A DNA stretch of 58,157 nt, counting the filler, from Hydrolagus affinis (Eukaryota), in NCBI GenBank assembly GCA_012026655.1. It is 3 parts of 3 records of this genome, joined end to end, with 100 filler letters (N's around TTAATTAATTAA, not from the genome) between each part and the next. Parts side by side here need not be neighbours in the genome. Positions count along the whole stretch, not along the records: positions 1 to 27,950 come from JAAILG010008597.1; 2 more parts are not named here. One strand, given 5' to 3'. The notes under the pieces are model-generated. The model saw only the letters and a program-made list of their open reading frames with translations. It ran no database searches and was not told where the DNA came from. The position numbers and the translations under genes were made by a program. This document shows, piece after piece, positions 1-58,157 of the stretch. How positions within the stretch are numbered: the stretch's first letter is position 1; each line of letters starts with the position of its first letter.

Positions 1-37
1 GCTATATCAAATGCAAGGATCATTATTATTAAATTAC

Positions 38-2536
38 CTGAGTTCGATTTAGAAACTGTGAATCTGGAGACTGCTGGAATTCGGAGGCTGTTGTGAGACA
101 CCGAACAGGAAAAAACAACCCCGCTCTGTACAGGCTGCGTCTCTTCCAAATAGCTGGAAACTTTGTAAAGACCATTTGAATCCCTTTCTTTACTGGAATT
201 TATCCCAGTTTTAACTTCATTGCCATCTTTACTCCAGGTGAGCGTTATATCTTCAGGGTAAAACGCAGCCGTTTCACACACAAGAGTCAGAGACATTGTT
301 GATTCTCCTTCAGAATCTCTGGAGAATATCTTCAGTGGGGTCGGGGGGACTGTAGGACAGACAATGGAGCAGAATCAGTTGCTTAATATGTGTTGGAAGA
401 TTACACTTTATTCCCATTTGAATTGTACATGTATTGTTTCCTTGCAACATTATCATAAATAAGGTCCTCTGATGTGCCACCTGCCAGTTATTGTTATCAT
501 AACAAGCAATCTGGGAGAACCTGATCCTTTTCAGGTCTGTTACTTGGAACAATTTGTGATGTATCAGATGATAAAAGATGTGTTGGATGCGGTCCTGCCA
601 CTATTCACCAGATGAATAGCTGGATGAAGGGATTTAACTATGACAAGAGGATGGGTAAACGTGATTTATATTGATAGATTTCAGCAGAATGGGAGGTAAT
701 TTGATTGAACTGTCAATGAATGGTAACATATTGCGATGATACATGCTTCTAGTAGAGGTATAAAAATAGAAGGAGGCACGATTCTGACATTTAGCAAAAC
801 GTATTGGTCCTGATATGAATGATAAATATTTTTATGAATTGGAAAGTGGTGGCGAAATTGGATTAAAACTTATGCCAACATTCTCGAGCAACAAAAGCTG
901 GAAATTTCACCATCGCTAGACGAATACGCAAACCTCCTGGTTAACACCAACATTCATTTTGTTCTGCTGTGTTTCTTTAAATTTCATAAGCTTTGAACCA
1001 ACCTACCATAATTAGAGTATGTAACTCAAAATCATTTCATGAATGTTGACGGGAAAGTTTTGTGGGCAAATTGGGGCAAATTGGGCCACTGTTTATAAAT
1101 ATCTGCCTTTTGTCTAAATCAGATATTTGATTCATAATAAGCAAGTAATCGATAATAGAGCCTTTTGTATCGAGATGACATATTAAAGCGTTTCATCGGA
1201 GCACAACAGCAGTCAATTTTGCGAACAACAATGTGCTATAAACAGCCATGAAGTGAACAACCAACGTTACGTGGGGATTCTTTGGCCAAGGTCGCGGGGA
1301 GGAAGAATCTCTTTTCGAATAGTTCCACATGATCTTTAGTATCCACCTGAACAGGCAGAGTGGGGCTCGGTTTAGCGTCTCATCCAAATAGGAGGGCAAG
1401 CTGAAGTCGTAGAGCGCTCGCCCAGCATTGCATCGGATTGTCAGTGTACACTGTGATCTTCATGTTTTGATGTGCCAACAATCTGAATGAATGCGTTCAG
1501 GACAAAATCAAATACCGGATACGCAACTCGTATTCCAACTTTGCTGTGGGGTAGACATTCGTTGGCTCCCATTAACACAACAACAAATTTGCAATATTTT
1601 AAATTAAATTAAAATAAAATATTTCCTCTGGGCTGTACTATCATAACTTCGAATGAGAATGGATAATTAATCAATAATTTACCCATGACGGTTTCAAAAT
1701 GCCGGAATGAACATTCTCTGTTACGATTGTACTCACACTTACCATGTACAATTAAACGTGATCCAGTTCCATTTCCTAATGCTTTCCCCTGACAGATCAC
1801 TGCACAGTGATAGACTCCTGATTCTTGGGAAGTCACATTTAGGAGTTGGAATGATCTGAAACCAAATATTTTTCTGTTGTCGGGTCTTTTATGTAAGTAT
1901 TCACTCTCTCCTCGCTTCCACCAGTGAAATGTTAGATCTGAACTGGGTTGGTTACCGGCAAACTTGCAGCTGAAGGTAACGTTATCACCTTGGAGTGCTG
2001 TCCGGTCTAAAGGATATTGAATCACTATCATCGATGCATCACCAGCAACTGTGAGAAAATCATTTAAATCTATCGTTGATAATTATACATTGAAGAAAGG
2101 TGACAAATTAACTATAGGAAAGGAGGGAAAGAAGGTGGAAGAAAGCAGGTTTTCACTCAGCGGTTTGTTCGAATCTGGAATGTATTGCCTGAAAACGTGG
2201 TGGAGGCTGATTCGATAACTGCTTTTAAAAGAGAATTAGATCTTTATTTAGGGAGAACAGGTTTGCTGGGTTATGGGGAGAGAGCGGAGCAGTGTGGGAT
2301 TGAGTTGCTCTTTTCAAAGAGCCGGCACAGACTAGATGGACTGAATGGCCTCCTTTTATGCCGTAAAATTCTATGATTCTATGAAAGAGAAGGAGAAAGT
2401 TTACGTAATCATTGAAAATATTTTGAAACTCTTCATCAATATTGATTTTCTAATTAAAATGTGCTGCAGTAAAACACGTACCTGTGAAAATAATCTCCAT
2501 TAGAGCAAGATAGTGGAACAAATCATTGGCCGCCAT
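38..2536 (-). CDS. Receptor gene 1 (3'-partial): leader + VJ-type IgV + IgC1; NKp30/SIRP-like family; TM and tail lie beyond the left edge
   Basis: Exons 2482-2536 (MAANDLFHYLALMEIIFT-G, gtacgt donor), 1743-2048 (V: ..VTFSCKF..FHWWK..SGVYHCAVICQGKALGNGTGSRLIVH, ag/gtaagt) and 38-349 (C1: VPPTP..LVCETAAFYPEDITLTWSKDG..YKVSS..FSCSVSHNSL, ag/gtaatt). All junctions are phase 1 and the frame is open. The C1 exon is missing from the ORF track. Confidence 0.88.
1300..1460 (-). mobile_element. DeuSINE (Deu-domain) remnant
   Basis: GATCTTTAGTATCCACCTGAACAGGCAGAGTGGGGCTCGGTTTAGCGTCTCATCC resembles the reverse complement of the Deu domain; recalled, not searched. Confidence 0.55.
2165..2385 (+). mobile_element. 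CR1 3' terminal fragment in the L-V intron of gene 1
   Basis: WN.LPENVVEADSITAFKRELD; GAATGGCCTCC and (TTCTATGA)n tail. Confidence 0.8.
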
Positions 2537-2628
2537 GGCGATCAGTTGTTCAGACTCGCCCTGAACCTCTTGCTGGTGTAACACAGGTTTGCTGGTTGTC
2601 TAATATAACATTATTCACAGTGTCATGT

Positions 2629-2638
2629 GACTTCCTGT
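2629..2638 (-). promoter_or_regulatory. ETS-type motif (ACAGGAAGTC) upstream of gene 1
   Basis: GACTTCCTGT on + about 95 nt upstream of the ATG; the same 10-mer lies upstream of genes 2 and 3. Confidence 0.45.
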
Positions 2639-4969
2639 GTCCGTGGTTCAGAGATGAGTTACATGTAATTTGCAAAGAACAATATGGTTTTTAATTGCAA
2701 CTGTAATCAAACCTCAAATTGGCAGCAAAGAGGAGAGTTAAATAAATCCATATTATCCTGTTTTAGTTTTCCGCGTTCTTGCATCAATTCTACTTTATCA
2801 TAAGAACTTAATGACATCAGAAATGGTAGCCAAAAAAAGACCAAGCTCCATTTGGTTCACCTTTCACCTTTATAGTGGTCACATGCACATAAGTCACAAA
2901 ATATTTATGCACTATATCCCATAATGATCTTCCTAAAAGAAAACTTTCCAACCTGTTTTTGAAAGAATCAATACTTCACGCTTCAACTGTCTTTCTAGGG
3001 AACCTGTTCCACAGCTTCAATGTTTGCTCTGTGAAACAGTGTTTGTATAGATTTATTCTGAATTTACAAACCCCCACTTCAATCGCAAGCCTTGGCTCTG
3101 GTTTTATTATGTTGGACAAGTTGAAACAACCTGTCGAGTTCTATGTCATGGTGACCTGTAGTTCACTCGTTAGAGCACTTGCGTTGCAAATAAGAGACCT
3201 GGGTTCAATGGCCAGCATGGTGACATCTTGGGCAAATTTTCTTTGCCACACGCCTGATAATAATCTCTAAAAAAAAATTGTCATCTCAACCCAGGACTGT
3301 TCACGTGGACAAATTGGATTGGTGGATGAATATTATAAACTGAAATGAATACAAATGATTGAAAACAACAGTTATTGTTAAAATCAATGGATGGACAGTT
3401 TATTAGTGATGTTGTAGAAATATAGTTATATATTATGTGAAAGCATTTCCCCTGAGAATCTGTGCTCAATTTCAAATGTACCAGAGAGAATGACTCTTCT
3501 GACCCGAGCCGTGTAGAGTTGGCCACCATCGTGATCAAACTGATTCCATTGGACATCTACAACAACAACAAAATTACACTTGTGTAGTGCCTTTTACATC
3601 AGGAGGATATCCCAAGGTGTTGATCTACTATCATATCGAAAAGTCTATAAAATATCTCATAAACTATTTTGATTTTAAGAGCAGCGATTGTTATTATAAA
3701 GGAGAAGAAATAGGAGATTTTCTCCAACAAGGTATCAGAAAACGGAATGGATTGATGAATGAATAGTATTTTATTCGTAAACATGTATCAGTCAAAAAGT
3801 CCAATTACTAATTTCAAACTTAATTGCAGGTGGCACGCGCAGGACTATTGCACGTTAGGCAGGTTACCAAATCACAAAACAACTTGAAGAATAGATATGT
3901 AGAATGTAATAATAAAATAAGAACATAGCCAGATTTCAGATATTCTTTGTTTCAAAGATTACAACAACAACTTTGATTTATATAGCGCCCTCCACGCCGA
4001 ACGGCGTCTCAGAGCGCTTAGATATATATTTATAGTGGATTGTTCTATCTATATATAACCCGACCTCAGCTCGTGTCTGAAATACGGACTGTTCAGCACT
4101 TAGGGTCGTCGTCCCAACATGTAGGGTACTATACAAATGTAATTTTGTTGTTGCTATTTTCGTTATATGCAGAGTTTCCAGCGAAAAACATTTAGCTTAT
4201 GACAGTAAATCGTTGGAACGTCTTTCTGATGTGAAAGGCATTGTACAAGTGTAATTTTGTTGTTGTTTTTGGTTTGGCGCAAACTAATGTAGATACAATT
4301 TTGAGTAACAAAGTGTTTCACAATAAAAGACAATATGACAAGTATACATTCTATCATAAAATCCTGTGTTGAATTTAGAAACTCTGTAGTTAGAAATGGC
4401 GGGTGTCCAGAGGCTAATGCCTGATTGCAGATAGGAATATACAACCATGTTGTATACAGAAATGCAAAATACTGCAGGTGTTGGATATCTGAAACAAAAA
4501 CTGAAATCGCTGGGGACACTCAGCTGATCAGGCAGCATCTATGGGGAAAGGAAAGTAAGTCAACATTTTAGGTTCATGACTCTTCCACACAACTGTCTGT
4601 GCATCGATCAGTTTGTCTCATATATTTACTGTAGTCTTGTAGCACTGATTAAAGCACTCGGCTTCAAAGCAAGAAACCTGTGTTCAATTCATGGCAGAGC
4701 AAAACACAGCAAATTTCCTTGCTCCACATGCCTGAACCTGGGACCATCTACCTGATGTGAATGGTAATCTCTATAATGTAATTTTGTTGTTGTTGTTGAT
4801 AATAATTTCTCTACCCCCAAAAAAATATTGGTCACTACAATCGATGACTGTTTATGGGACACTACTGTATGCAATTAGCAACCTCATTTCAGGTAATGCA
4901 GGCAATGCATACACTGGAGGTTGAACAGAATATAGCATTATGATCAGGAATGATGATTTGCCTTATTTG

Positions 4970-5232
4970 GAGTCCTATAGCTCAGTGGTTAGAGCACTCG
5001 GCTTATAAGCACGAAACCAAGCTCTGATTTCAGGCAGTGTGAAAATGTGAACAAGTTTTGTTACTGCACATGTCTGATAATAATCCCTTCTTTTTTTTTT
5101 GATAATTTGAATCCATGACTGTTTGCAGGACACACTGCTGTTCACAATCAGCTGCCGCATTTTGCTTATACATCTAAAGTCAATTCCCTTCAGAATATAT
5201 TCAGTGAAGCACTTTGAGATAGCTAGAAGACA
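4970..5232 (+). mobile_element. Same SINE family
   Basis: GAGTCCTATAGCTCAGTGGTTAGAGCACTCGG head plus body. Confidence 0.8.
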
Positions 5233-6116
5233 TGAAAGCAACAACAACAACATAATTACGCTTGTATAGCGCCTTTCCTGTCAGGAAGAAGTCCAAAAGT
5301 GCTGGACAGTTATTGTTTCAGACACAAGCTGGGGTCACGAATGGAAATGATGTGGGGAAAGGGGGATACTTGGGGTGACTGATGGGACCAATCAAACCTT
5401 TCTTGAGACAGTACTAGGGATTGGGCGAGGTGGAGGGACTGCAGGATGACGTTTCAGAGGTTGGGGGGGCAGAGTTGCTGAAGGTTCATCTGCCAATGGT
5501 GGTGTGGGTGGGTCGGAGGCCGTGGAGAATGCTGGAGGTTGATGAGCAGGGTGTGGGCTGGTTGGTAGGGGGTTAAGAGGTCACACAATTTGGGTGACGC
5601 AAGGCCGTGGAGGGCTTAGGATGGACGACCAGGTTCTTGAATTGGATTCTCTGGGTGATGGGGAGCTAAGTTGGGTGAGGATGGGGAAGGTGAGGTAATC
5701 AAGCTTGGAGCAGTAGAGGACAGGGGCCACAAAGTTCTGGATTACTTGCAACCTATGGAGGGAGGAATTAGAAAGGCTAACAAGGAGGGCATTGGCATAG
5801 TCAAACCAGGATGTGATGAAGGCACGAATGAGGGATTCAGCAGCCTGGGGGTGAGGTAGTGGCGGAGTCAGGCAATATTATGGTGGTGAGGGATCATGGC
5901 TTGGATGTGGGTGAGGAAAGATAATTGAGAATCGAATAAGGTACCTAGGTTCCTGACTGGCTTGGTGAGGTTGAGTGTGGAACCATGGAGGTTGATGATG
6001 CTAGTGCCTAATGCATGAAGGCACTGGTGCTAGCCAATCAGCAGGGCCTCGGTCTTGTTGACATTCAACAGTAGAAAGTTAGCTCTCATCCAGGACTTGA
6101 TATCCGCCAGGCAGCC
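5233..6116 (-). mobile_element. L2 LINE 3' portion (host of the nested copy; continues at 7879-8020)
   Basis: Minus strand DIKSWMRANFLLLNVNKTE at about 6045-6105; (CAA)n tail near 5235. Confidence 0.8.
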
Positions 6117-7868
6117 TCATCCTCCTGCCTCTCATCGCACACCACCACCATTGCATCCCCCTCACCCTCCCTGTCATCAGCTCCTATCACGACTCCCTTC
6201 CTACATTCCTTCTCCTCCGTCTCTCCTTCGTTCCTCTCATGCACTATCACCCCAATGAAGCCCACCACCTGCTGCCCCGAACCCCTTCCTACCAACTTAC
6301 TGGTCATCCAGCTCCCCCTTCCCTGCCCACTGCTGCCTGACATCATCAACCAGTCCCTCTCCACAGGATTAGTTCATGCCCGCCTCAAAACTGCCGCCTT
6401 CACCCTACTCCTCAAAAAATCTTCCCTTGATCCCTCAAACCCTAGCCACTACCACCCTATTTCAAACCTGCCCTACCTTGCCAAAGCACTTGAATGCGTT
6501 GTTGCCAACCAACTCCACACCCATCTCTCTTCCCACTCCCTTTTTGAACCCAGCCAATCCGGTTTACGCCCTGTCCTCAGTACAGAAACTGCACTTGTGA
6601 AAATCACAAACGACATACTCTCTATCTGTGACCAGGGCTCCCTCTGCCTCCTTATCCTCATGGACCTGTCCGCTGGGTTCGACACAGTCAACCACACCAT
6701 CCTCCTTCACTGCCTGTCCTCCGTCATCCACCTCAGTGGGACCGCACTCGCCTGGTTCGAGTCCCACCTCACAAACTGCCAGCAGTACATCTCAATAAAC
6801 GGCTCTCCTTCTGCTCTCATCCAGTTACCTGCAGGGTACCCCAGGGATCCATCCTTGGCCCCCTCCTCTTCCTTATCTATATATTCCCTCTTGGGGACGT
6901 CATCCACAGACATGGGGTACACTTCCACATGTATGTGGATGACACCCAAATACCTCAAAGTTAGGTATTTCTCCACCTCACTTTTGTGATTCCCCCAGTC
7001 CCCTGATGTTCTGTCAGCCTGCCTGTCAGACATGAGGAGCTGGATGAGAACAAACTTCCTGCAGCTGAATGCTGACAAGACGGAAGCCATACTCTTTGGC
7101 TCTCGTCAATGTCTTCAATCGCACGGCTCTCACCTCCTCCACCTTCCCGGTCTGCCCCTAAAACTCTCCGAACCCGTGCGCAACCTAGGAGTCAGGTTCG
7201 ACCCCCAACTGCCTTCCTCCCCCATATCTGGTCCCTCACCAGCATTGCTTTTTTCCACCTCCGACGGATCGCCCATCTCCGGCAATATCTCTCCCAGAAA
7301 CCCTGGTCCATGCCTTTGTCACTTCTCGCATTGGACTAATCCAATGCCCTCCTGCCAGTCTCCCCTCCACAACAATCCATCAAATCCAACTCATTCAAAA
7401 CTCTTCCACCTGCATTCTCACTTCGCTCATCCAAACTTTGCTCCCCCATCACCCCAGTCCTTCCCAGACTTCACTGGCTCCCTATCCCAGAGAGGATCGA
7501 CTTCAAGATCCTCACCCTTGTTTTCCCAACCCTCCACTCCTCTACACCCCCCTACCTCTCCAACCTCTTCTCTCCTCAAACCAGCACCTGTTTCCTTCGC
7601 TCCACCGGGTCTGGCTTCCTGCTTGTTCCCCGAATCCTCCGATCTACCATCGGCAGCCGTGCCTTCAGCCACTACGCCCCGAGGCTCTGGAACTCCCTTC
7701 CTCACTCCCTTCATCTCAGCCCCTCTCTTCCCAGTTTCAGGACTCAGCTAAAGACCTTTTTCTGTGACCGCGACCCCTGGCTCGGTCCCGGGATCCGTTA
7801 TTGTGAAGCGCTCTGAGATGCCGTCTGATGTGGAGGGCACTATATAAATCAAAATTGTTGTTGTTGTT
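6117..7868 (+). mobile_element. L2-clade LINE, 5'-truncated, with RT remnant; nested inside another L2
   Basis: ORFs give [40 protein letters not shown] and NFLQLNADKTE with frameshifts; 3' end TGTGAAGCGCTCTGAGATG..(GTT)n. Confidence 0.9.
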
Positions 7869-7878
7869 GATATTTTTG

Positions 7879-8020
7879 TTGATGTTTGACAAGCAGTCTT
7901 TCAGGACAGTAGTGGTCCTGAAATCGAGGGTACGGGCAGAAAGATAGAGTTGGGTGTCCTCCACATATATGTGGAAGTTCACTCCATGTTTACAGATGAT
8001 GTTACTGATATCAACTGAAC
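7879..8020 (-). mobile_element. L2 RT fragment continuing 5233-6116
   Basis: NFHIYVEDTQLYLS (degenerate YADD) followed by DCLSNI, immediately upstream in RT order of DIKSWM. Confidence 0.75.
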
Positions 8021-9482
8021 TTCTGATTCTACTTGGGACATCCTTTCGATGTGAAAGGCGCTCAAAAAATGTAACTTTGTTGCTCTTGTTTCTAATTCAA
8101 TTGGTACATTTATGGCAATATATTCAGTGGATCAGTTGGTGCCAATAACTACAATAGAGAAGCCAGTCTCATGGGTAGAACAAGATTCTTGATCGTAAAA
8201 TTAGGAGACAATATAAATATAGAAATGTGGTCAAAACTTAGCAGTCAATTGCACACAGCAGTTTCCCCACAAACAATCATGGATTAAGTGAGCAATTATA
8301 TATATCCATAGAAAGTTAAGTCTGAACCTTTTAGTCTAGTTATTTTCCTATGTGCCTGTCACAGAGTAACTATATATTACAGATACATTGCATTAATATA
8401 TTGTTAGAGCCATACAAAGGTATAATGTCTTTTATTTTAATGAAACAAACACCAAAATCGCTGGGAACACTCAACAAGTCAGGAGAAAGGAAAAGTGAGT
8501 CATAATTTTGGGTCCGTGACACTTACTCAGAACTGGGTCATGTATGGAGGGAGAGGCATTTAAGCACTAACAGAGAGGGAGAGGCAGGGTAAGCAAGACA
8601 AAGAAGATGGGGTAGAGTGTAGTTAGATTAGAATATCAGCTATGATTTTATTCAATTGTGGGGCAGGTTCGAGGGGCCAAACGGCCTACGCCTGCTGCTA
8701 ATTCCTATTTTCATATGTTCTCATGAGATGATGGTTTAAATAGGTGTTAATGTTGTGAAATCAAAATAGGGGATTGACCAAAACTGTAGAGAGGATGTAT
8801 TAATAACATTGAACGAAGAGGCGGTGAAATTACAAAACAACAGGCAGACCAAATGGTCACAGAAGAGTGGGAGGGGCAAGCTGAACTGTTGTGGCCTGTG
8901 ATGGAATCTTTTTTTAATGACTGTTAGTATGCAGCTTGCAGTATCAAACAGGACAAAATGTTGGTCCACTTTCACCATCGCTGGTACAAATGTGAAAGAC
9001 AAAGTGAGTGACGTGGGTGCCTGTCACACAGTAACTACATGAAGGTGCCTCGGGGATCCATATGAATCCTTCTCATTGTGTGTTTTCATGCAATGATTAT
9101 TTGTTCTGCTTTAATCGCAGTGAATCTTTTTCCTCAGCTGAGGTCCTTTATTCTCCTAGCTGAGGAGATAGTCTATTATTTAGTGTCATTGTATAATCAC
9201 GTAGCCATAATCCACTGAGCATTAAAATCAAAGAGACATACGCTGTTTCATTAATTGATGCCATCTTTTGACCACTGGATGTGCTTGTTTTTCTTGCCAA
9301 ATACTTCTGGTGCTGTTGCTCATCCTGTGATTTGGAAATTGGCTTTCACCTGCCTTTAGATTTGGAGGATTCAATCTCCCCTTGGATTTTACTGAAGACA
9401 GTTCACAGTGGGAGAGGGATTTATCGAAAGCTGTATCAACAAGCGTCATCCTACTAATCACGGGTATAATTAGGGGCCGACA

Positions 9483-9807
9483 ATTATTATAATAATAACA
9501 ATAAAATAATCCTTGCATTTGATATAGCGCTTTTCACGTCTTCTATACGTCGCAAAGCACTTCACAGAATATACTGTAAAGTGAATTGACTATATATTTG
9601 TGGGTGAAACACGGCAGGCAATTGTGACCAGTGGTGTCCCACAAACAGTCGTCGATTGAAATGACCAATTATATATATTTTTGAGGGATTATTATTAGGC
9701 ATGCGGAGTAAGGAAACTTGGCCAAGGTTTCTTCCTGAATTTCCTGGATTCGAACACAGGTCTCGCGTTTGTATGGTGAGCGTTCCTACTAACGAGCTAC
9801 AGGACTC
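9483..9807 (-). mobile_element. Same SINE family, full length
   Basis: Reverse complement of the 15343 copy. Confidence 0.85.
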
Positions 9808-11596
9808 CACTTGTACTAAAGTATTAAACTGGAATGAACAATGACGGACAACGATCAATGTACATTGAACTATCAACCAAGGAACGAAGCACTGAAATAC
9901 TATTATCCTCAGATGCCAGGGTTTTAACAGCCCCATCAGTGGCAGCATGATTGAGGATATACAAAGATTTACAAAGGGGACATTGGATGGTGGAGAGTAT
10001 TCACCATTTGTACCATTGAATTTGAGTCCCTGGATATCAATCTTGAGACGTTGTATGAAACATACTCAACACATCAATTTGATCACATTTTAGGCAACTG
10101 TCCAGAGTGCACGTCCATCTAAACAACACTATGGTGATCCTGGTTAAGTCTTCAAGAAATTCAAGTTAATTTAACCCAGTAAAAAAATACATAAGCAAGT
10201 CAATTAAAACCTTTTAGAAAAAAACAAACTTTGATTTGCTTCTATCAAATGGAACGTTGCATCATAACTTATAGAAACAGATGAAAAAAATTGAATAAGG
10301 CACATGGGCTTTTACAGACAAAGGGGTCTGTGGTATGAGATTGTATCTGTTCAGTATATGTATATATAGATATCTATATTTACATAACAGATGTACACAT
10401 GTACGTGTGAAATTGCTACACCGATTAACCCAAGCAACATCAGTTGACGTGTTGCAAAAACTGCCTGTGAATGGAGCCAATCATGTTCTATCTTTAACCC
10501 AGCACAGCAGAGACATGGGTAGAAAATAAATGTTGCTTCATTTTAGCTACTTTTACACATACTTGCAGAACGCCCACACAATAACGTTTCATTGTGGCAG
10601 ATGAATTCCATCGCATTGTCTTAGATAGTTGTGAAGGTAAATTATATCACTTTAGTTTTAATTTGATATTCTGTAAGTTATTGTCATCAGATGAGGTAAC
10701 ATAATTTAAGTGAAGCAAAGCATTACCCTCACTGCACACACTGAACTGCTGAACATTTACTTCCAGCTAGATGTAATGCACATCTGGTATTCAACATTTC
10801 AGATTCAGCTTTGAGGAAGCTAGCCTGAACTCAGGATAATTAACGTTTATATCTAACAGATTGAGAATTGCTTTTAGAATTGATGACATGCCCTACATCC
10901 AAAATATTGTGAGCAAAATACCATATATTTGTTGTAGAAATTGGTTACAGAGACAATAGAGTCAAGATTGCCGGAGTCAACTAAAGAGATTGCTTCTCGG
11001 CCAATCATTGAATTGATGTCTAACCTTTAAAATGTTTGGATTTCCCAGAAAGAGAGTGAAGCTTTACTAAACATTAAAGAATCATCATAATCTATGTCTG
11101 AAGCCCAGTAGTAAGTACTTGGCTAAGATATATATGAAACAAAGTATAAGAATTCCATAGTATGCTTTTTGATTTAATTTATCCGATTCTATGGAAAATG
11201 TAGATTGACTAAATCAAACCCAACACATTGTGTTCCATAACTGCTGTTTATTGAATGTTGACTAAACCGCTTCACAGTGTTACAAACTATTATGAACTGG
11301 TTTCTCGTTTGTATTGGTATAATTTGTTCTTGTGATATAATACGTTCATTGCTTTTCTAAATAATTATAGTTTATAGCACAGAGACATTATCAGATTAGT
11401 ATTAAACAATTCAGAAAATGAAATTGGATCGACTTGATAAATGATAGGTTATGCAAATGGAATCAAGATTTGTGTCTTTCTACACTGTCAAACCGGTGAT
11501 ACAATAACACACCAGCATTGATATAAACACTGTCACTAGTCTTCATCAGAAGCAATCTGTGACTGATATACAGTAGTAATTGTCTATTATGTGACA

Positions 11597-14500
11597 TTAT
11601 GCGGTTTCTGCCTCCATGGCAGCTTTGTAGTTTCCGATATTTACCTCCGCATACTCTGAATTCTTGTCGTGGCGTTTAGCTTTTCCTGTTTTTTTGGAGC
11701 GAGGTAAATCCAGATCAGCGTAGGTCAGCTTGTCAGCTGCTGCTCCTTGCTTGGTCTGAAAACAACAATGTTTGGGATTGTCTTTTTGTTACTTACATAG
11801 ACAGGTGTACATAGAATGGAACTGGAAACTGACCAGCCTGTGTTTATACTTCACATGAGCTCCTTCCTTAACTATTTCATTCTGTAACTCTCTAATCGCT
11901 TCTCCTCATGTATGCAACAATTTTATGTTACATTATTTCAAACCCTTTATCCAACGGCCAATTGATTAATACATTTCAAACTGCGATATCTAGCTGCAGA
12001 TACATGGGCTGTAGATCCCAACGATGAGCTGACAGTGGCTTCCATGGGTTGGTGAAAATCAATGAATGCTGAAGTTCCTGATTGCTCTAAGGGAAATTGA
12101 CATTTGAAGATGTCTGAATGAGTTGTGATCCTCGTTAAATTATTTGCTGAATTGTTGATTCATATACAAAGATACGATCTTAGAATTTTACAGGCCAGAG
12201 GGCCAGTTTGCCCATTGTACACGGACTGTCAATTTGAAAGAATAATAAATATCGAGTCCCATTTACCTGCTTTTACCCAATGCTCCTTAAAGTTGATCCA
12301 TTTTACATATCCCCATGATTTTTACATAAATAAATTATATTGGTTAAATGCTTGAAGCCTGCAAAGTTTCCACAACTGAATTCAACATCAACGTGGTAGT
12401 ATGTTCGGGAGTGAAAGAGGAGGCTGGGAACAAAATCGGAGACAAACTATCACAGTCAATGAATCCGATTGAACAAACTCGTTCAATATTTTCTACGTGT
12501 TCTTTACCTGGGCGTATACTGTCCTCTCTTCTTGATGTTTAGGTCTTGGAGTTTTATTGGAACTTCTCAAATTCAATGTTACATAAGCCACGTTGTCACC
12601 CGCTGCTCTCTCCCCCATCTATAAACAAAGTATAGAGTAAAATGATTGTTCAGTTTACTTCCTAGGTTTGTGCTCTTTAAACATGGTATTGAATAAGTAG
12701 GGATTTGAGGCGAAACAATGGCTACTGTCAAATTCAAACATATAAAAGTTAAATACATATAATGTTCATTGAGTAGATCGATTGCTCTCTGGAGGTAGTG
12801 AAATTTAGGTTTCCAATTGAGGTTTTGCTTACCCGATCTTCAAGATTGCCCAATGGAGTCACGTTTTCTTTTGATCCTAAATATGAATACAATTTAGTTA
12901 ATGAACTATTTACTAAATTTCAACGTTAACACTAAAATAATGTAATTGTTCTATATTTTGGGATGGAATGTACAATCTCCATGTCACTCAGACATTTTGA
13001 AATTCTTAACATTGTGAATTCTTTCCCTTCAAAATTTTAACTCTAAATCTGGGCTACCCCTAAACACTATTCCTTGAATTTTTTCATTTTTCTCATGAGA
13101 AACCTGGTTGTTTCCTGCAATCTGGGCCTTGGTCTTTTGGCTACGACTAATAAAAACACGTTTTGGATATCACAATTTGAATGTAATTGAATTCTACTAC
13201 TTCTAAACACACACTTGGTGGTTGTCCCTGCATGTGTTTGACGCCATTCATCACTACAGCTACTTACAAATGCATATAATTTATTGTAGCTTAAGACGGT
13301 TGCAATGTATTAAGTCAGATTTAAGACATTGTGAGTTCAAAAATGAGAAATTCTGTGATACTAAAGTCCACCACCTGAAATTGTTACAGTAATAAATCTG
13401 TTGCAATAATTACACATAATTGTTATTGCATAACCACAGCATCACGGAACTCCACCTTCAAATGTTAAGTAACGAGCAACTTGCATTTTCTCTTTATTAA
13501 CCATTGGTGCATTCTTAGGTTTTATATCAACGTGTAATTTTCACAATTAATTACAATGAAATCGGAATTTTCTTACCGTTTTTCATTTTCATTTGGCATC
13601 GCTTCCCAATTATGATCAAAAGCACCAGAAATGCTAACACACCCGCAGCACATCCACCCCATAGTGAATAACGGGTTTTATTTCCACTCCCTGGAGAAAT
13701 AGTATACACTAAGGTGAGACTGTACATTGTGTAGGAGAAAGATCTGAAAAGTTATGCAGATCATTTATGAATTATATATTGTAATGATTTCATGTAAATT
13801 TTAAGACAGTAACCAGATTAACTATTATGACTAATCTTAATCTGTGTAATTATTAAGCAAGAATTAAGATTACTAGTAGACCTTCACTGAAAACAGTTTG
13901 ATATTTATGTAGCATAACACAGGTACAACTAATAACATCAACATTCACTTATTTTTATTATTTCTCTTGATATTATGACATAGGCGAGAGCGATACATAG
14001 AATACCAAAGCGGAACATTGTTTATCAGAGGAACCCTCACAAATACAATGCAGAAATTGTACAGTGAGATATCTGTACATAGTGGCATCTTATTGCAGTG
14101 ATGAAAGTTGCACACTTGGTATTAATATTTGATGAAGAAGTGTCTTGAACTGTCCCGAGATTTTGAAAATGATGTGGGTTTTGGGTGCCACCATTTATCG
14201 GTTAGTTTTAAGAAAATGCTTGAAGATTCAAATGGTATAATGTGGTTTAATCACCATCATGCACAACTCCCTTCTCACCATCTCAACACATTTGCCTCCT
14301 ATGCACCATGGCATTGCTTCAGGTCTCATGGGAGAGCAAGTAACATTCCATCCCTCAAGTCACAGAGCCGAACATTGGCTGTCCCTCAGGGCTCTAACCT
14401 CTACCTCTCCTCTTCACTATCTATATGTTCCCACTTGGCAACATCATCCATAGACACTTAATGCGCATCCACATGTATAAAGATGTATAGAAATGAAACC

Positions 14501-17016
14501 CAACTCTCCCATCTTCCTCCACAAACTGAATCCAACTTCATCCCGATAAGTGTGAAGCTTCAGGTCCTTCATGAGCTCCGACTTTCTTCACCTGAATAAT
14601 AATAATCTTTGCATTTTTCTATCGAATTCAATGATTAATGGTATTATTATCTCATGATTTTCATCTTAATCGCTTCAGATGAATCACTCAAATGTAGTTT
14701 TGTTGTTGGTGTTGTTTACGAATCAATGCAACTAAACATCCCTATGAGATTTGAATTAACAATAGTTGACTTTTTAAAATTCGCTTAGAATCTTACCTGT
14801 GTTAGATTGTGGGATGGTGTAGCTGGCAATAGCTGAATTCTGGAGGCTGATGTGAGACACCAGACAGGTATAAACAGATGCTATCTGGACGGATTGTTTG
14901 TCTTCAATAGAGCTAGAGACCTTATAGAGTTCCCATGAGTTCTGCTCTTCTATGGTTATTGTCTCTTCCATCTTTATTCCTGATGTTGGTGTAATTTGTT
15001 TTTCATCTTTATACCATGTGAGGGTGAAATCCTTTGGGTAAAATGCGGTAGTTTCACACACAAGAATCCGATGCTTAGTTGAACTTCTAGATAAAACTCT
15101 CAGTGGAGTTGGAGGAACTGTAGAATATATAATGGGGGGAAATCGTATTAAATTTCATCAATGAGTGGAACAGACTTTTTTTGGATTAATTCCTTTGCAA
15201 GATCATGATTCCTGAGTGCAAATGGAGGTTCTCTAGATACACAAATATCCCTCTCACAGCAGGAGAAGCCTTTCTCTTGCTTCAACTACTTTGTGGTTTA
15301 ACAATTAATGTTGATTCATAATCTTTGTCTTACATAGTGGAACTTCTTTAGCTCAGTGGTTAGAGCACTCGCCTTACAAGCATGAGACCTGTGTTCGAAT
15401 CCAGGCAGATCAGGGCAAAACCTTGGGCATGTTTCCTTACTCCACATGCCTAATAATAATCCCTAAAAAAAAACACCCAATAATAAAATTGGTCATTTTA
15501 ATCCACGACTGTTTGTGGGACACTGCTATGTACAATTGGCTGCCGCGTTTCGCCCACAAATATACAGTCAATTCACTTTACAGTATATTCTGTGAAGCGA
15601 TTTGAGACGTCTAGAAGATGTGAAAAGCGCTAAATCAAATGCAAGGATTATTATTATTATTATTACCAAGTGTAAGAATTAGCAGTTGGAATTCATTTCT
15701 GCAAACTCTCGGAACAGAGAAGATATAGAATTCTTGACAGGTGTGTGCATACTGTGTTCTTCTGGCTCAATTGGCAGCATTCTTGCTTCTGAGTTAGAAG
15801 GATACATGTTCAAACTCCGCGTTGGGACATATAATTCACATAGACTATGTTCAAACACCCAATGCAATGCTGTTCTTAGGTTGATAAATTAAACCTGGTT
15901 TAGTTCTGCCAGTTTTGTTGAACGTTAAAGATCTCATGTGAATAAATTGGCAGCTGTGTTCGCTTAGAAAGTACTCAGTCTCATGACTTCACAACATATC
16001 ATGTGCAATGCTTTGGGAGATGCTGTATCAAATGAATGGATTGTATTTTTTTTAGTTTTGAGAGGATTTGATCAGGTAAAGAGTGAAACACTGAATTTCT
16101 AACATGAGTCCGTAAGTTAAAATCTTTACCATAAAATGTTGGAGGTTGTATTCTGGTTTTACTGAAATTAGATTAAATAGTTTCTGAAGTAGAAGCTGTA
16201 ACACCCTCTCAAAGGAATTTTAAAGTCACGGTTGATTTGTATTCTACATGGATCAATTCTATAACTTTTGTAAAATTAGAAATATTTCATTAATTTGTCA
16301 TGAGTTGTATTATTTCATGTTTCATTTGTGCAGATTTTGAAATTAAAATGTTATTTCCACTTAATTTACTCTAATACCTTTATGTGAAATTTATTAATAA
16401 ACAATGTAAATCACTATATAGAATTCACCGTATTATTACTTTCAATGTAATTATCAAATATTTTCGCCCTTCATCCACACTCACCCTGCACAGTTAAGCG
16501 TGATCCAGGTCCTGTTCCAATTATTGATCCCTGAACCATCACTGAGCAGCGATAGACTCCAGAGTCCTGTAAACTCACATTCAGCTTGAGGAAGCCGCTT
16601 CCTTTGCCTTTCACAGCAAATGTTTTCCTGCTGTCCGCATGTGTATCCAAGTAGCCATCCACACCCTCTTTCTCCCACTGGAACTGCAGTACTGAATCGC
16701 CTTGATAGAAGGGTAACACACAGATGAAAGAGACATTTGTCCCTCTGACTGCAGCCACACGTTCGGGGATTTGAATCATTTTGACAAATGAAGCACCAGG
16801 AACTGTCAGAAGTTAAAGTCAAACACAGATATATCAGGTGATGTGCCGTGAAGAAAACCAAATGTGTAAAAGGGAAAAAAAACGCAGGTTTATATGATAA
16901 AGGCACATGGACACAAGCTTGCACATGTGTCATAGAATAAATAAGTTATTGCATAAACATATACCTGTTGAAATAAAATATAAGGCACATAGATAGAGAA
17001 AGACAACACTCCCCAT
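11597..17016 (-). CDS. Receptor gene 2: complete 372-aa V-C1-TM receptor with ITIM-bearing tail (inhibitory, SIRPalpha/NKp30-like)
   Basis: Seven GT-AG exons with consistent phases, total 1119 nt: 16965-17016 leader (MGSVVFLYLCALYFIST), 16485-16802 V (..YRCSVMVQGSIIGTGPGSRLTVQ), 14797-15117 C1, 13577-13690 TM (LWGGCAAGVLAFLVLLIIIGKRC), 12833-12876 (phase 1 to 0), 12508-12618 (..VAYVTL..TVYAQ), 11597-11755 (..LTYADL..SEYAEV..TA*). Confidence 0.88.
15343..15665 (+). mobile_element. tRNA(Ala-like)-derived SINE with L2-type tail, full length
   Basis: TAGCTCAGTGGTTAGAGC (A box), GTTCGAATCC (B box), conserved body and tail GTGAAAAGCGCT..ATGCAAGG(ATT)n. Many other copies are present in the window. 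Confidence 0.85.
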
Positions 17017-17080
17017 GTCTGACTCTGGCTCTGATCAGATGTAATACATAAACGTGGAGTGTTTGATATAGAGTAGGTAG

Positions 17081-17135
17081 CTGTGACACTGACTTCCTGT
17101 TTGTTTGGGTTGGTGAAACCTGGCTGGTGTGGTTG
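17081..17135 (-). promoter_or_regulatory. ETS + RUNX-like promoter motifs of gene 2
   Basis: CTGTGACACTGACTTCCTGT at 17081-17100 and TGTGGTT near 17128; conserved with gene 3. Confidence 0.5.
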
Positions 17136-17879
17136 TTGCAACACGCTTGCAGTAAAATTATGAAAATAATAATTATTCATAGTAATAGAGAAACGTCAAT
17201 CAAATATATAAACATAAAACTAGAGTTCAGCTTCATTATTGAGTCAGTGGTGCTTTCTCAAACTGGAAATATTGTTTCATGCGTCAATTCCGCTTGGAGT
17301 CAATAGTGTCAGAACAACAACAACAACTTTGATTTATATAGCGCCCTCCACGCTGGACAGCGTCTCAGAGCGCTTTACAAGGCAATCTGGTGGAATATTT
17401 CTGATGATAGTTCTCTCTGTCCCCTATTGATAGAAATTAACCTTTCCCTCTAAAGCACACACCGTCCCTCTAAACTACCAAATGATCATCCCATTTTAAC
17501 CTTACCCTTCTTATGCAAAATGCTGGCCACTCAACTTTGCTCACATCTTTTTCCCCACCGAGTCTTAGAGTTCCAGTTTCTACCCAAACACGAGACAGCA
17601 CAGTCAAAGTAACAATATTCTCAGTCTTTCTTTCAAAGTCCAATCATAATCTTTGTGTGTTCCCTCATATCCAAAGCCCTGGTCACTCAACTTTATTCCC
17701 ACTTTTTATTCCACTCGGTGCCAGAACCAGTAACATTAATTTTCTGCCCACACCATAGAAAGCCTAATCACATTACCCAATGATGTACTGCCTCTCTCTG
17801 TCTCTCTCTCTCTCTGTCTTTCTCTCTGCAACCACAATGCCTCTGCCGTCTTGTTCTCCTAGATGTTGTGCTACTTTCA

Positions 17880-18520
17880 AAATTGTCCACTGTCACTTCT
17901 TGACGACTTCTCTGCCCTCATCCCTCTCCTTGGCACTGCATGACCACATGCAGAGTATCCAAGAACTGTAGTCTGTGCCTTTTCCTCACTGCGTGCTCTC
18001 TCCCTTGATGATACTTACTATCCATAGACAAGTGATTAACTTTCACACTGATGTCAGTGAAAGCGTAATCTACTTTTCAACTTCCACTGTTGATTCCAGG
18101 TATATTGGTGCTCTATCCATTCGTGGCGTCCCGAACTTTTATCTCCATAGCTTGCAAAATAACCCATATGGCTTTGTCGTTTCTAATGCTAGGCTCCATG
18201 AACATATGTTCTCTAAACTCATCCAACTCCACTGGCTTCCCATCACACAGAGGTTACTAATTCAGGTACTCACCTGCAAAGTCCTCCATGGCCTTGCACC
18301 TACATACCTCTGTGATACCCTATCCCCCTATGAACCTGGCAATCCCTCCAGCCTATTTCATGTCCAGCATCTCACCCACACTATCATTGGTGGGTAGCTC
18401 TTCAGCCACTCTACCACCACACTGTGAAACTCCATCCCACTGTCCCTCCATCTCAACTCCACTTTTGCTTCTATCAAGACCAATCCCAAGACCTCATCTG
18501 TGCCTGTCTTATTGATCACT
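17880..18520 (+). mobile_element. Degraded L2 fragment
   Basis: LIQLHWLPITQR..VLTCKVLHGLAPTYLCD in ORF 17975-18397. Confidence 0.7.
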
Positions 18521-20009
18521 CTCCAAAGAATTATCGATTCCTTTCATGACTGTTTTTCATTTCTGTGTATAATTGGGATGCTTCTTTTTCATATAAGTAC
18601 AATGCAATGACAAACACAATGTATAGCACTGTACAAATAAAACATTTCTTCACAGATTCCTGGGAATTGCTTAGAATTAATCTGCCAACATGAAAAGAAC
18701 TGTACCAAATGCAAGGACTATGATTATTTTCCAACTAGGATACATACCATTTGTTTATCCTCAGATTGTGTGCATTGAAGTAATGCTGTTTAATTAACTG
18801 ATAACAAATATATTTTTGTATTTGTAATTGCTCAGTGATCATGATGGAATTCGTGGAAACATTTCTCTGAAGGTACTTCTCCAACTTATTACAATCGGTT
18901 ATAAGTTATGGCATTGAGTGGTACTGCAGAATACACTGTACTGTACTTATAACTTGGAAAGCTGTAAACTACACTTTTGTTTCAATTGTTTAAGTGTTGC
19001 AGCTTAGTTTTGCTGAGATCAAAAATTGTGTGTGTACCCAATACCTCTGCTGCACGATTTGTGGCCATACCTTCAAGCTGCTGCTGAGCCTCTGAGTCCT
19101 GTTGCCTAAATGTCTGTACCACAAAATCGTTTTTTTTAATGTCTTCAAATGATAGGTGTATATTTTCCACTTTGGCTGTCAATTCATCTTTCTCTCTGAC
19201 TGTGTTTCAAACTCACACTGGTTACTTAATGGCCACATACTGGTTTAATGTAGAATCTTTGGAGATGCCATCCTTCATATGAGAAGCTAAATGAAAGGTC
19301 ACCTTGTCAATTCAAGTAGAAAGTGAGGAACCCACGGTACTATTCAACAACAAAAGGGAGTTTCTCCCAGTTTACTTACAGTCAGTCCCCCAATTTGGTC
19401 ATTTGCTTTATGGCTAACTTGGGAATATTGCTGTGCACTAAAAACATAGTCAATAAACTTAAGAGTATATTCTGTGAAGTATATTGAGATAGCCTCCCAA
19501 ATATGAAAGAAGTTTGCATTCACATTGATTATACTGTCAGCACTGAGGTGAGAAGGTGAGATTTACTTAATGGAAGAGCCTCTGATTTTTAAACATGTGA
19601 AGGTTGCACTCATCAGGACTTGATATACAAATAGGAAACAAGGATTTGTGAACAAGGTTTGAGGCGGAGACTGAAAAGTGGATATTATTTGCATACATGT
19701 GGAATTTAACCTTGTCTCTCCAATGAATTCACTCAGCATAAGCAGGTTAATATTGTGAAGGAAAAGACCAAGGATAGAACTCCAATGACATGATTTTACA
19801 GACCCAATTACATTTGCAATTGATGAACCTGTGGGATGGACCAAGAGGAAACACAAACACATGGATTGCACAGAACTTGCCAAGGGGGAAGTTAAACGGA
19901 ATCTAGTCATGTTATTTGACAAATCACACAGCTGTAAAAACATTGCTAGGAGCAATAAACAAGACCAGCAGGGTGTTGTCCTATTTGCTGCAATACATAA
20001 GTACATTCA

Positions 20010-20375
20010 GAGTCTCTAGCTCTGTAGTTAGAGCATTTGCATTACAATCAAGAGTCCTGAGTTCAATTTCAGACAGGACAAAACGTTGAGCAAATTTCCT
20101 TACTCCACATGCCTAATAACAGTTCCTCAAAAACTAATAAATCGGTCATTTTAATCCTTGACTGTTTGTAGGACGTTGTTGTGCGCAATTGGCTGTTGCC
20201 ATTCGCCCAATATATACAACAACAACAACAACAAAATTGCATTTCTAGAGTGCCTTTCACGACGGGTGGACATCGATCAGTTCACTTTGCAGTGCAATTT
20301 ATGAAGCACTTTGAGACATCTGGAACATTTAGTGAAAAGCACTACATCAAATGCAAGTATTATTATTATTATTTT
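20010..20375 (+). mobile_element. Same SINE family
   Basis: Head, body and (ATT)n tail. Confidence 0.8.
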
Positions 20376-22912
20376 CATTATTACATTGCTCTGGTGAGAC
20401 AACATCTTGTGTAATTTATAGCAATATAGCCACTGTGACATAACGGGGCTTCCCTGTTCCAATGGGCAATGCAGAGGAAAACAGTGAGGATGAGTCACTG
20501 CGTTAGAGGAATATGCTTTGAGAGGTGTTTAATTGTTTATGGGATTGACAATCTAACCCCAGATCAACAGTTTAGATTAGAACAAAACAGCAGAATAAGA
20601 GGACATAGGTTTTGAGTTGCAAGGGCAATATCAGGATCGATACCCGGTTTTTCTTTACAGCAAGTAAAATAAAAATACCTGGGATAGGTTGGGAGGAAGA
20701 TAAGTTGAGGCCACCTCATGTAATGCACAGATTGAGGCTGTGATGGGCAGTTGGTGGGGTGGATGTTCAGAAAGGATGAGGGTCAGACAGGCAAAAGGGC
20801 GTTCCAGAATGAATACAAAATTAAGATGTATTTTATTTTTATGTTTTGCGTTAAACAGACACAAAATACACGCAGCTACAACACCACCTCGTGGAGTATC
20901 AGTGCCAACATGAAATATTGCGCCTAGTTTTTACACCTATTTTGCTACAATACATTACAATACATTGATGAAAACGTTAATAACCCGTGCTCTACACAGC
21001 CGGAGACTCTTGTGATAGATTTATCCTTTGATATTTACCCATAAGCAGAACGATTGGGGTTTTAACTCTTATTTTGTTTCATGTCGGGTATAATATCTGT
21101 AGATACACAAAATGCTCAATGGCCACGTTTCAACCGTTTCACTGCATGTGACGAATTCCACCACATTTTACTGCCTCCCCGCCCCTCCCCCTCTCTCTGT
21201 TGATATTTAAAATCCTCTCCTCCCAATATACCCCAGTTCTGACTAAAGGTCGTGGACAAGGTCAGCAGCAGAAATGAAGCAAATGTATATTTTGGAGGGT
21301 TAGATGTTATGTTCTAGACGTTCTGTACAAAGGTCCCCCTCCCATTAATGAATCTGATCAGTTTTGACCCCGATATCAAGCTGACCTCCAACAATACCTC
21401 ACAAGTGTTTCACCCCATTAAACATTTCTGTGCCATCTGACTTCCTGCCTCAGAGGGTTCAGCGAATTGACTTCGTTTTGAGAGTGTAATTCGTAAGTAC
21501 ATATACCGGTAGTCATTATAGCTGACGTCAAACGTCAGACTCAGACACACTACATTGGGATACAGTGGGCAGTGTGGGGCTGCAGGGCTGGTGGAAGGCA
21601 AACCGTGTCTTCTTTTACTTAACACATTCTTATATTCTTAAGTTGGATGTGTTTAATATATTTGCACATGTTCTCGCTATTGCTTTTCCCAAGAGCATTG
21701 ACCGATCATTATTGACAAAAGTATCCCACAGACCTCGATTGAACATTTTATTTATTGCAATTCGAAATGATGAATCGAAGCTGTTATGTTCAAATGTAAT
21801 GCACGATACAATCAACTTCATTTGAGATTTTACCGTATGGTATTACAGATATCACACAACAATAGAAATTATTTATAAAACACTAGAGCGGTGGGGGTGG
21901 ATAATGTAATATGTTTAATTGTAGGTTTCTTGGGGCAAAACTGACCAAACTGGTGTGTAATGTTTTGACCTGGGTCTGGGAAGAAAGTCTGGGAAACCAC
22001 CAACAGCAAAATTACGTTGGTTTTGTGCCTTTCATGTAGGAACCATGTCCCAAGATAACGGGATGTATAACTGCTGATATATAGCGAGTGAAACCAAAAC
22101 AAGTTGGGTGATATTTCAGTTATATTGCGACTCCTGTGTGGTGTAAGTCAAATGCATGAAATCCATTTGATACAGTCCTGTAGACTGGTTCATAATTTAT
22201 AATCTTCCTTTTGTTCCAGTCATTGCTTTTCCTCCAGCATAATTCAATCTCCTGGGATCATTTCTTCCTCACTTCACCTGTAACCAAACAAGCGGTGCCA
22301 GTGTGAATATCACCAATCCTTTGATTCTATGGTTAAGTGTCCTGATTGCTGCTTTCCACCCAAAACAACATTGAAGTTTCTATCTGAAATGTTCACAACG
22401 AGACTGGAAACGGAATATATTTTAGTTTAATTGCAAACAGCGACTAAAGATACTCAGACAACATTGATATCCCGCCGATCACTTGGAGATGGAAGCCGAG
22501 CCATCACATATTGACTGTCTGATTTGATTTGTCTCTAACATGGTATTAATGTATTCTAACACAAAATATTTTCAACTTATCTTGAAGAATGTCCTGTCTC
22601 ATGTAAGTAGAGCGTGTGGATGACGACACAAACATTAATATACAATATGAAAACAAAATAACAGATACGGAAGTTATTACACAGACATATTGTTCAATGT
22701 TGTTCCAGACGCCTGGAGGTTTGGAGGAGATATCTTTATATCCACTGATTATTAGAGAATCCTCCAATAAACAAATCATCATGTCCACAATCTAAACAGT
22801 CTGGTCCCGGTTACCGGTGGTTTCCTGTTCATTGATAATTTTATGGGCTACGATATCAATACAATAATTGTCAATGAAACCACAATATTATTTTGAAACA
22901 CATAATGCCTCC

Positions 22913-25900
22913 TTACCTTTCAAGTTGTGAGATTTTAACATGGTCAACAATGAAGATGGTCAACACTATCACTACCAAGAAACAGAATATAAACCGTAAA
23001 ATCATCATGTTCTCCGACATTCCACCATAATATCCATTCCTCCCAGAAGCTAGAAAACAAAAATCGGAATGTAGCATGTTTACGGGAGAATCAAAGGAAT
23101 AATTGGGCTGCAGACTTTCTCAATTAATTTCTATTGGAAGCTACCCATGAGATGGATGAATATATTCAGAGACTTGTCCTGAAACATCAAGGCAAAGACT
23201 GTTTATTAGTGATGTTATAGAGACACAGTTACAGATTGTGTAGGAGCAGTGCCCTTGAGACTGTGTTGCTGAGGTTCAACTATTACCAGAGTTTGTGACT
23301 GTTCCGACCAGAGTCATGGATAGTTAGGCAGCATCTCAATCAAAACTGATTCCATTGGACATCTACCATCATATAGAAAAGGCTATAAAACATCTCATCA
23401 ACTATTTTTTATTTTAAGTCCAGCAATTGTTGCTATAAAGGAGAAGAAGCAAAACATTTGTTCCAATGAGGCGTCAGAAAATGAAATAGATTCATGAATT
23501 AATACAATTGATGTTTTATTCGTGGATATGTATCAGTCAAAAAGTCCAAATACTGATTTCTCACCCAATTGCAGGAGGAGAGCTCAGGCTATTGCATTTT
23601 AGGCAGGTTACCAAATAACAAAATAAGTATATTTGTGAAGGAGAGATATTGAAATTTATTTAAAAAAAGAAGATACTCAGGTTTAAGATATCCTACGTTT
23701 CAAAGATTAAATAATTATAGTTTAAAAAGAGTTGGACGCGTCTTCTACTTTCGCTTCACCTACAATATTGTGCAATCCAGTGAAGCAACTAGCCTCAGAT
23801 GCAAGTCCAAGTGGGATATTTCAAAGCGAGTTGGATAATAGTGTTAAGGTGAATGGAAAGTGTCGGAGATACTGATTCAAATCCTGCCATCATTCCAGAG
23901 CAACAATAACCTACACTTATATAGCGTGCTTTCAGCAGGAGAGAGTCCTGAAGGAGACATTACTATGAGATTTGAATTAACAACAGTTGATTATTTAAAA
24001 TTTGTTTAGAATCTTACCTGCGTCAGGTTTTGGGATAGTGTAGGTGGCAATAGCTGAAGTCTTGAGGGTGGCGTGAGACACCAGACAGGTATAAACTGAA
24101 GTTTTCTGGACAGACTGTGTGTCTTCAATAGAGCTAGAGACCTTATAGAGTTCCCCCGATTTCTGCTTTTCACTGGTTACTGTCTCTTCCACCTTTATTC
24201 CTGATGTTCGTGTAATTTGAATCCCATCTTTATGCCATGTGAGGGTGAAATACTTTGGGTAAAATGCCGTAGTTTCACACACAAGATTTACTTGCTCAGT
24301 TGAATTAGAGAAAATCCTGATTGGAGTTGGGGGAACTGTAGAACAGATAATAGAGGAAAATCGTATTAGTTTTGACGAATCGGCGGGACAAGCTTTATTT
24401 TGATTCATTTATTTGCAGAATCCTGATTCCTGAGTGCAAATGGAGGTTAGTTTAGATACACATATTCCTCTCATCGCAGCAGAGCGTTCCTCCTGCTTTG
24501 ATTAATTTGTGGTTTTATCATTAATACTCCTTCATATTGTTGTCTTAAATATTATACTAAATGTAATGATTAGCAGGCGGAATTGATCACTGCTAACTAT
24601 CAAACACAGGATATAGAGTATTCCTGATGGCTGTGCACACGATGTTATTCTAGCTCAATTGGTAACTTTCTCGATTCTGAGTTAGAAGGGTTTGGGTTCA
24701 AGCTCCGTGTGCAGATTTGGAATTCATATAGTCTACGTTGAATCATCTGTTGCAATGCTGTTCTTAAATGCAAATTTAAACCTGGTTTAGTTATGACCGT
24801 TATTTGGCTAAAACGTTAATGATCTCATGGCCAAATTCAAATAGAGTATTGGTGGCCTGCCCAACAATTAATTTTTATTAAATGGTCTTCCACCCCATGA
24901 CTGTTCTGCAACATTTTTCTGCATAAATTGATGGCTGTGGTTCCTCATCGTGTACTCAGTCTCATGACTTTACAAAACATCATGTGCGGTGCTTTGGTAT
25001 GTTTCCAAGTTGCAGTATCAAATGAAAGGATTGTATTATTGAACTCTTGGGAGGTTTCCATTAGGTAAAGAGGGAAACAGTGAGTCTACAACAAGAGGCT
25101 AAAATTAAGATCATTATCATAAAATAAAGGATAGTGAATTTTGATGTTGCTGAGAGGCTGTTTGGTCGTAAACAAAATACTGGGTGAAGCACTTTCCTTA
25201 ACAGCTGTTGAAAGGAATTTTCATGTCATGATTTCTTTGTCTTCTATAAGTATTTTGGATGATATACTCGTATGAATAATATGGATAAAATCTGTAACCT
25301 TTGTAACATTGTCATAGAGCGGATCGACTTCAAGATACTCAATCTTGTGTTTAAATCTCTCCACTCTTCTGCACCTTCTCTAACTCTCCGACATGGTCTC
25401 TCCTCACTGCAGTCTACTGTGTCCAGTCTCCTGCTTATCCCTTAATCCTCCGCTCAACCATTTGTGGCTCTGCTTTTAGTCACTAAGGGCTGAAACATTC
25501 GAACTACTATCCTTAACCCCTTCTCTTCACCCCCTCCTTTTCCATATTCAGGTCGTGCCTGAAGATCTTTCTCTTCTACCATGCTTACGGTTACCGTCCC
25601 CCTTGGCCTCGGGCTCCGCCATTCTGAAGCACTCTGACATACCGCCTGGTGTGGAGGCCACGATATAAATGCAAATTGTTGTTGTTATAAAATTATTCGT
25701 GAAGTTGTAGTGAGTTACAGTATTTTGTGTTTTAGTTGTGTGCAGTTTGAAATCAAACACATGATTCTCACATAACAAAAGCCGCTGAAACCTTGGTCCA
25801 TGCCTTTGTCACCTCTCGGCTGGACTATTGCAACTCTCCGGTCTCCCCGCCACCACAATCCACAAAATCCAGCTTATCCAAAACTCTGCCACCCGCATAC

Positions 25901-27029
25901 TCACCCGTTCTAAGCTTCGCTCCCCCATTACCCCAGTCCTTGCCAGACTTCACTGGCTCCCTATCCCAGAGAGGATCGACTTCAAGATCCTCACCCTTGT
26001 TTTCAAATCCCTCCACTCCTCTGCACCCCCCTATCTCTCTGATCTCCTCTCTCCCCAAACTAGCACCTGCTGCCTTCACTCCTCTGGGTCTGGCCTCCTC
26101 CATGTTGCCCGAGTCCTCCAGTCCACCCTCGGTGGCCGTATCTTCAGGCACTATGTCTCGAGACTCTGGAATTCCCTTCCTCACTCCCTTTGCCTTGGCC
26201 CCCTCTCTTCCCAGTTTCAGGTCACAGACCTTTCTTTTCGACCGCGCTTTTGGTCACCTTTCTGCCCCTGCCCCTGGCTCGGTCCCGGGATCCGCTATTG
26301 TGAAGCACTCTGAGATGCCGTCCGGCATGGAGGGCGCTATATAAATCAAAGTTGTTGTTATAACATACTCTAAAAACTAATATGTAACGGTTATTAATGC
26401 ACAAATAATCTAAAGATCCAAATAACATTCACTGCATCTATTACATTTTATATAATTTTCACATAGTTTTTTGCTCTTCATCCACACTCACCCTGCACAA
26501 TTAATTGAGATCCAGGTCCTGTTCCAATTACTGATCCCTGATGGGTCACTTTGCAGCGATAGACCCCAGAGTCCTGGAAACTCACATTCAGGAGCTGGAA
26601 GTAGCTGCTTCCTTTCTCTTTCACACCAAATATTTTCCTGCTATCCACAATTGTATCTAAATAGCCGTCCTCACCCTCCTTCTTCCACCGCACCTCCACT
26701 CCCGAACCGTTTTGAGAGGAGGGAAAGATACAGATGAAATTGATGTTTGTCCCTTTGATGGCAGCTAAACGTTCTGGGAGTTGAGACACTTTCCCTGGAG
26801 AATCACCAGCAACTGTCAGAAAATAACGTCAAACAATGATTTCTCAGAAAGTATGCTATGGGGAAAAGCAAAGGAGTAAAACAAAAAGAACTAGGTATAC
26901 TGTATATGATAAATGGCACATGGAAAGAAGCTTACACACATTTCATAGAACAACTGACATGTAAAATAGACATATACCTGTTGAAATAAAACTCAAGACA
27001 GACAGATACAGAAAAACAACGCTCCCCAT
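22913..27029 (-). CDS. Receptor gene 3: 275-aa V-C1-TM receptor with Arg in the TM and a minimal tail (activating type), close paralogue of gene 2
   Basis: Exons 26978-27029 leader (MGSVVFLYLSVLSFIST), 26492-26812 V (..YRCKVTHQGSVIGTGPGSQLIVQ), 24018-24335 C1, 22913-23049 TM/stop (ASGRNGYYGGMSENMMILRFIFCFLVVIVLTIFIVDHVKISQLER*). Junctions are phase 1. The 3' end is less certain because the stop overlaps a possible donor site. Confidence 0.82.
25317..26358 (+). mobile_element. Two L2 3' fragments (25317-25687 and 25779-26358) in the V-C1 intron of gene 3, absent from gene 2
   Basis: SRLDYCNS, LARLHWLPIPERIDFKILTL and L2 tails ending (GTT)n; flanks align with 16250-16400. Confidence 0.85.
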
Positions 27030-27093
27030 GTCTGACTCTGGCTCTGATAAGCTGTAACTCGCAAATGTGGAATGTTTGATATAGAATAGGCAG

Positions 27094-27140
27094 CTGTGAC
27101 ACTGACTTCCTGTTTATTTTGGTTTGTGAAATGTGGTTGC
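27094..27140 (-). promoter_or_regulatory. ETS + RUNX-like promoter motifs of gene 3
   Basis: CTGTGACACTGACTTCCTGT at 27094-27113 and TGTGGTT at about 27132. Confidence 0.5.
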
Positions 27141-27713
27141 TGTAGTTGTTGTGATTTGACATCCATTTCTACAATTAAATTGTGAGAATAATAATGCTTC
27201 CTGTTAATAGCAGAGGAAGGTTAAACACACATCTAAATATAAAACGTAGCATTCGGAAAGGTTGTTTTAAGCATCAACTACACTTGGAGTCAATAGGGAC
27301 AGAAATAAGCAATTTCTGCTGACAGTTCTATCCGTGCCAAATTGATAGAAATAAATCATTCCCTCTAAAGCACATCCCGCCCCTCCAAATACCTAAATTA
27401 TCGTTCCATCTTCACCTTACCTTTTGTATCCAAAGACCTGACCACTGAACTTTGTTCCCACCTGTTTCTGCACTGAGTCCTTGAAGTCCGGTTTCTACCG
27501 AAACCCGAGACAGCACAGTCAAAGTAATGATAATACACTCTCTCTTTGGTTCTCTTTCACTCTGCAATGTCGGCCCTTTGGCTTTTTGTATTGCTTTGTA
27601 TCCAAGGTCCTGGTCACTCAACTTTGTTCCCACGTTTTACTGCACTCGGTGCTAGAACACCTCAAGCTAAGCTTGTGCGCACAGCATAGAAAGACTAGTA
27701 ACAGAAAACAAAG

Positions 27714-27715
27714 TC

Positions 27716-27760
<45 letters not shown>
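27714..27760 (+). repeat. (GTCT)n microsatellite; the paralogous position upstream of gene 2 is a (CT)n tract at 17790-17826
   Basis: Direct reading of the sequence. Confidence 0.9.
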
Positions 27761-27950
27761 TTCTGTCTCCATCCATTTTTGTTGCATTGCATGGCCACCT
27801 GCAGTTTCCAAGAACTGTATTTTAGGCCCCATTCTATTTCTCATTTATCTCTTTGTGATACTTTCCACGTACAAGCTACTAACTTTCGTATTTATGTCAA
27901 TCAAAGACCGCTCTTCTTTTCAACTTCCACTGTTGATTCCAGGTCCACTG

Positions 27951-28050
27951 NNNNNNNNNNNNNNNNNNNNNNNNNNNNNNNNNNNNNNNNNNNNTTAATT
28001 AATTAANNNNNNNNNNNNNNNNNNNNNNNNNNNNNNNNNNNNNNNNNNNN
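27951..28050. other. Artificial contig linker (N44-TTAATTAATTAA-N44)
   Basis: Exactly 100 nt with a central 12-mer that places stops in all six frames; identical to the second linker. Confidence 0.95.
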
Positions 28051-29626
28051 AGTCAACAGCAGTGCAGACCTATCCGTCAGCCAGCCGGGCTGGTCTGTCA
28101 TCAGCATTCTATAGAGTCGCATATAAATGTCTGTGTCAGGAGGAGATAACAACAACAAATCGCATGTATACAGTAACTTTTTTTCTTTTGATACAACGTC
28201 CCTAGTGATTGCACAGTCTGGTGTTTGTATCTGAGCTGGTGGTTGCTCATGGTGGGGTGAGGGGAGGTGTTTGTGTTGGGGAGGGGGAGGTGGGGGGAGT
28301 AATGATGATAATTCAAATAGGAACGTTTTGAGTTAGGCCTGAAAGTCAGAATGTGACATGGGAATCCAATGTGAATCTACGATGGAGTTCCTGAATTTGG
28401 GAGAGAATAGGCTGATAGCCCATTTGTCAATTCTGGTGTTTGAAGTGCCGGGGACATGAAACATACTTTAAGGGGGGACGAGATTAACAGTCATCGTTAT
28501 AATAATAATAACAACATTATTCTTTCAATTTTGATTTTGAGCTTTTCGCGTCGTCTTGGCATCCCATGGCTCCTCACAGCATATACACTAACTTGTATAT
28601 GAACTGCGGCAACCAGTTTCACACAGCAGTGTCCCACACACAGTCCTGAATTAACATGACCAATGTAATGTTGGTTTTCTTAGGCATTGTTTTCAGTGGT
28701 GTGCGGATAGAAAGCTTTATACTCTCTGTAATTGGTTAGATAGAATGCATTTTTTCCATTGAGAGGGAGAGCACATTCCATTCGAATAGATGAGATATCC
28801 CATGTTTAGGTGAATTGCACAGAATTAGCAGGGATTTGTTTGGATTCTCTAAATATTTTGAGGTCCAATAAGATACACAGTTGAGCACAATGTAAAACAG
28901 TTGATAGTTACATACACTTCGTGTAAATATTGAAGATTGAGATGGCCAGCAAGAAGGCGAGAATGGGGAGAAGCTGGTTGTGTTGTGTGAGCATGCTGAG
29001 CGGATAAATGTAGGGGTGACTGTACCTACGATGTTCTCCCCATTCATTCTGACCTAGCGTCAGACTTCACAACTGTGTCGAGCTCTGACACACTACTCTG
29101 TTTCAGCAGTGCTGTCTAAGTATATGCTGTTGTTGCTGTAATTCAAAATACACAGAAGCAATTCAAACACAGATGAGAATGACAAATATATGCTGTCAGC
29201 AGGGATGAAAGTATGTATTTAAAATTCCGCAGAGCACCTTAATACCAGATTGCTGATTCACCCAATAACTGAAAGCAATAAGGCACTGAATGGGGGTGGG
29301 GGTGGTGGTGGGGGGTTTGTGTTGTGGGGGTGTGGAGAGAGAATGCAATGTTTCCCAAGTCCAGGCAGATGGGCATTGACATGAAGGTCTGTAGTACAGA
29401 CAGTTCGCGGTGTTGCACTGTATCCACACCTTGTGTTCACAAAAAAATAACCGCCCAGTGGCTGAATGCGTTATTACAGCTACAATTGTATTCAATTCAG
29501 ATATTATTCATTTTTCAAGAACGAAACGCCAACAGTATTGGTTTCTTCATCAACGATTAAGTAAGATCATGTTTTGAGTTTCTCCTCAGTGTTCTATTGT
29601 AAAGGTTCAATACATTTTCATTAGTT

Positions 29627-30395
29627 ATCACAACAACAACAACTTAAACTTATAAATCGCCTTTCACGTCGGGAGGATGTCCCAAGGCGCTGCACAGGAG
29701 TCGTGTGACCCGAGCTGTGAGACGAGTGTTCGGGACGGGGTGAAACACGTAAGGGATGTCGAAAAATTCGGTTGGAACAGAAGAAAACGTCGAAGAGGAA
29801 AGTCCTCAAACCGGCCTTGAAAGAGGAAAGGGAGGAAACCAAACGGAGGGATTGGGGGATGGAATTCCATAGGGTGGGAGCGGAGAAACTGAAGGCCCGG
29901 CCTCCGATGGTGGGGCGGTTCGGGCGGGGTGCTTGGAGAAGGCCAATTCCTGCTGAACGAAGGGTCCGGGTGGGCTTATAGGGGGAGAGTAAATTGGTTA
30001 AGTAGGGCGGGGCAAGGCCGTGTAAGGCCCTGAAAGTGAGGACGAGGATCTTGATCTCGATCCTCTGGAGGATGGTGAGCCAGTGGAGACGGGCGAGGGT
30101 GGGAAGTTTGTGGTCGCGGAGGCGGGTGCGGGATAATACAAGGGCTTCAGAGATTTGGATGACCTGCAGTCTGTGAATGGAGGAGCTGGCGAGGCCGACG
30201 AGGAGATAGTTTCCGTAGTCCAGCCGTGAGGTGATGTATGCTTCCACGAGTGTTTCGGCAGCGTGGGATGTGAGATAGTAGCGGAGCCTGGCAATGTTGC
30301 GTAGGTGGAAATAAGCGGTGCCGGTCAAGGCACGGATATGGGGAAGGAAGGAGAGTTTATGGTCGAACGTGATGCCGAGGTTCCTGACTGAATTT
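29627..30395 (-). mobile_element. L2 LINE 3' fragment
   Basis: ORF 29621-30328: [33 protein letters not shown]; (CAA)n tail. Confidence 0.9.
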
Positions 30396-30827
30396 GTGTG
30401 GTGGAGAATACAGACTTGGATGTTGAGGCTGGCAGTCTCTGGTCTGATTTCACGTGTTTATGTAATCAATCATTTCCCAATTGAATCCCAGGACATTATT
30501 TGTATTCATTTTAACAAAATTGATGAATTGGTCACTTTCATCCACGTACCTTTGTGGGAATCTGCTGTGTTCAATTCTCTGACAGATTTCACCACAAATG
30601 TACGGTTAATTCACTTTATAGTAAATTACGTGAGCTTCCCACAAGATATGTGGAGTACGTGGAAACAGTTATATGAAATGCAATGATAATTATCATTGCT
30701 TTGCGCCTCAGGTCAGTTTAACACTCTCAAATTTTAGTGAGACTTAAAGCCGAGAACCAATTTCCCTTTTTGTACATCTCCCCTGATGTTTTGTGCAGTT
30801 GTTGTGTGTTCAATTAACGATAACAAT

Positions 30828-30863
30828 TCTGCAGTACTGCATTACTACCGCCAGATGGTGGCG
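30828..30863 (+). promoter_or_regulatory. CTCF-like site with upstream TGCAGTAC module
   Basis: CTGCAGTACTGCATTACTACCGCCAGATGGTGGCG resembles the extended CTCF motif; matched by eye. Confidence 0.5.
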
Positions 30864-31216
30864 AAGCGCTGTGTAACTGCCTACAAGTGAAATCCCTTGT
30901 TCTCCTTGAGCTGAGAAGAGAAAGTTTGAACAGACCTGGTCTGCAGCTTGGTAGCACATTGCCAGACTCCTTCAAAGCTTCCAACCAACCCCCGCCTCAC
31001 ACTCCAAAACTACCTGCGACACTCTCTAGTCTGATTTCCGATCAAGATATATCAGGTGCACATTTATTTGTGGAGTACGGGATTGCATTGTTTTGGGGAG
31101 AGAACTGGTGAGTGGGATTGAATTGCTTTTTTCAAAAGGCGGACCCACACAATGGACCGAATGGCCTCCTTTTTGTGTTCAAATTAACGCTAATAATATT
31201 CAGTACCACTTTACTA

Positions 31217-31232
31217 CAGCCAGATGGCGGCG
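31217..31232 (+). promoter_or_regulatory. CTCF-like site (duplicate of the 30848 site)
   Basis: CAGCCAGATGGCGGCG within a ~100-bp duplicate of 30800-30895. Confidence 0.45.
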
Positions 31233-31858
31233 ATGCACTGTGTAACTTCTCACTAAGTTCTGAGTAAAATTCCTTTTCCTCATTTAGCAGAGAAGAACCC
31301 GTATGAGCCGAATTGTTCTGTAGATGGGTAACATATTGTCAGAATTTTTGCCAGTGGTTCCCACTGCTGATGACAACACAGCCCGTCCTGGCTCATCGGC
31401 ACGACTTTTGCAGAGCAGATCAGCACGAATCTTCGAATCTTCACGATTTCTCCGTTGCCTTTGTCCAGTTATATATTGACCGCCATTCTATTGCCCTGCT
31501 TCCTTGGAATCAATCATGGATATGTCCTTTACTTTAATGGTTGGAACGCTTGCCACTTAAGCAGATGTGAGTTACGTTTCGAGCTGGGAGGAACATTGTG
31601 TGTGTTCATCATCCACAAACATGCCTCTGTTCTGCCAGCTGTAAGTGTTAACCCTAATGATTGTCGAATGACGAATCAATGTAGCACAAACCAACATACG
31701 TGACGTGAGATGTCAGTAAAGCCGTCACTCAGAATATAGTTATAACCTGCACAGCTAAAAGCATTCGACAAATATTCATAAACGCTTGTCAGGATGATTG
31801 GATGAATTCCTGTTGCATTTCCCTGACAGATTTTGACTTGTCTCAGCGAGGATTAAGA

Positions 31859-32303
31859 ATGAAGCCATGTTTCACTGCAATACATATTATTCTTAAGTTA
31901 TTGATTCTGATATTCCGTAAGTAAAGCCCCAGTTTGGACAAACACATTCTCGTTTTCCTATTAACTAAATTTTTGTTGCAGATTTTTTCCAAGTTTCTTT
32001 GCTGGAATGTCCTTGCCTGTTCCCCCCAGGTGTGTTGGCTGAAAACGAAGTGACACAGAGACCACTTTCCATGACAAAGAATGAAAATTGAAATGCATCT
32101 ATAGTGTTCATCATCACTGCGTCAAACCTAATCGTTCAATGTTACAAACAGCATGGAAACGGCGCCATCCAATTACCAGTGTTGGGATGAAGAGAGATGA
32201 AGCAGAAGGAGAGGATAAATGCTTTGACTGTTGGAAGAAATAGCACTTTTTCGATGTGAGACGTGCGCGTTTCTGATTCCGCCACTTACTTCTGTGCGGA
32301 GAG
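31859..32303 (+). pseudogene. TCR alpha/delta-type V pseudogene (family A; V0)
   Basis: Leader 31859-31916 (gtaagt donor) and V exon from 32030, homologous to V2/V5. It has in-frame TGA stops (ENENstop; VLGstop), the first Cys is lost and W is replaced by C; it ends YFCA. Confidence 0.85.
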
Positions 32304-32342
32304 CACAGTGGTGTGGGTTTAACAAAGATCTGTAAAAAAACA
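32304..32342 (+). other. 23-bp-spacer RSS of V0
   Basis: CACAGTG + 23 nt + AAAAAAACA (degenerate nonamer). Confidence 0.8.
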
Positions 32343-32852
32343 TGCTGGGGTTCCTGCAGCTCAATGGTTAGAGAACCTGCGTTGCAAACTAGAGAACATG
32401 AGCTGGAATCGCCGCAGAGTGAAACACTCAGCAAGCTGCCTTACTCCACACACGTCTATTTACATTGAAATGTGGAGGAACCCGGTTTGTGATCGATTGA
32501 CCGAATCGCTTTCCTGGGGATAAGAATTCCTTTGAAGAAATTGTTCCTCTCCAATCCAAGACACTTGTGGGACGCAGATGTGCGGAATCGGCTGCCGCAA
32601 TTAGCAGCAAATAACAATTTAAAAGTTTTATATGAAATAACCTTTAACTCTTCTATATTCCTGAGATACTACAATTATAGCCCTAATCCAGGTTTCCTTG
32701 GTCGAGTGATCACGAGTGTCCCTGTGTAAGATGCAGTTGTACAAGACGCTTCACACCAAAACAGAATATGACCCAGGAGGAGGAGGAGGAGGAAGGTTGA
32801 GGTGGTGTCCAACTCACTTCTGTGGGAGGAGCTTTGCCTGTGACTGGCAGTG

Positions 32853-33032
32853 ACTGCGTGGGCGGGGCCCCTTGTGGGCGAGGCTATGTTTGGGCGTGGA
32901 TCCGTTTGTGCGGGGCTCTGTGTGGGCGGGGCTGTGTGTGGGCGTGGTTCTGTGTGGGCGATTCTCTGTGTGGGCGGTGCTCTGTGTGGGCGGAGCACTG
33001 ACAATGTGTGCGTGTTTCGAAGTGGGCGGGGC
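32853..33032 (+). repeat. GC-box minisatellite (unit ~CTGTGTGGGCGGGGCT) upstream of the V1 TATA box
   Basis: About 9-10 imperfect 16-19-nt units containing TGGGCG(G). Confidence 0.8.
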
Positions 33033-33117
33033 AGTGAGTGTGTGTCTCTGCATTTCATCCACATTCACTATATAAACAGCCACATGTTGGAGAGTTGATG
33101 TCAGACACAGGCTTAAA

Positions 33118-33985
33118 ATGCTCCTGTGGGGGAAGTGTGCTGTGCTCTCAGTAATTCTAAGCTTACTTTCTCGTATGTAACCTTCTTATACCTTTACTAT
33201 TTTCCCATAATATCCGCTAAAGGCTTCAGTAGAGCAAAACTAATAACAAGATTAAGGATAATTGGGATTCTCTAAAGTCCTTCCTCACAAATTTAAGACG
33301 TCTGAACGCACTCCACATTATAATGTAAAGCGAATTGACAATGTATTCTCTGGGTGCAACGTGAGCGCCAATTTCGCTCAACAGTGCCCCAATTTTTTTT
33401 TAACGGATTCAATCACGAAATTAATATTAATTTTATTGATTTACATTTATGAATGATTAGCTCCAGAATAACAATCCGCGTATTGACTAACACTTGGATT
33501 GCTATTTACTGGTAGGATCAAAGAGGCATGCGGAGTAAAGAATTTTAGCTGAGGTATTGCACTGCTCAGGAATCGAATCTGGCTCTAATCTCTTATGTGG
33601 CTAGTGTTCTAACCATCGAGCAGCAGGATCCCTATGTCATACAATCTTGCTTCTCAATAACTTTGTCGATTTCAATCACAGGAAGCAGCTTGCAGGAAAT
33701 GGGGAAACAATCGATGACTGAAAGATCGATTCTAGAGGCACAAAATGTGAAATTGTCCTGCACCTTCAAGAAAATCAGTGATGCGTATGCTCTCTTCTGG
33801 TACAGACTAGCTTCCAGCCATGCTCCTGTGTATCTATTTCGGGGGACAGCGACTAACGTTCACAGGAACCCCGACTTCCCAGCTCGATTTTCCTCCACTA
33901 TCAATAAGTCGAGTGAGGATTTCGTACTGAGGATTGGCACAGTCCTGATCAGGGACATTGCTGTGTATTACTGTGCCATGGAGCC
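33118..33985 (+). CDS. TCR alpha/delta-type V gene segment V1 (intact)
   Basis: Leader 33118-33172 (MLLWGKCAVLSVILSLLS, gtatgt donor); V exon 33682-33985 (..VKLSCTF..LFWYR..RFSS..DIAVYYCAMEP); TATAAA at about 33070. Confidence 0.88.
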
Positions 33986-34024
33986 CACACTGCTGCTGTG
34001 CTATGGGGGCTCTGTACAAAAACG
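33986..34024 (+). other. 23-bp-spacer RSS of V1
   Basis: CACACTG + 23 nt + ACAAAAACG. Confidence 0.9.
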
Positions 34025-35792
34025 TTAACTGGTTATTTAGCTGCTAAACCACGAGAGGGCATCATTGCTTCAAGAAAAATACGCAGCGTTTACACATTTT
34101 TAAATACATGAATATAAGAATAAGGAGCAGGAATTCGAACCCTCGAGCCCGATCCACCATTCAAAGGGTTGTTCTTCATATCTTACTCCAGTTGCTCCCA
34201 CCTTATCCCCATGTCGCTTAATCCATTTATGTATTAAAAAATCTATAAATTTCAGTCTCGAGTATGCGCAAGGAATAAGCATCTACAGCTTTTTTTCGTG
34301 GGAGTGGTCAAATATTCCATAAATTCACTACCGTGTGAGTGAAGAAGATTGTCCTCATCTCTGTGCGAAAAGGCTGACCCCTAATCTTAAATCACTGACC
34401 ATCTAGTTAACGCAGCAATAAATAGGAAACTTATTGTTTTTGGATTGCTGAAGCGCTTTTCTGGGCGTAACAATCAGTTAAAAAATGATAAAAATAAGAA
34501 GAACAAAGGGGAATTTCATCCAATTATACTGTTTGTGGTAGACTGGTGCGAGCAATTTTCTTGCAGATTTCGCCCTCAAGATATATGGGAAACTCACTAT
34601 AGAATATATCCAGTGAAGCGCTTCGAGTCCCCAAGAAGACATGATACGGCGAAAAATCCAATGCACGTATTCCCATTGTCACGATCTTTATCGAAAATTT
34701 AGTCTTTGTATGTAAATATTTCTAGAGTCTCTTTCACTCAATGTTTCAGGAATCCTTTCTTTAATACAGATGACAGATAGTCAGAATAATGCTAATCTGT
34801 GTATACAGAGTTAAGGTTAATTTAACTTGAAGGTGAGTGTCGTTCATTGACGTAGTCAGTCTTGCTCTATTTACAGTGCATTTGCCTCTGAATCAGATGA
34901 TAGTGGGTTCATATACTAATTCATGAATTGGAACTCATAGCATTTAATGTAATCCCCCCAAATTATTCCCAATAATGGGCCTAATTATTTGAATATGCCT
35001 CTCGTCTGGTATGACATCATCAAACACAACAACATTGCGTTTATAGAGCGATTTTCATGTCGCGCAGGACGTCCCAAGGAGATACTTCAAACAGAGGCTG
35101 TTTCTGTCTATCATGTGGTTGGTAAACACCTAATGTCACTTTCACAGAAGAGAAGATGAAACAGATAAAACTGTTCATTTCAATTTATTAGTTTCGGTTT
35201 CTGGGACACTGTTGTGAACGACAATAAAAAACACTTTTTATCAAAAAAAAAGTCCTAAATCAAAATTAGACCTAAAGTGACATTTCATTTAAACAGGACA
35301 TTTCTGTTGATTCAAATGAATACCTTTATAAAATGAAACAAAACTACATTGGTACCGTTATTTTCAGGTCAGGAGTTCTCCTGAGTTCTCCTGACGTGAA
35401 AGTAACGGTACCAATGTAGTTTTGTCCCAAGTTGCTGAATATTCTGGTATTTGGGCAAGAGCTGATGGTCACATTCGTGAGGAAGGAGGGCTGGGAGAAC
35501 ATTTTTGTTAAAAATGGTCGAGTCGAAGAGGAAGGTTTTGAGACGTGCTTTCAACGTGGCAAGGGGATGAGGGAAGGGGAGGGGGCAAGGGGAGGCGGAG
35601 TTACTCTAAACACAATGGAAAGTGATAGGAGGATTTGTAAATGTCTCCAATAATGAACACTGACAAGGTAAACGCATGGCTGATTATCGACTCCTCGAAT
35701 GAACACATATTTATAATCGAGGCACTGACTTGTAGCTGATTGATCGTTGCATTTCGAACATTCGCTTAATCCTGAGTCGACGCCTGTTGGGA

Positions 35793-36251
35793 ATGATGCA
35801 GCATTTCACTGCAATATGCTTTGTTATTCATTTCTTTGTATTATTTTTGTGTAAGTGGGTTATGTGTTTGAAAACAACAGTACTTTCACGTTCCACTGCT
35901 GATTAAGTAGAAATTAGCTTTACTGATATCATTCGAATTTCTTTCAGAGATTGATCATTTCTATTCCCCAGGTGCCTTGGCTGAACGTGAGGTGTCACAG
36001 AATCCTCAGGCACTGACAGAGAATGCAAATGGAAATGTATCTATGGAGTGCAGAACCACTGGATACGTCGAATACTTTCATTGGTACAAACAGTATGGAA
36101 ACGGTTCCATCCAGTACTTTTTGATGGGAACCATAGAGACGAAGGAAGGGGCGAGGATAAGTGCCTTGACTGACACAAACGAGAAAAACAGCACACTATC
36201 AATCAAAGACGTACGAGTGACAGACACCGACACTTACTTCTGTGCAACGAG
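35793..36251 (+). CDS. TCR alpha/delta-type V gene segment V2 (family A, intact)
   Basis: Leader 35793-35850 (MMQHFTAICFVIHFFVLFL, gtaagt donor); V exon 35972-36251 (..VSMECRTT..FHWYKQ..DTDTYFCAT). Confidence 0.88.
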
Positions 36252-36290
36252 CACAGTGCTGCGTGTCTCAGAGGAGTCTGTACAAAAAGA
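36252..36290 (+). other. 23-bp-spacer RSS of V2
   Basis: CACAGTG + 23 nt + ACAAAAAGA. Confidence 0.9.
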
Positions 36291-37425
36291 GGATAAGGAC
36301 CCTGTAGTTATTCGTGTAGATAACTCATCTCGCAAACAAGGAGAGCTGGGTTTCGATTATTGGCTGGCCAAAATATTGTGCGATTTTCCTGATTCCACAC
36401 GCCTCTGCTATTAGTAGTAGCTTGTAGGTATCTGGTTCGCCGTTGATCCTGGGATCACTTTCCTGAGGGTCATAATTCCTTTAACAAAAGACAAATGTTC
36501 ACTTCAATTCACGACTGTTTGTGAGACGCTGCTCTGCTGCAATTAGTCTAACATATCAGTTCAATTCAGTGCACAGCAGAACTCAGAATAATGAATAAGG
36601 CATAATTTAAAATGCAAGGTTTATTATTACACTAATGCAGAGTATTATGTAGGAAACCGGCTGCTAGTCGACTGGCCGACAACCTTTACTTGGTCAACAC
36701 TGCAATAACAAAATGGATGACTCTCCATTACGTTTTGCTAGACAAGGCTGTGTGCAATTGGCTGCTGTGTATTTTGTGGAGAAAATAAATGATCGCTACA
36801 CATGGCAGTTCTTCTTGTGAAGAGATTAGCGATGTTTTGAAGATGCGATAATATGCTACATCAAACACAATAATATTTACTGTTACTCAAATTTTGATTC
36901 GTACACTCACAAGCGTTTGATGTGTTCTTCACGTGTTTACATACTGGTTAGTGAAATACGCAATGTCATCAGCGAAACAAACCGAATTTTGGCGATTAAT
37001 TGTGCTAAAAAATACTTGTGATTTATATGCAAACGACTGTAATCCAGAAGCCTGGAGAGGAAATGGGGCAGGAAGGAAACTTGCAAGTAACTAGGGCAGA
37101 GACATCAGAGTAACTGGTGATGTAAATTGTCTCCTGCCCATTGGCTCTGAACCCTCTCAATGACCGGTTTCATCTCTTTACCATATTGATGGAAGAGAAC
37201 CAATGGGGTAGCAAGATGGCAGATCAGAGTGAGTGATGTAAAGTTGCAGAGACATAAGTTTTCTGAATAAGCTTCAGAAGTGCTCATTTACAGCCTGTGG
37301 TAAATTCTGCATGTCACATACTGTTCTGCCCTCCACACCGCATCTAACTGCCTCCCAGCCAACGGTGTGGAACTTCACCGTCAACGCTCCCACAAAATCA
37401 CATGACACTAAACACACGTAGCACA

Positions 37426-38252
37426 ATGTATATTTACCTGGCAGCAGCCATCGTTATCCACGCAGGTAAGCCACGCACTCACTCCATATATTCTTCCACA
37501 TATTATCCAATGCGTATGTTTTCTTATTGCACGAATTATCCAATAAACTACAGGGCTTGAAACGCGGCAGGGTCCTGTAGCACATTGAATAGGGAGTGCG
37601 AATCTACAGGCAAGTTTACTTGCGCCACACACACGTCCATCTTTCAGTAGTCTTAGTTATGAACCCTACTGTAGGTATACTTATGATCGCGTCTCTGAAG
37701 CATTGAATTCCAAAAATTTCGTCGTATATAAATCACTCAATTAAATAGTTGTTGTCTGGACACTGATATGCGCAATTGTTTCTGACGTTTCTCCAAGAAA
37801 ATTTGCTTAATTAATGTTCTGTGAAGCGGTTTGTGCTTTCACGGATATGGGCTAAGGCGCTGTAGCAAAATTAATGATTACTAACATCAATATTTTTGTG
37901 ATTATTTTTATTTACATTATTATTCATTTATATTGTTTCTAGGACTTTGCGAAGGAGACGCTGTGACGCAGCTCCAATCTACTGTGACAGCAGATCAAGG
38001 GGAGAATGCAATATTGCAGTGTAATGATACAGCTACAAGCAACAACATATATTACCTATTCTGGTACCGTCACTATCCCAACATAGCTCCAGAATATATT
38101 CTCAGCACATCTACCAGCAACAGACCACAATATGCACACTTTGCCAAAGGGCATTTCTCAGCAAAAGTGGATAAAGTGGGGAGAAACGTGCCATTAAATA
38201 TATCCCAAGTGAGAGTCATTGACTCGGCGGTGTACTACTGTGCACTGAGCCC
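37426..38252 (+). CDS. TCR alpha/delta-type V gene segment V3 (family C, intact)
   Basis: Leader 37426-37465 (MYIYLAAAIVIHA, gtaagc donor; an in-frame upstream ATG also lies at 37402); V exon 37943-38252 (..AILQCND..LFWYRH..DSAVYYCALSP). Confidence 0.88.
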
Positions 38253-38291
38253 CACAGAGGCACAAATCAGCGGTACCGCCCTACAAAAACT
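38253..38291 (+). other. 23-bp-spacer RSS of V3
   Basis: CACAGAG + 23 nt + ACAAAAACT. Confidence 0.88.
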
Positions 38292-38910
38292 ACCATGTGG
38301 ATTCCTGTAGCTCAGTGTTTACAGCATTCGCCTCACAGGCATGATATAAGGGTTTCAATTCACGGCCTAGCGATATTTGGGGCAATTTTCCGTACTCCAT
38401 GCATATGTAGCTGTTTACATGGCAGTCAAGCGGAACTATGTTGTTAGTGGATTTGTGACTCCCTATTATGGGTGTAAGAATTCCTTCAGAATATTGATAA
38501 TATTAATAAATTGGTCATTCAATCCAATGGATCTCTGATGTGCAAACTTGGATTTCGCGTTTCTCCCACAAAATAAGATGTCAAGTACAGTACATTTTAC
38601 AGTACATTCTTAAAGCGCTTCATTGCACCTCTAAAATATGATATGGCGATCTATCAAAGTCAAGGAATATTGATATTTTTATTAAACACGGTATTGTCAC
38701 AGAGATTGCCTCAAAGTTCTTGACTTTTGGGGAGACCTTCACGATATCGCAGTTTTTCTGTGCCGTTCTATTCGATTGTAAAACATTTTAAAAAGTTAAT
38801 AAATCAGTAACTTACGTTTATACAGCGCCATTCAGAAAGGGAATGTTGAGCCTCTCTGGAAACCATTTACAATTAAATGTCTCCAAATGTGCATGTTCTG
38901 TACCTTCAAT

Positions 38911-38928
38911 CCGCCAGCAGATGGCGCA
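38911..38928 (+). promoter_or_regulatory. CTCF-like site between V3 and V4
   Basis: CCGCCAGCAGATGGCGCA closely matches the CTCF core CCAGCAGRKGGCGC. Confidence 0.6.
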
Positions 38929-39972
38929 CTAAGCACATACAGTATCTTTCATGAGCAGCAACTGACATAACTTGCCTCATTCCTTTCTGTAATTAACTTC
39001 CTTGTGAGCCATAGCAGGTGCTTCCTGTTACAGTTGATGTTGGAACTTCATATAAACTATTGCCGCTGCAGCTGAAAAGTGCTAATGTTTGGTTGCTTAA
39101 ACATGATTAATGTTATTGTTATTTCAGAATCATTTGATATGATACATTTTCTATCTTATTGTCTTCCCTAGAAATAATCAGCCACCATTGAGTGGCTCTC
39201 ACTCTGTTGTTAAACATGTTAGGCTTTCTCAATGGCTACATGTGCGCTTTCTTTGGTTAATTTGGGAAAGGTGAATACAATTGTTCAGTTAATTTTATTT
39301 TTGAATAAAGACCTCATGATATTTCTGAGTTCGGGCCGTCCTGCCTTGGATGCAGTTACAAACAGGACTGCAAAGCGATAGTCATTATAACAGTCCTTGC
39401 CTTGTACAACATGCCTTCATGTAGGAGTTGCTAGTAAAGAGTTCAGTATGAATTAATTTAAAAATAATTGACTGCATTTTGAACACAAATACAATAGGCA
39501 GTTTGAGCACAGCAACTCTCCCACGAATATACGATGAAACAAATTTTGGCTCTATCTAATTTTTCTTGATAATACACCCCTGATACAGAGTCATAAATTA
39601 GAATTTCTGTCTAGACCATCATCTCATCGTACCTTCTTGAGCCTTGAACCAAAACCTTTCTGACTCATTAAATACACAACCAGCGACAGAGGTGGGTTGT
39701 CATCTCAGCCTTGAATTTAGTCAGTTAACCTTTGTTTGTGGATGAAACATACACATATTCCATCGAATCTAACCCAAATCCACCTGTAGCCAATCAGCAG
39801 CAAATTAAGACAATTATCCTCTGGTTAGTGTGAAACGCCTACAATCTTATGCAATAAACCACTGCCTGCACATATCAGATCAGCCGCTGCCTCACTACTT
39901 GTAACTGAAGCAGCCGATTAGACATAAAGAAAGGAAGATACTGCACTATCTGCCCTCACCTCAGCAGTCAGC

Positions 39973-40849
39973 ATGACAGGTGACTGTCAGTTACTGATAG
40001 CAAACCTCACCGTAGCGAGTAAGTATGTGTGGACATGCCTAGTGCATGTGATTTGGTATTGCAAGATGTGAAAAGCACTATATTAAATGCCAGTATTACT
40101 ATTATATAATATAAGTAGTGTAGCATTCAGAGCACTGTATTCCCGTTGAAAAAGAGAACACCATAGATTGATTCACGGCAGGGCTAATTGTTGGACAAGT
40201 CGCTTTACACCATACACACGACTTTGTGAGTCTAGCAGTAATAAGGAAGCGGATCGCTTTCCAGATCTGATCATTCCCACGAAAAAATTACTTACAATAA
40301 GAGAAAGTTGAGCTCTTGTGTGACTGTGTGTGCGACACTGCCTCGTACACTTAGCTGCCGCGTCTTGCCTGCAAAGAATGGAGGCAATTCATTTGATATT
40401 ATGTTCTGTGGGTGTTCTTTGTATGTTTTTTGTAACGTCTGATTGTTCTGAAAATTCGAGCAAAAAAACCTCAATAATAGTTAGTATTATTCCAGTTGCA
40501 AATTAATCTTTGCCATTGCCTTGTGAAAAACAAGTTGTTTCTTTATTGCAGATGTTACCGGGAAAGATGTAATATACCAGTATCCTCCTGAGATAAGGGA
40601 GTTTGAAGGGCAAGACGCGAGAATAAACTGCAATTATTCTATAATGGACGCTGCCTTCTGGTACAGGCAATATCCAGATGGAGCTCTTCAGTACTTGCTG
40701 AAGATTTATGCCTCGGGAAAGGTAGACAAAGCTGCTGATATTCCCGACCGCTTCACTGCCAAGCTGGACAAGGAAAATAAAGTATTTAACTTGCAAATAC
40801 TCAAGGCTGATGTGAGTGACGGTGCCATGTATTACTGTGCACTGCAGCC
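39973..40849 (+). CDS. TCR alpha/delta-type V gene segment V4 (intact)
   Basis: Probable leader 39973-40018 (MTGDCQLLIANLTVA, gtaagt donor; weakly hydrophobic); V exon 40552-40849 (..ARINCNY..FWYRQYPD..RFTAK..DGAMYYCALQP). Confidence 0.82.
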
Positions 40850-40888
40850 CACACTGTGACAGGTGGCCAGAAACACTGTACAAAAACT
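40850..40888 (+). other. 23-bp-spacer RSS of V4
   Basis: CACACTG + 23 nt + ACAAAAACT. Confidence 0.9.
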
Positions 40889-42212
40889 CAGCAGACAATC
40901 TTGACTTCCTCTCACACATTCAACTTGCTGCTGCCGACACACTGAGGTGGCTACACTATTATAACACGGAGGGCGATGCACAGAGGCTGTGGAGTCCTGT
41001 AGTGCAGAGGTTGCAGTACTCGACTTGCTCTCGAGTGGACCTGGGTATGACAACCAGGCGTTGGGAATCCGAAGTTTCCATTCTCTGGACGAACATACCT
41101 CTTCATCTCGCAGTTGCTCGGAACCTGCTTTTTCGTCCATGGGTGGAATGCTTTCCCTGGGTTTATAATCCGTTACATAAACACGATAATATAAACGCAA
41201 TTACTCTATCCACGTATTAAGTGGGACACTGCTCTGCGCATTGGCCTGCCACTTAGTTTCTTCCACTAAGACACACAGTTTCAAGACACATTACAGTAGA
41301 TTCTGTGAAGTGCTTTGAGACGTGCGAAAAATGTCGCTTTATCAAATCCAAAGATATTTGAAAAATTATTGTTTCAGCACCATATAAATATCATCAAACT
41401 TCTAACTTCCACGTAATAGACTTAAGAGCGACTTACATGCTATGTATGATATATTAGATTCCTGACGGATGTACTGGGCTGACACTCTAGTGCAGTTTTG
41501 GTGGGATGTCCAGAAATGTCAGAGAAGTTGACAATCTGTTGAACGACCAAACAAAGGTCCAGTCGGTTTGTCGCAAGGGAAGGTAATGATTCCATGTCCC
41601 TGCTTGAGCAATAACAGTGTTTCTCCTGGTGACTGGGCAGACATTCCATCAGCACAAATGATTGTTCATTTACGATTGAGGGAGCACTGTGTTCAATAAG
41701 CTGACTGCTGTGGTTGCCAAACACACAACCTCTGCCCACGAGACAAAAGCCTGTGTGGAGCTGTGAGAATTTTCCATCAATTGTCTTGATAAGGATGTAT
41801 GCAAGCTATTTGTAAATCTAAATAACTCATTGAAGAAAGATTTCGTCCAATTGTACATTCCCTTAGAAACTTATAATAATGCTAATAACAGTAGCAGCTG
41901 TATTTGATTGAATTCGATGTAGCCAGATTATTTCATTCACGTGATTCACAGTAATTGAACGTATATACTGAAAATTGCGGTAACTTCCTATCTTGTGGTC
42001 TAAATGAACTCTATTGGTAGCCGATTGTGGAATGAATGTCACACCAGCAAACATACAGGAAATGAAACGTCAGTGGAGGCGTCACCGAGAGTACCGTTAT
42101 AACCTACACAGTTAGCGGCACTCGACAAACATTCATGATCGTATATCACAGTTAGCTGGTGTCTACTTGCATTTCACCTGGACGTTCTGACATGAATCGA
42201 CGAGGATTGAGA

Positions 42213-42669
42213 ATGAAACCAAGTTACCAAGCAACGTGTAGTATTTTTAATTTCATGCTGTCGCTCTTCTGTAAGTAGAGTGTGATTTTGCACAAAGACA
42301 TGCTTGTTTGCTGTTAAATAATTATAAGTTTTGTTGGAGATATTTTCCGAATTTCCTTCCAAGAATGTTCATGTATAATCCCCAGGTGTCTTGGCTGAAA
42401 GCGAAGTGTCACAGAGACCTCAGGCAATGACAGAGAATGAAAATGGAAATGTATATATAGAGTGCAACACCACTGTGTACAACCCAACTTTTCATTGGTA
42501 CAAACAGTATGGAAACGGCTCCATAGTGTTATTGGTGTTGGGGAAAAAGGGAGGTAAAGGCGGAGGAGAGGATAAGTTCTTTGGCTGATTCAAAAGAGAA
42601 GAACAGCACACTGACAATTAGAGACGTGCGAGTGACAGACACCGCCACTTACTTCTGTGCACCAGAGAG
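42213..42669 (+). pseudogene. TCR alpha/delta-type V segment V5 (family A) with a +1 frameshift (pseudogene or sequencing error)
   Basis: Leader 42213-42270; V exon 42386-42669. The stretch at 42541-42568 is 28 nt where V0 and V2 have 27. Removing one base restores RISSLADSKEKNSTLTIRDVRVTDTATYFCAPE. Confidence 0.8.
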
Positions 42670-42708
42670 CACAGTGCTGCGTGTCTAAGAGGAGCCTGTA
42701 CAAAAACA
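42670..42708 (+). other. 23-bp-spacer RSS of V5
   Basis: CACAGTG + 23 nt + ACAAAAACA. Confidence 0.9.
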
Positions 42709-43269
42709 TGCTGAGGTTGCTGTAGCTCAATGATTAAAGCACTCGTTTCATAAACGATAACACTGCTGGTTCGTATCCAAGCAGGCCAAAAACTCGGCCA
42801 TTATTTTCTAACACCACATGGTTCTGAGTACAAAGGAGTAAATAGGGATCCGGTTATTAACCTATTAGTGGATGGCTTTTTCTCGTGTCATAATTCCTAA
42901 TTAAAATGATCACTTCAATCCACGACTTTTTGCGAGACACTGCTGTGCGCAGTTATGTGTCATTTATCCCATAAAATAGACAGTACACTCAAAGCACAGT
43001 ACAATAAGGGAAGCGCTCCTCGAAGTCTCAAGGACGTGGTAATCTATACCAAACGCATAGATTATTAGCATTATTGTCTGTTTGCCGACGGGTGATTAGG
43101 GCTCCATTTAATTGTCGATTAGCATGTCGCCTTTTCCAGGATGGTAATCCATTCAAGAAGCATTATCACTCGATTGTCAACCAATCGTACACAGCAGCAT
43201 TGTCCTACAGACAGACGTGCTTTGAGTTACTTATTTAACAAGACAATGATGCCCCTGTAAAGGAAACAT

Positions 43270-43585
43270 AAATTAATAATAATAATAATAATTCTTGCAA
43301 TTGATACAGCGCTTTTCACATTTTATCGAGGTCTTAAAGCGTTTCACAGAGTAAACTGTAAAGTGATCTGTCTGTATATTTGTGGGCGAAACGCGGCTGC
43401 CAGACCCACGAACAATCGTGGATTGAAATCACCAATTTTATTATTGTGGTGTATCTATTTGTACGGATTATCTTTAGGCGTGTGTGAGATGTAAGGAAAC
43501 TTGTCCAAGCTTTCGCGCTGATCTGCCTGGATTCGAAAACACACCTGAAAGGTGAGTGCTCTGAACACCGAATTAAAGCACGGAG
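43270..43585 (-). mobile_element. Same SINE family
   Basis: Reverse-complement copy with (AAT)n tail. Confidence 0.8.
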
Positions 43586-43865
43586 TTAAAGCCTCTCGTA
43601 TTCACTAGTTGACTAATAACCATATTCCTGCATGTCAGACACCCGGTGGATCAAAGACATGTCAGTGATGGCAGAGAACCAATGGAGGAACGAGATGGCA
43701 GAGCAGTGAAGATGACGCGCATTGACAGAGACACATGGTCTGTACATGAAGCTCAGACCTGCTTCCTCTCTGTCATTTAGTGTTCAGCTCTCCTCACGGT
43801 ATCTTACCGCTTCACGGCCTACATTCTCCAACTAAACCATCAGCGCCCTTTACATATACACGGCA

Positions 43866-43905
43866 ATGTATATATGTGTGGCAGCAGCCATCATTGTCTT
43901 GTCAG
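43866..43905 (+). CDS. Leader exon of a further family-C V segment; the V exon is lost beyond the contig end
   Basis: MYICVAAAIIVLS-G + gtaagc, paralogous to the V3 leader; flanks 43620-44070 resemble 37100-37640. Confidence 0.7.
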
Positions 43906-44259
43906 GTAAGCCATACATTCATTCTATATGTCAGCCAACTGCTATTATTATCCAGCCCGGTGTTTATTGCTTAACATATTGAATACACAACAAGCCTTAT
44001 AGAGTTGTTACAATCGAGAGTATCTGGGATCCATTCACAGCCGGGAGAGTGCGAAATATTAGGCAAGTTTAGTCACTCATCACTCATTGCTGTGATTACT
44101 GGGAAGTAATTTGGAATATGGTCCATTGGCCGATAGCTTTATTGGGGGATAATTATCTGTCAGTATGTGATACTGCTAATGATAACACAGTTAATCAATC
44201 CACGACTCTTTTTGGAACACTCTTGTGTAAAATTTTCTAATATGTTTCGACCGCAAAGT

Positions 44260-44359
44260 NNNNNNNNNNNNNNNNNNNNNNNNNNNNNNNNNNNNNNNNN
44301 NNNTTAATTAATTAANNNNNNNNNNNNNNNNNNNNNNNNNNNNNNNNNNNNNNNNNNNN
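44260..44359. other. Artificial contig linker (N44-TTAATTAATTAA-N44)
   Basis: Same structure as 27951-28050. Confidence 0.95.
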
Positions 44360-45050
44360 TATGGTCGCGGAGGCGGGTGCGGGATAATACACGGGCTGCA
44401 GAGTTTTGGATGACCTGCAGCCTGTGAATGGAGGAACTGGGGAGGCCGACGAGGAGAGAGTTTCCATAGTCGAGCCTCGAGGTGATGTACGCTGATGTAC
44501 GCTGCCCCCAAATTACATAATTTGGGTAATTTGCGTAACTCTAGGACTGTGCATTTTGCACACGAATCAAACTCTCCCAGGGTCACGTGGTAACATTGCT
44601 CAAACCAGCCTTCTCCCACTTTGGTTTAAATAGGCCTCAGTTTGATGCTCTTGAGTAATGTGTGTTTAGCCTGAGCAGCTGCTGACTGGAGAGGGAGGAG
44701 TCATACTTGTTTTCTCTTTGTGAAGATGGCACTTCCACTGTTAATCAGGATAGATCGTATTTACTGTCCAATTCTCGCTGCTTTCGGAGTTTCTGGGTAG
44801 GTGATACCAGCAATTCATTGTTTATATTGACCTGCGAGTGTGGGGTTGATGGGGTCATGGAATCTAGTGACGTAGAGGACACAAGACGCTGTGTTTTCTG
44901 GATGATCTGCAGCTTGTGGAGGGAAGTGTTTGGCGGGTTGATAAGGAGGGAGCTTCCATAGTCAAGCGTTGAGGTGACAACTGCATGTACAAAGCTCATA
45001 TGTGCAAAGGGACACCAAAGGGACACAATACAAATGGCCCCTAGAGCTCC
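44360..45050 (-). mobile_element. L2 fragments downstream of CH2
   Basis: TSRLDYG-like segments at 44360-44500 and 44700-45050. Confidence 0.7.
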
Positions 45051-45124
45051 CACAAGTGGAGATTGGAAAGGAAACTGAGAGCCAGGTTGTTGCCATGTGT
45101 ATCAGCTGGTGAAGCTCCTCCTAC

Positions 45125-45440
45125 CTAATGACTTGGTGATGTTCTTGACAATGATGGTCTGGGTAGGGACATGGGTCACATGGCAGCTGTAAACCACGTC
45201 CCTCCTCCAGTCTCTGGTGGGGACAGTCAGCCGGCTGCTGGTGCTGAATTGTCCATTGACTTCTTTAACCGAGGGAGAGGTCACAACACCTGAGGTTATG
45301 ATCTGCCCATCCTTCAGCCAGTCAACCATGAGTTTGTCCGGATGGAAACCGGATATTAAGGAGACAGCAGTGGCCTGTTTGTTCAGGGTGATGTCTCCAG
45401 GAGAAGTCTGTGTGATGATCACAACCGGGGGCAATGGATC
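45125..45440 (-). pseudogene. IgH constant CH2 exon (Cmu2-like), defective
   Basis: DPLPPVVII..ATAVSLISGFHPD..VDWLKDG..SPSVKEVNGQFSTSSRLTVP..YSCHVTH..KNITKSL. The B-strand Cys is Ser (TCC), and the exon is 316 nt (one extra G after the acceptor), out of phase with CH1. Confidence 0.78.
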
Positions 45441-45703
45441 CTGGAGTAACTCAACTGCAAGACATTATACAACAGGTTATGGTTTGTTAGATGAAGATAG
45501 TTTTTATTGTGTACAATTGATATTAATATTGAAACAGACATTTATCTCAGCCATGATGTGGACAGTTCTGCCTCATTGACTTGTCCATTTTGGTCTTCCC
45601 AGTAAAGACCCCCCTTTAGATAGACCCTCTCCTTCAGTGTTGAATGTTTTCCCCTGAATGATGTGGGAGTGACATGTTCTGTACCTTGGAACACAAAACC
45701 AAC

Positions 45704-46006
45704 CTGGCAGAGGGATTTCCACGTCTTGCCAGCTGCTGCTTTTAACGTTACAATGGATGTTGTTGTTGTCCATCTGAGATGCAGTGATTGTTAACTGGCT
45801 GCTCAGAGTGTAGAGACTGTTCTTATTGAACACTGAGAGATGAGTCTTGACTTGGTCAGTGATGGGACGTCCTTTTGACATCCAGCTAAAAGTGGCCGGC
45901 TCGGGGATGCAGTTGGTGGCCAGACACCCGAAAGTCACTGAGCTTCCAGAAGCGGATGGTCCACAGGATGGCAGCAGGGCGTAAAGACTGGGAGGACTAG
46001 GGACAG
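45704..46006 (-). pseudogene. IgH constant CH1 exon (Cmu1-like), open frame but part of a probably defective C gene
   Basis: AVPSPPSLYALLPSCG..VTFGCLATNCIPEPATFSW..YTLSSQLTI..IHCNVK..IPLP; ttccag acceptor, gttggt donor, 303 nt, phase 1-1. The SCG light-chain Cys motif is typical of fish CH1. IgM versus IgW is not firmly resolved. Confidence 0.8.
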
Positions 46007-46084
46007 CTGGAAACCGAGAGCGAAGCTACATTCCAGGTTCTCCAATTTGGTCAAACACACAGATAAACTGCTATAAACCTGTGA

Positions 46085-46225
46085 CACAAATGAATACAGG
46101 TAGGTATGTATATGTGTGTGTGTGTATGTGTTTAGTTGTGTAAAAATTAGTATATGTACGTGTGTATCTATGTAGTTAGGCAGGCAGGTAAGTAGGTACA
46201 TACGTACATACATATCTATGTATAT
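46085..46225 (+). repeat. (TA/TG)n low-complexity tract upstream of CH1
   Basis: Direct reading of the sequence. Confidence 0.75.
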
Positions 46226-46569
46226 GTTTGTATGTTTAAGCGCTCTGAGATGCCGTCCGGCGTGGAGGGCGCAATATAAATCAAAGTTGTTGTTTATTAA
46301 TGGGTGTTTGTGTGTAGATATGAATGCGTGTATATGTGTGTACACAGCTTGGGTCTGAAACATTGATTGTCCAGTGCCTTGAGATGTGCTCCCAACGAGA
46401 AAGGTCAGGGGGACAACCCAAGGCACTGGACATACCAAGGCACTGGACAATCAAAGTTTTCTTACTCCACTCACCTGGTAATAATCCCATAAAACAATAA
46501 TAAATTGGTCATTTCAAACCAATCGTGGGACACTGCAGTACGCAATTGGCTGCCACATTTGATAACTTA

Positions 46570-47506
46570 GCTTAATATATTAAATTTGCTGATGACACGA
46601 AACTAGGAGGAAACGTTAACACCATGGATGACATTTTTTAAAAATGAAGCACGGTAGAGATAGGTTAGGTCAATGGGCAGGTAGGTGGCAGATGAAATAT
46701 AACATAAGGAAGTGCGAAGCCATCCACCTAGGTGGCAAAAACAGCAGCATGATTTTTTTTAGAGGGGGAGAGATTGGAAAGTGTTATGTCCAGAGAGCCT
46801 TGTACAACAAACGCAGAAAGTTAGTGTGCAGGTGCCGCAGGCAATTAGGAACGCTAATGCTTTGTTAGCTTTCATTATGAAAGGATTAGAGTATAAGAGT
46901 AGGGAAGTCTTCCTGCAGCTGTATAGGGCCCCGGTGAGACCACACCTGGAATACTGTGTGCAGTTTTGGTCTCTTTATTTAAGGAAGGATGTACTTGCCT
47001 TGGAGGGAGTGCAGCGTAAATTTACTAGGTTAGTACCTGGAATGAGGGAGATGAGCTATGATGATAGGTTGATTAATTTGAGCCTATAACCTCTGGAATA
47101 TAGAAGAACTAGAGGGAATCTTACACAAGCCTGTAAGATTATTAACGGGCACGACAAAGTAGATAGTGAGAGATTGTTTCCCCTGACTGGAGAAACTAAA
47201 ACCAGGGATCACAGTCTGAAAGTTAGGGGTCAACCCTTTCGGACTGAGTTGAGAAAAAATGTCTTCACTCAGAGGGTAGTGAATTTATGGAATTCTCTAC
47301 CCCAAAGGGCTGTAGATGCTCATTCCTTGAACTTATTGAAGACTGAGAGTGATAGATTTCTTATGGATCAAGGGTTTAAGAGATATAGTGATAAACCGGG
47401 TAGGTGGAGCTGGAATAGATCAGCCAGAATCTTATTGAACAGTAGTGCAGGCTCGAGGGTCCGAATGGCCTACTCCTGCTCCTAATTCTTATGTTCTTAT
47501 GTTCTA
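46570..47506 (+). mobile_element. CR1 LINE 3' fragment
   Basis: KFADDTKLGG, LYRAPVRPHLEYCVQFWS and NVFTQRVVNLWNSLP; 3' end GAATGGCCTACTCCTGCTCC followed by (TTCTTATG)n. Confidence 0.9.
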
Positions 47507-47713
47507 ACATACCATGCCTCCAGAGATTTGGTTATGTGAACTCAGTGGTATTTTAAAATTTGTATCAATTGGCTTATATTGCCTTCAAAAAAGGCATCCC
47601 TTTACACTTCTCTGCATTAAATTTTATCTGCCATGTGTCACCCAATTTCATCAGCCTGTCTGTTCCCTCCTCACTTTTCTACATTTTGTGGATAAATAAT
47701 GAACTATATCAGC

Positions 47714-48640
47714 AACAATATTACACTTGTTTAGTGCCTTTCTCATCAGGAGGACGTCCCAAGGTGCTCAACAGTTACTGCTTCAGACCTGATCTGAGGG
47801 CAGGGGACAGGGAGGGAAGTGGGAATTAGGAGGTGCCAACAGGTACATTGAAGAGGACAGTCTTGAGGTGGGAGTTGAAAGAGGCCAGGGAGGGGGCGAG
47901 GAGGAGGGACTGTACGATGGAGTTCCAGAGGTTGGGTGCAGAGTAGCTGAAGGCTTGTAAGGGGATAGGAGATCACAGATGTAGGGTGGGGAAAGCATGT
48001 AGAGGGCTTTCAATGTGAGGAGCAGGATCTTGAATTGCATCCTCTGGATGATGGGGAGCCAGGGGAGTCGGGCAAGGACAGGGGAGATGGTTATCACAGT
48101 GTTTCAAATGGTAGAGGACATGGGCTGCAGAGTTCCTGATTATCTGCAGCCTGTGGAGGGAGGAATTGGGAAGGTCGACCAGCAAGGCATTTGCATAATC
48201 AAGCCAGTATATAATGAAAGCATAGATGACGGTTTCAGCAGCTTTGGGGGTGAGGCAGTGGCGGAGACAGGCAATGTTGCAGAGGTGGAGAAAGGCAGAC
48301 CGGGTCATTGCTTAGACAGTCTGACAGGACAATGGTAGTCCTGGAGTCGAGGGTAGAGGCAGAGAGATAGAGTTGGATGTCCTCCGCACGCATGTGGAAG
48401 TTCACCCCATGTCTGCGGATGATATTACTAAGTGGGAGCATATAGATATTTAAAAGTAAGTGGCGAAGGACAGAGTCCTGGGGGGTGCCGCAGATGATGG
48501 GGGCTGGGAGAGAATCCGTTGGTGGTGACAAAGTGTAGACGATGAGAGAGTTAGGAGTTGAACCAGCTGAGGGCCAAGTCCATGGAGATTGAGGAGGGAG
48601 GAGAAGCGGCATAAGTCATACACAAATGGAAGTGGTTGTA
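47714..48640 (-). mobile_element. L2 LINE fragment
   Basis: VNFHMRAEDIQLYL, FLHLCNIACLR and ARLPWLPII in frameshifted ORFs. Confidence 0.85.
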
Positions 48641-50391
48641 TTATTGACAGCAAGATGACTTGAGTAGTAGTGACAATAATAATAATACTCCTTGCGTGTG
48701 ATAGACCACCTGATCGTGTCTTCTAGACTTCCTCGAGTGCTTCATAGAATACGCTCACAGAATAAGTGAAGTAACTGTGTGTTTTGTGAGTGAAATTTGG
48801 CAGCCAATTACAGGCATTGGGGTTTCAGAGACCACATTATTTTTAACATTATGTCTTGTTTGCAATAATATATTATTTTCCAGGATTTTGCCCTGCCCGG
48901 CAATTGAAGCCAAGTCCTCTCACTTGCTAGGTGAGTGCTCTAACCACTAAGCTACAGGACCCAACAAGGTAAAGCAGTGTTGAGTTATGTGTATTTTATT
49001 GTATAACACGATGATGAATGTTTGGCTGTTTTTGACTGTGGCAGCCCTATAGAGAATAGACACTTCATCTTCCTCACATCATGTTCACTTGTGATTCAGA
49101 GTATTGTTCTCTGTCCAGCACAGGAACTGGTGAGGATGGGCAAATCATGGACGGCTCATGTACTGGTTCCTTTCAGATGTTCATCAGAGCTCAATCGATA
49201 TTATTTATTTTATTCATTGTACATATACTACAGATAAATAGCTTCCTAATAAATGTATTCCCCACCCCCAAAGCTCGGGTCGAGTTCCTCACTGTTGAGT
49301 TCTTGGGACGTCTACCTGATACGAAATGTAGTAAATGTAAGAGTTGTTGGATAATATCAGCAATTATTTGGATGACAGTAACGTACAGATTACGGGTGTA
49401 ATGGAAAGGCTCATTGAATCCAGAATCAAATATTCCTTCAACAGGTGAAGAAACCTTCACTTTCAATGTTTCATGGAGCAGGAGTTCACACTTTACAGAT
49501 AGTTACCATATTGGGAAGGAAACTGTGCATTATTGATATCTGCTCTAATAAAAGTGTTTATCTAATCACGTGAACCTCCAGTAAAGTACAGTCTGACCAA
49601 TATTGGTCAATTAGTCAATAAACCAATATTGTACAAGATTATAAATGCTTATTAATTCAGATGAGTAATATTTATAATAATATTTATATGTAAATAAATG
49701 TATACATCACAACGAGCCTTACATTGTGATGCACAGCTCACAACAATTGACATTGGCCAAACCAATGTGCCAAACAGAAGGAGGAGTAATGTCCAATTTA
49801 TGTTTAAATTCATGTCCATGAAAGGTATACAGGTGCTGCTGCACAGCTGCCCGTTCGATCAGCAAAATGATACCCAGGTACTGCAGTACTGTCGTGTAAG
49901 ACTTCATCTTGAATTTTCTTTCTTAGGAAGTGGAATATGGTGTCTCCAAGTTCCACCGTCTTCTTTTTTGTCCTTCGTCTTTATTCCTCACGTCAATCCC
50001 GCTTTTAATGTTTTCTGCATAAATGTTTCTTTTTTTCTCCTTTTATGTTTCTGTCTTCTGCAAGCCCTCTTGCAGAAGAAAGTAGGTTTTTTCAAGAGGG
50101 CTTCTCTGCAAAATCAAAGTTACACCGCTGTCTCTCCAGCTGCTGACTATCTCTCCATGACAAAGACAACAATAAGGATTCAAAAAATTATTTGTTATCT
50201 ATAATGTTTCTAGAATCATCTTATCTACATATTTTGGCCCTTACTGCGAAGCCAACTACAATCAGCTCCCATCATAAGTGATCGATCACATGTCTCAAAT
50301 ATGTATTGATAATGTAATGGATATATTAATTTGACACATTAACTACAGATCCCACAGTAATGTAGGAAGGTTTCCCTGTTTGTGAAGATAT

Positions 50392-53300
50392 TCACCAATG
50401 TTGCTGAAGTTCAACCGCGTTTGTAGCCAACTTCTTTCCTACCTTGTGTTGATGATGTTTTATCATTAATTTAGCAATGATATGAAAGGGATAAACTAAC
50501 CCTTTCTTACACTCCTCTCTGAACTTAGTCTGAGTTAATGCATAGATACAGGTGTTTGCACAGCAACTGAACCTTTGCAGCATGATCCCTGTTTCTTGGA
50601 CAATATATCGGGTGTTATTGACAAATGTTTTGCTATAAGTCACGTTGGAAAGTTGCCATATGAATGAATGTAGAACAAAGGTTACCCACAAAATTATAAA
50701 AGTGCCTGATATGGCGAACAGTAAAACAATAGATTTTTTTCGGGTTTCCAACTCGGGATCATTTGTTTTCTCAGCATTTCTCTGACCCCGAAGCCTCCTA
50801 CGGACTTTACTGGCCATCAGAATGTGTCTGATAACCACAGCATTGAACAGGCAAATCAAAGCAAACACAAACAGCGTATTAAAAACACGGATAAATCTTT
50901 CGTATAATTTCCAGCTGAGCAAAGTGTAAAAGTTTGGTTTGAAAATACAGTACCACGGGGTATTGTTAACTATAATCACAGGATCAAACATAAAGTAACA
51001 AGGAATGCTGACTGAGCAGCTAAAAACAGACAGAGTCACAATAACCATCGTGGCCATTCTCTCCGTGCAATATATTGGCCTGAGATTTTGGCGGCAAATG
51101 GCAATAAATCGATCAAAACTGAAAGCAACTGTGAACCACAAAGACATGATGATTGATGCAGCGTTGAACACAACACTGACACTACACACTGGAGTGTAGA
51201 ATAGGAAATTTAATGGGAAATATAAATTGCTAATTTTGTTTAACAGCACATCCACGAGGACAACCAGGAAATCCGAGGCTGCCATGGCCACCAGATAGCG
51301 AGTGATGCACTTCGAGAGACCACAGTTTCCTCTTGACAGGATCACAATTGCCACCAAATTAACTGCGTGAACGATAGAAAACAGGGAAAATTATTCATCT
51401 GAGTACAGGAGTGAGATTATCAGTTTACAGGTGTGTCATATTTGCTTGTTTATTTGAGTTGATTCAATTACTTCAGAACATCGTCCATATCTCAATCGTT
51501 TCACAAACCCTTTCATACAGGTTGCATTTCTGGCCTTGATGTAAGGAAGCCTGCACTAAACAATCAGCAAAATTATTTCTCCTGATTACTTTCCAATGCG
51601 TTGCTCTCAAACATCATCCTAGTTCACCTCTGGTTGCTGAAAGGACAGGTGGCAGCCACTGAACGAACCTGGCTGAAACCTGGTCTAACGATCCACCGGT
51701 ATATCTGACCACACCACATCAAAAACTACCGCTCTGCTCTGGTCTCTGCCAAATCTTACTTCTACTCCAGGATAATCCTTGATGTGAAGGACAACCACAA
51801 GTCCTTGTTCTCCGCAAGAAACCGGCTACTCTGCTCTCTCTGTCACGCATCTCAGATCCTCTCCTCCAACTCCCACTGCGAGGAGATGCTGGATTTCTGC
51901 GAGTACAAAATCGAGGGAATCCAATCAGCTGTCACCACCTGTCGAACTTCCACCCCATCCACACCTTTCCAGCACACCAGAGCGTCTACCCATCCATCCT
52001 TCCACACCTTCGAACCTGTCTCCCCATAATCTGTCATCACCACCATATCCTCCATGAAGCCCACTACCTGTTCCCTCCATCCCCAACTCTTCTTACCTCC
52101 CAGCTCCACCTCCTTGCCTCTCCACTTGCTGATAGAGTCCACCTGTCCCTTTCAATTGACATTGTTCTGACTGAATTCAAAACAACCAACATCACCCCCA
52201 TCCTCTCATAGCCAGTCAGGAAACTGGGTGTCTACTTCGAATGTGACCTGTCTTTCCTCCCCCATATCCGCACCATGACCAGTACTCCCTTCCACCAACT
52301 TTGCAACACTGCCAGACTCCACTATTTCCTCACACCTCAGGCTGCGAAACCCTTAACCATGGATTCATCACATCAAGGCTCGACTATGGAAGCTTCCTCC
52401 TCGATGTCCTTCCTGGCTCTTCCCTTCACAAGCTGCAGATCATGCAGAATTCTGCATCTCCTGTTGTCTCCCACACCAAGCTCAATGACCACAACACTCC
52501 TACCGTTTACCAGCTCCATCCCCAAAGAATCGGATTCAAGATCCTCATCCTCACTTTCAAAGCCATTCACGACGTCACCCCCTACTATCTCTCTGACCTG
52601 CTATCCACTTATGAATGTCCCTGCCCCTTCCATTCAGTGAACTCCAGTCTGCTCCATATCCCATGCCGACCCGCCCTATGCTCACTGGATGGGCTTTCAG
52701 CTTCTCTGCCACTACACGCTAAAATTCCATCCCACATTTCCTTTACCTTGATTCTTCCCTTGCCTACTTCAAGGTTGGTATCAAGACCCTACTCTTCGAC
52801 CATGCCTTCTGCTGCCCCACTAACTCACTCCTGCCCATCCCCGCTACCCTACCCCTGTCCCTTGCTCAGGATCCGACCTGGCCATGCGACGTCCTCTCGA
52901 TGTAATTTTGTTTTTGTTGTAATGTTCAAATCCCAGACAAATGGCTCAATAATAGAACAGTACAATTAATCGGTGCCTTCTGCAAATAACCCAGCGAGGC
53001 TAAATGCTGCAAATTATGTGTCCTTTTTTGATTCTGTTTTATTGCAAGTCAACAAAGTTATTATGGAATCATATATATTTGCAAGAAAATTTAGATTTTT
53101 GGCTCTTTGAGTCTGCACCAGCTCTGAGATCAAGTTATATATTCAGATTCACAGCCCTGAATATCCCCATTTCTGAAGCCAAGTCCTGTAGCTAAATAAT
53201 TAGAGCTCAAGCGATGCATCTGGGTTCGATTCCAGGCAGGTCAGGATGAAACTTTGTCAAGTTTCCTTACTCCACATGCTGGTAATGATCCATCATCAAA

Positions 53301-53589
53301 AGACAATAAAATTGGTCATTTCAATTCTTGATAGTTTGTAGGACAATGAAGCGCACAATTGGCTGTCACCTGATGACGACAAATACAAACTCATTTCACT
53401 TGACAGCATATTCTTTGAGTTGCTTTGAGATTTCTAGAAAACATGACAGGGGGCCATATCAAGTGACAATTGAAGTCATCTATTCACGATTGCCACAACA
53501 TGAAAACAAATAGAATTACCCGGAATTCCAAATGCTGCCAGAATGGGGTAGTAAATAGCTACTACAGCATACACTGTTGGAAATTCCAT
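50392..53589 (-). CDS. Class A orphan GPCR, GPR139/GPR142-like (346 aa, two exons)
   Basis: Exon 1 53520-53589 (MEFPTVYAVVAIYYPILAAFGIP-G, gtaatt donor); exon 2 50392-51362 (VNLVAIVILSRGNCGLSKCITRYLVAMAASD..FSFDRFIAIC..RRKS-like ICL3 (TRKKS)..ANTCIY). Seven hydrophobic segments and an open frame. Confidence 0.88.
51560..52925 (+). mobile_element. L2 LINE fragment in the GPCR intron
   Basis: [19 protein letters not shown] and IGFKILILTFKAIH in ORF 52301-52969. Confidence 0.8.
53183..53475 (+). mobile_element. Same SINE family, next to GPCR exon 1
   Basis: GTCCTGTAGCT..GGGTTCGATTCCAGGCAGGTCAGG head plus body. Confidence 0.8.
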
Positions 53590-54504
53590 GCCCTGTTTCA
53601 CATGTTTTGCTGCTGAAGTGGAGGCTTGAATGAAATCAATGAACTCACACTGAAATAAATCTGTACTTATAGCAAATGTGAAGTTAGCACTTGAATAATT
53701 AATGCAGTTAATGCAATTAGTTCCAGACCAGTAAACAAACAAGAGTGTTTTCACATGAGAATTGCAAATTGCAATGTAAACTGTGGCTTGTGGCACAAGG
53801 AAACTTGCTAAATGTGTCGTCCTGCTGGGAATCGAACCCAGACCACTGGCTTAGTAGGCGAGTGCTCTGACCACTGAGCTACATGAATCCACAATGTAAA
53901 AGTTATTGTATTTTTCAGGCAAATTTTTTTTTAATTGACAATCCAAAAAACAACCTTAGATTTCCTGAACTCTGCCATGCTATCTATCTTGGCCTCATAG
54001 TAACACACAATAGGAACCCACAGAGTCGGAGGATCCTCCATCTAATCATGATAACGTAACCACTTTATGCAACTAAGTACTTTTTCATATTTACTTTCAG
54101 CGATTGTCAGTCAATTGGCAGCTGTAGCTTCTTTGTAATCTTCAATTACAATAAAAATAATAATCCTTGCATTTGATATAACGCATTCTCCTGTCTTTTA
54201 GATTTCTCAAAGCACTTCGCAAAATATACTGTAAAGTGAATTGACTCTATATTGGTGGGCGAAACATGAATCTCTTGTTTCATGTTGAGTCGTGTAGCTT
54301 AGTGGTTAGAGTTCTAGACTTGCTATCAAGAGACATGAGTTCAATTCCATGGCAGGGAAAAATATTGTGCAAAATACTTGCAGTATATTCTGTGGATCCC
54401 ATTGACACTTACAGAAGGTGTGAAAAGCACTTTATTAAATGCAAGGATTATCATAATTTATTATGTTGCTCTCCACTCTCACTGATACATTCTTTACAAG
54501 TGAC

Positions 54505-55535
54505 ATGTGCATAGAGTCCACTATGCGACGTCCGAAGGCAATTGGGTGGACGTCCCAAGGCGCTGAATGATCAGGTCAGCACCCGAGCAGTGGGGGAAGG
54601 GTCAGGGTAGGGGGAAGGGGAAGGAGAGTAGGAGAGGGGGGAGAGTTAGGATGGCAGCAGTAGAGAAAGGTCTTGAGACCGGCGTTGTAGGAGGAAAGAG
54701 ATGAATTGAGGCAAAGGGATTGCAGTATGGAGATCCACAGTGTTGGAGCAGAGAGGCTAAAAGCTCGGCCACCGATGGTGGGGCAGTTAGGTTGGTGAGC
54801 GTGGAGCAGGCCAGATCCTGCTGAGTGGAGGTGATGGGCAGGCTGATAAGGAGACAGAAGGTCGGAAGGATAGACAGGGGCAAGGCTACGAAAGGCCTTG
54901 AAGGTGAGGAAGATGATCCTGAATTCAATCCTCTGGGGGATGGGGAGCCAGTGGAGATGGGTGAGAGTCGGAGTGATGTGGTCGCAGAATCAAGTGCGGG
55001 AGAGCACACGAGCTGCAGAGTTCTGAAGAAACTGCAGCTTGTGAAGGGAGGAGCTGGTAAGGACGATGAGGAGAGAGTTCCCGTAATCCAGCCTGGATAT
55101 GATGAAGGCATGTTTGTGTGTTTCGGCAGCATGCAGGGTGAGACAGTTGCAGAGTCTGGCAATCTTACAGAGGTGGCGGAAGGCTTTACTGGTGATGGCG
55201 TGGATATGAGGGAGGAAGGACAGTTCGGGTTCAAACAAGATGCCCACATTCCTGACTGGCTTCGAGAGGTGGAGAGAGCAGCCTTGAATGCTGATGATGT
55301 CAGCACCCGAGGTGTGGAGGCGCTGACGTGAGCCGATCAGGAGGGCCTCCATCTTGTTGATGTTAAGTGGGAGGAAAGTGGTCATCGTCTAGGACGCAAT
55401 GTCGGACAGACACACAGACAGTAGTTCTGGAGTTGAGAGTGGACACTGAAAGGTAAAGTTGGGTGTCATCCGCATAGATGTGGAAATTTACCCCGTGTCT
55501 GTGGATGATGTCACCCAGGGGGAGCATGTATAGGG
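54505..55535 (-). mobile_element. L2 LINE fragment
   Basis: [24 protein letters not shown] and ISRLDYGNS. Confidence 0.88.
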
Positions 55536-55680
55536 TGAAAAGCGAAATACTCCAGATGCTGGAAATCTGAAACAAAACTAAAAATGGCTGGGAACACTCA
55601 GCAGGTCAGGCAGCATCTTTGGAGCAAGGAAAAGTGAGTCAAAGTCTCAGGTCCACGAACCTTCATCAGAAATGGAGTGA
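55536..55680 (+). repeat. Chondrichthyan dispersed repeat (Penelope-like terminal sequence); related copies at 4455-4610 and 8445-8540
   Basis: AAATACTCCAGATGCTGGAAATCTGAAACAAAA..CACTCAGCAGGTCAGGCAGCATC recurs in the window. Confidence 0.6.
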
Positions 55681-56067
55681 ATATTGGGAACTGTGGGAGA
55701 TTATACAGCTAAAACCTCAAAGCTGACAAGAGAAAGAACCCAGAAGTGGAACTTTAATTTAAGTGAGTTGCTTTATATGTTGGTGCCAAAAATACCCATA
55801 TGGAAATGAATATTTAATTCACGGCTGTTTGTTGTGGGCAAATTGGTGCAGCGTTCCCCCAGAAATACAAGGTGACCACATCCGTCAATCAAAAAGTAAA
55901 CTTATGAAGTTCTTGGAGTTGTCTGGACAATGTAATAACACACTGTCCCACTGTATGAAATGAGGGAAATCAAATCAAATCGATGGACACTTAGAATTAT
56001 GGAAAATACAACAAAGGAATCAACTGCAGGCAAGATTTACTCCCAATCATTTAATTTTCATTTGTCA

Positions 56068-56150
56068 GTAGTCGTGGCTGAGTGGTTAAGGCGATGGACT
56101 AGAAATCCATTGGGAAACTTCCCGCGCAGGTTCGAATCCTGCCGACTATG
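56068..56150 (+). tRNA. tRNA-Ser(AGA): tRNA-Ser(AGA) gene or recent pseudogene
   Basis: GTAGTCGTGGCTGAGTGGTTAAGGCGATGGACT-AGA-AATCCATTGGGAAACTTCCCGCGCAGGTTCGAATCCTGCCGACTATG is near-identical to vertebrate tRNA-Ser-AGA, with a long variable arm. It carries two CpG-to-TpG changes and no oligo-T terminator directly downstream. Confidence 0.8.
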
Positions 56151-56519
56151 ATCATTGCTCTCTGTTACTATCATTGTGCCACTGATTGTAGGAAAATGTT
56201 CACATTTATAATGATTGTATATTGTGGAAACCTGTAGTGGAGACGTGATGGAGAGGAGACTTTCCCCTTGACCAATGCAAAGTTATCCTCACTGAAAGAT
56301 TTCTTTCATGATACTGTTAATCAATTTATTTGAGACCAGGATATCAGGTGAGACAGGTTGATGGTAACAACTTTCGAAAACTTATTGACAATTTGTTTTT
56401 TCAGTTCATTTTTATTGTCGAGATTTCATAAGATACATCACTTTCTCAAAATAAAACAAGGCAATGGTTATAGAAACAAAACAGCAATCACTGGGAACAC
56501 TCAGCTGTCAGTGTTTATT

Positions 56520-57290
56520 TTAGTTTGGAACCTCGGCATCACGTTCGACCATAAACTCTCCTTCCTCCCCCACATCCGTGCCTTGACCGGCACCGCTTAT
56601 TTCCACCTGCGCAACATTGCCAGGCTCTGCAACTACCTCATCCCCCACGCTTTCGAAACACTCGTGCATGCATACATCACCTCATGGCTGGCCTACGGAA
56701 ACTCTCTCCTCGTCGGCCTCCCCAGTTCCTCCATTCACAGGCTGCAGGTCATCCAAAACTCTGCAGTCCGTGTGCTATCCCGCACCTGCCTTCACGACCA
56801 CATAAGCCCCTCCCTTGCCCGTCTCCACTGGCTCCACATCCTCCAGAGGATCGAGTTCAAGATCCTCGTCCTCACCTTCAAGGCCTTACACGGCCTTGCC
56901 CCGCCCTACTCAACCGACTTACTTTTCCCCTATAAGCCCACCCGGACCCTCCGTTCAGCAGGTCTTGGCCTGCTCCAAGCCCCCCGCCTGTACCGCCCCA
57001 CCAATGGAGGCCGGGCTTTCAGTTTTTCCGCTCCCACCCTGTGGAATTCCATCCCCCAATCCCTCCATCTTGTTTCTTCCCTTTCTTTTTTGAAGGCCGG
57101 TTTGAAGACTTTCCTCTTCAACCATGCCGTTTGTTCCACCACGAATTTTTCGACGTCCCCTACATGTTTCACCCCTTCCCGAACACCCCCCTCCCAGCTC
57201 GGGTCACATGCCTCCAGTGCAGAGCCTTGGGACGTCCTCCCGACGTGAAAGGCGCTTTATAAGTTTAAGTTGTTGTTGTTGTTGTTGTTT
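56520..57290 (+). mobile_element. L2 LINE 3' fragment, same subfamily as 29627-30395
   Basis: NLGITFDHKLSF..AYFHLRNIARL..LARLHWL; (GTT)n tail; 3' UTR nearly identical to the copy at 29627. Confidence 0.9.
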
Positions 57291-57481
57291 ATGGATGGTA
57301 AAGAGAAAGGCTGGGATTAGTTAGAGTTTAGCTCTCTTTACTGGTCTCGGCAAGACAGGAATATAAATGTTATTTTCATAATACGTTTACACCATTATGT
57401 TTAAAATGGGAAAAGACAGCTGTGGTGTCTTGTTGGTGTTTGTAGCTGAAGGTTTAAACAACAAAATTAATATTCACAAAT

Positions 57482-57793
57482 AAAAATAATAATCCTTGCA
57501 TTTGATATAGCACTTTTCACTTCTTCTAGACGTCTCAAAACACTTCACAGAATATACTGTAAAGTGGATTGTCTGTGTATATATTTGTGGGCAAAATGCA
57601 GCAGCCAATTGCGTACAACAATGTCCCACAAAGAGTCATGAAATGACTAATATATTACTGGGTTTTTTAAGGGATCATTATTAGGCTAGTAGAGAAAGGA
57701 AACTTGCCCAAGATTTCAAACTGACCTGCCTGGAAGTGAACCCAGGTCTCTCACTTGCAAGGCGAGTGCTCTAACCACTGAGCTACAGGACTC
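57482..57793 (-). mobile_element. Same SINE family, full length
   Basis: Head GAGTCCTGTAGCTCAGTGGTTAGAGCACTCGCCTTGCAAG with a TGC anticodon remnant. Confidence 0.85.
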
Positions 57794-58157
57794 AATGATG
57801 GACGATGAGAACAGAAGAATAATTAAATGAAACAGGAAGGGCTGGACATTCTAATGACCTGACGCCTTTCCCATTCCCATTGTCAGTTCCACAGTCACCC
57901 CCATATCACTGAATTAAAACTATTATCATAACCACCCTGACACATCACTGAACTCCAATACTATAGTTCCCTTCCCCATATAGCATTGCACTGCACTGAA
58001 ATCCTAGTTTGGCCTGACTAATTTCAGACGTTTTCATGGTCTATCAATCAAGCACGTTATCCATGTTTGTTGATAGTTGGAATAATAGGTTGAGCTGCCT
58101 TTCTTCAAAATGAACCGATTTTCATGTCGAATAAATGTAAACTCAGACTTTAATATT

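Follow-up and report, generated by a model that had tools for sequence, protein, structure and literature searches.

Two adjacent genes in the genome of Hydrolagus affinis probably encode an inhibitory and an activating receptor carried on similar ectodomains, and, with a truncated third gene, they are tandem members of a chondrichthyan multigene family with a non-rearranging leader-V(J)-C1-transmembrane (TM) organisation. The window, the whole stretch of DNA analysed, is 58,157 nt long (assembly GCA_012026655.1), and its positions 1-27,950 come from JAAILG010008597.1. Gene 2 (minus strand, 17016-11597) has 7 exons and encodes 372 aa, while gene 3 (minus strand, starting at 27029) has 4 or 5 exons and encodes ~275 aa (275 aa in the 4-exon model). 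The original prediction had described an adjacent pair of V-C1 receptors at 11597-27029, sharing leader, V, C1, introns and promoter and differing in TM and tail. That observation is confirmed and the coordinates are exact, 27029 being the A of the gene 3 ATG and 11597 the final base of the gene 2 stop codon. The paired-receptor interpretation placed on it is supported by the predicted proteins: the ectodomains are similar, one member has an ITIM/ITSM tail with an uncharged TM, the other has a basic TM residue with a short tail, and the genes lie side by side in one cluster, ~5.9 kb separating the gene 3 stop from the gene 2 ATG.

Shared ectodomains and the probable inhibitory member

Self-BLAST aligns the gene 2 copy of a duplicated unit, including its upstream region (14736..18101, minus strand), with the gene 3 copy (23957..27944, minus strand) at 74-82% nucleotide identity; over the shared parts of the two genes, promoter and introns included, the identity is 76-82%. 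The unit comprises the promoter, leader, V(J) exon, V-C1 intron and C1 exon, and homology stops 61 nt 3' of the gene 2 C1 exon. Gene 3 has 61% amino acid and ~78% nucleotide identity to gene 2 in the V exon, and 70% and 82-85%, respectively, in the C1 exon. No match between the two genes was found by self-BLAST 3' of the C1 exons; tblastn with the gene 2 TM and tail exons revealed no copy near gene 3, and the converse search was likewise empty, in agreement with the proposal that these modules are unrelated. The comparisons show a duplication that copied promoter, leader, V and C1, with each copy bearing a different, independently conserved module of predicted signalling function. Concerted evolution of the ectodomains was considered and set aside, its support being weak (C1 identity 82% within species versus 78-80% across; V ~78% throughout).

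All seven exons of gene 2 and four exons of gene 3 have canonical AG/GT borders, consistent phases and open joined frames. Pfam identifies V-set and C1-set domains in both genes, the conserved Cys/Trp and C1 hallmark residues are intact, and a single C1 exon lies between V and TM, as in every homologue inspected. Gene 2, read on the minus strand, starts with a leader exon (16965..17016; MGSVVFLYLCALYFIST) that ends in a phase 1 donor, GTATAT. It is followed by a V exon (16485..16802; Pfam V-set) with a germline-joined J-like motif (GTGPGSRLTVQ) and an AlphaFold model of pLDDT 90, and by a C1-set exon (14797..15117; Pfam C1-set E 1e-9) with a YTCLVSH motif and PDB matches to IgM C-mu, SIRP-alpha d2 and MHC II beta2. 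Exon 4 (13577..13690) encodes the stalk, an uncharged TM LWGGCAAGVLAFLVLLIIIG (13605-13664) and a basic stop-transfer sequence, KRCQMKMKN; its amino acid identity to the TM exon of Callorhinchus milii LOC103185896 is 70%.

Joining this TM exon directly to the ITIM exon is out of phase, which is solved by a 44-nt intermediate cytoplasmic exon (exon 5, 12833..12876, minus strand; GSKENVTPLGNLEDR) that shifts phase 1 to phase 0. It is one of only three phase-compatible candidates and has the best donor (GTAAGC). Its counterpart in C. milii XP_042196354 is GSKGNLTQLGKLEDQ, and that protein also reproduces the tail and the tail splicing. The first tyrosine pair, VAYVTL (12574-12591, ITIM) and TVYAQ (12508-12522), is encoded by exon 6 (12508..12618, minus strand), the latter motif becoming TVYAQT via exon 7. 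Exon 6 is the best conserved exon of the gene, with 86% amino acid and 92% nucleotide identity to C. milii. Exon 7 (11597..11755, minus strand) encodes the second pair, LTYADL (11711-11728, ITIM) and SEYAEV (11642-11659, ITIM consensus), and ends with the stop codon at 11597-11599. The predicted neutral TM and tyrosine-motif tail are thereby borne out: the tail is ~100 residues long and has two tandem tyrosine pairs with a 23-residue spacing within each pair, and all four motifs are conserved in the C. milii orthologue. For the tail exons Pfam gave no result other than a sub-threshold match between homologues and the SHP2-interacting adaptor SIT (E 0.02-0.03).

Upstream of both genes lies the same promoter box, AAACAGGAAGTCAGTGTCACAGC, at 17080..17102 in gene 2 (minus strand, ~65-85 nt upstream of the ATG) and at 27093..27115 in gene 3 (minus strand). 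It has an ETS/PU.1-like GGAA core and, unlike the bases on either side, does not vary between genes 2 and 3 and two paralogues of C. milii. From the known ETS consensus we infer that an ETS factor may bind this box, and expression in leukocytes would be consistent with its presence in both genes.

Gene 1 (36..2060, minus strand), the third family member, is more divergent and is cut by the window edge. Its V exon (~1744-2060) and C1 exon (~36-350) are retained, and its TM and tail fall outside the piece. It is 68-78% identical to C. milii P0036/P0168 and is syntenic with the gene downstream of LOC103185896. Nearby are fragments of another copy, at 3324-3961 and, as a weak C1-like piece, at 4362-4460, and self-BLAST also detects a repeat inserted in the V-C1 intron of gene 3. 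A second Arg-TM exon near 3000-3400 was rejected, as the homology to the gene 3 intron ends before any TM exon.

The probable activating member and its 3' end

Gene 3 (minus strand) comprises a leader exon (26978..27029; MGSVVFLYLSVLSFIST), a V(J) exon (26492..26812) and a C1-set exon (24018..24335), the last two recognised by Pfam and by identity to gene 2, and a fourth exon (22913..23049) encoding the stalk, the TM MMILRFIFCFLVVIVLTIFIV (22946-23008) and the residues DHVKISQLER. An Arg (codon 22994-22996) lies about three residues from the outer TM boundary. The original prediction of an Arg in the TM and a short tail holds, but the tail has 10 residues rather than 9 (12 with the candidate mini-exon described below); it contains no tyrosine motif. 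The 4-exon model proposed at the same time is open and canonical, but a tiny terminal exon may be missing from it: the stop TAA (22913-22915) sits within a consensus donor, AG/GTAAGG (22911-22918), so that an additional small exon is plausible and the true C-terminus uncertain. The stop-overlapping donor after the TM exon is found in catshark, white shark and C. milii, the last with the same stop-in-donor layout, and the gene 3 donor at this position is probably a conserved splice site.

In shark homologues the same donor is joined to a tiny terminal exon; past the TM exon, the models for white shark and catshark gain no more than 4-9 residues (SVKD or DLVQKEKCN). In gene 3, a weak candidate for a fifth mini-exon (21871..21882, minus strand) follows a strong phase-compatible acceptor (ccaccgctctag) and would convert the final R to SVL plus a stop; it stays a candidate because the acceptor has no conserved counterpart in C. 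milii. Splicing of gene 3 to a distant ITIM tail had been named as an outcome that would overturn the pairing, and tblastn found no ITIM-exon homologue from the gene 3 TM exon (22913) to the gene 2 promoter. A conserved AATAAA polyadenylation signal (21751..21756, minus strand) occurs ~1.16 kb downstream of the TM exon, within the non-coding block that shows the strongest conservation (21708-21867, with C. milii 80% identical), and likely marks the 3' end of the gene 3 transcript.

The family in cartilaginous fishes

The window is collinear with C. milii scaffold MU249845.1 and gene order is the same, with an Arg-TM exon upstream of LOC103185896, the gene 2 orthologue. The gene 3 Arg-TM exon has 71% protein identity to this exon at the orthologous place; such agreement, like that of the gene 2 tail, goes well beyond chance. 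An origin in a cartilaginous fish, as had been proposed, is supported by the best matches, which are from C. milii at 60-89% identity with none identical, and by 70-80% identity in non-coding DNA. Relative to C. milii, the tail and TM exons have 82-92% nucleotide identity and the ectodomain 77-79%, and the signalling exons are conserved above intron level.

Arg-TM modules were found in six genera of sharks as well as in rays and chimaera. Seven of nine aligned sequences have the motif R-x16-(D/E)H, the exceptions being Heptranchias P0067 (Gln for Arg) and Chiloscyllium P0127 (one residue shorter); most of the shark and chimaera members examined have it, and rays have a variant. ITIM-pair tails occur in 37 of the 112 retrieved sequences with the C1 hallmark motif, as counted with a permissive regex. 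Judged by these sequence motifs, sharks, rays and chimaeras have all kept the inhibitory/activating pairing. Single-V matches whose source was looked up are all chondrichthyan, and the V-C1 family appears, from these matches, to be restricted to cartilaginous fish; the exceptions are the multi-V proteins P0058, P0100 and P0114, of unchecked origin, and two weak bony-vertebrate matches.

Members carry at least seven unrelated automatic names at NCBI, among them SIRP-alpha-like, SIRP-beta-like and tapasin-related-like, and the Arg-TM exon is in no CDS listed for the fetched C. milii locus LOC103185896, which together make the pairing invisible in current gene sets. The expectation that automated annotation would miss the pairing is upheld for C. 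milii, but Gnomon models include the Arg-TM exon in catshark and white shark. The white shark relative P0077 maps between NELFE and ATF6B, in the MHC class III interval and ~1.5 Mb from the NCR3-labelled genes next to AIF1. Verissimo et al. 2023 tabulate those genes for white shark beside AIF1 at 101.9-102.3 Mb, and give no label to the interval at 103.67-103.89 Mb that contains the family member. The coordinates of the family gene are absent from the catshark MHC chromosome table.

Known receptor systems, alternatives and predicted signalling

Clustered genes with similar ectodomains, in which an ITIM tail is set against a charged TM and short tail, are also found in PIR-A/B, LILR, KIR and teleost NITR, but these have C2/I-type domains (NITR: V + I) instead of V(J)-C1. 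PIR-A and CD89 pair with FcR-gamma via an Arg high in the TM (PMC2213385, PMC13107469). LRC/FcR-type genes and classical Fc receptor homologues were not found in sharks in a 2014 survey (PMC4016189). UrIg and UrIg2 resemble the present family in having a non-rearranging V(J) and C1 in cartilaginous fish, UrIg being MHC class III linked, and the C1 exon matches the UrIg2 structure 9dmx (E 8e-7; profile E 2e-36). UrIg2, however, is V-C1-C2-C3 and forms disulfide-linked antibody-like dimers, with no ITIM/charged-TM dichotomy described (PMC12227049), whereas genes 2 and 3 have a single C1 and this dichotomy. Tapasin-related protein likewise has its TM after a C1-set domain, and the C1 domains are moderately similar (E 9e-6). 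Genes 2 and 3, unlike tapasin/TAPBPR, have a leader followed directly by V, and the tapasin N-terminal domain is missing; the tapasin-related label is an artefact that arises from naming by best hit.

The shark NCR3 family is said to comprise eight divergent subtypes. Membership of this family (the NCR3, or NKp30, genes of Kinlein et al. 2021), which would make the pairing a known property of shark NCR3, is unlikely but a serious possibility. The V domain is similar to those of NKp30 and of antigen receptors: it is short and non-rearranging and includes its own J motif (GxGxxLxV, in many cases with an NGT site), as in NKp30 and shark NCR3, and Foldseek places NKp30 among its nearest non-rearranging neighbours (E 1-3e-7, TM-score 0.71-0.74, 22-24% identity), although no better than CD79b, TCR/Ig V and VNAR. 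An exhaustive V search reaches P0146, which has an NKp30-like GTGNGTRLEV end; C1-skipped, V-only isoforms are annotated in relatives (P0002, P0079); the MHC class III region of white shark contains one relative; and an Arg high in the TM with a short tail, known here by sequence only, is shared with the activating form of NKp30. NKp30, however, is without the C1 domain that genes 2 and 3 carry as an intact exon, the V-C1 family includes ITIM-tailed members, and the white shark member falls in the unlabelled interval rather than beside AIF1. In word-indexed searches of named proteins the significant matches were chondrichthyan relatives plus the two weak bony-vertebrate ones, with no SIRP, NKp30 or nurse shark NCR3 entry among them. 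That the genes are true orthologues of tetrapod SIRP-alpha/SIRP-beta, binding a CD47 homologue, is improbable, even though the likeness is extensive. SIRP-alpha and SIRP-beta1 have an N-terminal V(J) domain followed by C1-set. Their activating neighbour joins a near-identical ectodomain to a TM with a basic residue and to a short tail; two pairs of tyrosines stand in the tail of the inhibitory member, matched in gene 2 by a tail that includes LTYADL and SEYAEV. The family profile spans SIRP-alpha d1-d2 in one stretch (E 2e-31), and SIRP-alpha proteins are the top three Foldseek matches in Swiss-Prot (E ~2e-16), in line with the NCBI names, but B7, butyrophilin and TAPBPR score nearly equal. 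The V domain alone is no closer to SIRP than other V domains are, with no SIRP within its top 30, and neither V-domain HMMER nor a profile search retrieved a bony-vertebrate SIRP. Single-domain phmmer and a V-only profile against PDB sequences were dominated by multi-Ig proteins and did not usefully rank families. Genes 2 and 3 have one C1 domain where SIRP has two, and the looked-up single-V matches are chondrichthyan, bar the exceptions given above. The one relative with a map position falls within an MHC class III interval and not within a region known to match human 20p13, and no orthology or synteny of genes 2 and 3 with SIRP could be demonstrated. SIRP-beta1 has a mid-membrane Lys that pairs with DAP12, whereas gene 3 has an Arg near the outer leaflet and a (D/E)H end, suggesting that the pairing arose independently of SIRP.

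The activating role of gene 3 could also be questioned, its Arg-TM exon being spliced on to other signalling exons or the product being a non-signalling decoy or secreted form, but this is quite improbable. The conserved donor overlapping the stop would fit such a role, as would a short secreted form (ending GKILNKF) produced by read-through of the C1 donor and annotated in C. milii (XP_042196356), and in the Arg-TM member Chiloscyllium P0062 the tail runs to 38 residues, the last of them an ITIM-like VGYDAL. Against this stand the empty search for an ITIM exon, the few residues appended in the shark models, the conserved AATAAA, and the conservation of Arg and (D/E)H beyond a single class of cartilaginous fish, which argues for a TM-based function. 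That either gene, or both, is a decaying or unexpressed copy within a cluster of rapid turnover is very improbable: all exons are open with canonical splice sites, the Cys/Trp and C1 hallmark residues are kept, the promoter box is invariant and the signalling exons exceed introns in conservation. Decay would agree with the copy fragments and the intronic repeat, and the ectodomain dN/dS of 0.74-1.05 fits fast-evolving immune receptors but also relaxed constraint.

If the genes are an inhibitory/activating pair, ligand binding by gene 2 would lead Src-family kinases to phosphorylate the tail tyrosines, and the phosphorylated tail would dock SHP-1/SHP-2-type phosphatases via their tandem SH2 domains, as in SIRP-alpha. 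The two aspartates of a zeta/FcR-gamma-type ITAM dimer would be the partners of the gene 3 Arg under the RDD rule, according to which an Arg near the top of the TM domain pairs with zeta/gamma dimers (PMC13107469). FcR-gamma was reported absent from shark genomes in one survey (PMC4016189), so that a CD3-zeta-type partner remains and the adaptor of gene 3 is uncertain. The partner would most likely be a CD3-zeta-like chain, leading to Syk/ZAP-70 signalling.

A wider reading is tentative and rather unlikely: the V(J)-C1 family may be the main germline paired receptor system of cartilaginous fishes, in place of the LRC/FcR-type families missing from the 2014 shark survey. It would then be a non-rearranging relative of the antigen-receptor precursor, at least partly MHC-linked, that combines an NKp30-like V, C1 and a SIRP-alpha-like tail, and R-x16-(D/E)H would couple it to a CD3-zeta-like chain. 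In mammals, birds and teleosts, paired receptors are a familiar feature. No lineage with antibodies, TCR and MHC is older than the cartilaginous fishes, and to our knowledge almost nothing has been described of NK- or myeloid-type receptors in these fishes. A conserved activating/inhibitory dichotomy on a V(J)-C1 scaffold provides concrete genes for studying how innate recognition is controlled in sharks and chimaeras, and is relevant to the debate about antigen-receptor precursors of V(J)-C1 type (UrIg, NKp30). If this family is indeed the main germline paired system, V-C1 activating/inhibitory pairing would go back to the base of the jawed vertebrates.

Organisation and duplication of the receptor genes

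Genes 1-3 all lie on the minus strand of the window, whose ORF list holds three V-like and three C1-like open frames that Pfam confirms as V-set and C1-set domains. Gene 2, the receptor gene with the tyrosine-motif tail, has seven exons on this strand (17016-16965, 16802-16485, 15117-14797, 13690-13577, 12876-12833, 12618-12508 and 11755-11597) and a product of 372 aa. The four-exon model of its neighbour, gene 3 (27029-26978, 26812-26492, 24335-24018 and 23049-22913, minus strand), gives 275 aa. Exon borders were read from the DNA; acceptors are pyrimidine-rich and end in AG throughout, donors are GTAAG, GTGAG or GTATAT in every case, and the Ig exons follow the phase 1 pattern usual for such exons. 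The original prediction placed the pair at 11597-27029, which proved exact, running from the gene 2 stop to the gene 3 ATG.

The transmembrane (TM) segment of gene 2, LWGGCAAGVLAFLVLLIIIG, is followed by KRCQMKMKN and a tail with the motifs VAYVTL...TVYAQT and LTYADL...SEYAEV, the two tyrosines of each pair being spaced by 23 residues. In gene 3 the TM segment, MMILRFIFCFLVVIVLTIFIV, is followed by DHVKISQLER and a stop. Most ITIM-tailed members keep a Cys at the outer edge of their uncharged TM (GGCAAG, AGCAGGG; window 13605-13664 and homologues), which could be a dimerisation or acylation site; the Arg-TM type has no Cys at this position.

Self-BLAST paired 14736-18101 with 23957-27944 at 74-82% identity. 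The duplicated unit takes in upstream DNA and promoter, the leader and V exons, the V-C1 intron and the C1 exon; 3' of the C1 exons, similarity ends after 61 nt. When tblastn was run in the window with the TM and tail exons of either gene, these matched only themselves. The earlier observation of homologous 5' halves joined to unrelated 3' halves is therefore correct. Four genes from two species have an unchanged promoter box, AAACAGGAAGTCAGTGTCACAGC, whose ETS/PU.1-type core would fit leukocyte expression.

Microsatellites, (CT)n and (TCTG)n, occupy equivalent sites upstream of genes 2 (17792-17827) and 3 (27716-27758). An interspersed repeat of ~570 bp occurs at 7297-7862, 25316-25686 and 25787-26359 (long copies 66-80% identical), with 60-bp end pieces at 3959-4019, 17317-17375 and 26303-26363 (86-95% identical); the V-C1 intron of gene 3 is ~0.8 kb longer than that of gene 2 because one or two copies lie inside it. 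Remnants of another family copy lie between gene 2 and gene 1, the more divergent member at the window edge. One (3324-3961) has ~75% identity to the gene 3 C1-TM intron and also matches positions 57-633 of L003, a locus of Callorhinchus milii; the other (4362-4460) weakly resembles C1 (tblastn E 0.001), and neither is followed by a TM exon. An ORF at 6255-6989 (plus strand) matches part of a reverse transcriptase (Pfam RVT_1, E 4e-12) and lies in a GC-rich block at 5000-8000 (48-53% against ~37% elsewhere, with a sharp GC-skew flip); the block probably represents a decayed LINE.

The C-terminus of gene 3

All four exons of the gene 3 model and its open frame stand, but the stop lies within a conserved splice donor, and a fifth mini-exon may exist. 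The TAA sits in AG|GTAAGG (22911-22918), and C. milii has the same layout, CG|GTAAGA (L003 ~858-866), so that in both holocephalans the frame ends ER-TAA exactly at AG|GTAAG. Catshark has a donor at the equivalent position (AAG|GTGAG, locus L001 16299-16308), from which the annotated model runs on to a 4-codon exon 16 kb away, and so does white shark (AAAG|GTAAG, locus L004 14120-14130), where small terminal exons follow; in both sharks the donor is in a different phase from that of the holocephalans and is used by the annotated models. Given these equivalents, the donor overlapping the gene 3 stop is probably functional. With the stop embedded in the donor, intron retention and splicing would yield nearly the same protein in chimaeras. 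A candidate mini-exon at 21882-21871 (minus strand), which would add SVL and a stop, has a good acceptor that C. milii does not share. Immediately downstream of this exon comes the non-coding block with the best conservation, with an AATAAA at 21756.

With or without this exon, the tail has 10-12 residues and no tyrosine motifs. The original prediction of an early end after the Arg TM thus held, although its length of about nine residues was too short. Splicing of gene 3 to an ITIM tail, the alternative raised there, finds no candidate exon, as tblastn revealed no ITIM-exon homologue between the gene 3 TM exon and the gene 2 promoter.

Conservation in cartilaginous fishes

The window and C. 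milii scaffold MU249845.1 (15.22-15.245 Mb, L003) are collinear, with intron and TM exon of gene 3 followed by blocks of intergenic DNA, then LOC103185896 (the gene 2 orthologue) and finally a gene 1 counterpart. Identity is 70-80% in non-coding DNA (introns 70-78%), 77-79% in V and C1 exons and 82-92% in TM and tail exons at the nucleotide level, and ectodomain dN/dS is 0.74-1.05. The C. milii Arg-TM exon (...MMIFRFILCFLVVIVLTVFIVDHIRIKPLER and stop; L003 ~746-862) lies 9.4 kb upstream of LOC103185896, has 71% protein identity to that of gene 3 with a dN/dS of 0.53, and is absent from every CDS listed for the locus. The seven-exon model of gene 2 is validated by C. milii XP_042196354, in which its TM segment, its 44-nt exon (GSKGNLTQLGKLEDQ) and the two exons with tyrosine pairs all recur.

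An exhaustive HMMER search of 1.84 billion cluster representatives with the gene 2 V exon gave 158 matches at E ≤ 0.001. All single-V matches whose source was looked up (30 of 150 listed) are chondrichthyan, from Callorhinchus, Heptranchias, Heterodontus, Mustelus, Scyliorhinus, Carcharodon, Chiloscyllium, Hemiscyllium, Leucoraja, Mobula, Hypanus, Pristis and Hemitrygon. None of the retrieved proteins is identical to the window products (identities 60-89%), and their automatic NCBI names are inconsistent: SIRP-alpha-like (PTPNS1-like), SIRP-beta-1-like, tapasin-related-like, CD276, NCR3 ligand 1-like, Ig lambda-like and MHC II beta-like.

Alignment of nine TM-module sequences (the window, the C. 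milii exon and seven further proteins, of C. milii, Heterodontus, Chiloscyllium (two), Heptranchias, Carcharodon and Scyliorhinus) gave the common pattern R[FLS]xL...(I/V)(V/M/F)(D/E)H, with Arg ~3 residues into the membrane. Gln replaces this Arg in Heptranchias P0067, Chiloscyllium P0127 has one residue fewer between Arg and DH, Heptranchias P0186 and P0187 end in NH instead of DH, and ray proteins have the variant WIVRG... Among the 112 retrieved sequences with the C1 hallmark motif, a permissive regex counted 37 with an ITIM-pair tail. Judged from these sequences, the inhibitory and Arg-TM modules are both old.

Several relatives (P0002, P0079/P0086, P0041, P0073 and P0126) are annotated with the C1 exon skipped and V joined directly to TM, and resemble NKp30-type single-V receptors; the C1 exon left out in this way is intact in C. 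milii LOC103185896 (L003 11143-11460). Reading through the C1 donor gives a stop after seven codons, GKILSEF or GKILNKF (window 14774-14797 and 23995-24018). C. milii XP_042196356 (235 aa) is annotated with the equivalent GKVLKDF, and its gene has intact TM and ITIM exons downstream (locus L002 13133-15439); the read-through product represents a secreted isoform or else an artefact of annotation.

Family affinity and predicted signalling

The C1 exon encodes a bona fide C1-set domain, with IgM C-mu, SIRP-alpha d2, MHC II beta2, UrIg2 and TAPBPR as nearest solved sequences. A 40-sequence family profile aligned SIRP-alpha d1-d2 as one stretch (E 2e-31), alongside the scores of UrIg2 and antibody chains. 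When the AlphaFold model of a full-length C. milii homologue was compared with Swiss-Prot models, the top three were SIRP-alpha (E ~2e-16), closely followed by CD276, PD-L1, Skint, B7H6, TAPBPR and butyrophilins. The V domain alone, of the short type (model pLDDT 90), has as neighbours CD79b, TCR and Ig V domains, NKp30 (TM 0.71-0.74, 22-24% identity) and shark VNAR, and no SIRP is among its top 30 structural matches. Since these comparisons point to different systems, the family is a mosaic in resemblance, with an NKp30- or antigen-receptor-like V(J), a C1 and a SIRP-alpha-like tail. SIRPs have two C1 domains and, in the activating form, a mid-membrane Lys, and the family has neither defining feature; NKp30 has no C domain, unlike the family.

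The genes may overlap the shark NCR3 family of Kinlein et al. 2021. In white shark, the Arg-TM member P0077 maps to chromosome 19 at 103.767 Mb (L004, CM029971.1 103.757-103.783 Mb). Verissimo et al. 2023 place NELFE and ATF6B, of the MHC class III region, on either side of this position; the LOC genes around it carry no label in their table, and the five NCR3-labelled genes adjoining AIF1 are ~1.5 Mb away. A check for MHC linkage in catshark gave no confirmation, the coordinates of the catshark gene being absent from the table of the MHC chromosome. A 197-kb gene model, LOC121291302, spans the P0077 area and may merge several Ig genes.

Gene 2 would recruit SHP-type phosphatases via its two tandem tyrosine pairs. 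Under the RDD rule, an Arg near the top of the TM assembles with a zeta-zeta or FcR-gamma dimer, as in CD89, NKp30, NKp46 and TCR-alpha (PMC13107469); the gene 3 Arg matches these receptors in position and would assemble likewise. As a 2014 survey did not find FcR-gamma in shark genomes (PMC4016189), our best guess for the partner is a CD3-zeta-like chain.

In the literature library searched, no publication dealt with SIRP-like receptors or paired V-C1 receptors of cartilaginous fish. The paired-receptor principle is familiar and family members are already in public annotations under muddled names. As read from the DNA, genes 2 and 3 are a real, well-defined and evolutionarily conserved inhibitory/activating pair of a non-rearranging V(J)-C1 family, which seems confined to cartilaginous fish, and are of moderate to good interest for comparative immunology.

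Follow-up and report, generated by a model that had tools for sequence, protein, structure and literature searches.

The three parts of Hydrolagus affinis DNA analysed here, joined end to end with filler (58,157 nucleotides in total; hereafter the window), contain three paralogs of one receptor family (genes A, B, and C) and repeats only. The question raised by this locus concerns gene B, whose product joins an NKp30-like V domain to a SIRPalpha-like cytoplasmic tail: is it a deep SIRP homologue, a mosaic of two receptor types, or a member of some other receptor family? Gene B (17016-11597, minus strand) is complete and consists of seven exons encoding 372 aa. Its product is a type I membrane receptor comprising, in order, a leader, a V domain, a single C1 domain, a transmembrane (TM) segment, a segment encoded by a 44-nt exon, and two homologous 37-aa modules. 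All seven exons have canonical ag/gt splice sites and compatible phases, and the frame is free of stops. The features of the gene are as follows.

16965..17016, minus strand: exon 1, start codon ATG and signal peptide (MGSVVFLYLCALYFIST), a hydrophobic leader; donor CAG/gtatat, phase 1.
16485..16802, minus strand: exon 2, V-set (VJ-type) Ig domain, whole in a single exon; G strand IGTGPGSRLTV; Pfam V-set 1.2e-6.
14797..15117, minus strand: exon 3, sole C1-set Ig domain; Pfam C1-set 4.8e-7.
13577..13690, minus strand: exon 4, stalk, uncharged TM helix (WGGCAAGVLAFLVLLIIIG), and stop-transfer sequence KRCQMKMKN; phase 1 in and out.
12833..12876, minus strand: exon 5, 44-nt cytoplasmic exon (GSKENVTPLGNLEDR); phase 1 to phase 0; top score in the splice-site scan.
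12508..12618, minus strand: exon 6, tail module type A, 37 aa, 111 nt; phase 0-0; ag/ATG...CAG/gtaaag; VAYVTL and non-canonical TVYAQ(T).
11597..11755, minus strand: exon 7, tail module type B, 52 aa, 159 nt including the stop codon TAA; phase-0 start; ttttcag/ACC...; LTYADL and SEYAEV.
11639..11644, minus strand: GTAAAT within exon 7, in the register of the exon-6 donor GTAAAG by codon-by-codon comparison; codes for Val-Asn.

Exon 1 is conserved (~75%) in the upstream paralog, and exon 5 is supported by a 44-nt exon at the equivalent place in one Callorhinchus milii paralog. Among the alternative models considered, a direct splice from the TM exon to exon 6 hits a phase-1 stop, an upstream acceptor for the TM exon also yields a stop, and assignment of the tail exons to another gene was rejected given that C. 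milii RefSeq models join the same exons. No second C1 exon was found between the V and TM exons by tblastn or from the collinearity with C. milii. In the sequencing run containing the gene B locus, contigs are uninterrupted across the introns, as DNA would be, with ~2.5% divergence. Three RNA runs (single-cell libraries of another organism) gave coverage on a SINE at 15340-15670 alone.

Exons 6 and 7 were confirmed at the places assigned to them in an earlier, sequence-only reading of this DNA, on the minus strand and each starting in phase 0, and the proposal made there that the tail arose by exon duplication is borne out. The two peptides align without gaps over 33 residues with a BLOSUM62 local score of 60, which none of 5000 shuffles reached (19.9±4.0). 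At the nucleotide level, 65 of the 111 in-register bases are identical (58.6%), again a value reached in 0 of 5000 codon shuffles (31.5±4.5). Moreover, at the position corresponding to the exon-6 donor GTAAAG, exon 7 carries GTAAAT (codon 38), translated through and evidently the remnant of the duplicated donor, now coding; after the module, exon 7 runs on for 15 read-through codons to the stop codon TAA. The tyrosines lie at residues 12 and 35 in both exons, so that the two tyrosines per exon described earlier are indeed present, whereas their spacing is exactly 23 in each exon instead of 22-23. The description of the tail as a four-tyrosine, SIRPalpha-like form is correct in that two ITIM-type pairs exist, but only three of the four motifs are canonical (VAYVTL, LTYADL, and SEYAEV): the spliced second tyrosine of exon 6 lies in TVYAQT, which, with Thr at +3, conforms to neither the ITIM nor the ITSM consensus. 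The V that was perhaps meant to follow TVYAQ of exon 6 in the earlier reading is intronic. TVYAQT is also not a canonical SH2-phosphatase site.

Gene B belongs to a large, already annotated multigene receptor family of sharks and chimaeras. It shares with the members of this family V and C1 domains (35-65% identity), the same TM types, and 37-aa ITIM modules in phase-0 exons. The members seen are of V-C1 or V-only type, and the V-C1-TM-tail combination, with the module types in the same order, was found in chimaeras, sharks, and rays. Tail modules are present in one to four or more copies per paralog with a period of 36-37 aa, and the tyrosine spacing of 23 was counted 32 times in the family; in one C. 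milii paralog, each of the three modules examined is located on its own phase-0 exon. Modules of types A and B cluster by type and not by species across chimaeras, sharks, and rays, indicating that the duplication is older than the chimaera/elasmobranch split. The duplicated tail is evidently an ancient trait of the whole chondrichthyan family and not the result of an event in gene B alone. A tail search against 5.8 billion proteins, limited to hits with shared words and E≤10, returned chondrichthyan proteins only and no SIRP. The gene B tail had no match in the PDB, and exon 7 matched only generic Tyr-motif adaptor clusters in the ESM Atlas, under the trust threshold. As far as these searches show, the family appears to be confined to cartilaginous fish. 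Its RefSeq naming is inconsistent, including SIRPalpha-like, SIRPbeta-like, NCR3-like, NCR3 ligand-like, tapasin-related-like, CD276 homolog, and Ig lambda-like. It probably corresponds to the published shark 'NCR3 family' (Flajnik et al. 2012; Kinlein et al. 2021), of which nurse shark sequences MT914154-MT914161 are cited in PMC12227049; shark NCR3 is reported to be linked to the MHC (PMC12227049; PMC10751288).

The closest relative identified, and the ortholog of gene B, is C. milii LOC103185896 (XP_042196354.1, 'uncharacterized protein'). The two loci are collinear throughout, introns included, with 70-78% nucleotide identity, and the junctions between the TM exon and exons 5, 6, and 7 are the same as those in RefSeq XP_042196354. 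In amino acid sequence, the V domains are 64% identical, the C1 domains 60%, the exon 4 products 70%, and the tails 75%. Considered separately, exon 6 is 89% identical at the amino acid level and 93.5% at the nucleotide level, and exon 7 is 70 and 87% identical, respectively, whereas the 2.5-kb block containing both exons and the intervening intron shows ~78% identity. The 10-kb flanks of the C. milii locus contain paralogs only.

The two other family members in the window are encoded on the same strand.

22917..23049, minus strand: gene C TM exon, Arg-containing helix (RFIFCFLVVIVLTIFIVDH); phase 1 in, phase 2 out.
24018..26812, minus strand: gene C V exon (26812-26492) and C1 exon (24335-24018), 61 and 70% identical to the V and C1 of gene B, respectively.
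38..2031, minus strand: gene A, the third paralog, V at ~2031-1744 and C1 at 350-38; 3' part outside the window.

The TM of gene C, the upstream neighbour of gene B, is 48% identical over 27 aa to that of Heterodontus XP_067905015, and its R...(D/E)H pattern recurs in members of the family from Carcharodon and Scyliorhinus. No ITIM exons were detected in gene C, which is a putative member of the activating class of the family, and genes B and C look like a paired inhibitory/activating set on the basis of these predicted features. Gene A showed partial matches (69-73% identity, 92-236 nt) to the C. milii gene downstream of LOC103185896.

Taken together, gene B is probably the inhibitory member of a tandem paired-receptor cluster of the chondrichthyan V-C1 family, with tail modules derived from a phase-0 exon duplication that preceded the chimaera/elasmobranch split. 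By analogy with known ITIM receptors, from which we infer the binding of a ligand, kinase, and phosphatase, ligand binding by the V domain would bring the receptor beside activating receptors, where VAYVTL, LTYADL, and SEYAEV would become phosphorylated by Src-family kinases, the conserved, non-canonical TVYAQT being a possible further target. The tyrosine pairs, 23 residues apart, could dock the tandem SH2 domains of SHP-1/SHP-2, and activation would be damped. Gene C, with its similar ectodomain, Arg-containing TM, and no detected ITIM exons, would deliver the opposite signal via an ITAM adaptor.

The domains of the ectodomain point in several directions. A model of the gene B V domain (AF2, pLDDT 89.6) retrieved NCR3 of four mammals at ranks 4-16 in a Foldseek search of the Swiss-Prot AFDB (TM 0.74-0.77, 23-24% identity, E ~3e-7), with V domains of CD79B, TCR beta, and Ig kappa scattered among them in the ranking, and phmmer aligned the V domain to NKp30 chains over the F-G strands only (E 0.04-0.1). 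The V domain resembles both NKp30 and antigen-receptor V domains, and the NKp30-like traits ascribed to it in the sequence-only reading are supported. For the C1 domain, phmmer against the PDB returned IgM Cmu2, SIRPalpha d2 (2.2e-5), B7-H6, and TAPBPR, and Foldseek returned MHC II beta2, Ig delta, and TCR beta C. When the PDB was searched with family profiles, multi-domain Ig proteins dominated the hits, and no ranking of NKp30 versus SIRP emerged.

One reading of these data is that the family is the chondrichthyan counterpart of SIRPalpha/beta, with homologous tails and with the second C1 domain gained by the tetrapod SIRPs. The general architecture (VJ-type V, C1, TM, and two ITIM pairs) agrees with this reading, as do the C1-skipping isoforms and the alpha/beta-type pairing common to both families, and among the single-domain PDB matches of the C1 exon, SIRPalpha d2 scores highest (28 bits). 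In the whole-protein search, the sole match outside cartilaginous fish was a mammalian SIRPbeta1-like protein (E 5.7e-11), the alignment of which is collinear from the F-G strands of V (GPGSRLTV versus GPGTQVTV) through the junction into C1, but this search was word-indexed and thus biased by shared 5-mers. The family V profile matches the V of the SIRPbeta1-like protein with a probability of 96% in hhalign, with NCR3, CD79B, TCR, and Ig V domains matching at least equally. The 30 best Foldseek matches include no SIRP for V or for C1, but for V they do include NCR3. Comparison of the tails is similarly divided. In module 1 of human SIRPalpha (sequence printed in PMC5589908), the tyrosines are 24 residues apart, close to the 23 of gene B, and this module reaches 19.4 bits with the HMM of type B modules versus 4.6-12.7 bits for seven reptile ITIM tails. 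When its 6-residue cores were kept, 11 of 3000 shuffles reached its score (p≈0.004), but with ITYADLNL and TEYASI fixed, 195 of 3000 did so (p≈0.065), and the linker is therefore not significantly alike. SHP-binding receptors commonly show a comparable ITIM-ITSM spacing, which also counts against homology. The exact LTYADLD match to SIRPalpha rests on a substitution private to gene B; the family consensus is LTYAAL, and no other member of the family has LTYADL. Family members and SIRPalpha have almost no 5-mers in common. The likeness of the tail to SIRPalpha is real and resides mainly in the spacing and the extended cores of the ITIM/ITSM motifs. The linker adds little, and nothing beyond a shared extended motif can be demonstrated. 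Considering also the single C1 domain in place of two and the purely chondrichthyan result of the tail search, we regard a deep SIRP homologue as unlikely.

The sequence-only reading had offered a mosaic as the alternative. In the form considered here, exon shuffling would have joined a SIRP-type tail, taken from a different gene, to an NKp30-type V or V-C1 unit. Phase-0 module exons are readily shuffled, the V domain leans to NKp30, C1-less isoforms of the family are named NCR3-like in RefSeq, and the tail looks SIRPalpha-like. However, the same V-C1-TM-tail combination and module order occur throughout chimaeras, sharks, and rays, the SIRP-likeness extends beyond the tail into the V F-G strands, the junction, and C1, and neither a donor gene nor a breakpoint is visible in a locus collinear with C. 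milii throughout. Any such shuffling would predate the chondrichthyan radiation and be indistinguishable from common descent, and this proposal is very unlikely. It is even harder to regard gene B as an unexpressed or decaying copy within a fast-turnover receptor cluster, which we consider extremely improbable. RNA support is absent, the available runs being from another organism with coverage of the SINE only; dN/dS relative to the C. milii ortholog is ~1.3 in the tail, a value based on very few changes (dS 0.09) that gives no sign of purifying selection, and ~0.76 in the ectodomain; and the RefSeq model of the ortholog omits the C1 exon, yet this exon is open in C. milii DNA. Against decay, the seven-exon frame of gene B is open, its splice sites, signal peptide, Ig cysteines, and every motif tyrosine are retained, and its tail exons are more conserved than the flanking non-coding DNA.

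With gene B placed as a probable inhibitory member of the chondrichthyan V-C1 family, the locus documents in chimaera-like fish a receptor pair, inhibitory and putatively activating, with antigen-receptor-like V-C1 ectodomains. The unit of the inhibitory tails is an exon module that can be counted (~37 aa, phase 0, with a single ITIM-type tyrosine pair in each exon), and since the module copy number differs among paralogs, exon gain or loss may provide a way to tune inhibitory strength. These data also sharpen the question of whether SIRP, NKp30, and the chondrichthyan family had one VJ-C1 ancestor. It is possible, although doubtful, that SIRPs and NKp30 go back to one receptor present in the gnathostome ancestor and that the 37-aa module and the VJ-C1 ectodomain derive from this receptor. 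The SIRPalpha tail would in that case be the same duplicated exon pair after >400 million years, with a C1 domain gained in the SIRPs and with both C1 and the tail lost from mammalian NKp30. If true, the SIRP and NKp30 systems would be tied to one VJ-C1 inhibitory prototype near the roots of antigen receptors.

Among known systems, C. milii LOC103185896 is the most similar, having both module types, the motifs, and the C-terminal extension as in gene B, but with LTYAAL and SEYSEV in place of LTYADL and SEYAEV. The C. milii paralogs on scaffold MU249845.1, e.g. XP_007902825.2 and XP_007902824.2 (both named 'tyrosine-protein phosphatase non-receptor type substrate 1-like' in RefSeq), have a V-C1-TM organization followed by two or three modules. 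NKp30/NCR3 shares with gene B a VJ-type V domain that lies in a single exon and has a G strand in which the Gly motif is doubled, and NCR3 shows the highest identity among the best structural matches of the V domain. In contrast, mammalian NKp30 has neither C1 nor an ITIM tail and is activating, while gene B has C1, ITIMs, and an uncharged TM. The TM of NKp30 carries an Arg, which is lacking in gene B but is found in gene C and other activating-type members. PECAM-1, PD-1, Siglecs, LAIR-1, and the FCRL-like reptile proteins, as SHP-1/2-recruiting receptors with tandem ITIM/ITSM, have the hydrophobic-x-Y-x-x-hydrophobic motif and a second tyrosine motif ~20-30 residues downstream, but do not have the conserved 37-aa module and its exon organization. 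SIRPalpha (SHPS-1/PTPNS1) was not recovered by the database-scale tail searches and has two C1 domains and four canonical motifs, compared with one and three in gene B; mouse Sirpa is reported to consist of eight exons, of which exons 6-8 are cytoplasmic (PMC12324903). Nevertheless, SIRPalpha and gene B have in common a V domain with a J-like G strand followed by a C1-set domain and an uncharged TM, two tyrosine pairs of the form xTYAxL(D/N)L ... xEYAxx that are 23-26 residues apart, a splice form without C1 (in gene B's family), and a charged-TM partner of similar ectodomain, SIRPbeta in the one case and gene C in the other.

The window, vertebrate DNA rich in AT (35-45% GC), carries three immunoglobulin-superfamily genes in tandem on the minus strand, namely genes A, B, and C, with the double-tyrosine exons forming the 3' end of the middle one, gene B. 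The gene B model, derived from splice sites and phases, comprises the following exons:

17016-16965, minus strand, leader
16802-16485, minus strand, V exon (second exon; Pfam V-set)
15117-14797, minus strand, C1 exon (third exon; Pfam C1-set)
13690-13577, minus strand, transmembrane (TM) exon
12876-12833, minus strand, 44-nt exon 5, which converts phase 1 to phase 0
12618-12508, minus strand, exon 6 (tttatag/ATG GGG ... GCC CAG/gtaaag; 111 nt, 37 aa; phase-0 start)
11755-11597, minus strand, exon 7 (ttttcag/ACC AAG ... GCA TAA; 52 aa and stop; phase-0 start)

Splice sites are ag/gt throughout, and the predicted 372-aa product is uninterrupted. The phase-0 start of both tail exons, proposed in the sequence-only reading, was confirmed by this minus-strand splice reading.

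The junctions joining the TM exon and exons 5, 6, and 7 are those found in XP_042196354 of Callorhinchus milii (LOC103185896), and positions 17172-9968 are collinear with the C. milii locus, introns included, at 70-78% nucleotide identity. Gene B is therefore orthologous to LOC103185896, and the genome that carries it is holocephalan-like, different from that of C. milii and fairly distant from it. Matches between the C. milii locus and the two genes flanking gene B are partial, and those of gene A fall in the gene that lies downstream of LOC103185896. When the three V domains of the window were used as HMM queries in an exhaustive search, 848 proteins matched; the single-V relatives whose origin was looked up are without exception proteins of cartilaginous fish (Callorhinchus, Heptranchias, Heterodontus, Scyliorhinus, Chiloscyllium, Mustelus, Carcharodon, Cetorhinus, Pristis, Mobula, Hypanus, Hemitrygon, and Narcine). 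Gene B is a new member, an ortholog from another species, of a known and already annotated chondrichthyan V-C1 receptor family, presumably the published shark NCR3 family. The names given by annotation pipelines disagree with one another: 'tyrosine-protein phosphatase non-receptor type substrate 1-like' (i.e. SIRPalpha-like), 'SIRP beta-1-like', 'NCR3-like', 'NCR3 ligand 1-like', 'tapasin-related protein-like', 'CD276 homolog', and 'Ig lambda-like'. In the C. milii ortholog, a C1 exon absent from XP_042196354 is open across 104 aligned codons (11143-11454 of locus L002, MU249845.1), and that protein is either a C1-skipping isoform or an incomplete model; the short SIRPalpha of mouse is described as a C1-skipping isoform (PMC12324903).

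The peptides of exons 6 and 7 align without gaps, with tyrosines at residues 12 and 35 in both, and their BLOSUM62 local score of 60 was reached by none of 5000 shuffles (19.9±4.0). In the same register, 65 of 111 nucleotides are identical, again a value as high as which was seen in 0/5000 codon shuffles (31.5±4.5), so that the proposed exon duplication is borne out far beyond chance. At codon 38 of exon 7, GTAAAT, read as Val-Asn, is the counterpart of the exon 6 donor GTAAAG, and from this former donor site on the frame runs through 15 codons to the stop. Together, these features argue that exon 7 is a copy of the tail module whose donor became coding. The four tyrosine motifs were upheld in part: VAYVTL, LTYADL, and SEYAEV are canonical, but the second tyrosine of exon 6, once spliced, reads TVYAQT, with Thr at +3 placing it outside both the ITIM and ITSM consensus. 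Gene B thus has three canonical motifs and one conserved non-canonical motif, and most likely acts as an ITIM-bearing inhibitory receptor. The non-canonical second tyrosine of type A modules (QEERTVYAQ/TKQG; 12508-12618 in the window) is among the best-kept tail stretches from chimaera to sharks.

The same modular tail recurs across the family. Consecutive ITIM-like tyrosines are spaced by 23 residues in 32 cases and by 36-37, the length of one 111-nt exon, in 25. The C. milii gene for XP_007902824.2 has three modules, each in a phase-0 exon of its own (102 nt, 117 nt, and terminal), and a 44-nt exon precedes them as in gene B. Two types can be distinguished, type A (...VAYVTLxL..KTPRPKHQEERTVYAQ; exon 6) and type B (TKQGAAxNKLTYAALDL..SKKTxKPK...KNTEYAEL; exon 7). 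In a tree of 38 modules, which has only 38 columns and many open forks, grouping follows type and not species: one group of 17 rows (support 93/90) takes in every one of the 14 modules given the type A label, which come from the window, Callorhinchus, Heptranchias, Heterodontus, and Mobula; exon 6 and the type A module of C. milii form a pair (98/93), and exon 7 shares a starred group of three rows with the type B module of C. milii (98/94). The duplication therefore preceded the chimaera/elasmobranch split and is no event of gene B itself. A third tail class in the family combines V-C1-TM with a Lys-rich tail that has no tyrosine motifs (P0116, i.e. C. milii LOC103185897; P0064; P0075), and some of its members are named 'NCR3 ligand 1-like'. 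Judged by gene number, LOC103185897 probably adjoins the gene B ortholog, so that a single cluster may hold receptor-like members interspersed with ligand-like ones.

Nucleotide identity with the C. milii ortholog is 93.5% in exon 6, 87% in exon 7, and about 78% over the 2.5-kb block of both exons and their intron. The dN/dS ratios, 1.33 for exons 5-7 (dS only 0.09) and 0.76 for V and C1, are too noisy to speak to constraint.

The paralogs on either side are as follows:

22917-27029, minus strand, gene C, upstream paralog (leader ~27029-26978, V 26812-26492, C1 24335-24018, TM 23049-22917)
38-2031, minus strand, gene A, third paralog, with TM and tail past the window start

Gene A shares 43% (V) and ~45% (C1) identity with gene B. 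Gene C shares 61% and 70%, respectively, whereas the 3' parts are unrelated: its TM exon encodes RFIFCFLVVIVLTIFIVDH, with an Arg and an Asp-His pair, and this Arg...(D/E)H pattern also occurs in short-tailed members of Heterodontus, Carcharodon, and Scyliorhinus. Neither an ITIM exon for gene C nor the last exon required after its phase-2 donor was found in the window. Similar ectodomains on ITIM-bearing and charged-TM members are how inhibitory/activating paired receptors are usually arranged, and gene C is likely the activating partner of gene B.

A short interspersed repeat (15340-15670, 9490-9830, 20010-20380, 4968-5237, and 3149-3277) is also present in C. milii loci and is extremely abundant in sequencing runs (summed contig word depth ~1.6e7 in X1); in RNA runs from another organism, coverage of the window was confined to it. 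Two GC-rich stretches (5000-8000 and 25700-26400; 48-53% GC) with strong negative GC skew and long ORFs on both strands, including a 244-aa ORF at 6255-6989, have peptide stretches such as PDFTGSLSQRGSTSRSSPLFS in common and resemble retrotransposon copies, lying between and within the receptor genes.

The sequence-only reading regarded gene B as either a deep SIRP homologue or a mosaic of an NKp30-type V and a SIRP-type tail. A search of the Swiss-Prot AFDB with an AF2 model built from the V exon (pLDDT 89.6) placed NCR3 entries (rat, macaques, human, and chimpanzee) at ranks 4-16 with the highest identities (23-24%), CD79B, TCR beta V, and Ig kappa V being scattered among them; no SIRP was among the top 30 matches. 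By sequence, NKp30 chains matched in the F-G strands only (E 0.04-0.1), and RefSeq names some C1-less family isoforms NCR3-like. To call the V domain NKp30-like is therefore reasonable, although support for it is weak. Structural matches of the C1 model are C1-set domains in general (MHC II beta2, Ig delta, and TCR beta C), and its top 30 include no SIRP. In phmmer, SIRPalpha d2 was the top single-stretch PDB match of C1 (28 bits, E 2.2e-5), closely followed by B7-H6, TAPBPR, and MHC II beta. In a whole-protein search with a C. milii family member as query, the only match outside cartilaginous fish was a hyena SIRPbeta1-like protein (E 5.7e-11), whose collinear alignment starts at the V F-G strands, crosses the V-C1 junction, and reaches into C1. 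Probabilities of 96-97% with SIRP d1, d2, and d3 in hhalign are at the level expected of any V or C1 pair. SIRP-likeness thus extends past the tail into the V-C1 ectodomain; this speaks against a mosaic origin, which is unlikely, without proving orthology.

The second tyrosine pair of SIRPalpha reads LTYADLD. Among 44 family modules, gene B alone has the exact LTYADL; the consensus is LTYAAL. A search of 5.8 billion proteins with the family-tail region returned chondrichthyan matches only. For comparison, we used the human SIRPalpha tail fragment DITYADLNLPKGKKPAPQAAEPNNHTEYASIQTS (PMC5589908) and the C-terminal fragment PKPEPSFSEYASVQVPRK (PMC13131406). On a type B module HMM built without gene B, human SIRPalpha module 1 scored 19.4 bits against 4.6-12.7 for seven reptile ITIM/ITSM tails; 11 of 3000 shuffles reached this score when only the two 6-residue cores were kept, but 195 of 3000 did so when ITYADLNL and TEYASI were kept. 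The likeness lies mainly in the extended ITIM (xTYAxL[DN]L), xEYAxx, and their spacing, with little from the linker. The resemblance to SIRPalpha in architecture and motifs is genuine, and homology of the tails, on these comparisons, is unproven. The tyrosines are 24 residues apart in human SIRPalpha module 1 and 23 in the gene B modules, and SIRPs have two C1 domains whereas the chondrichthyan family has one. Mammalian NKp30, in turn, has neither a C1 domain nor an ITIM, whereas gene B carries both.
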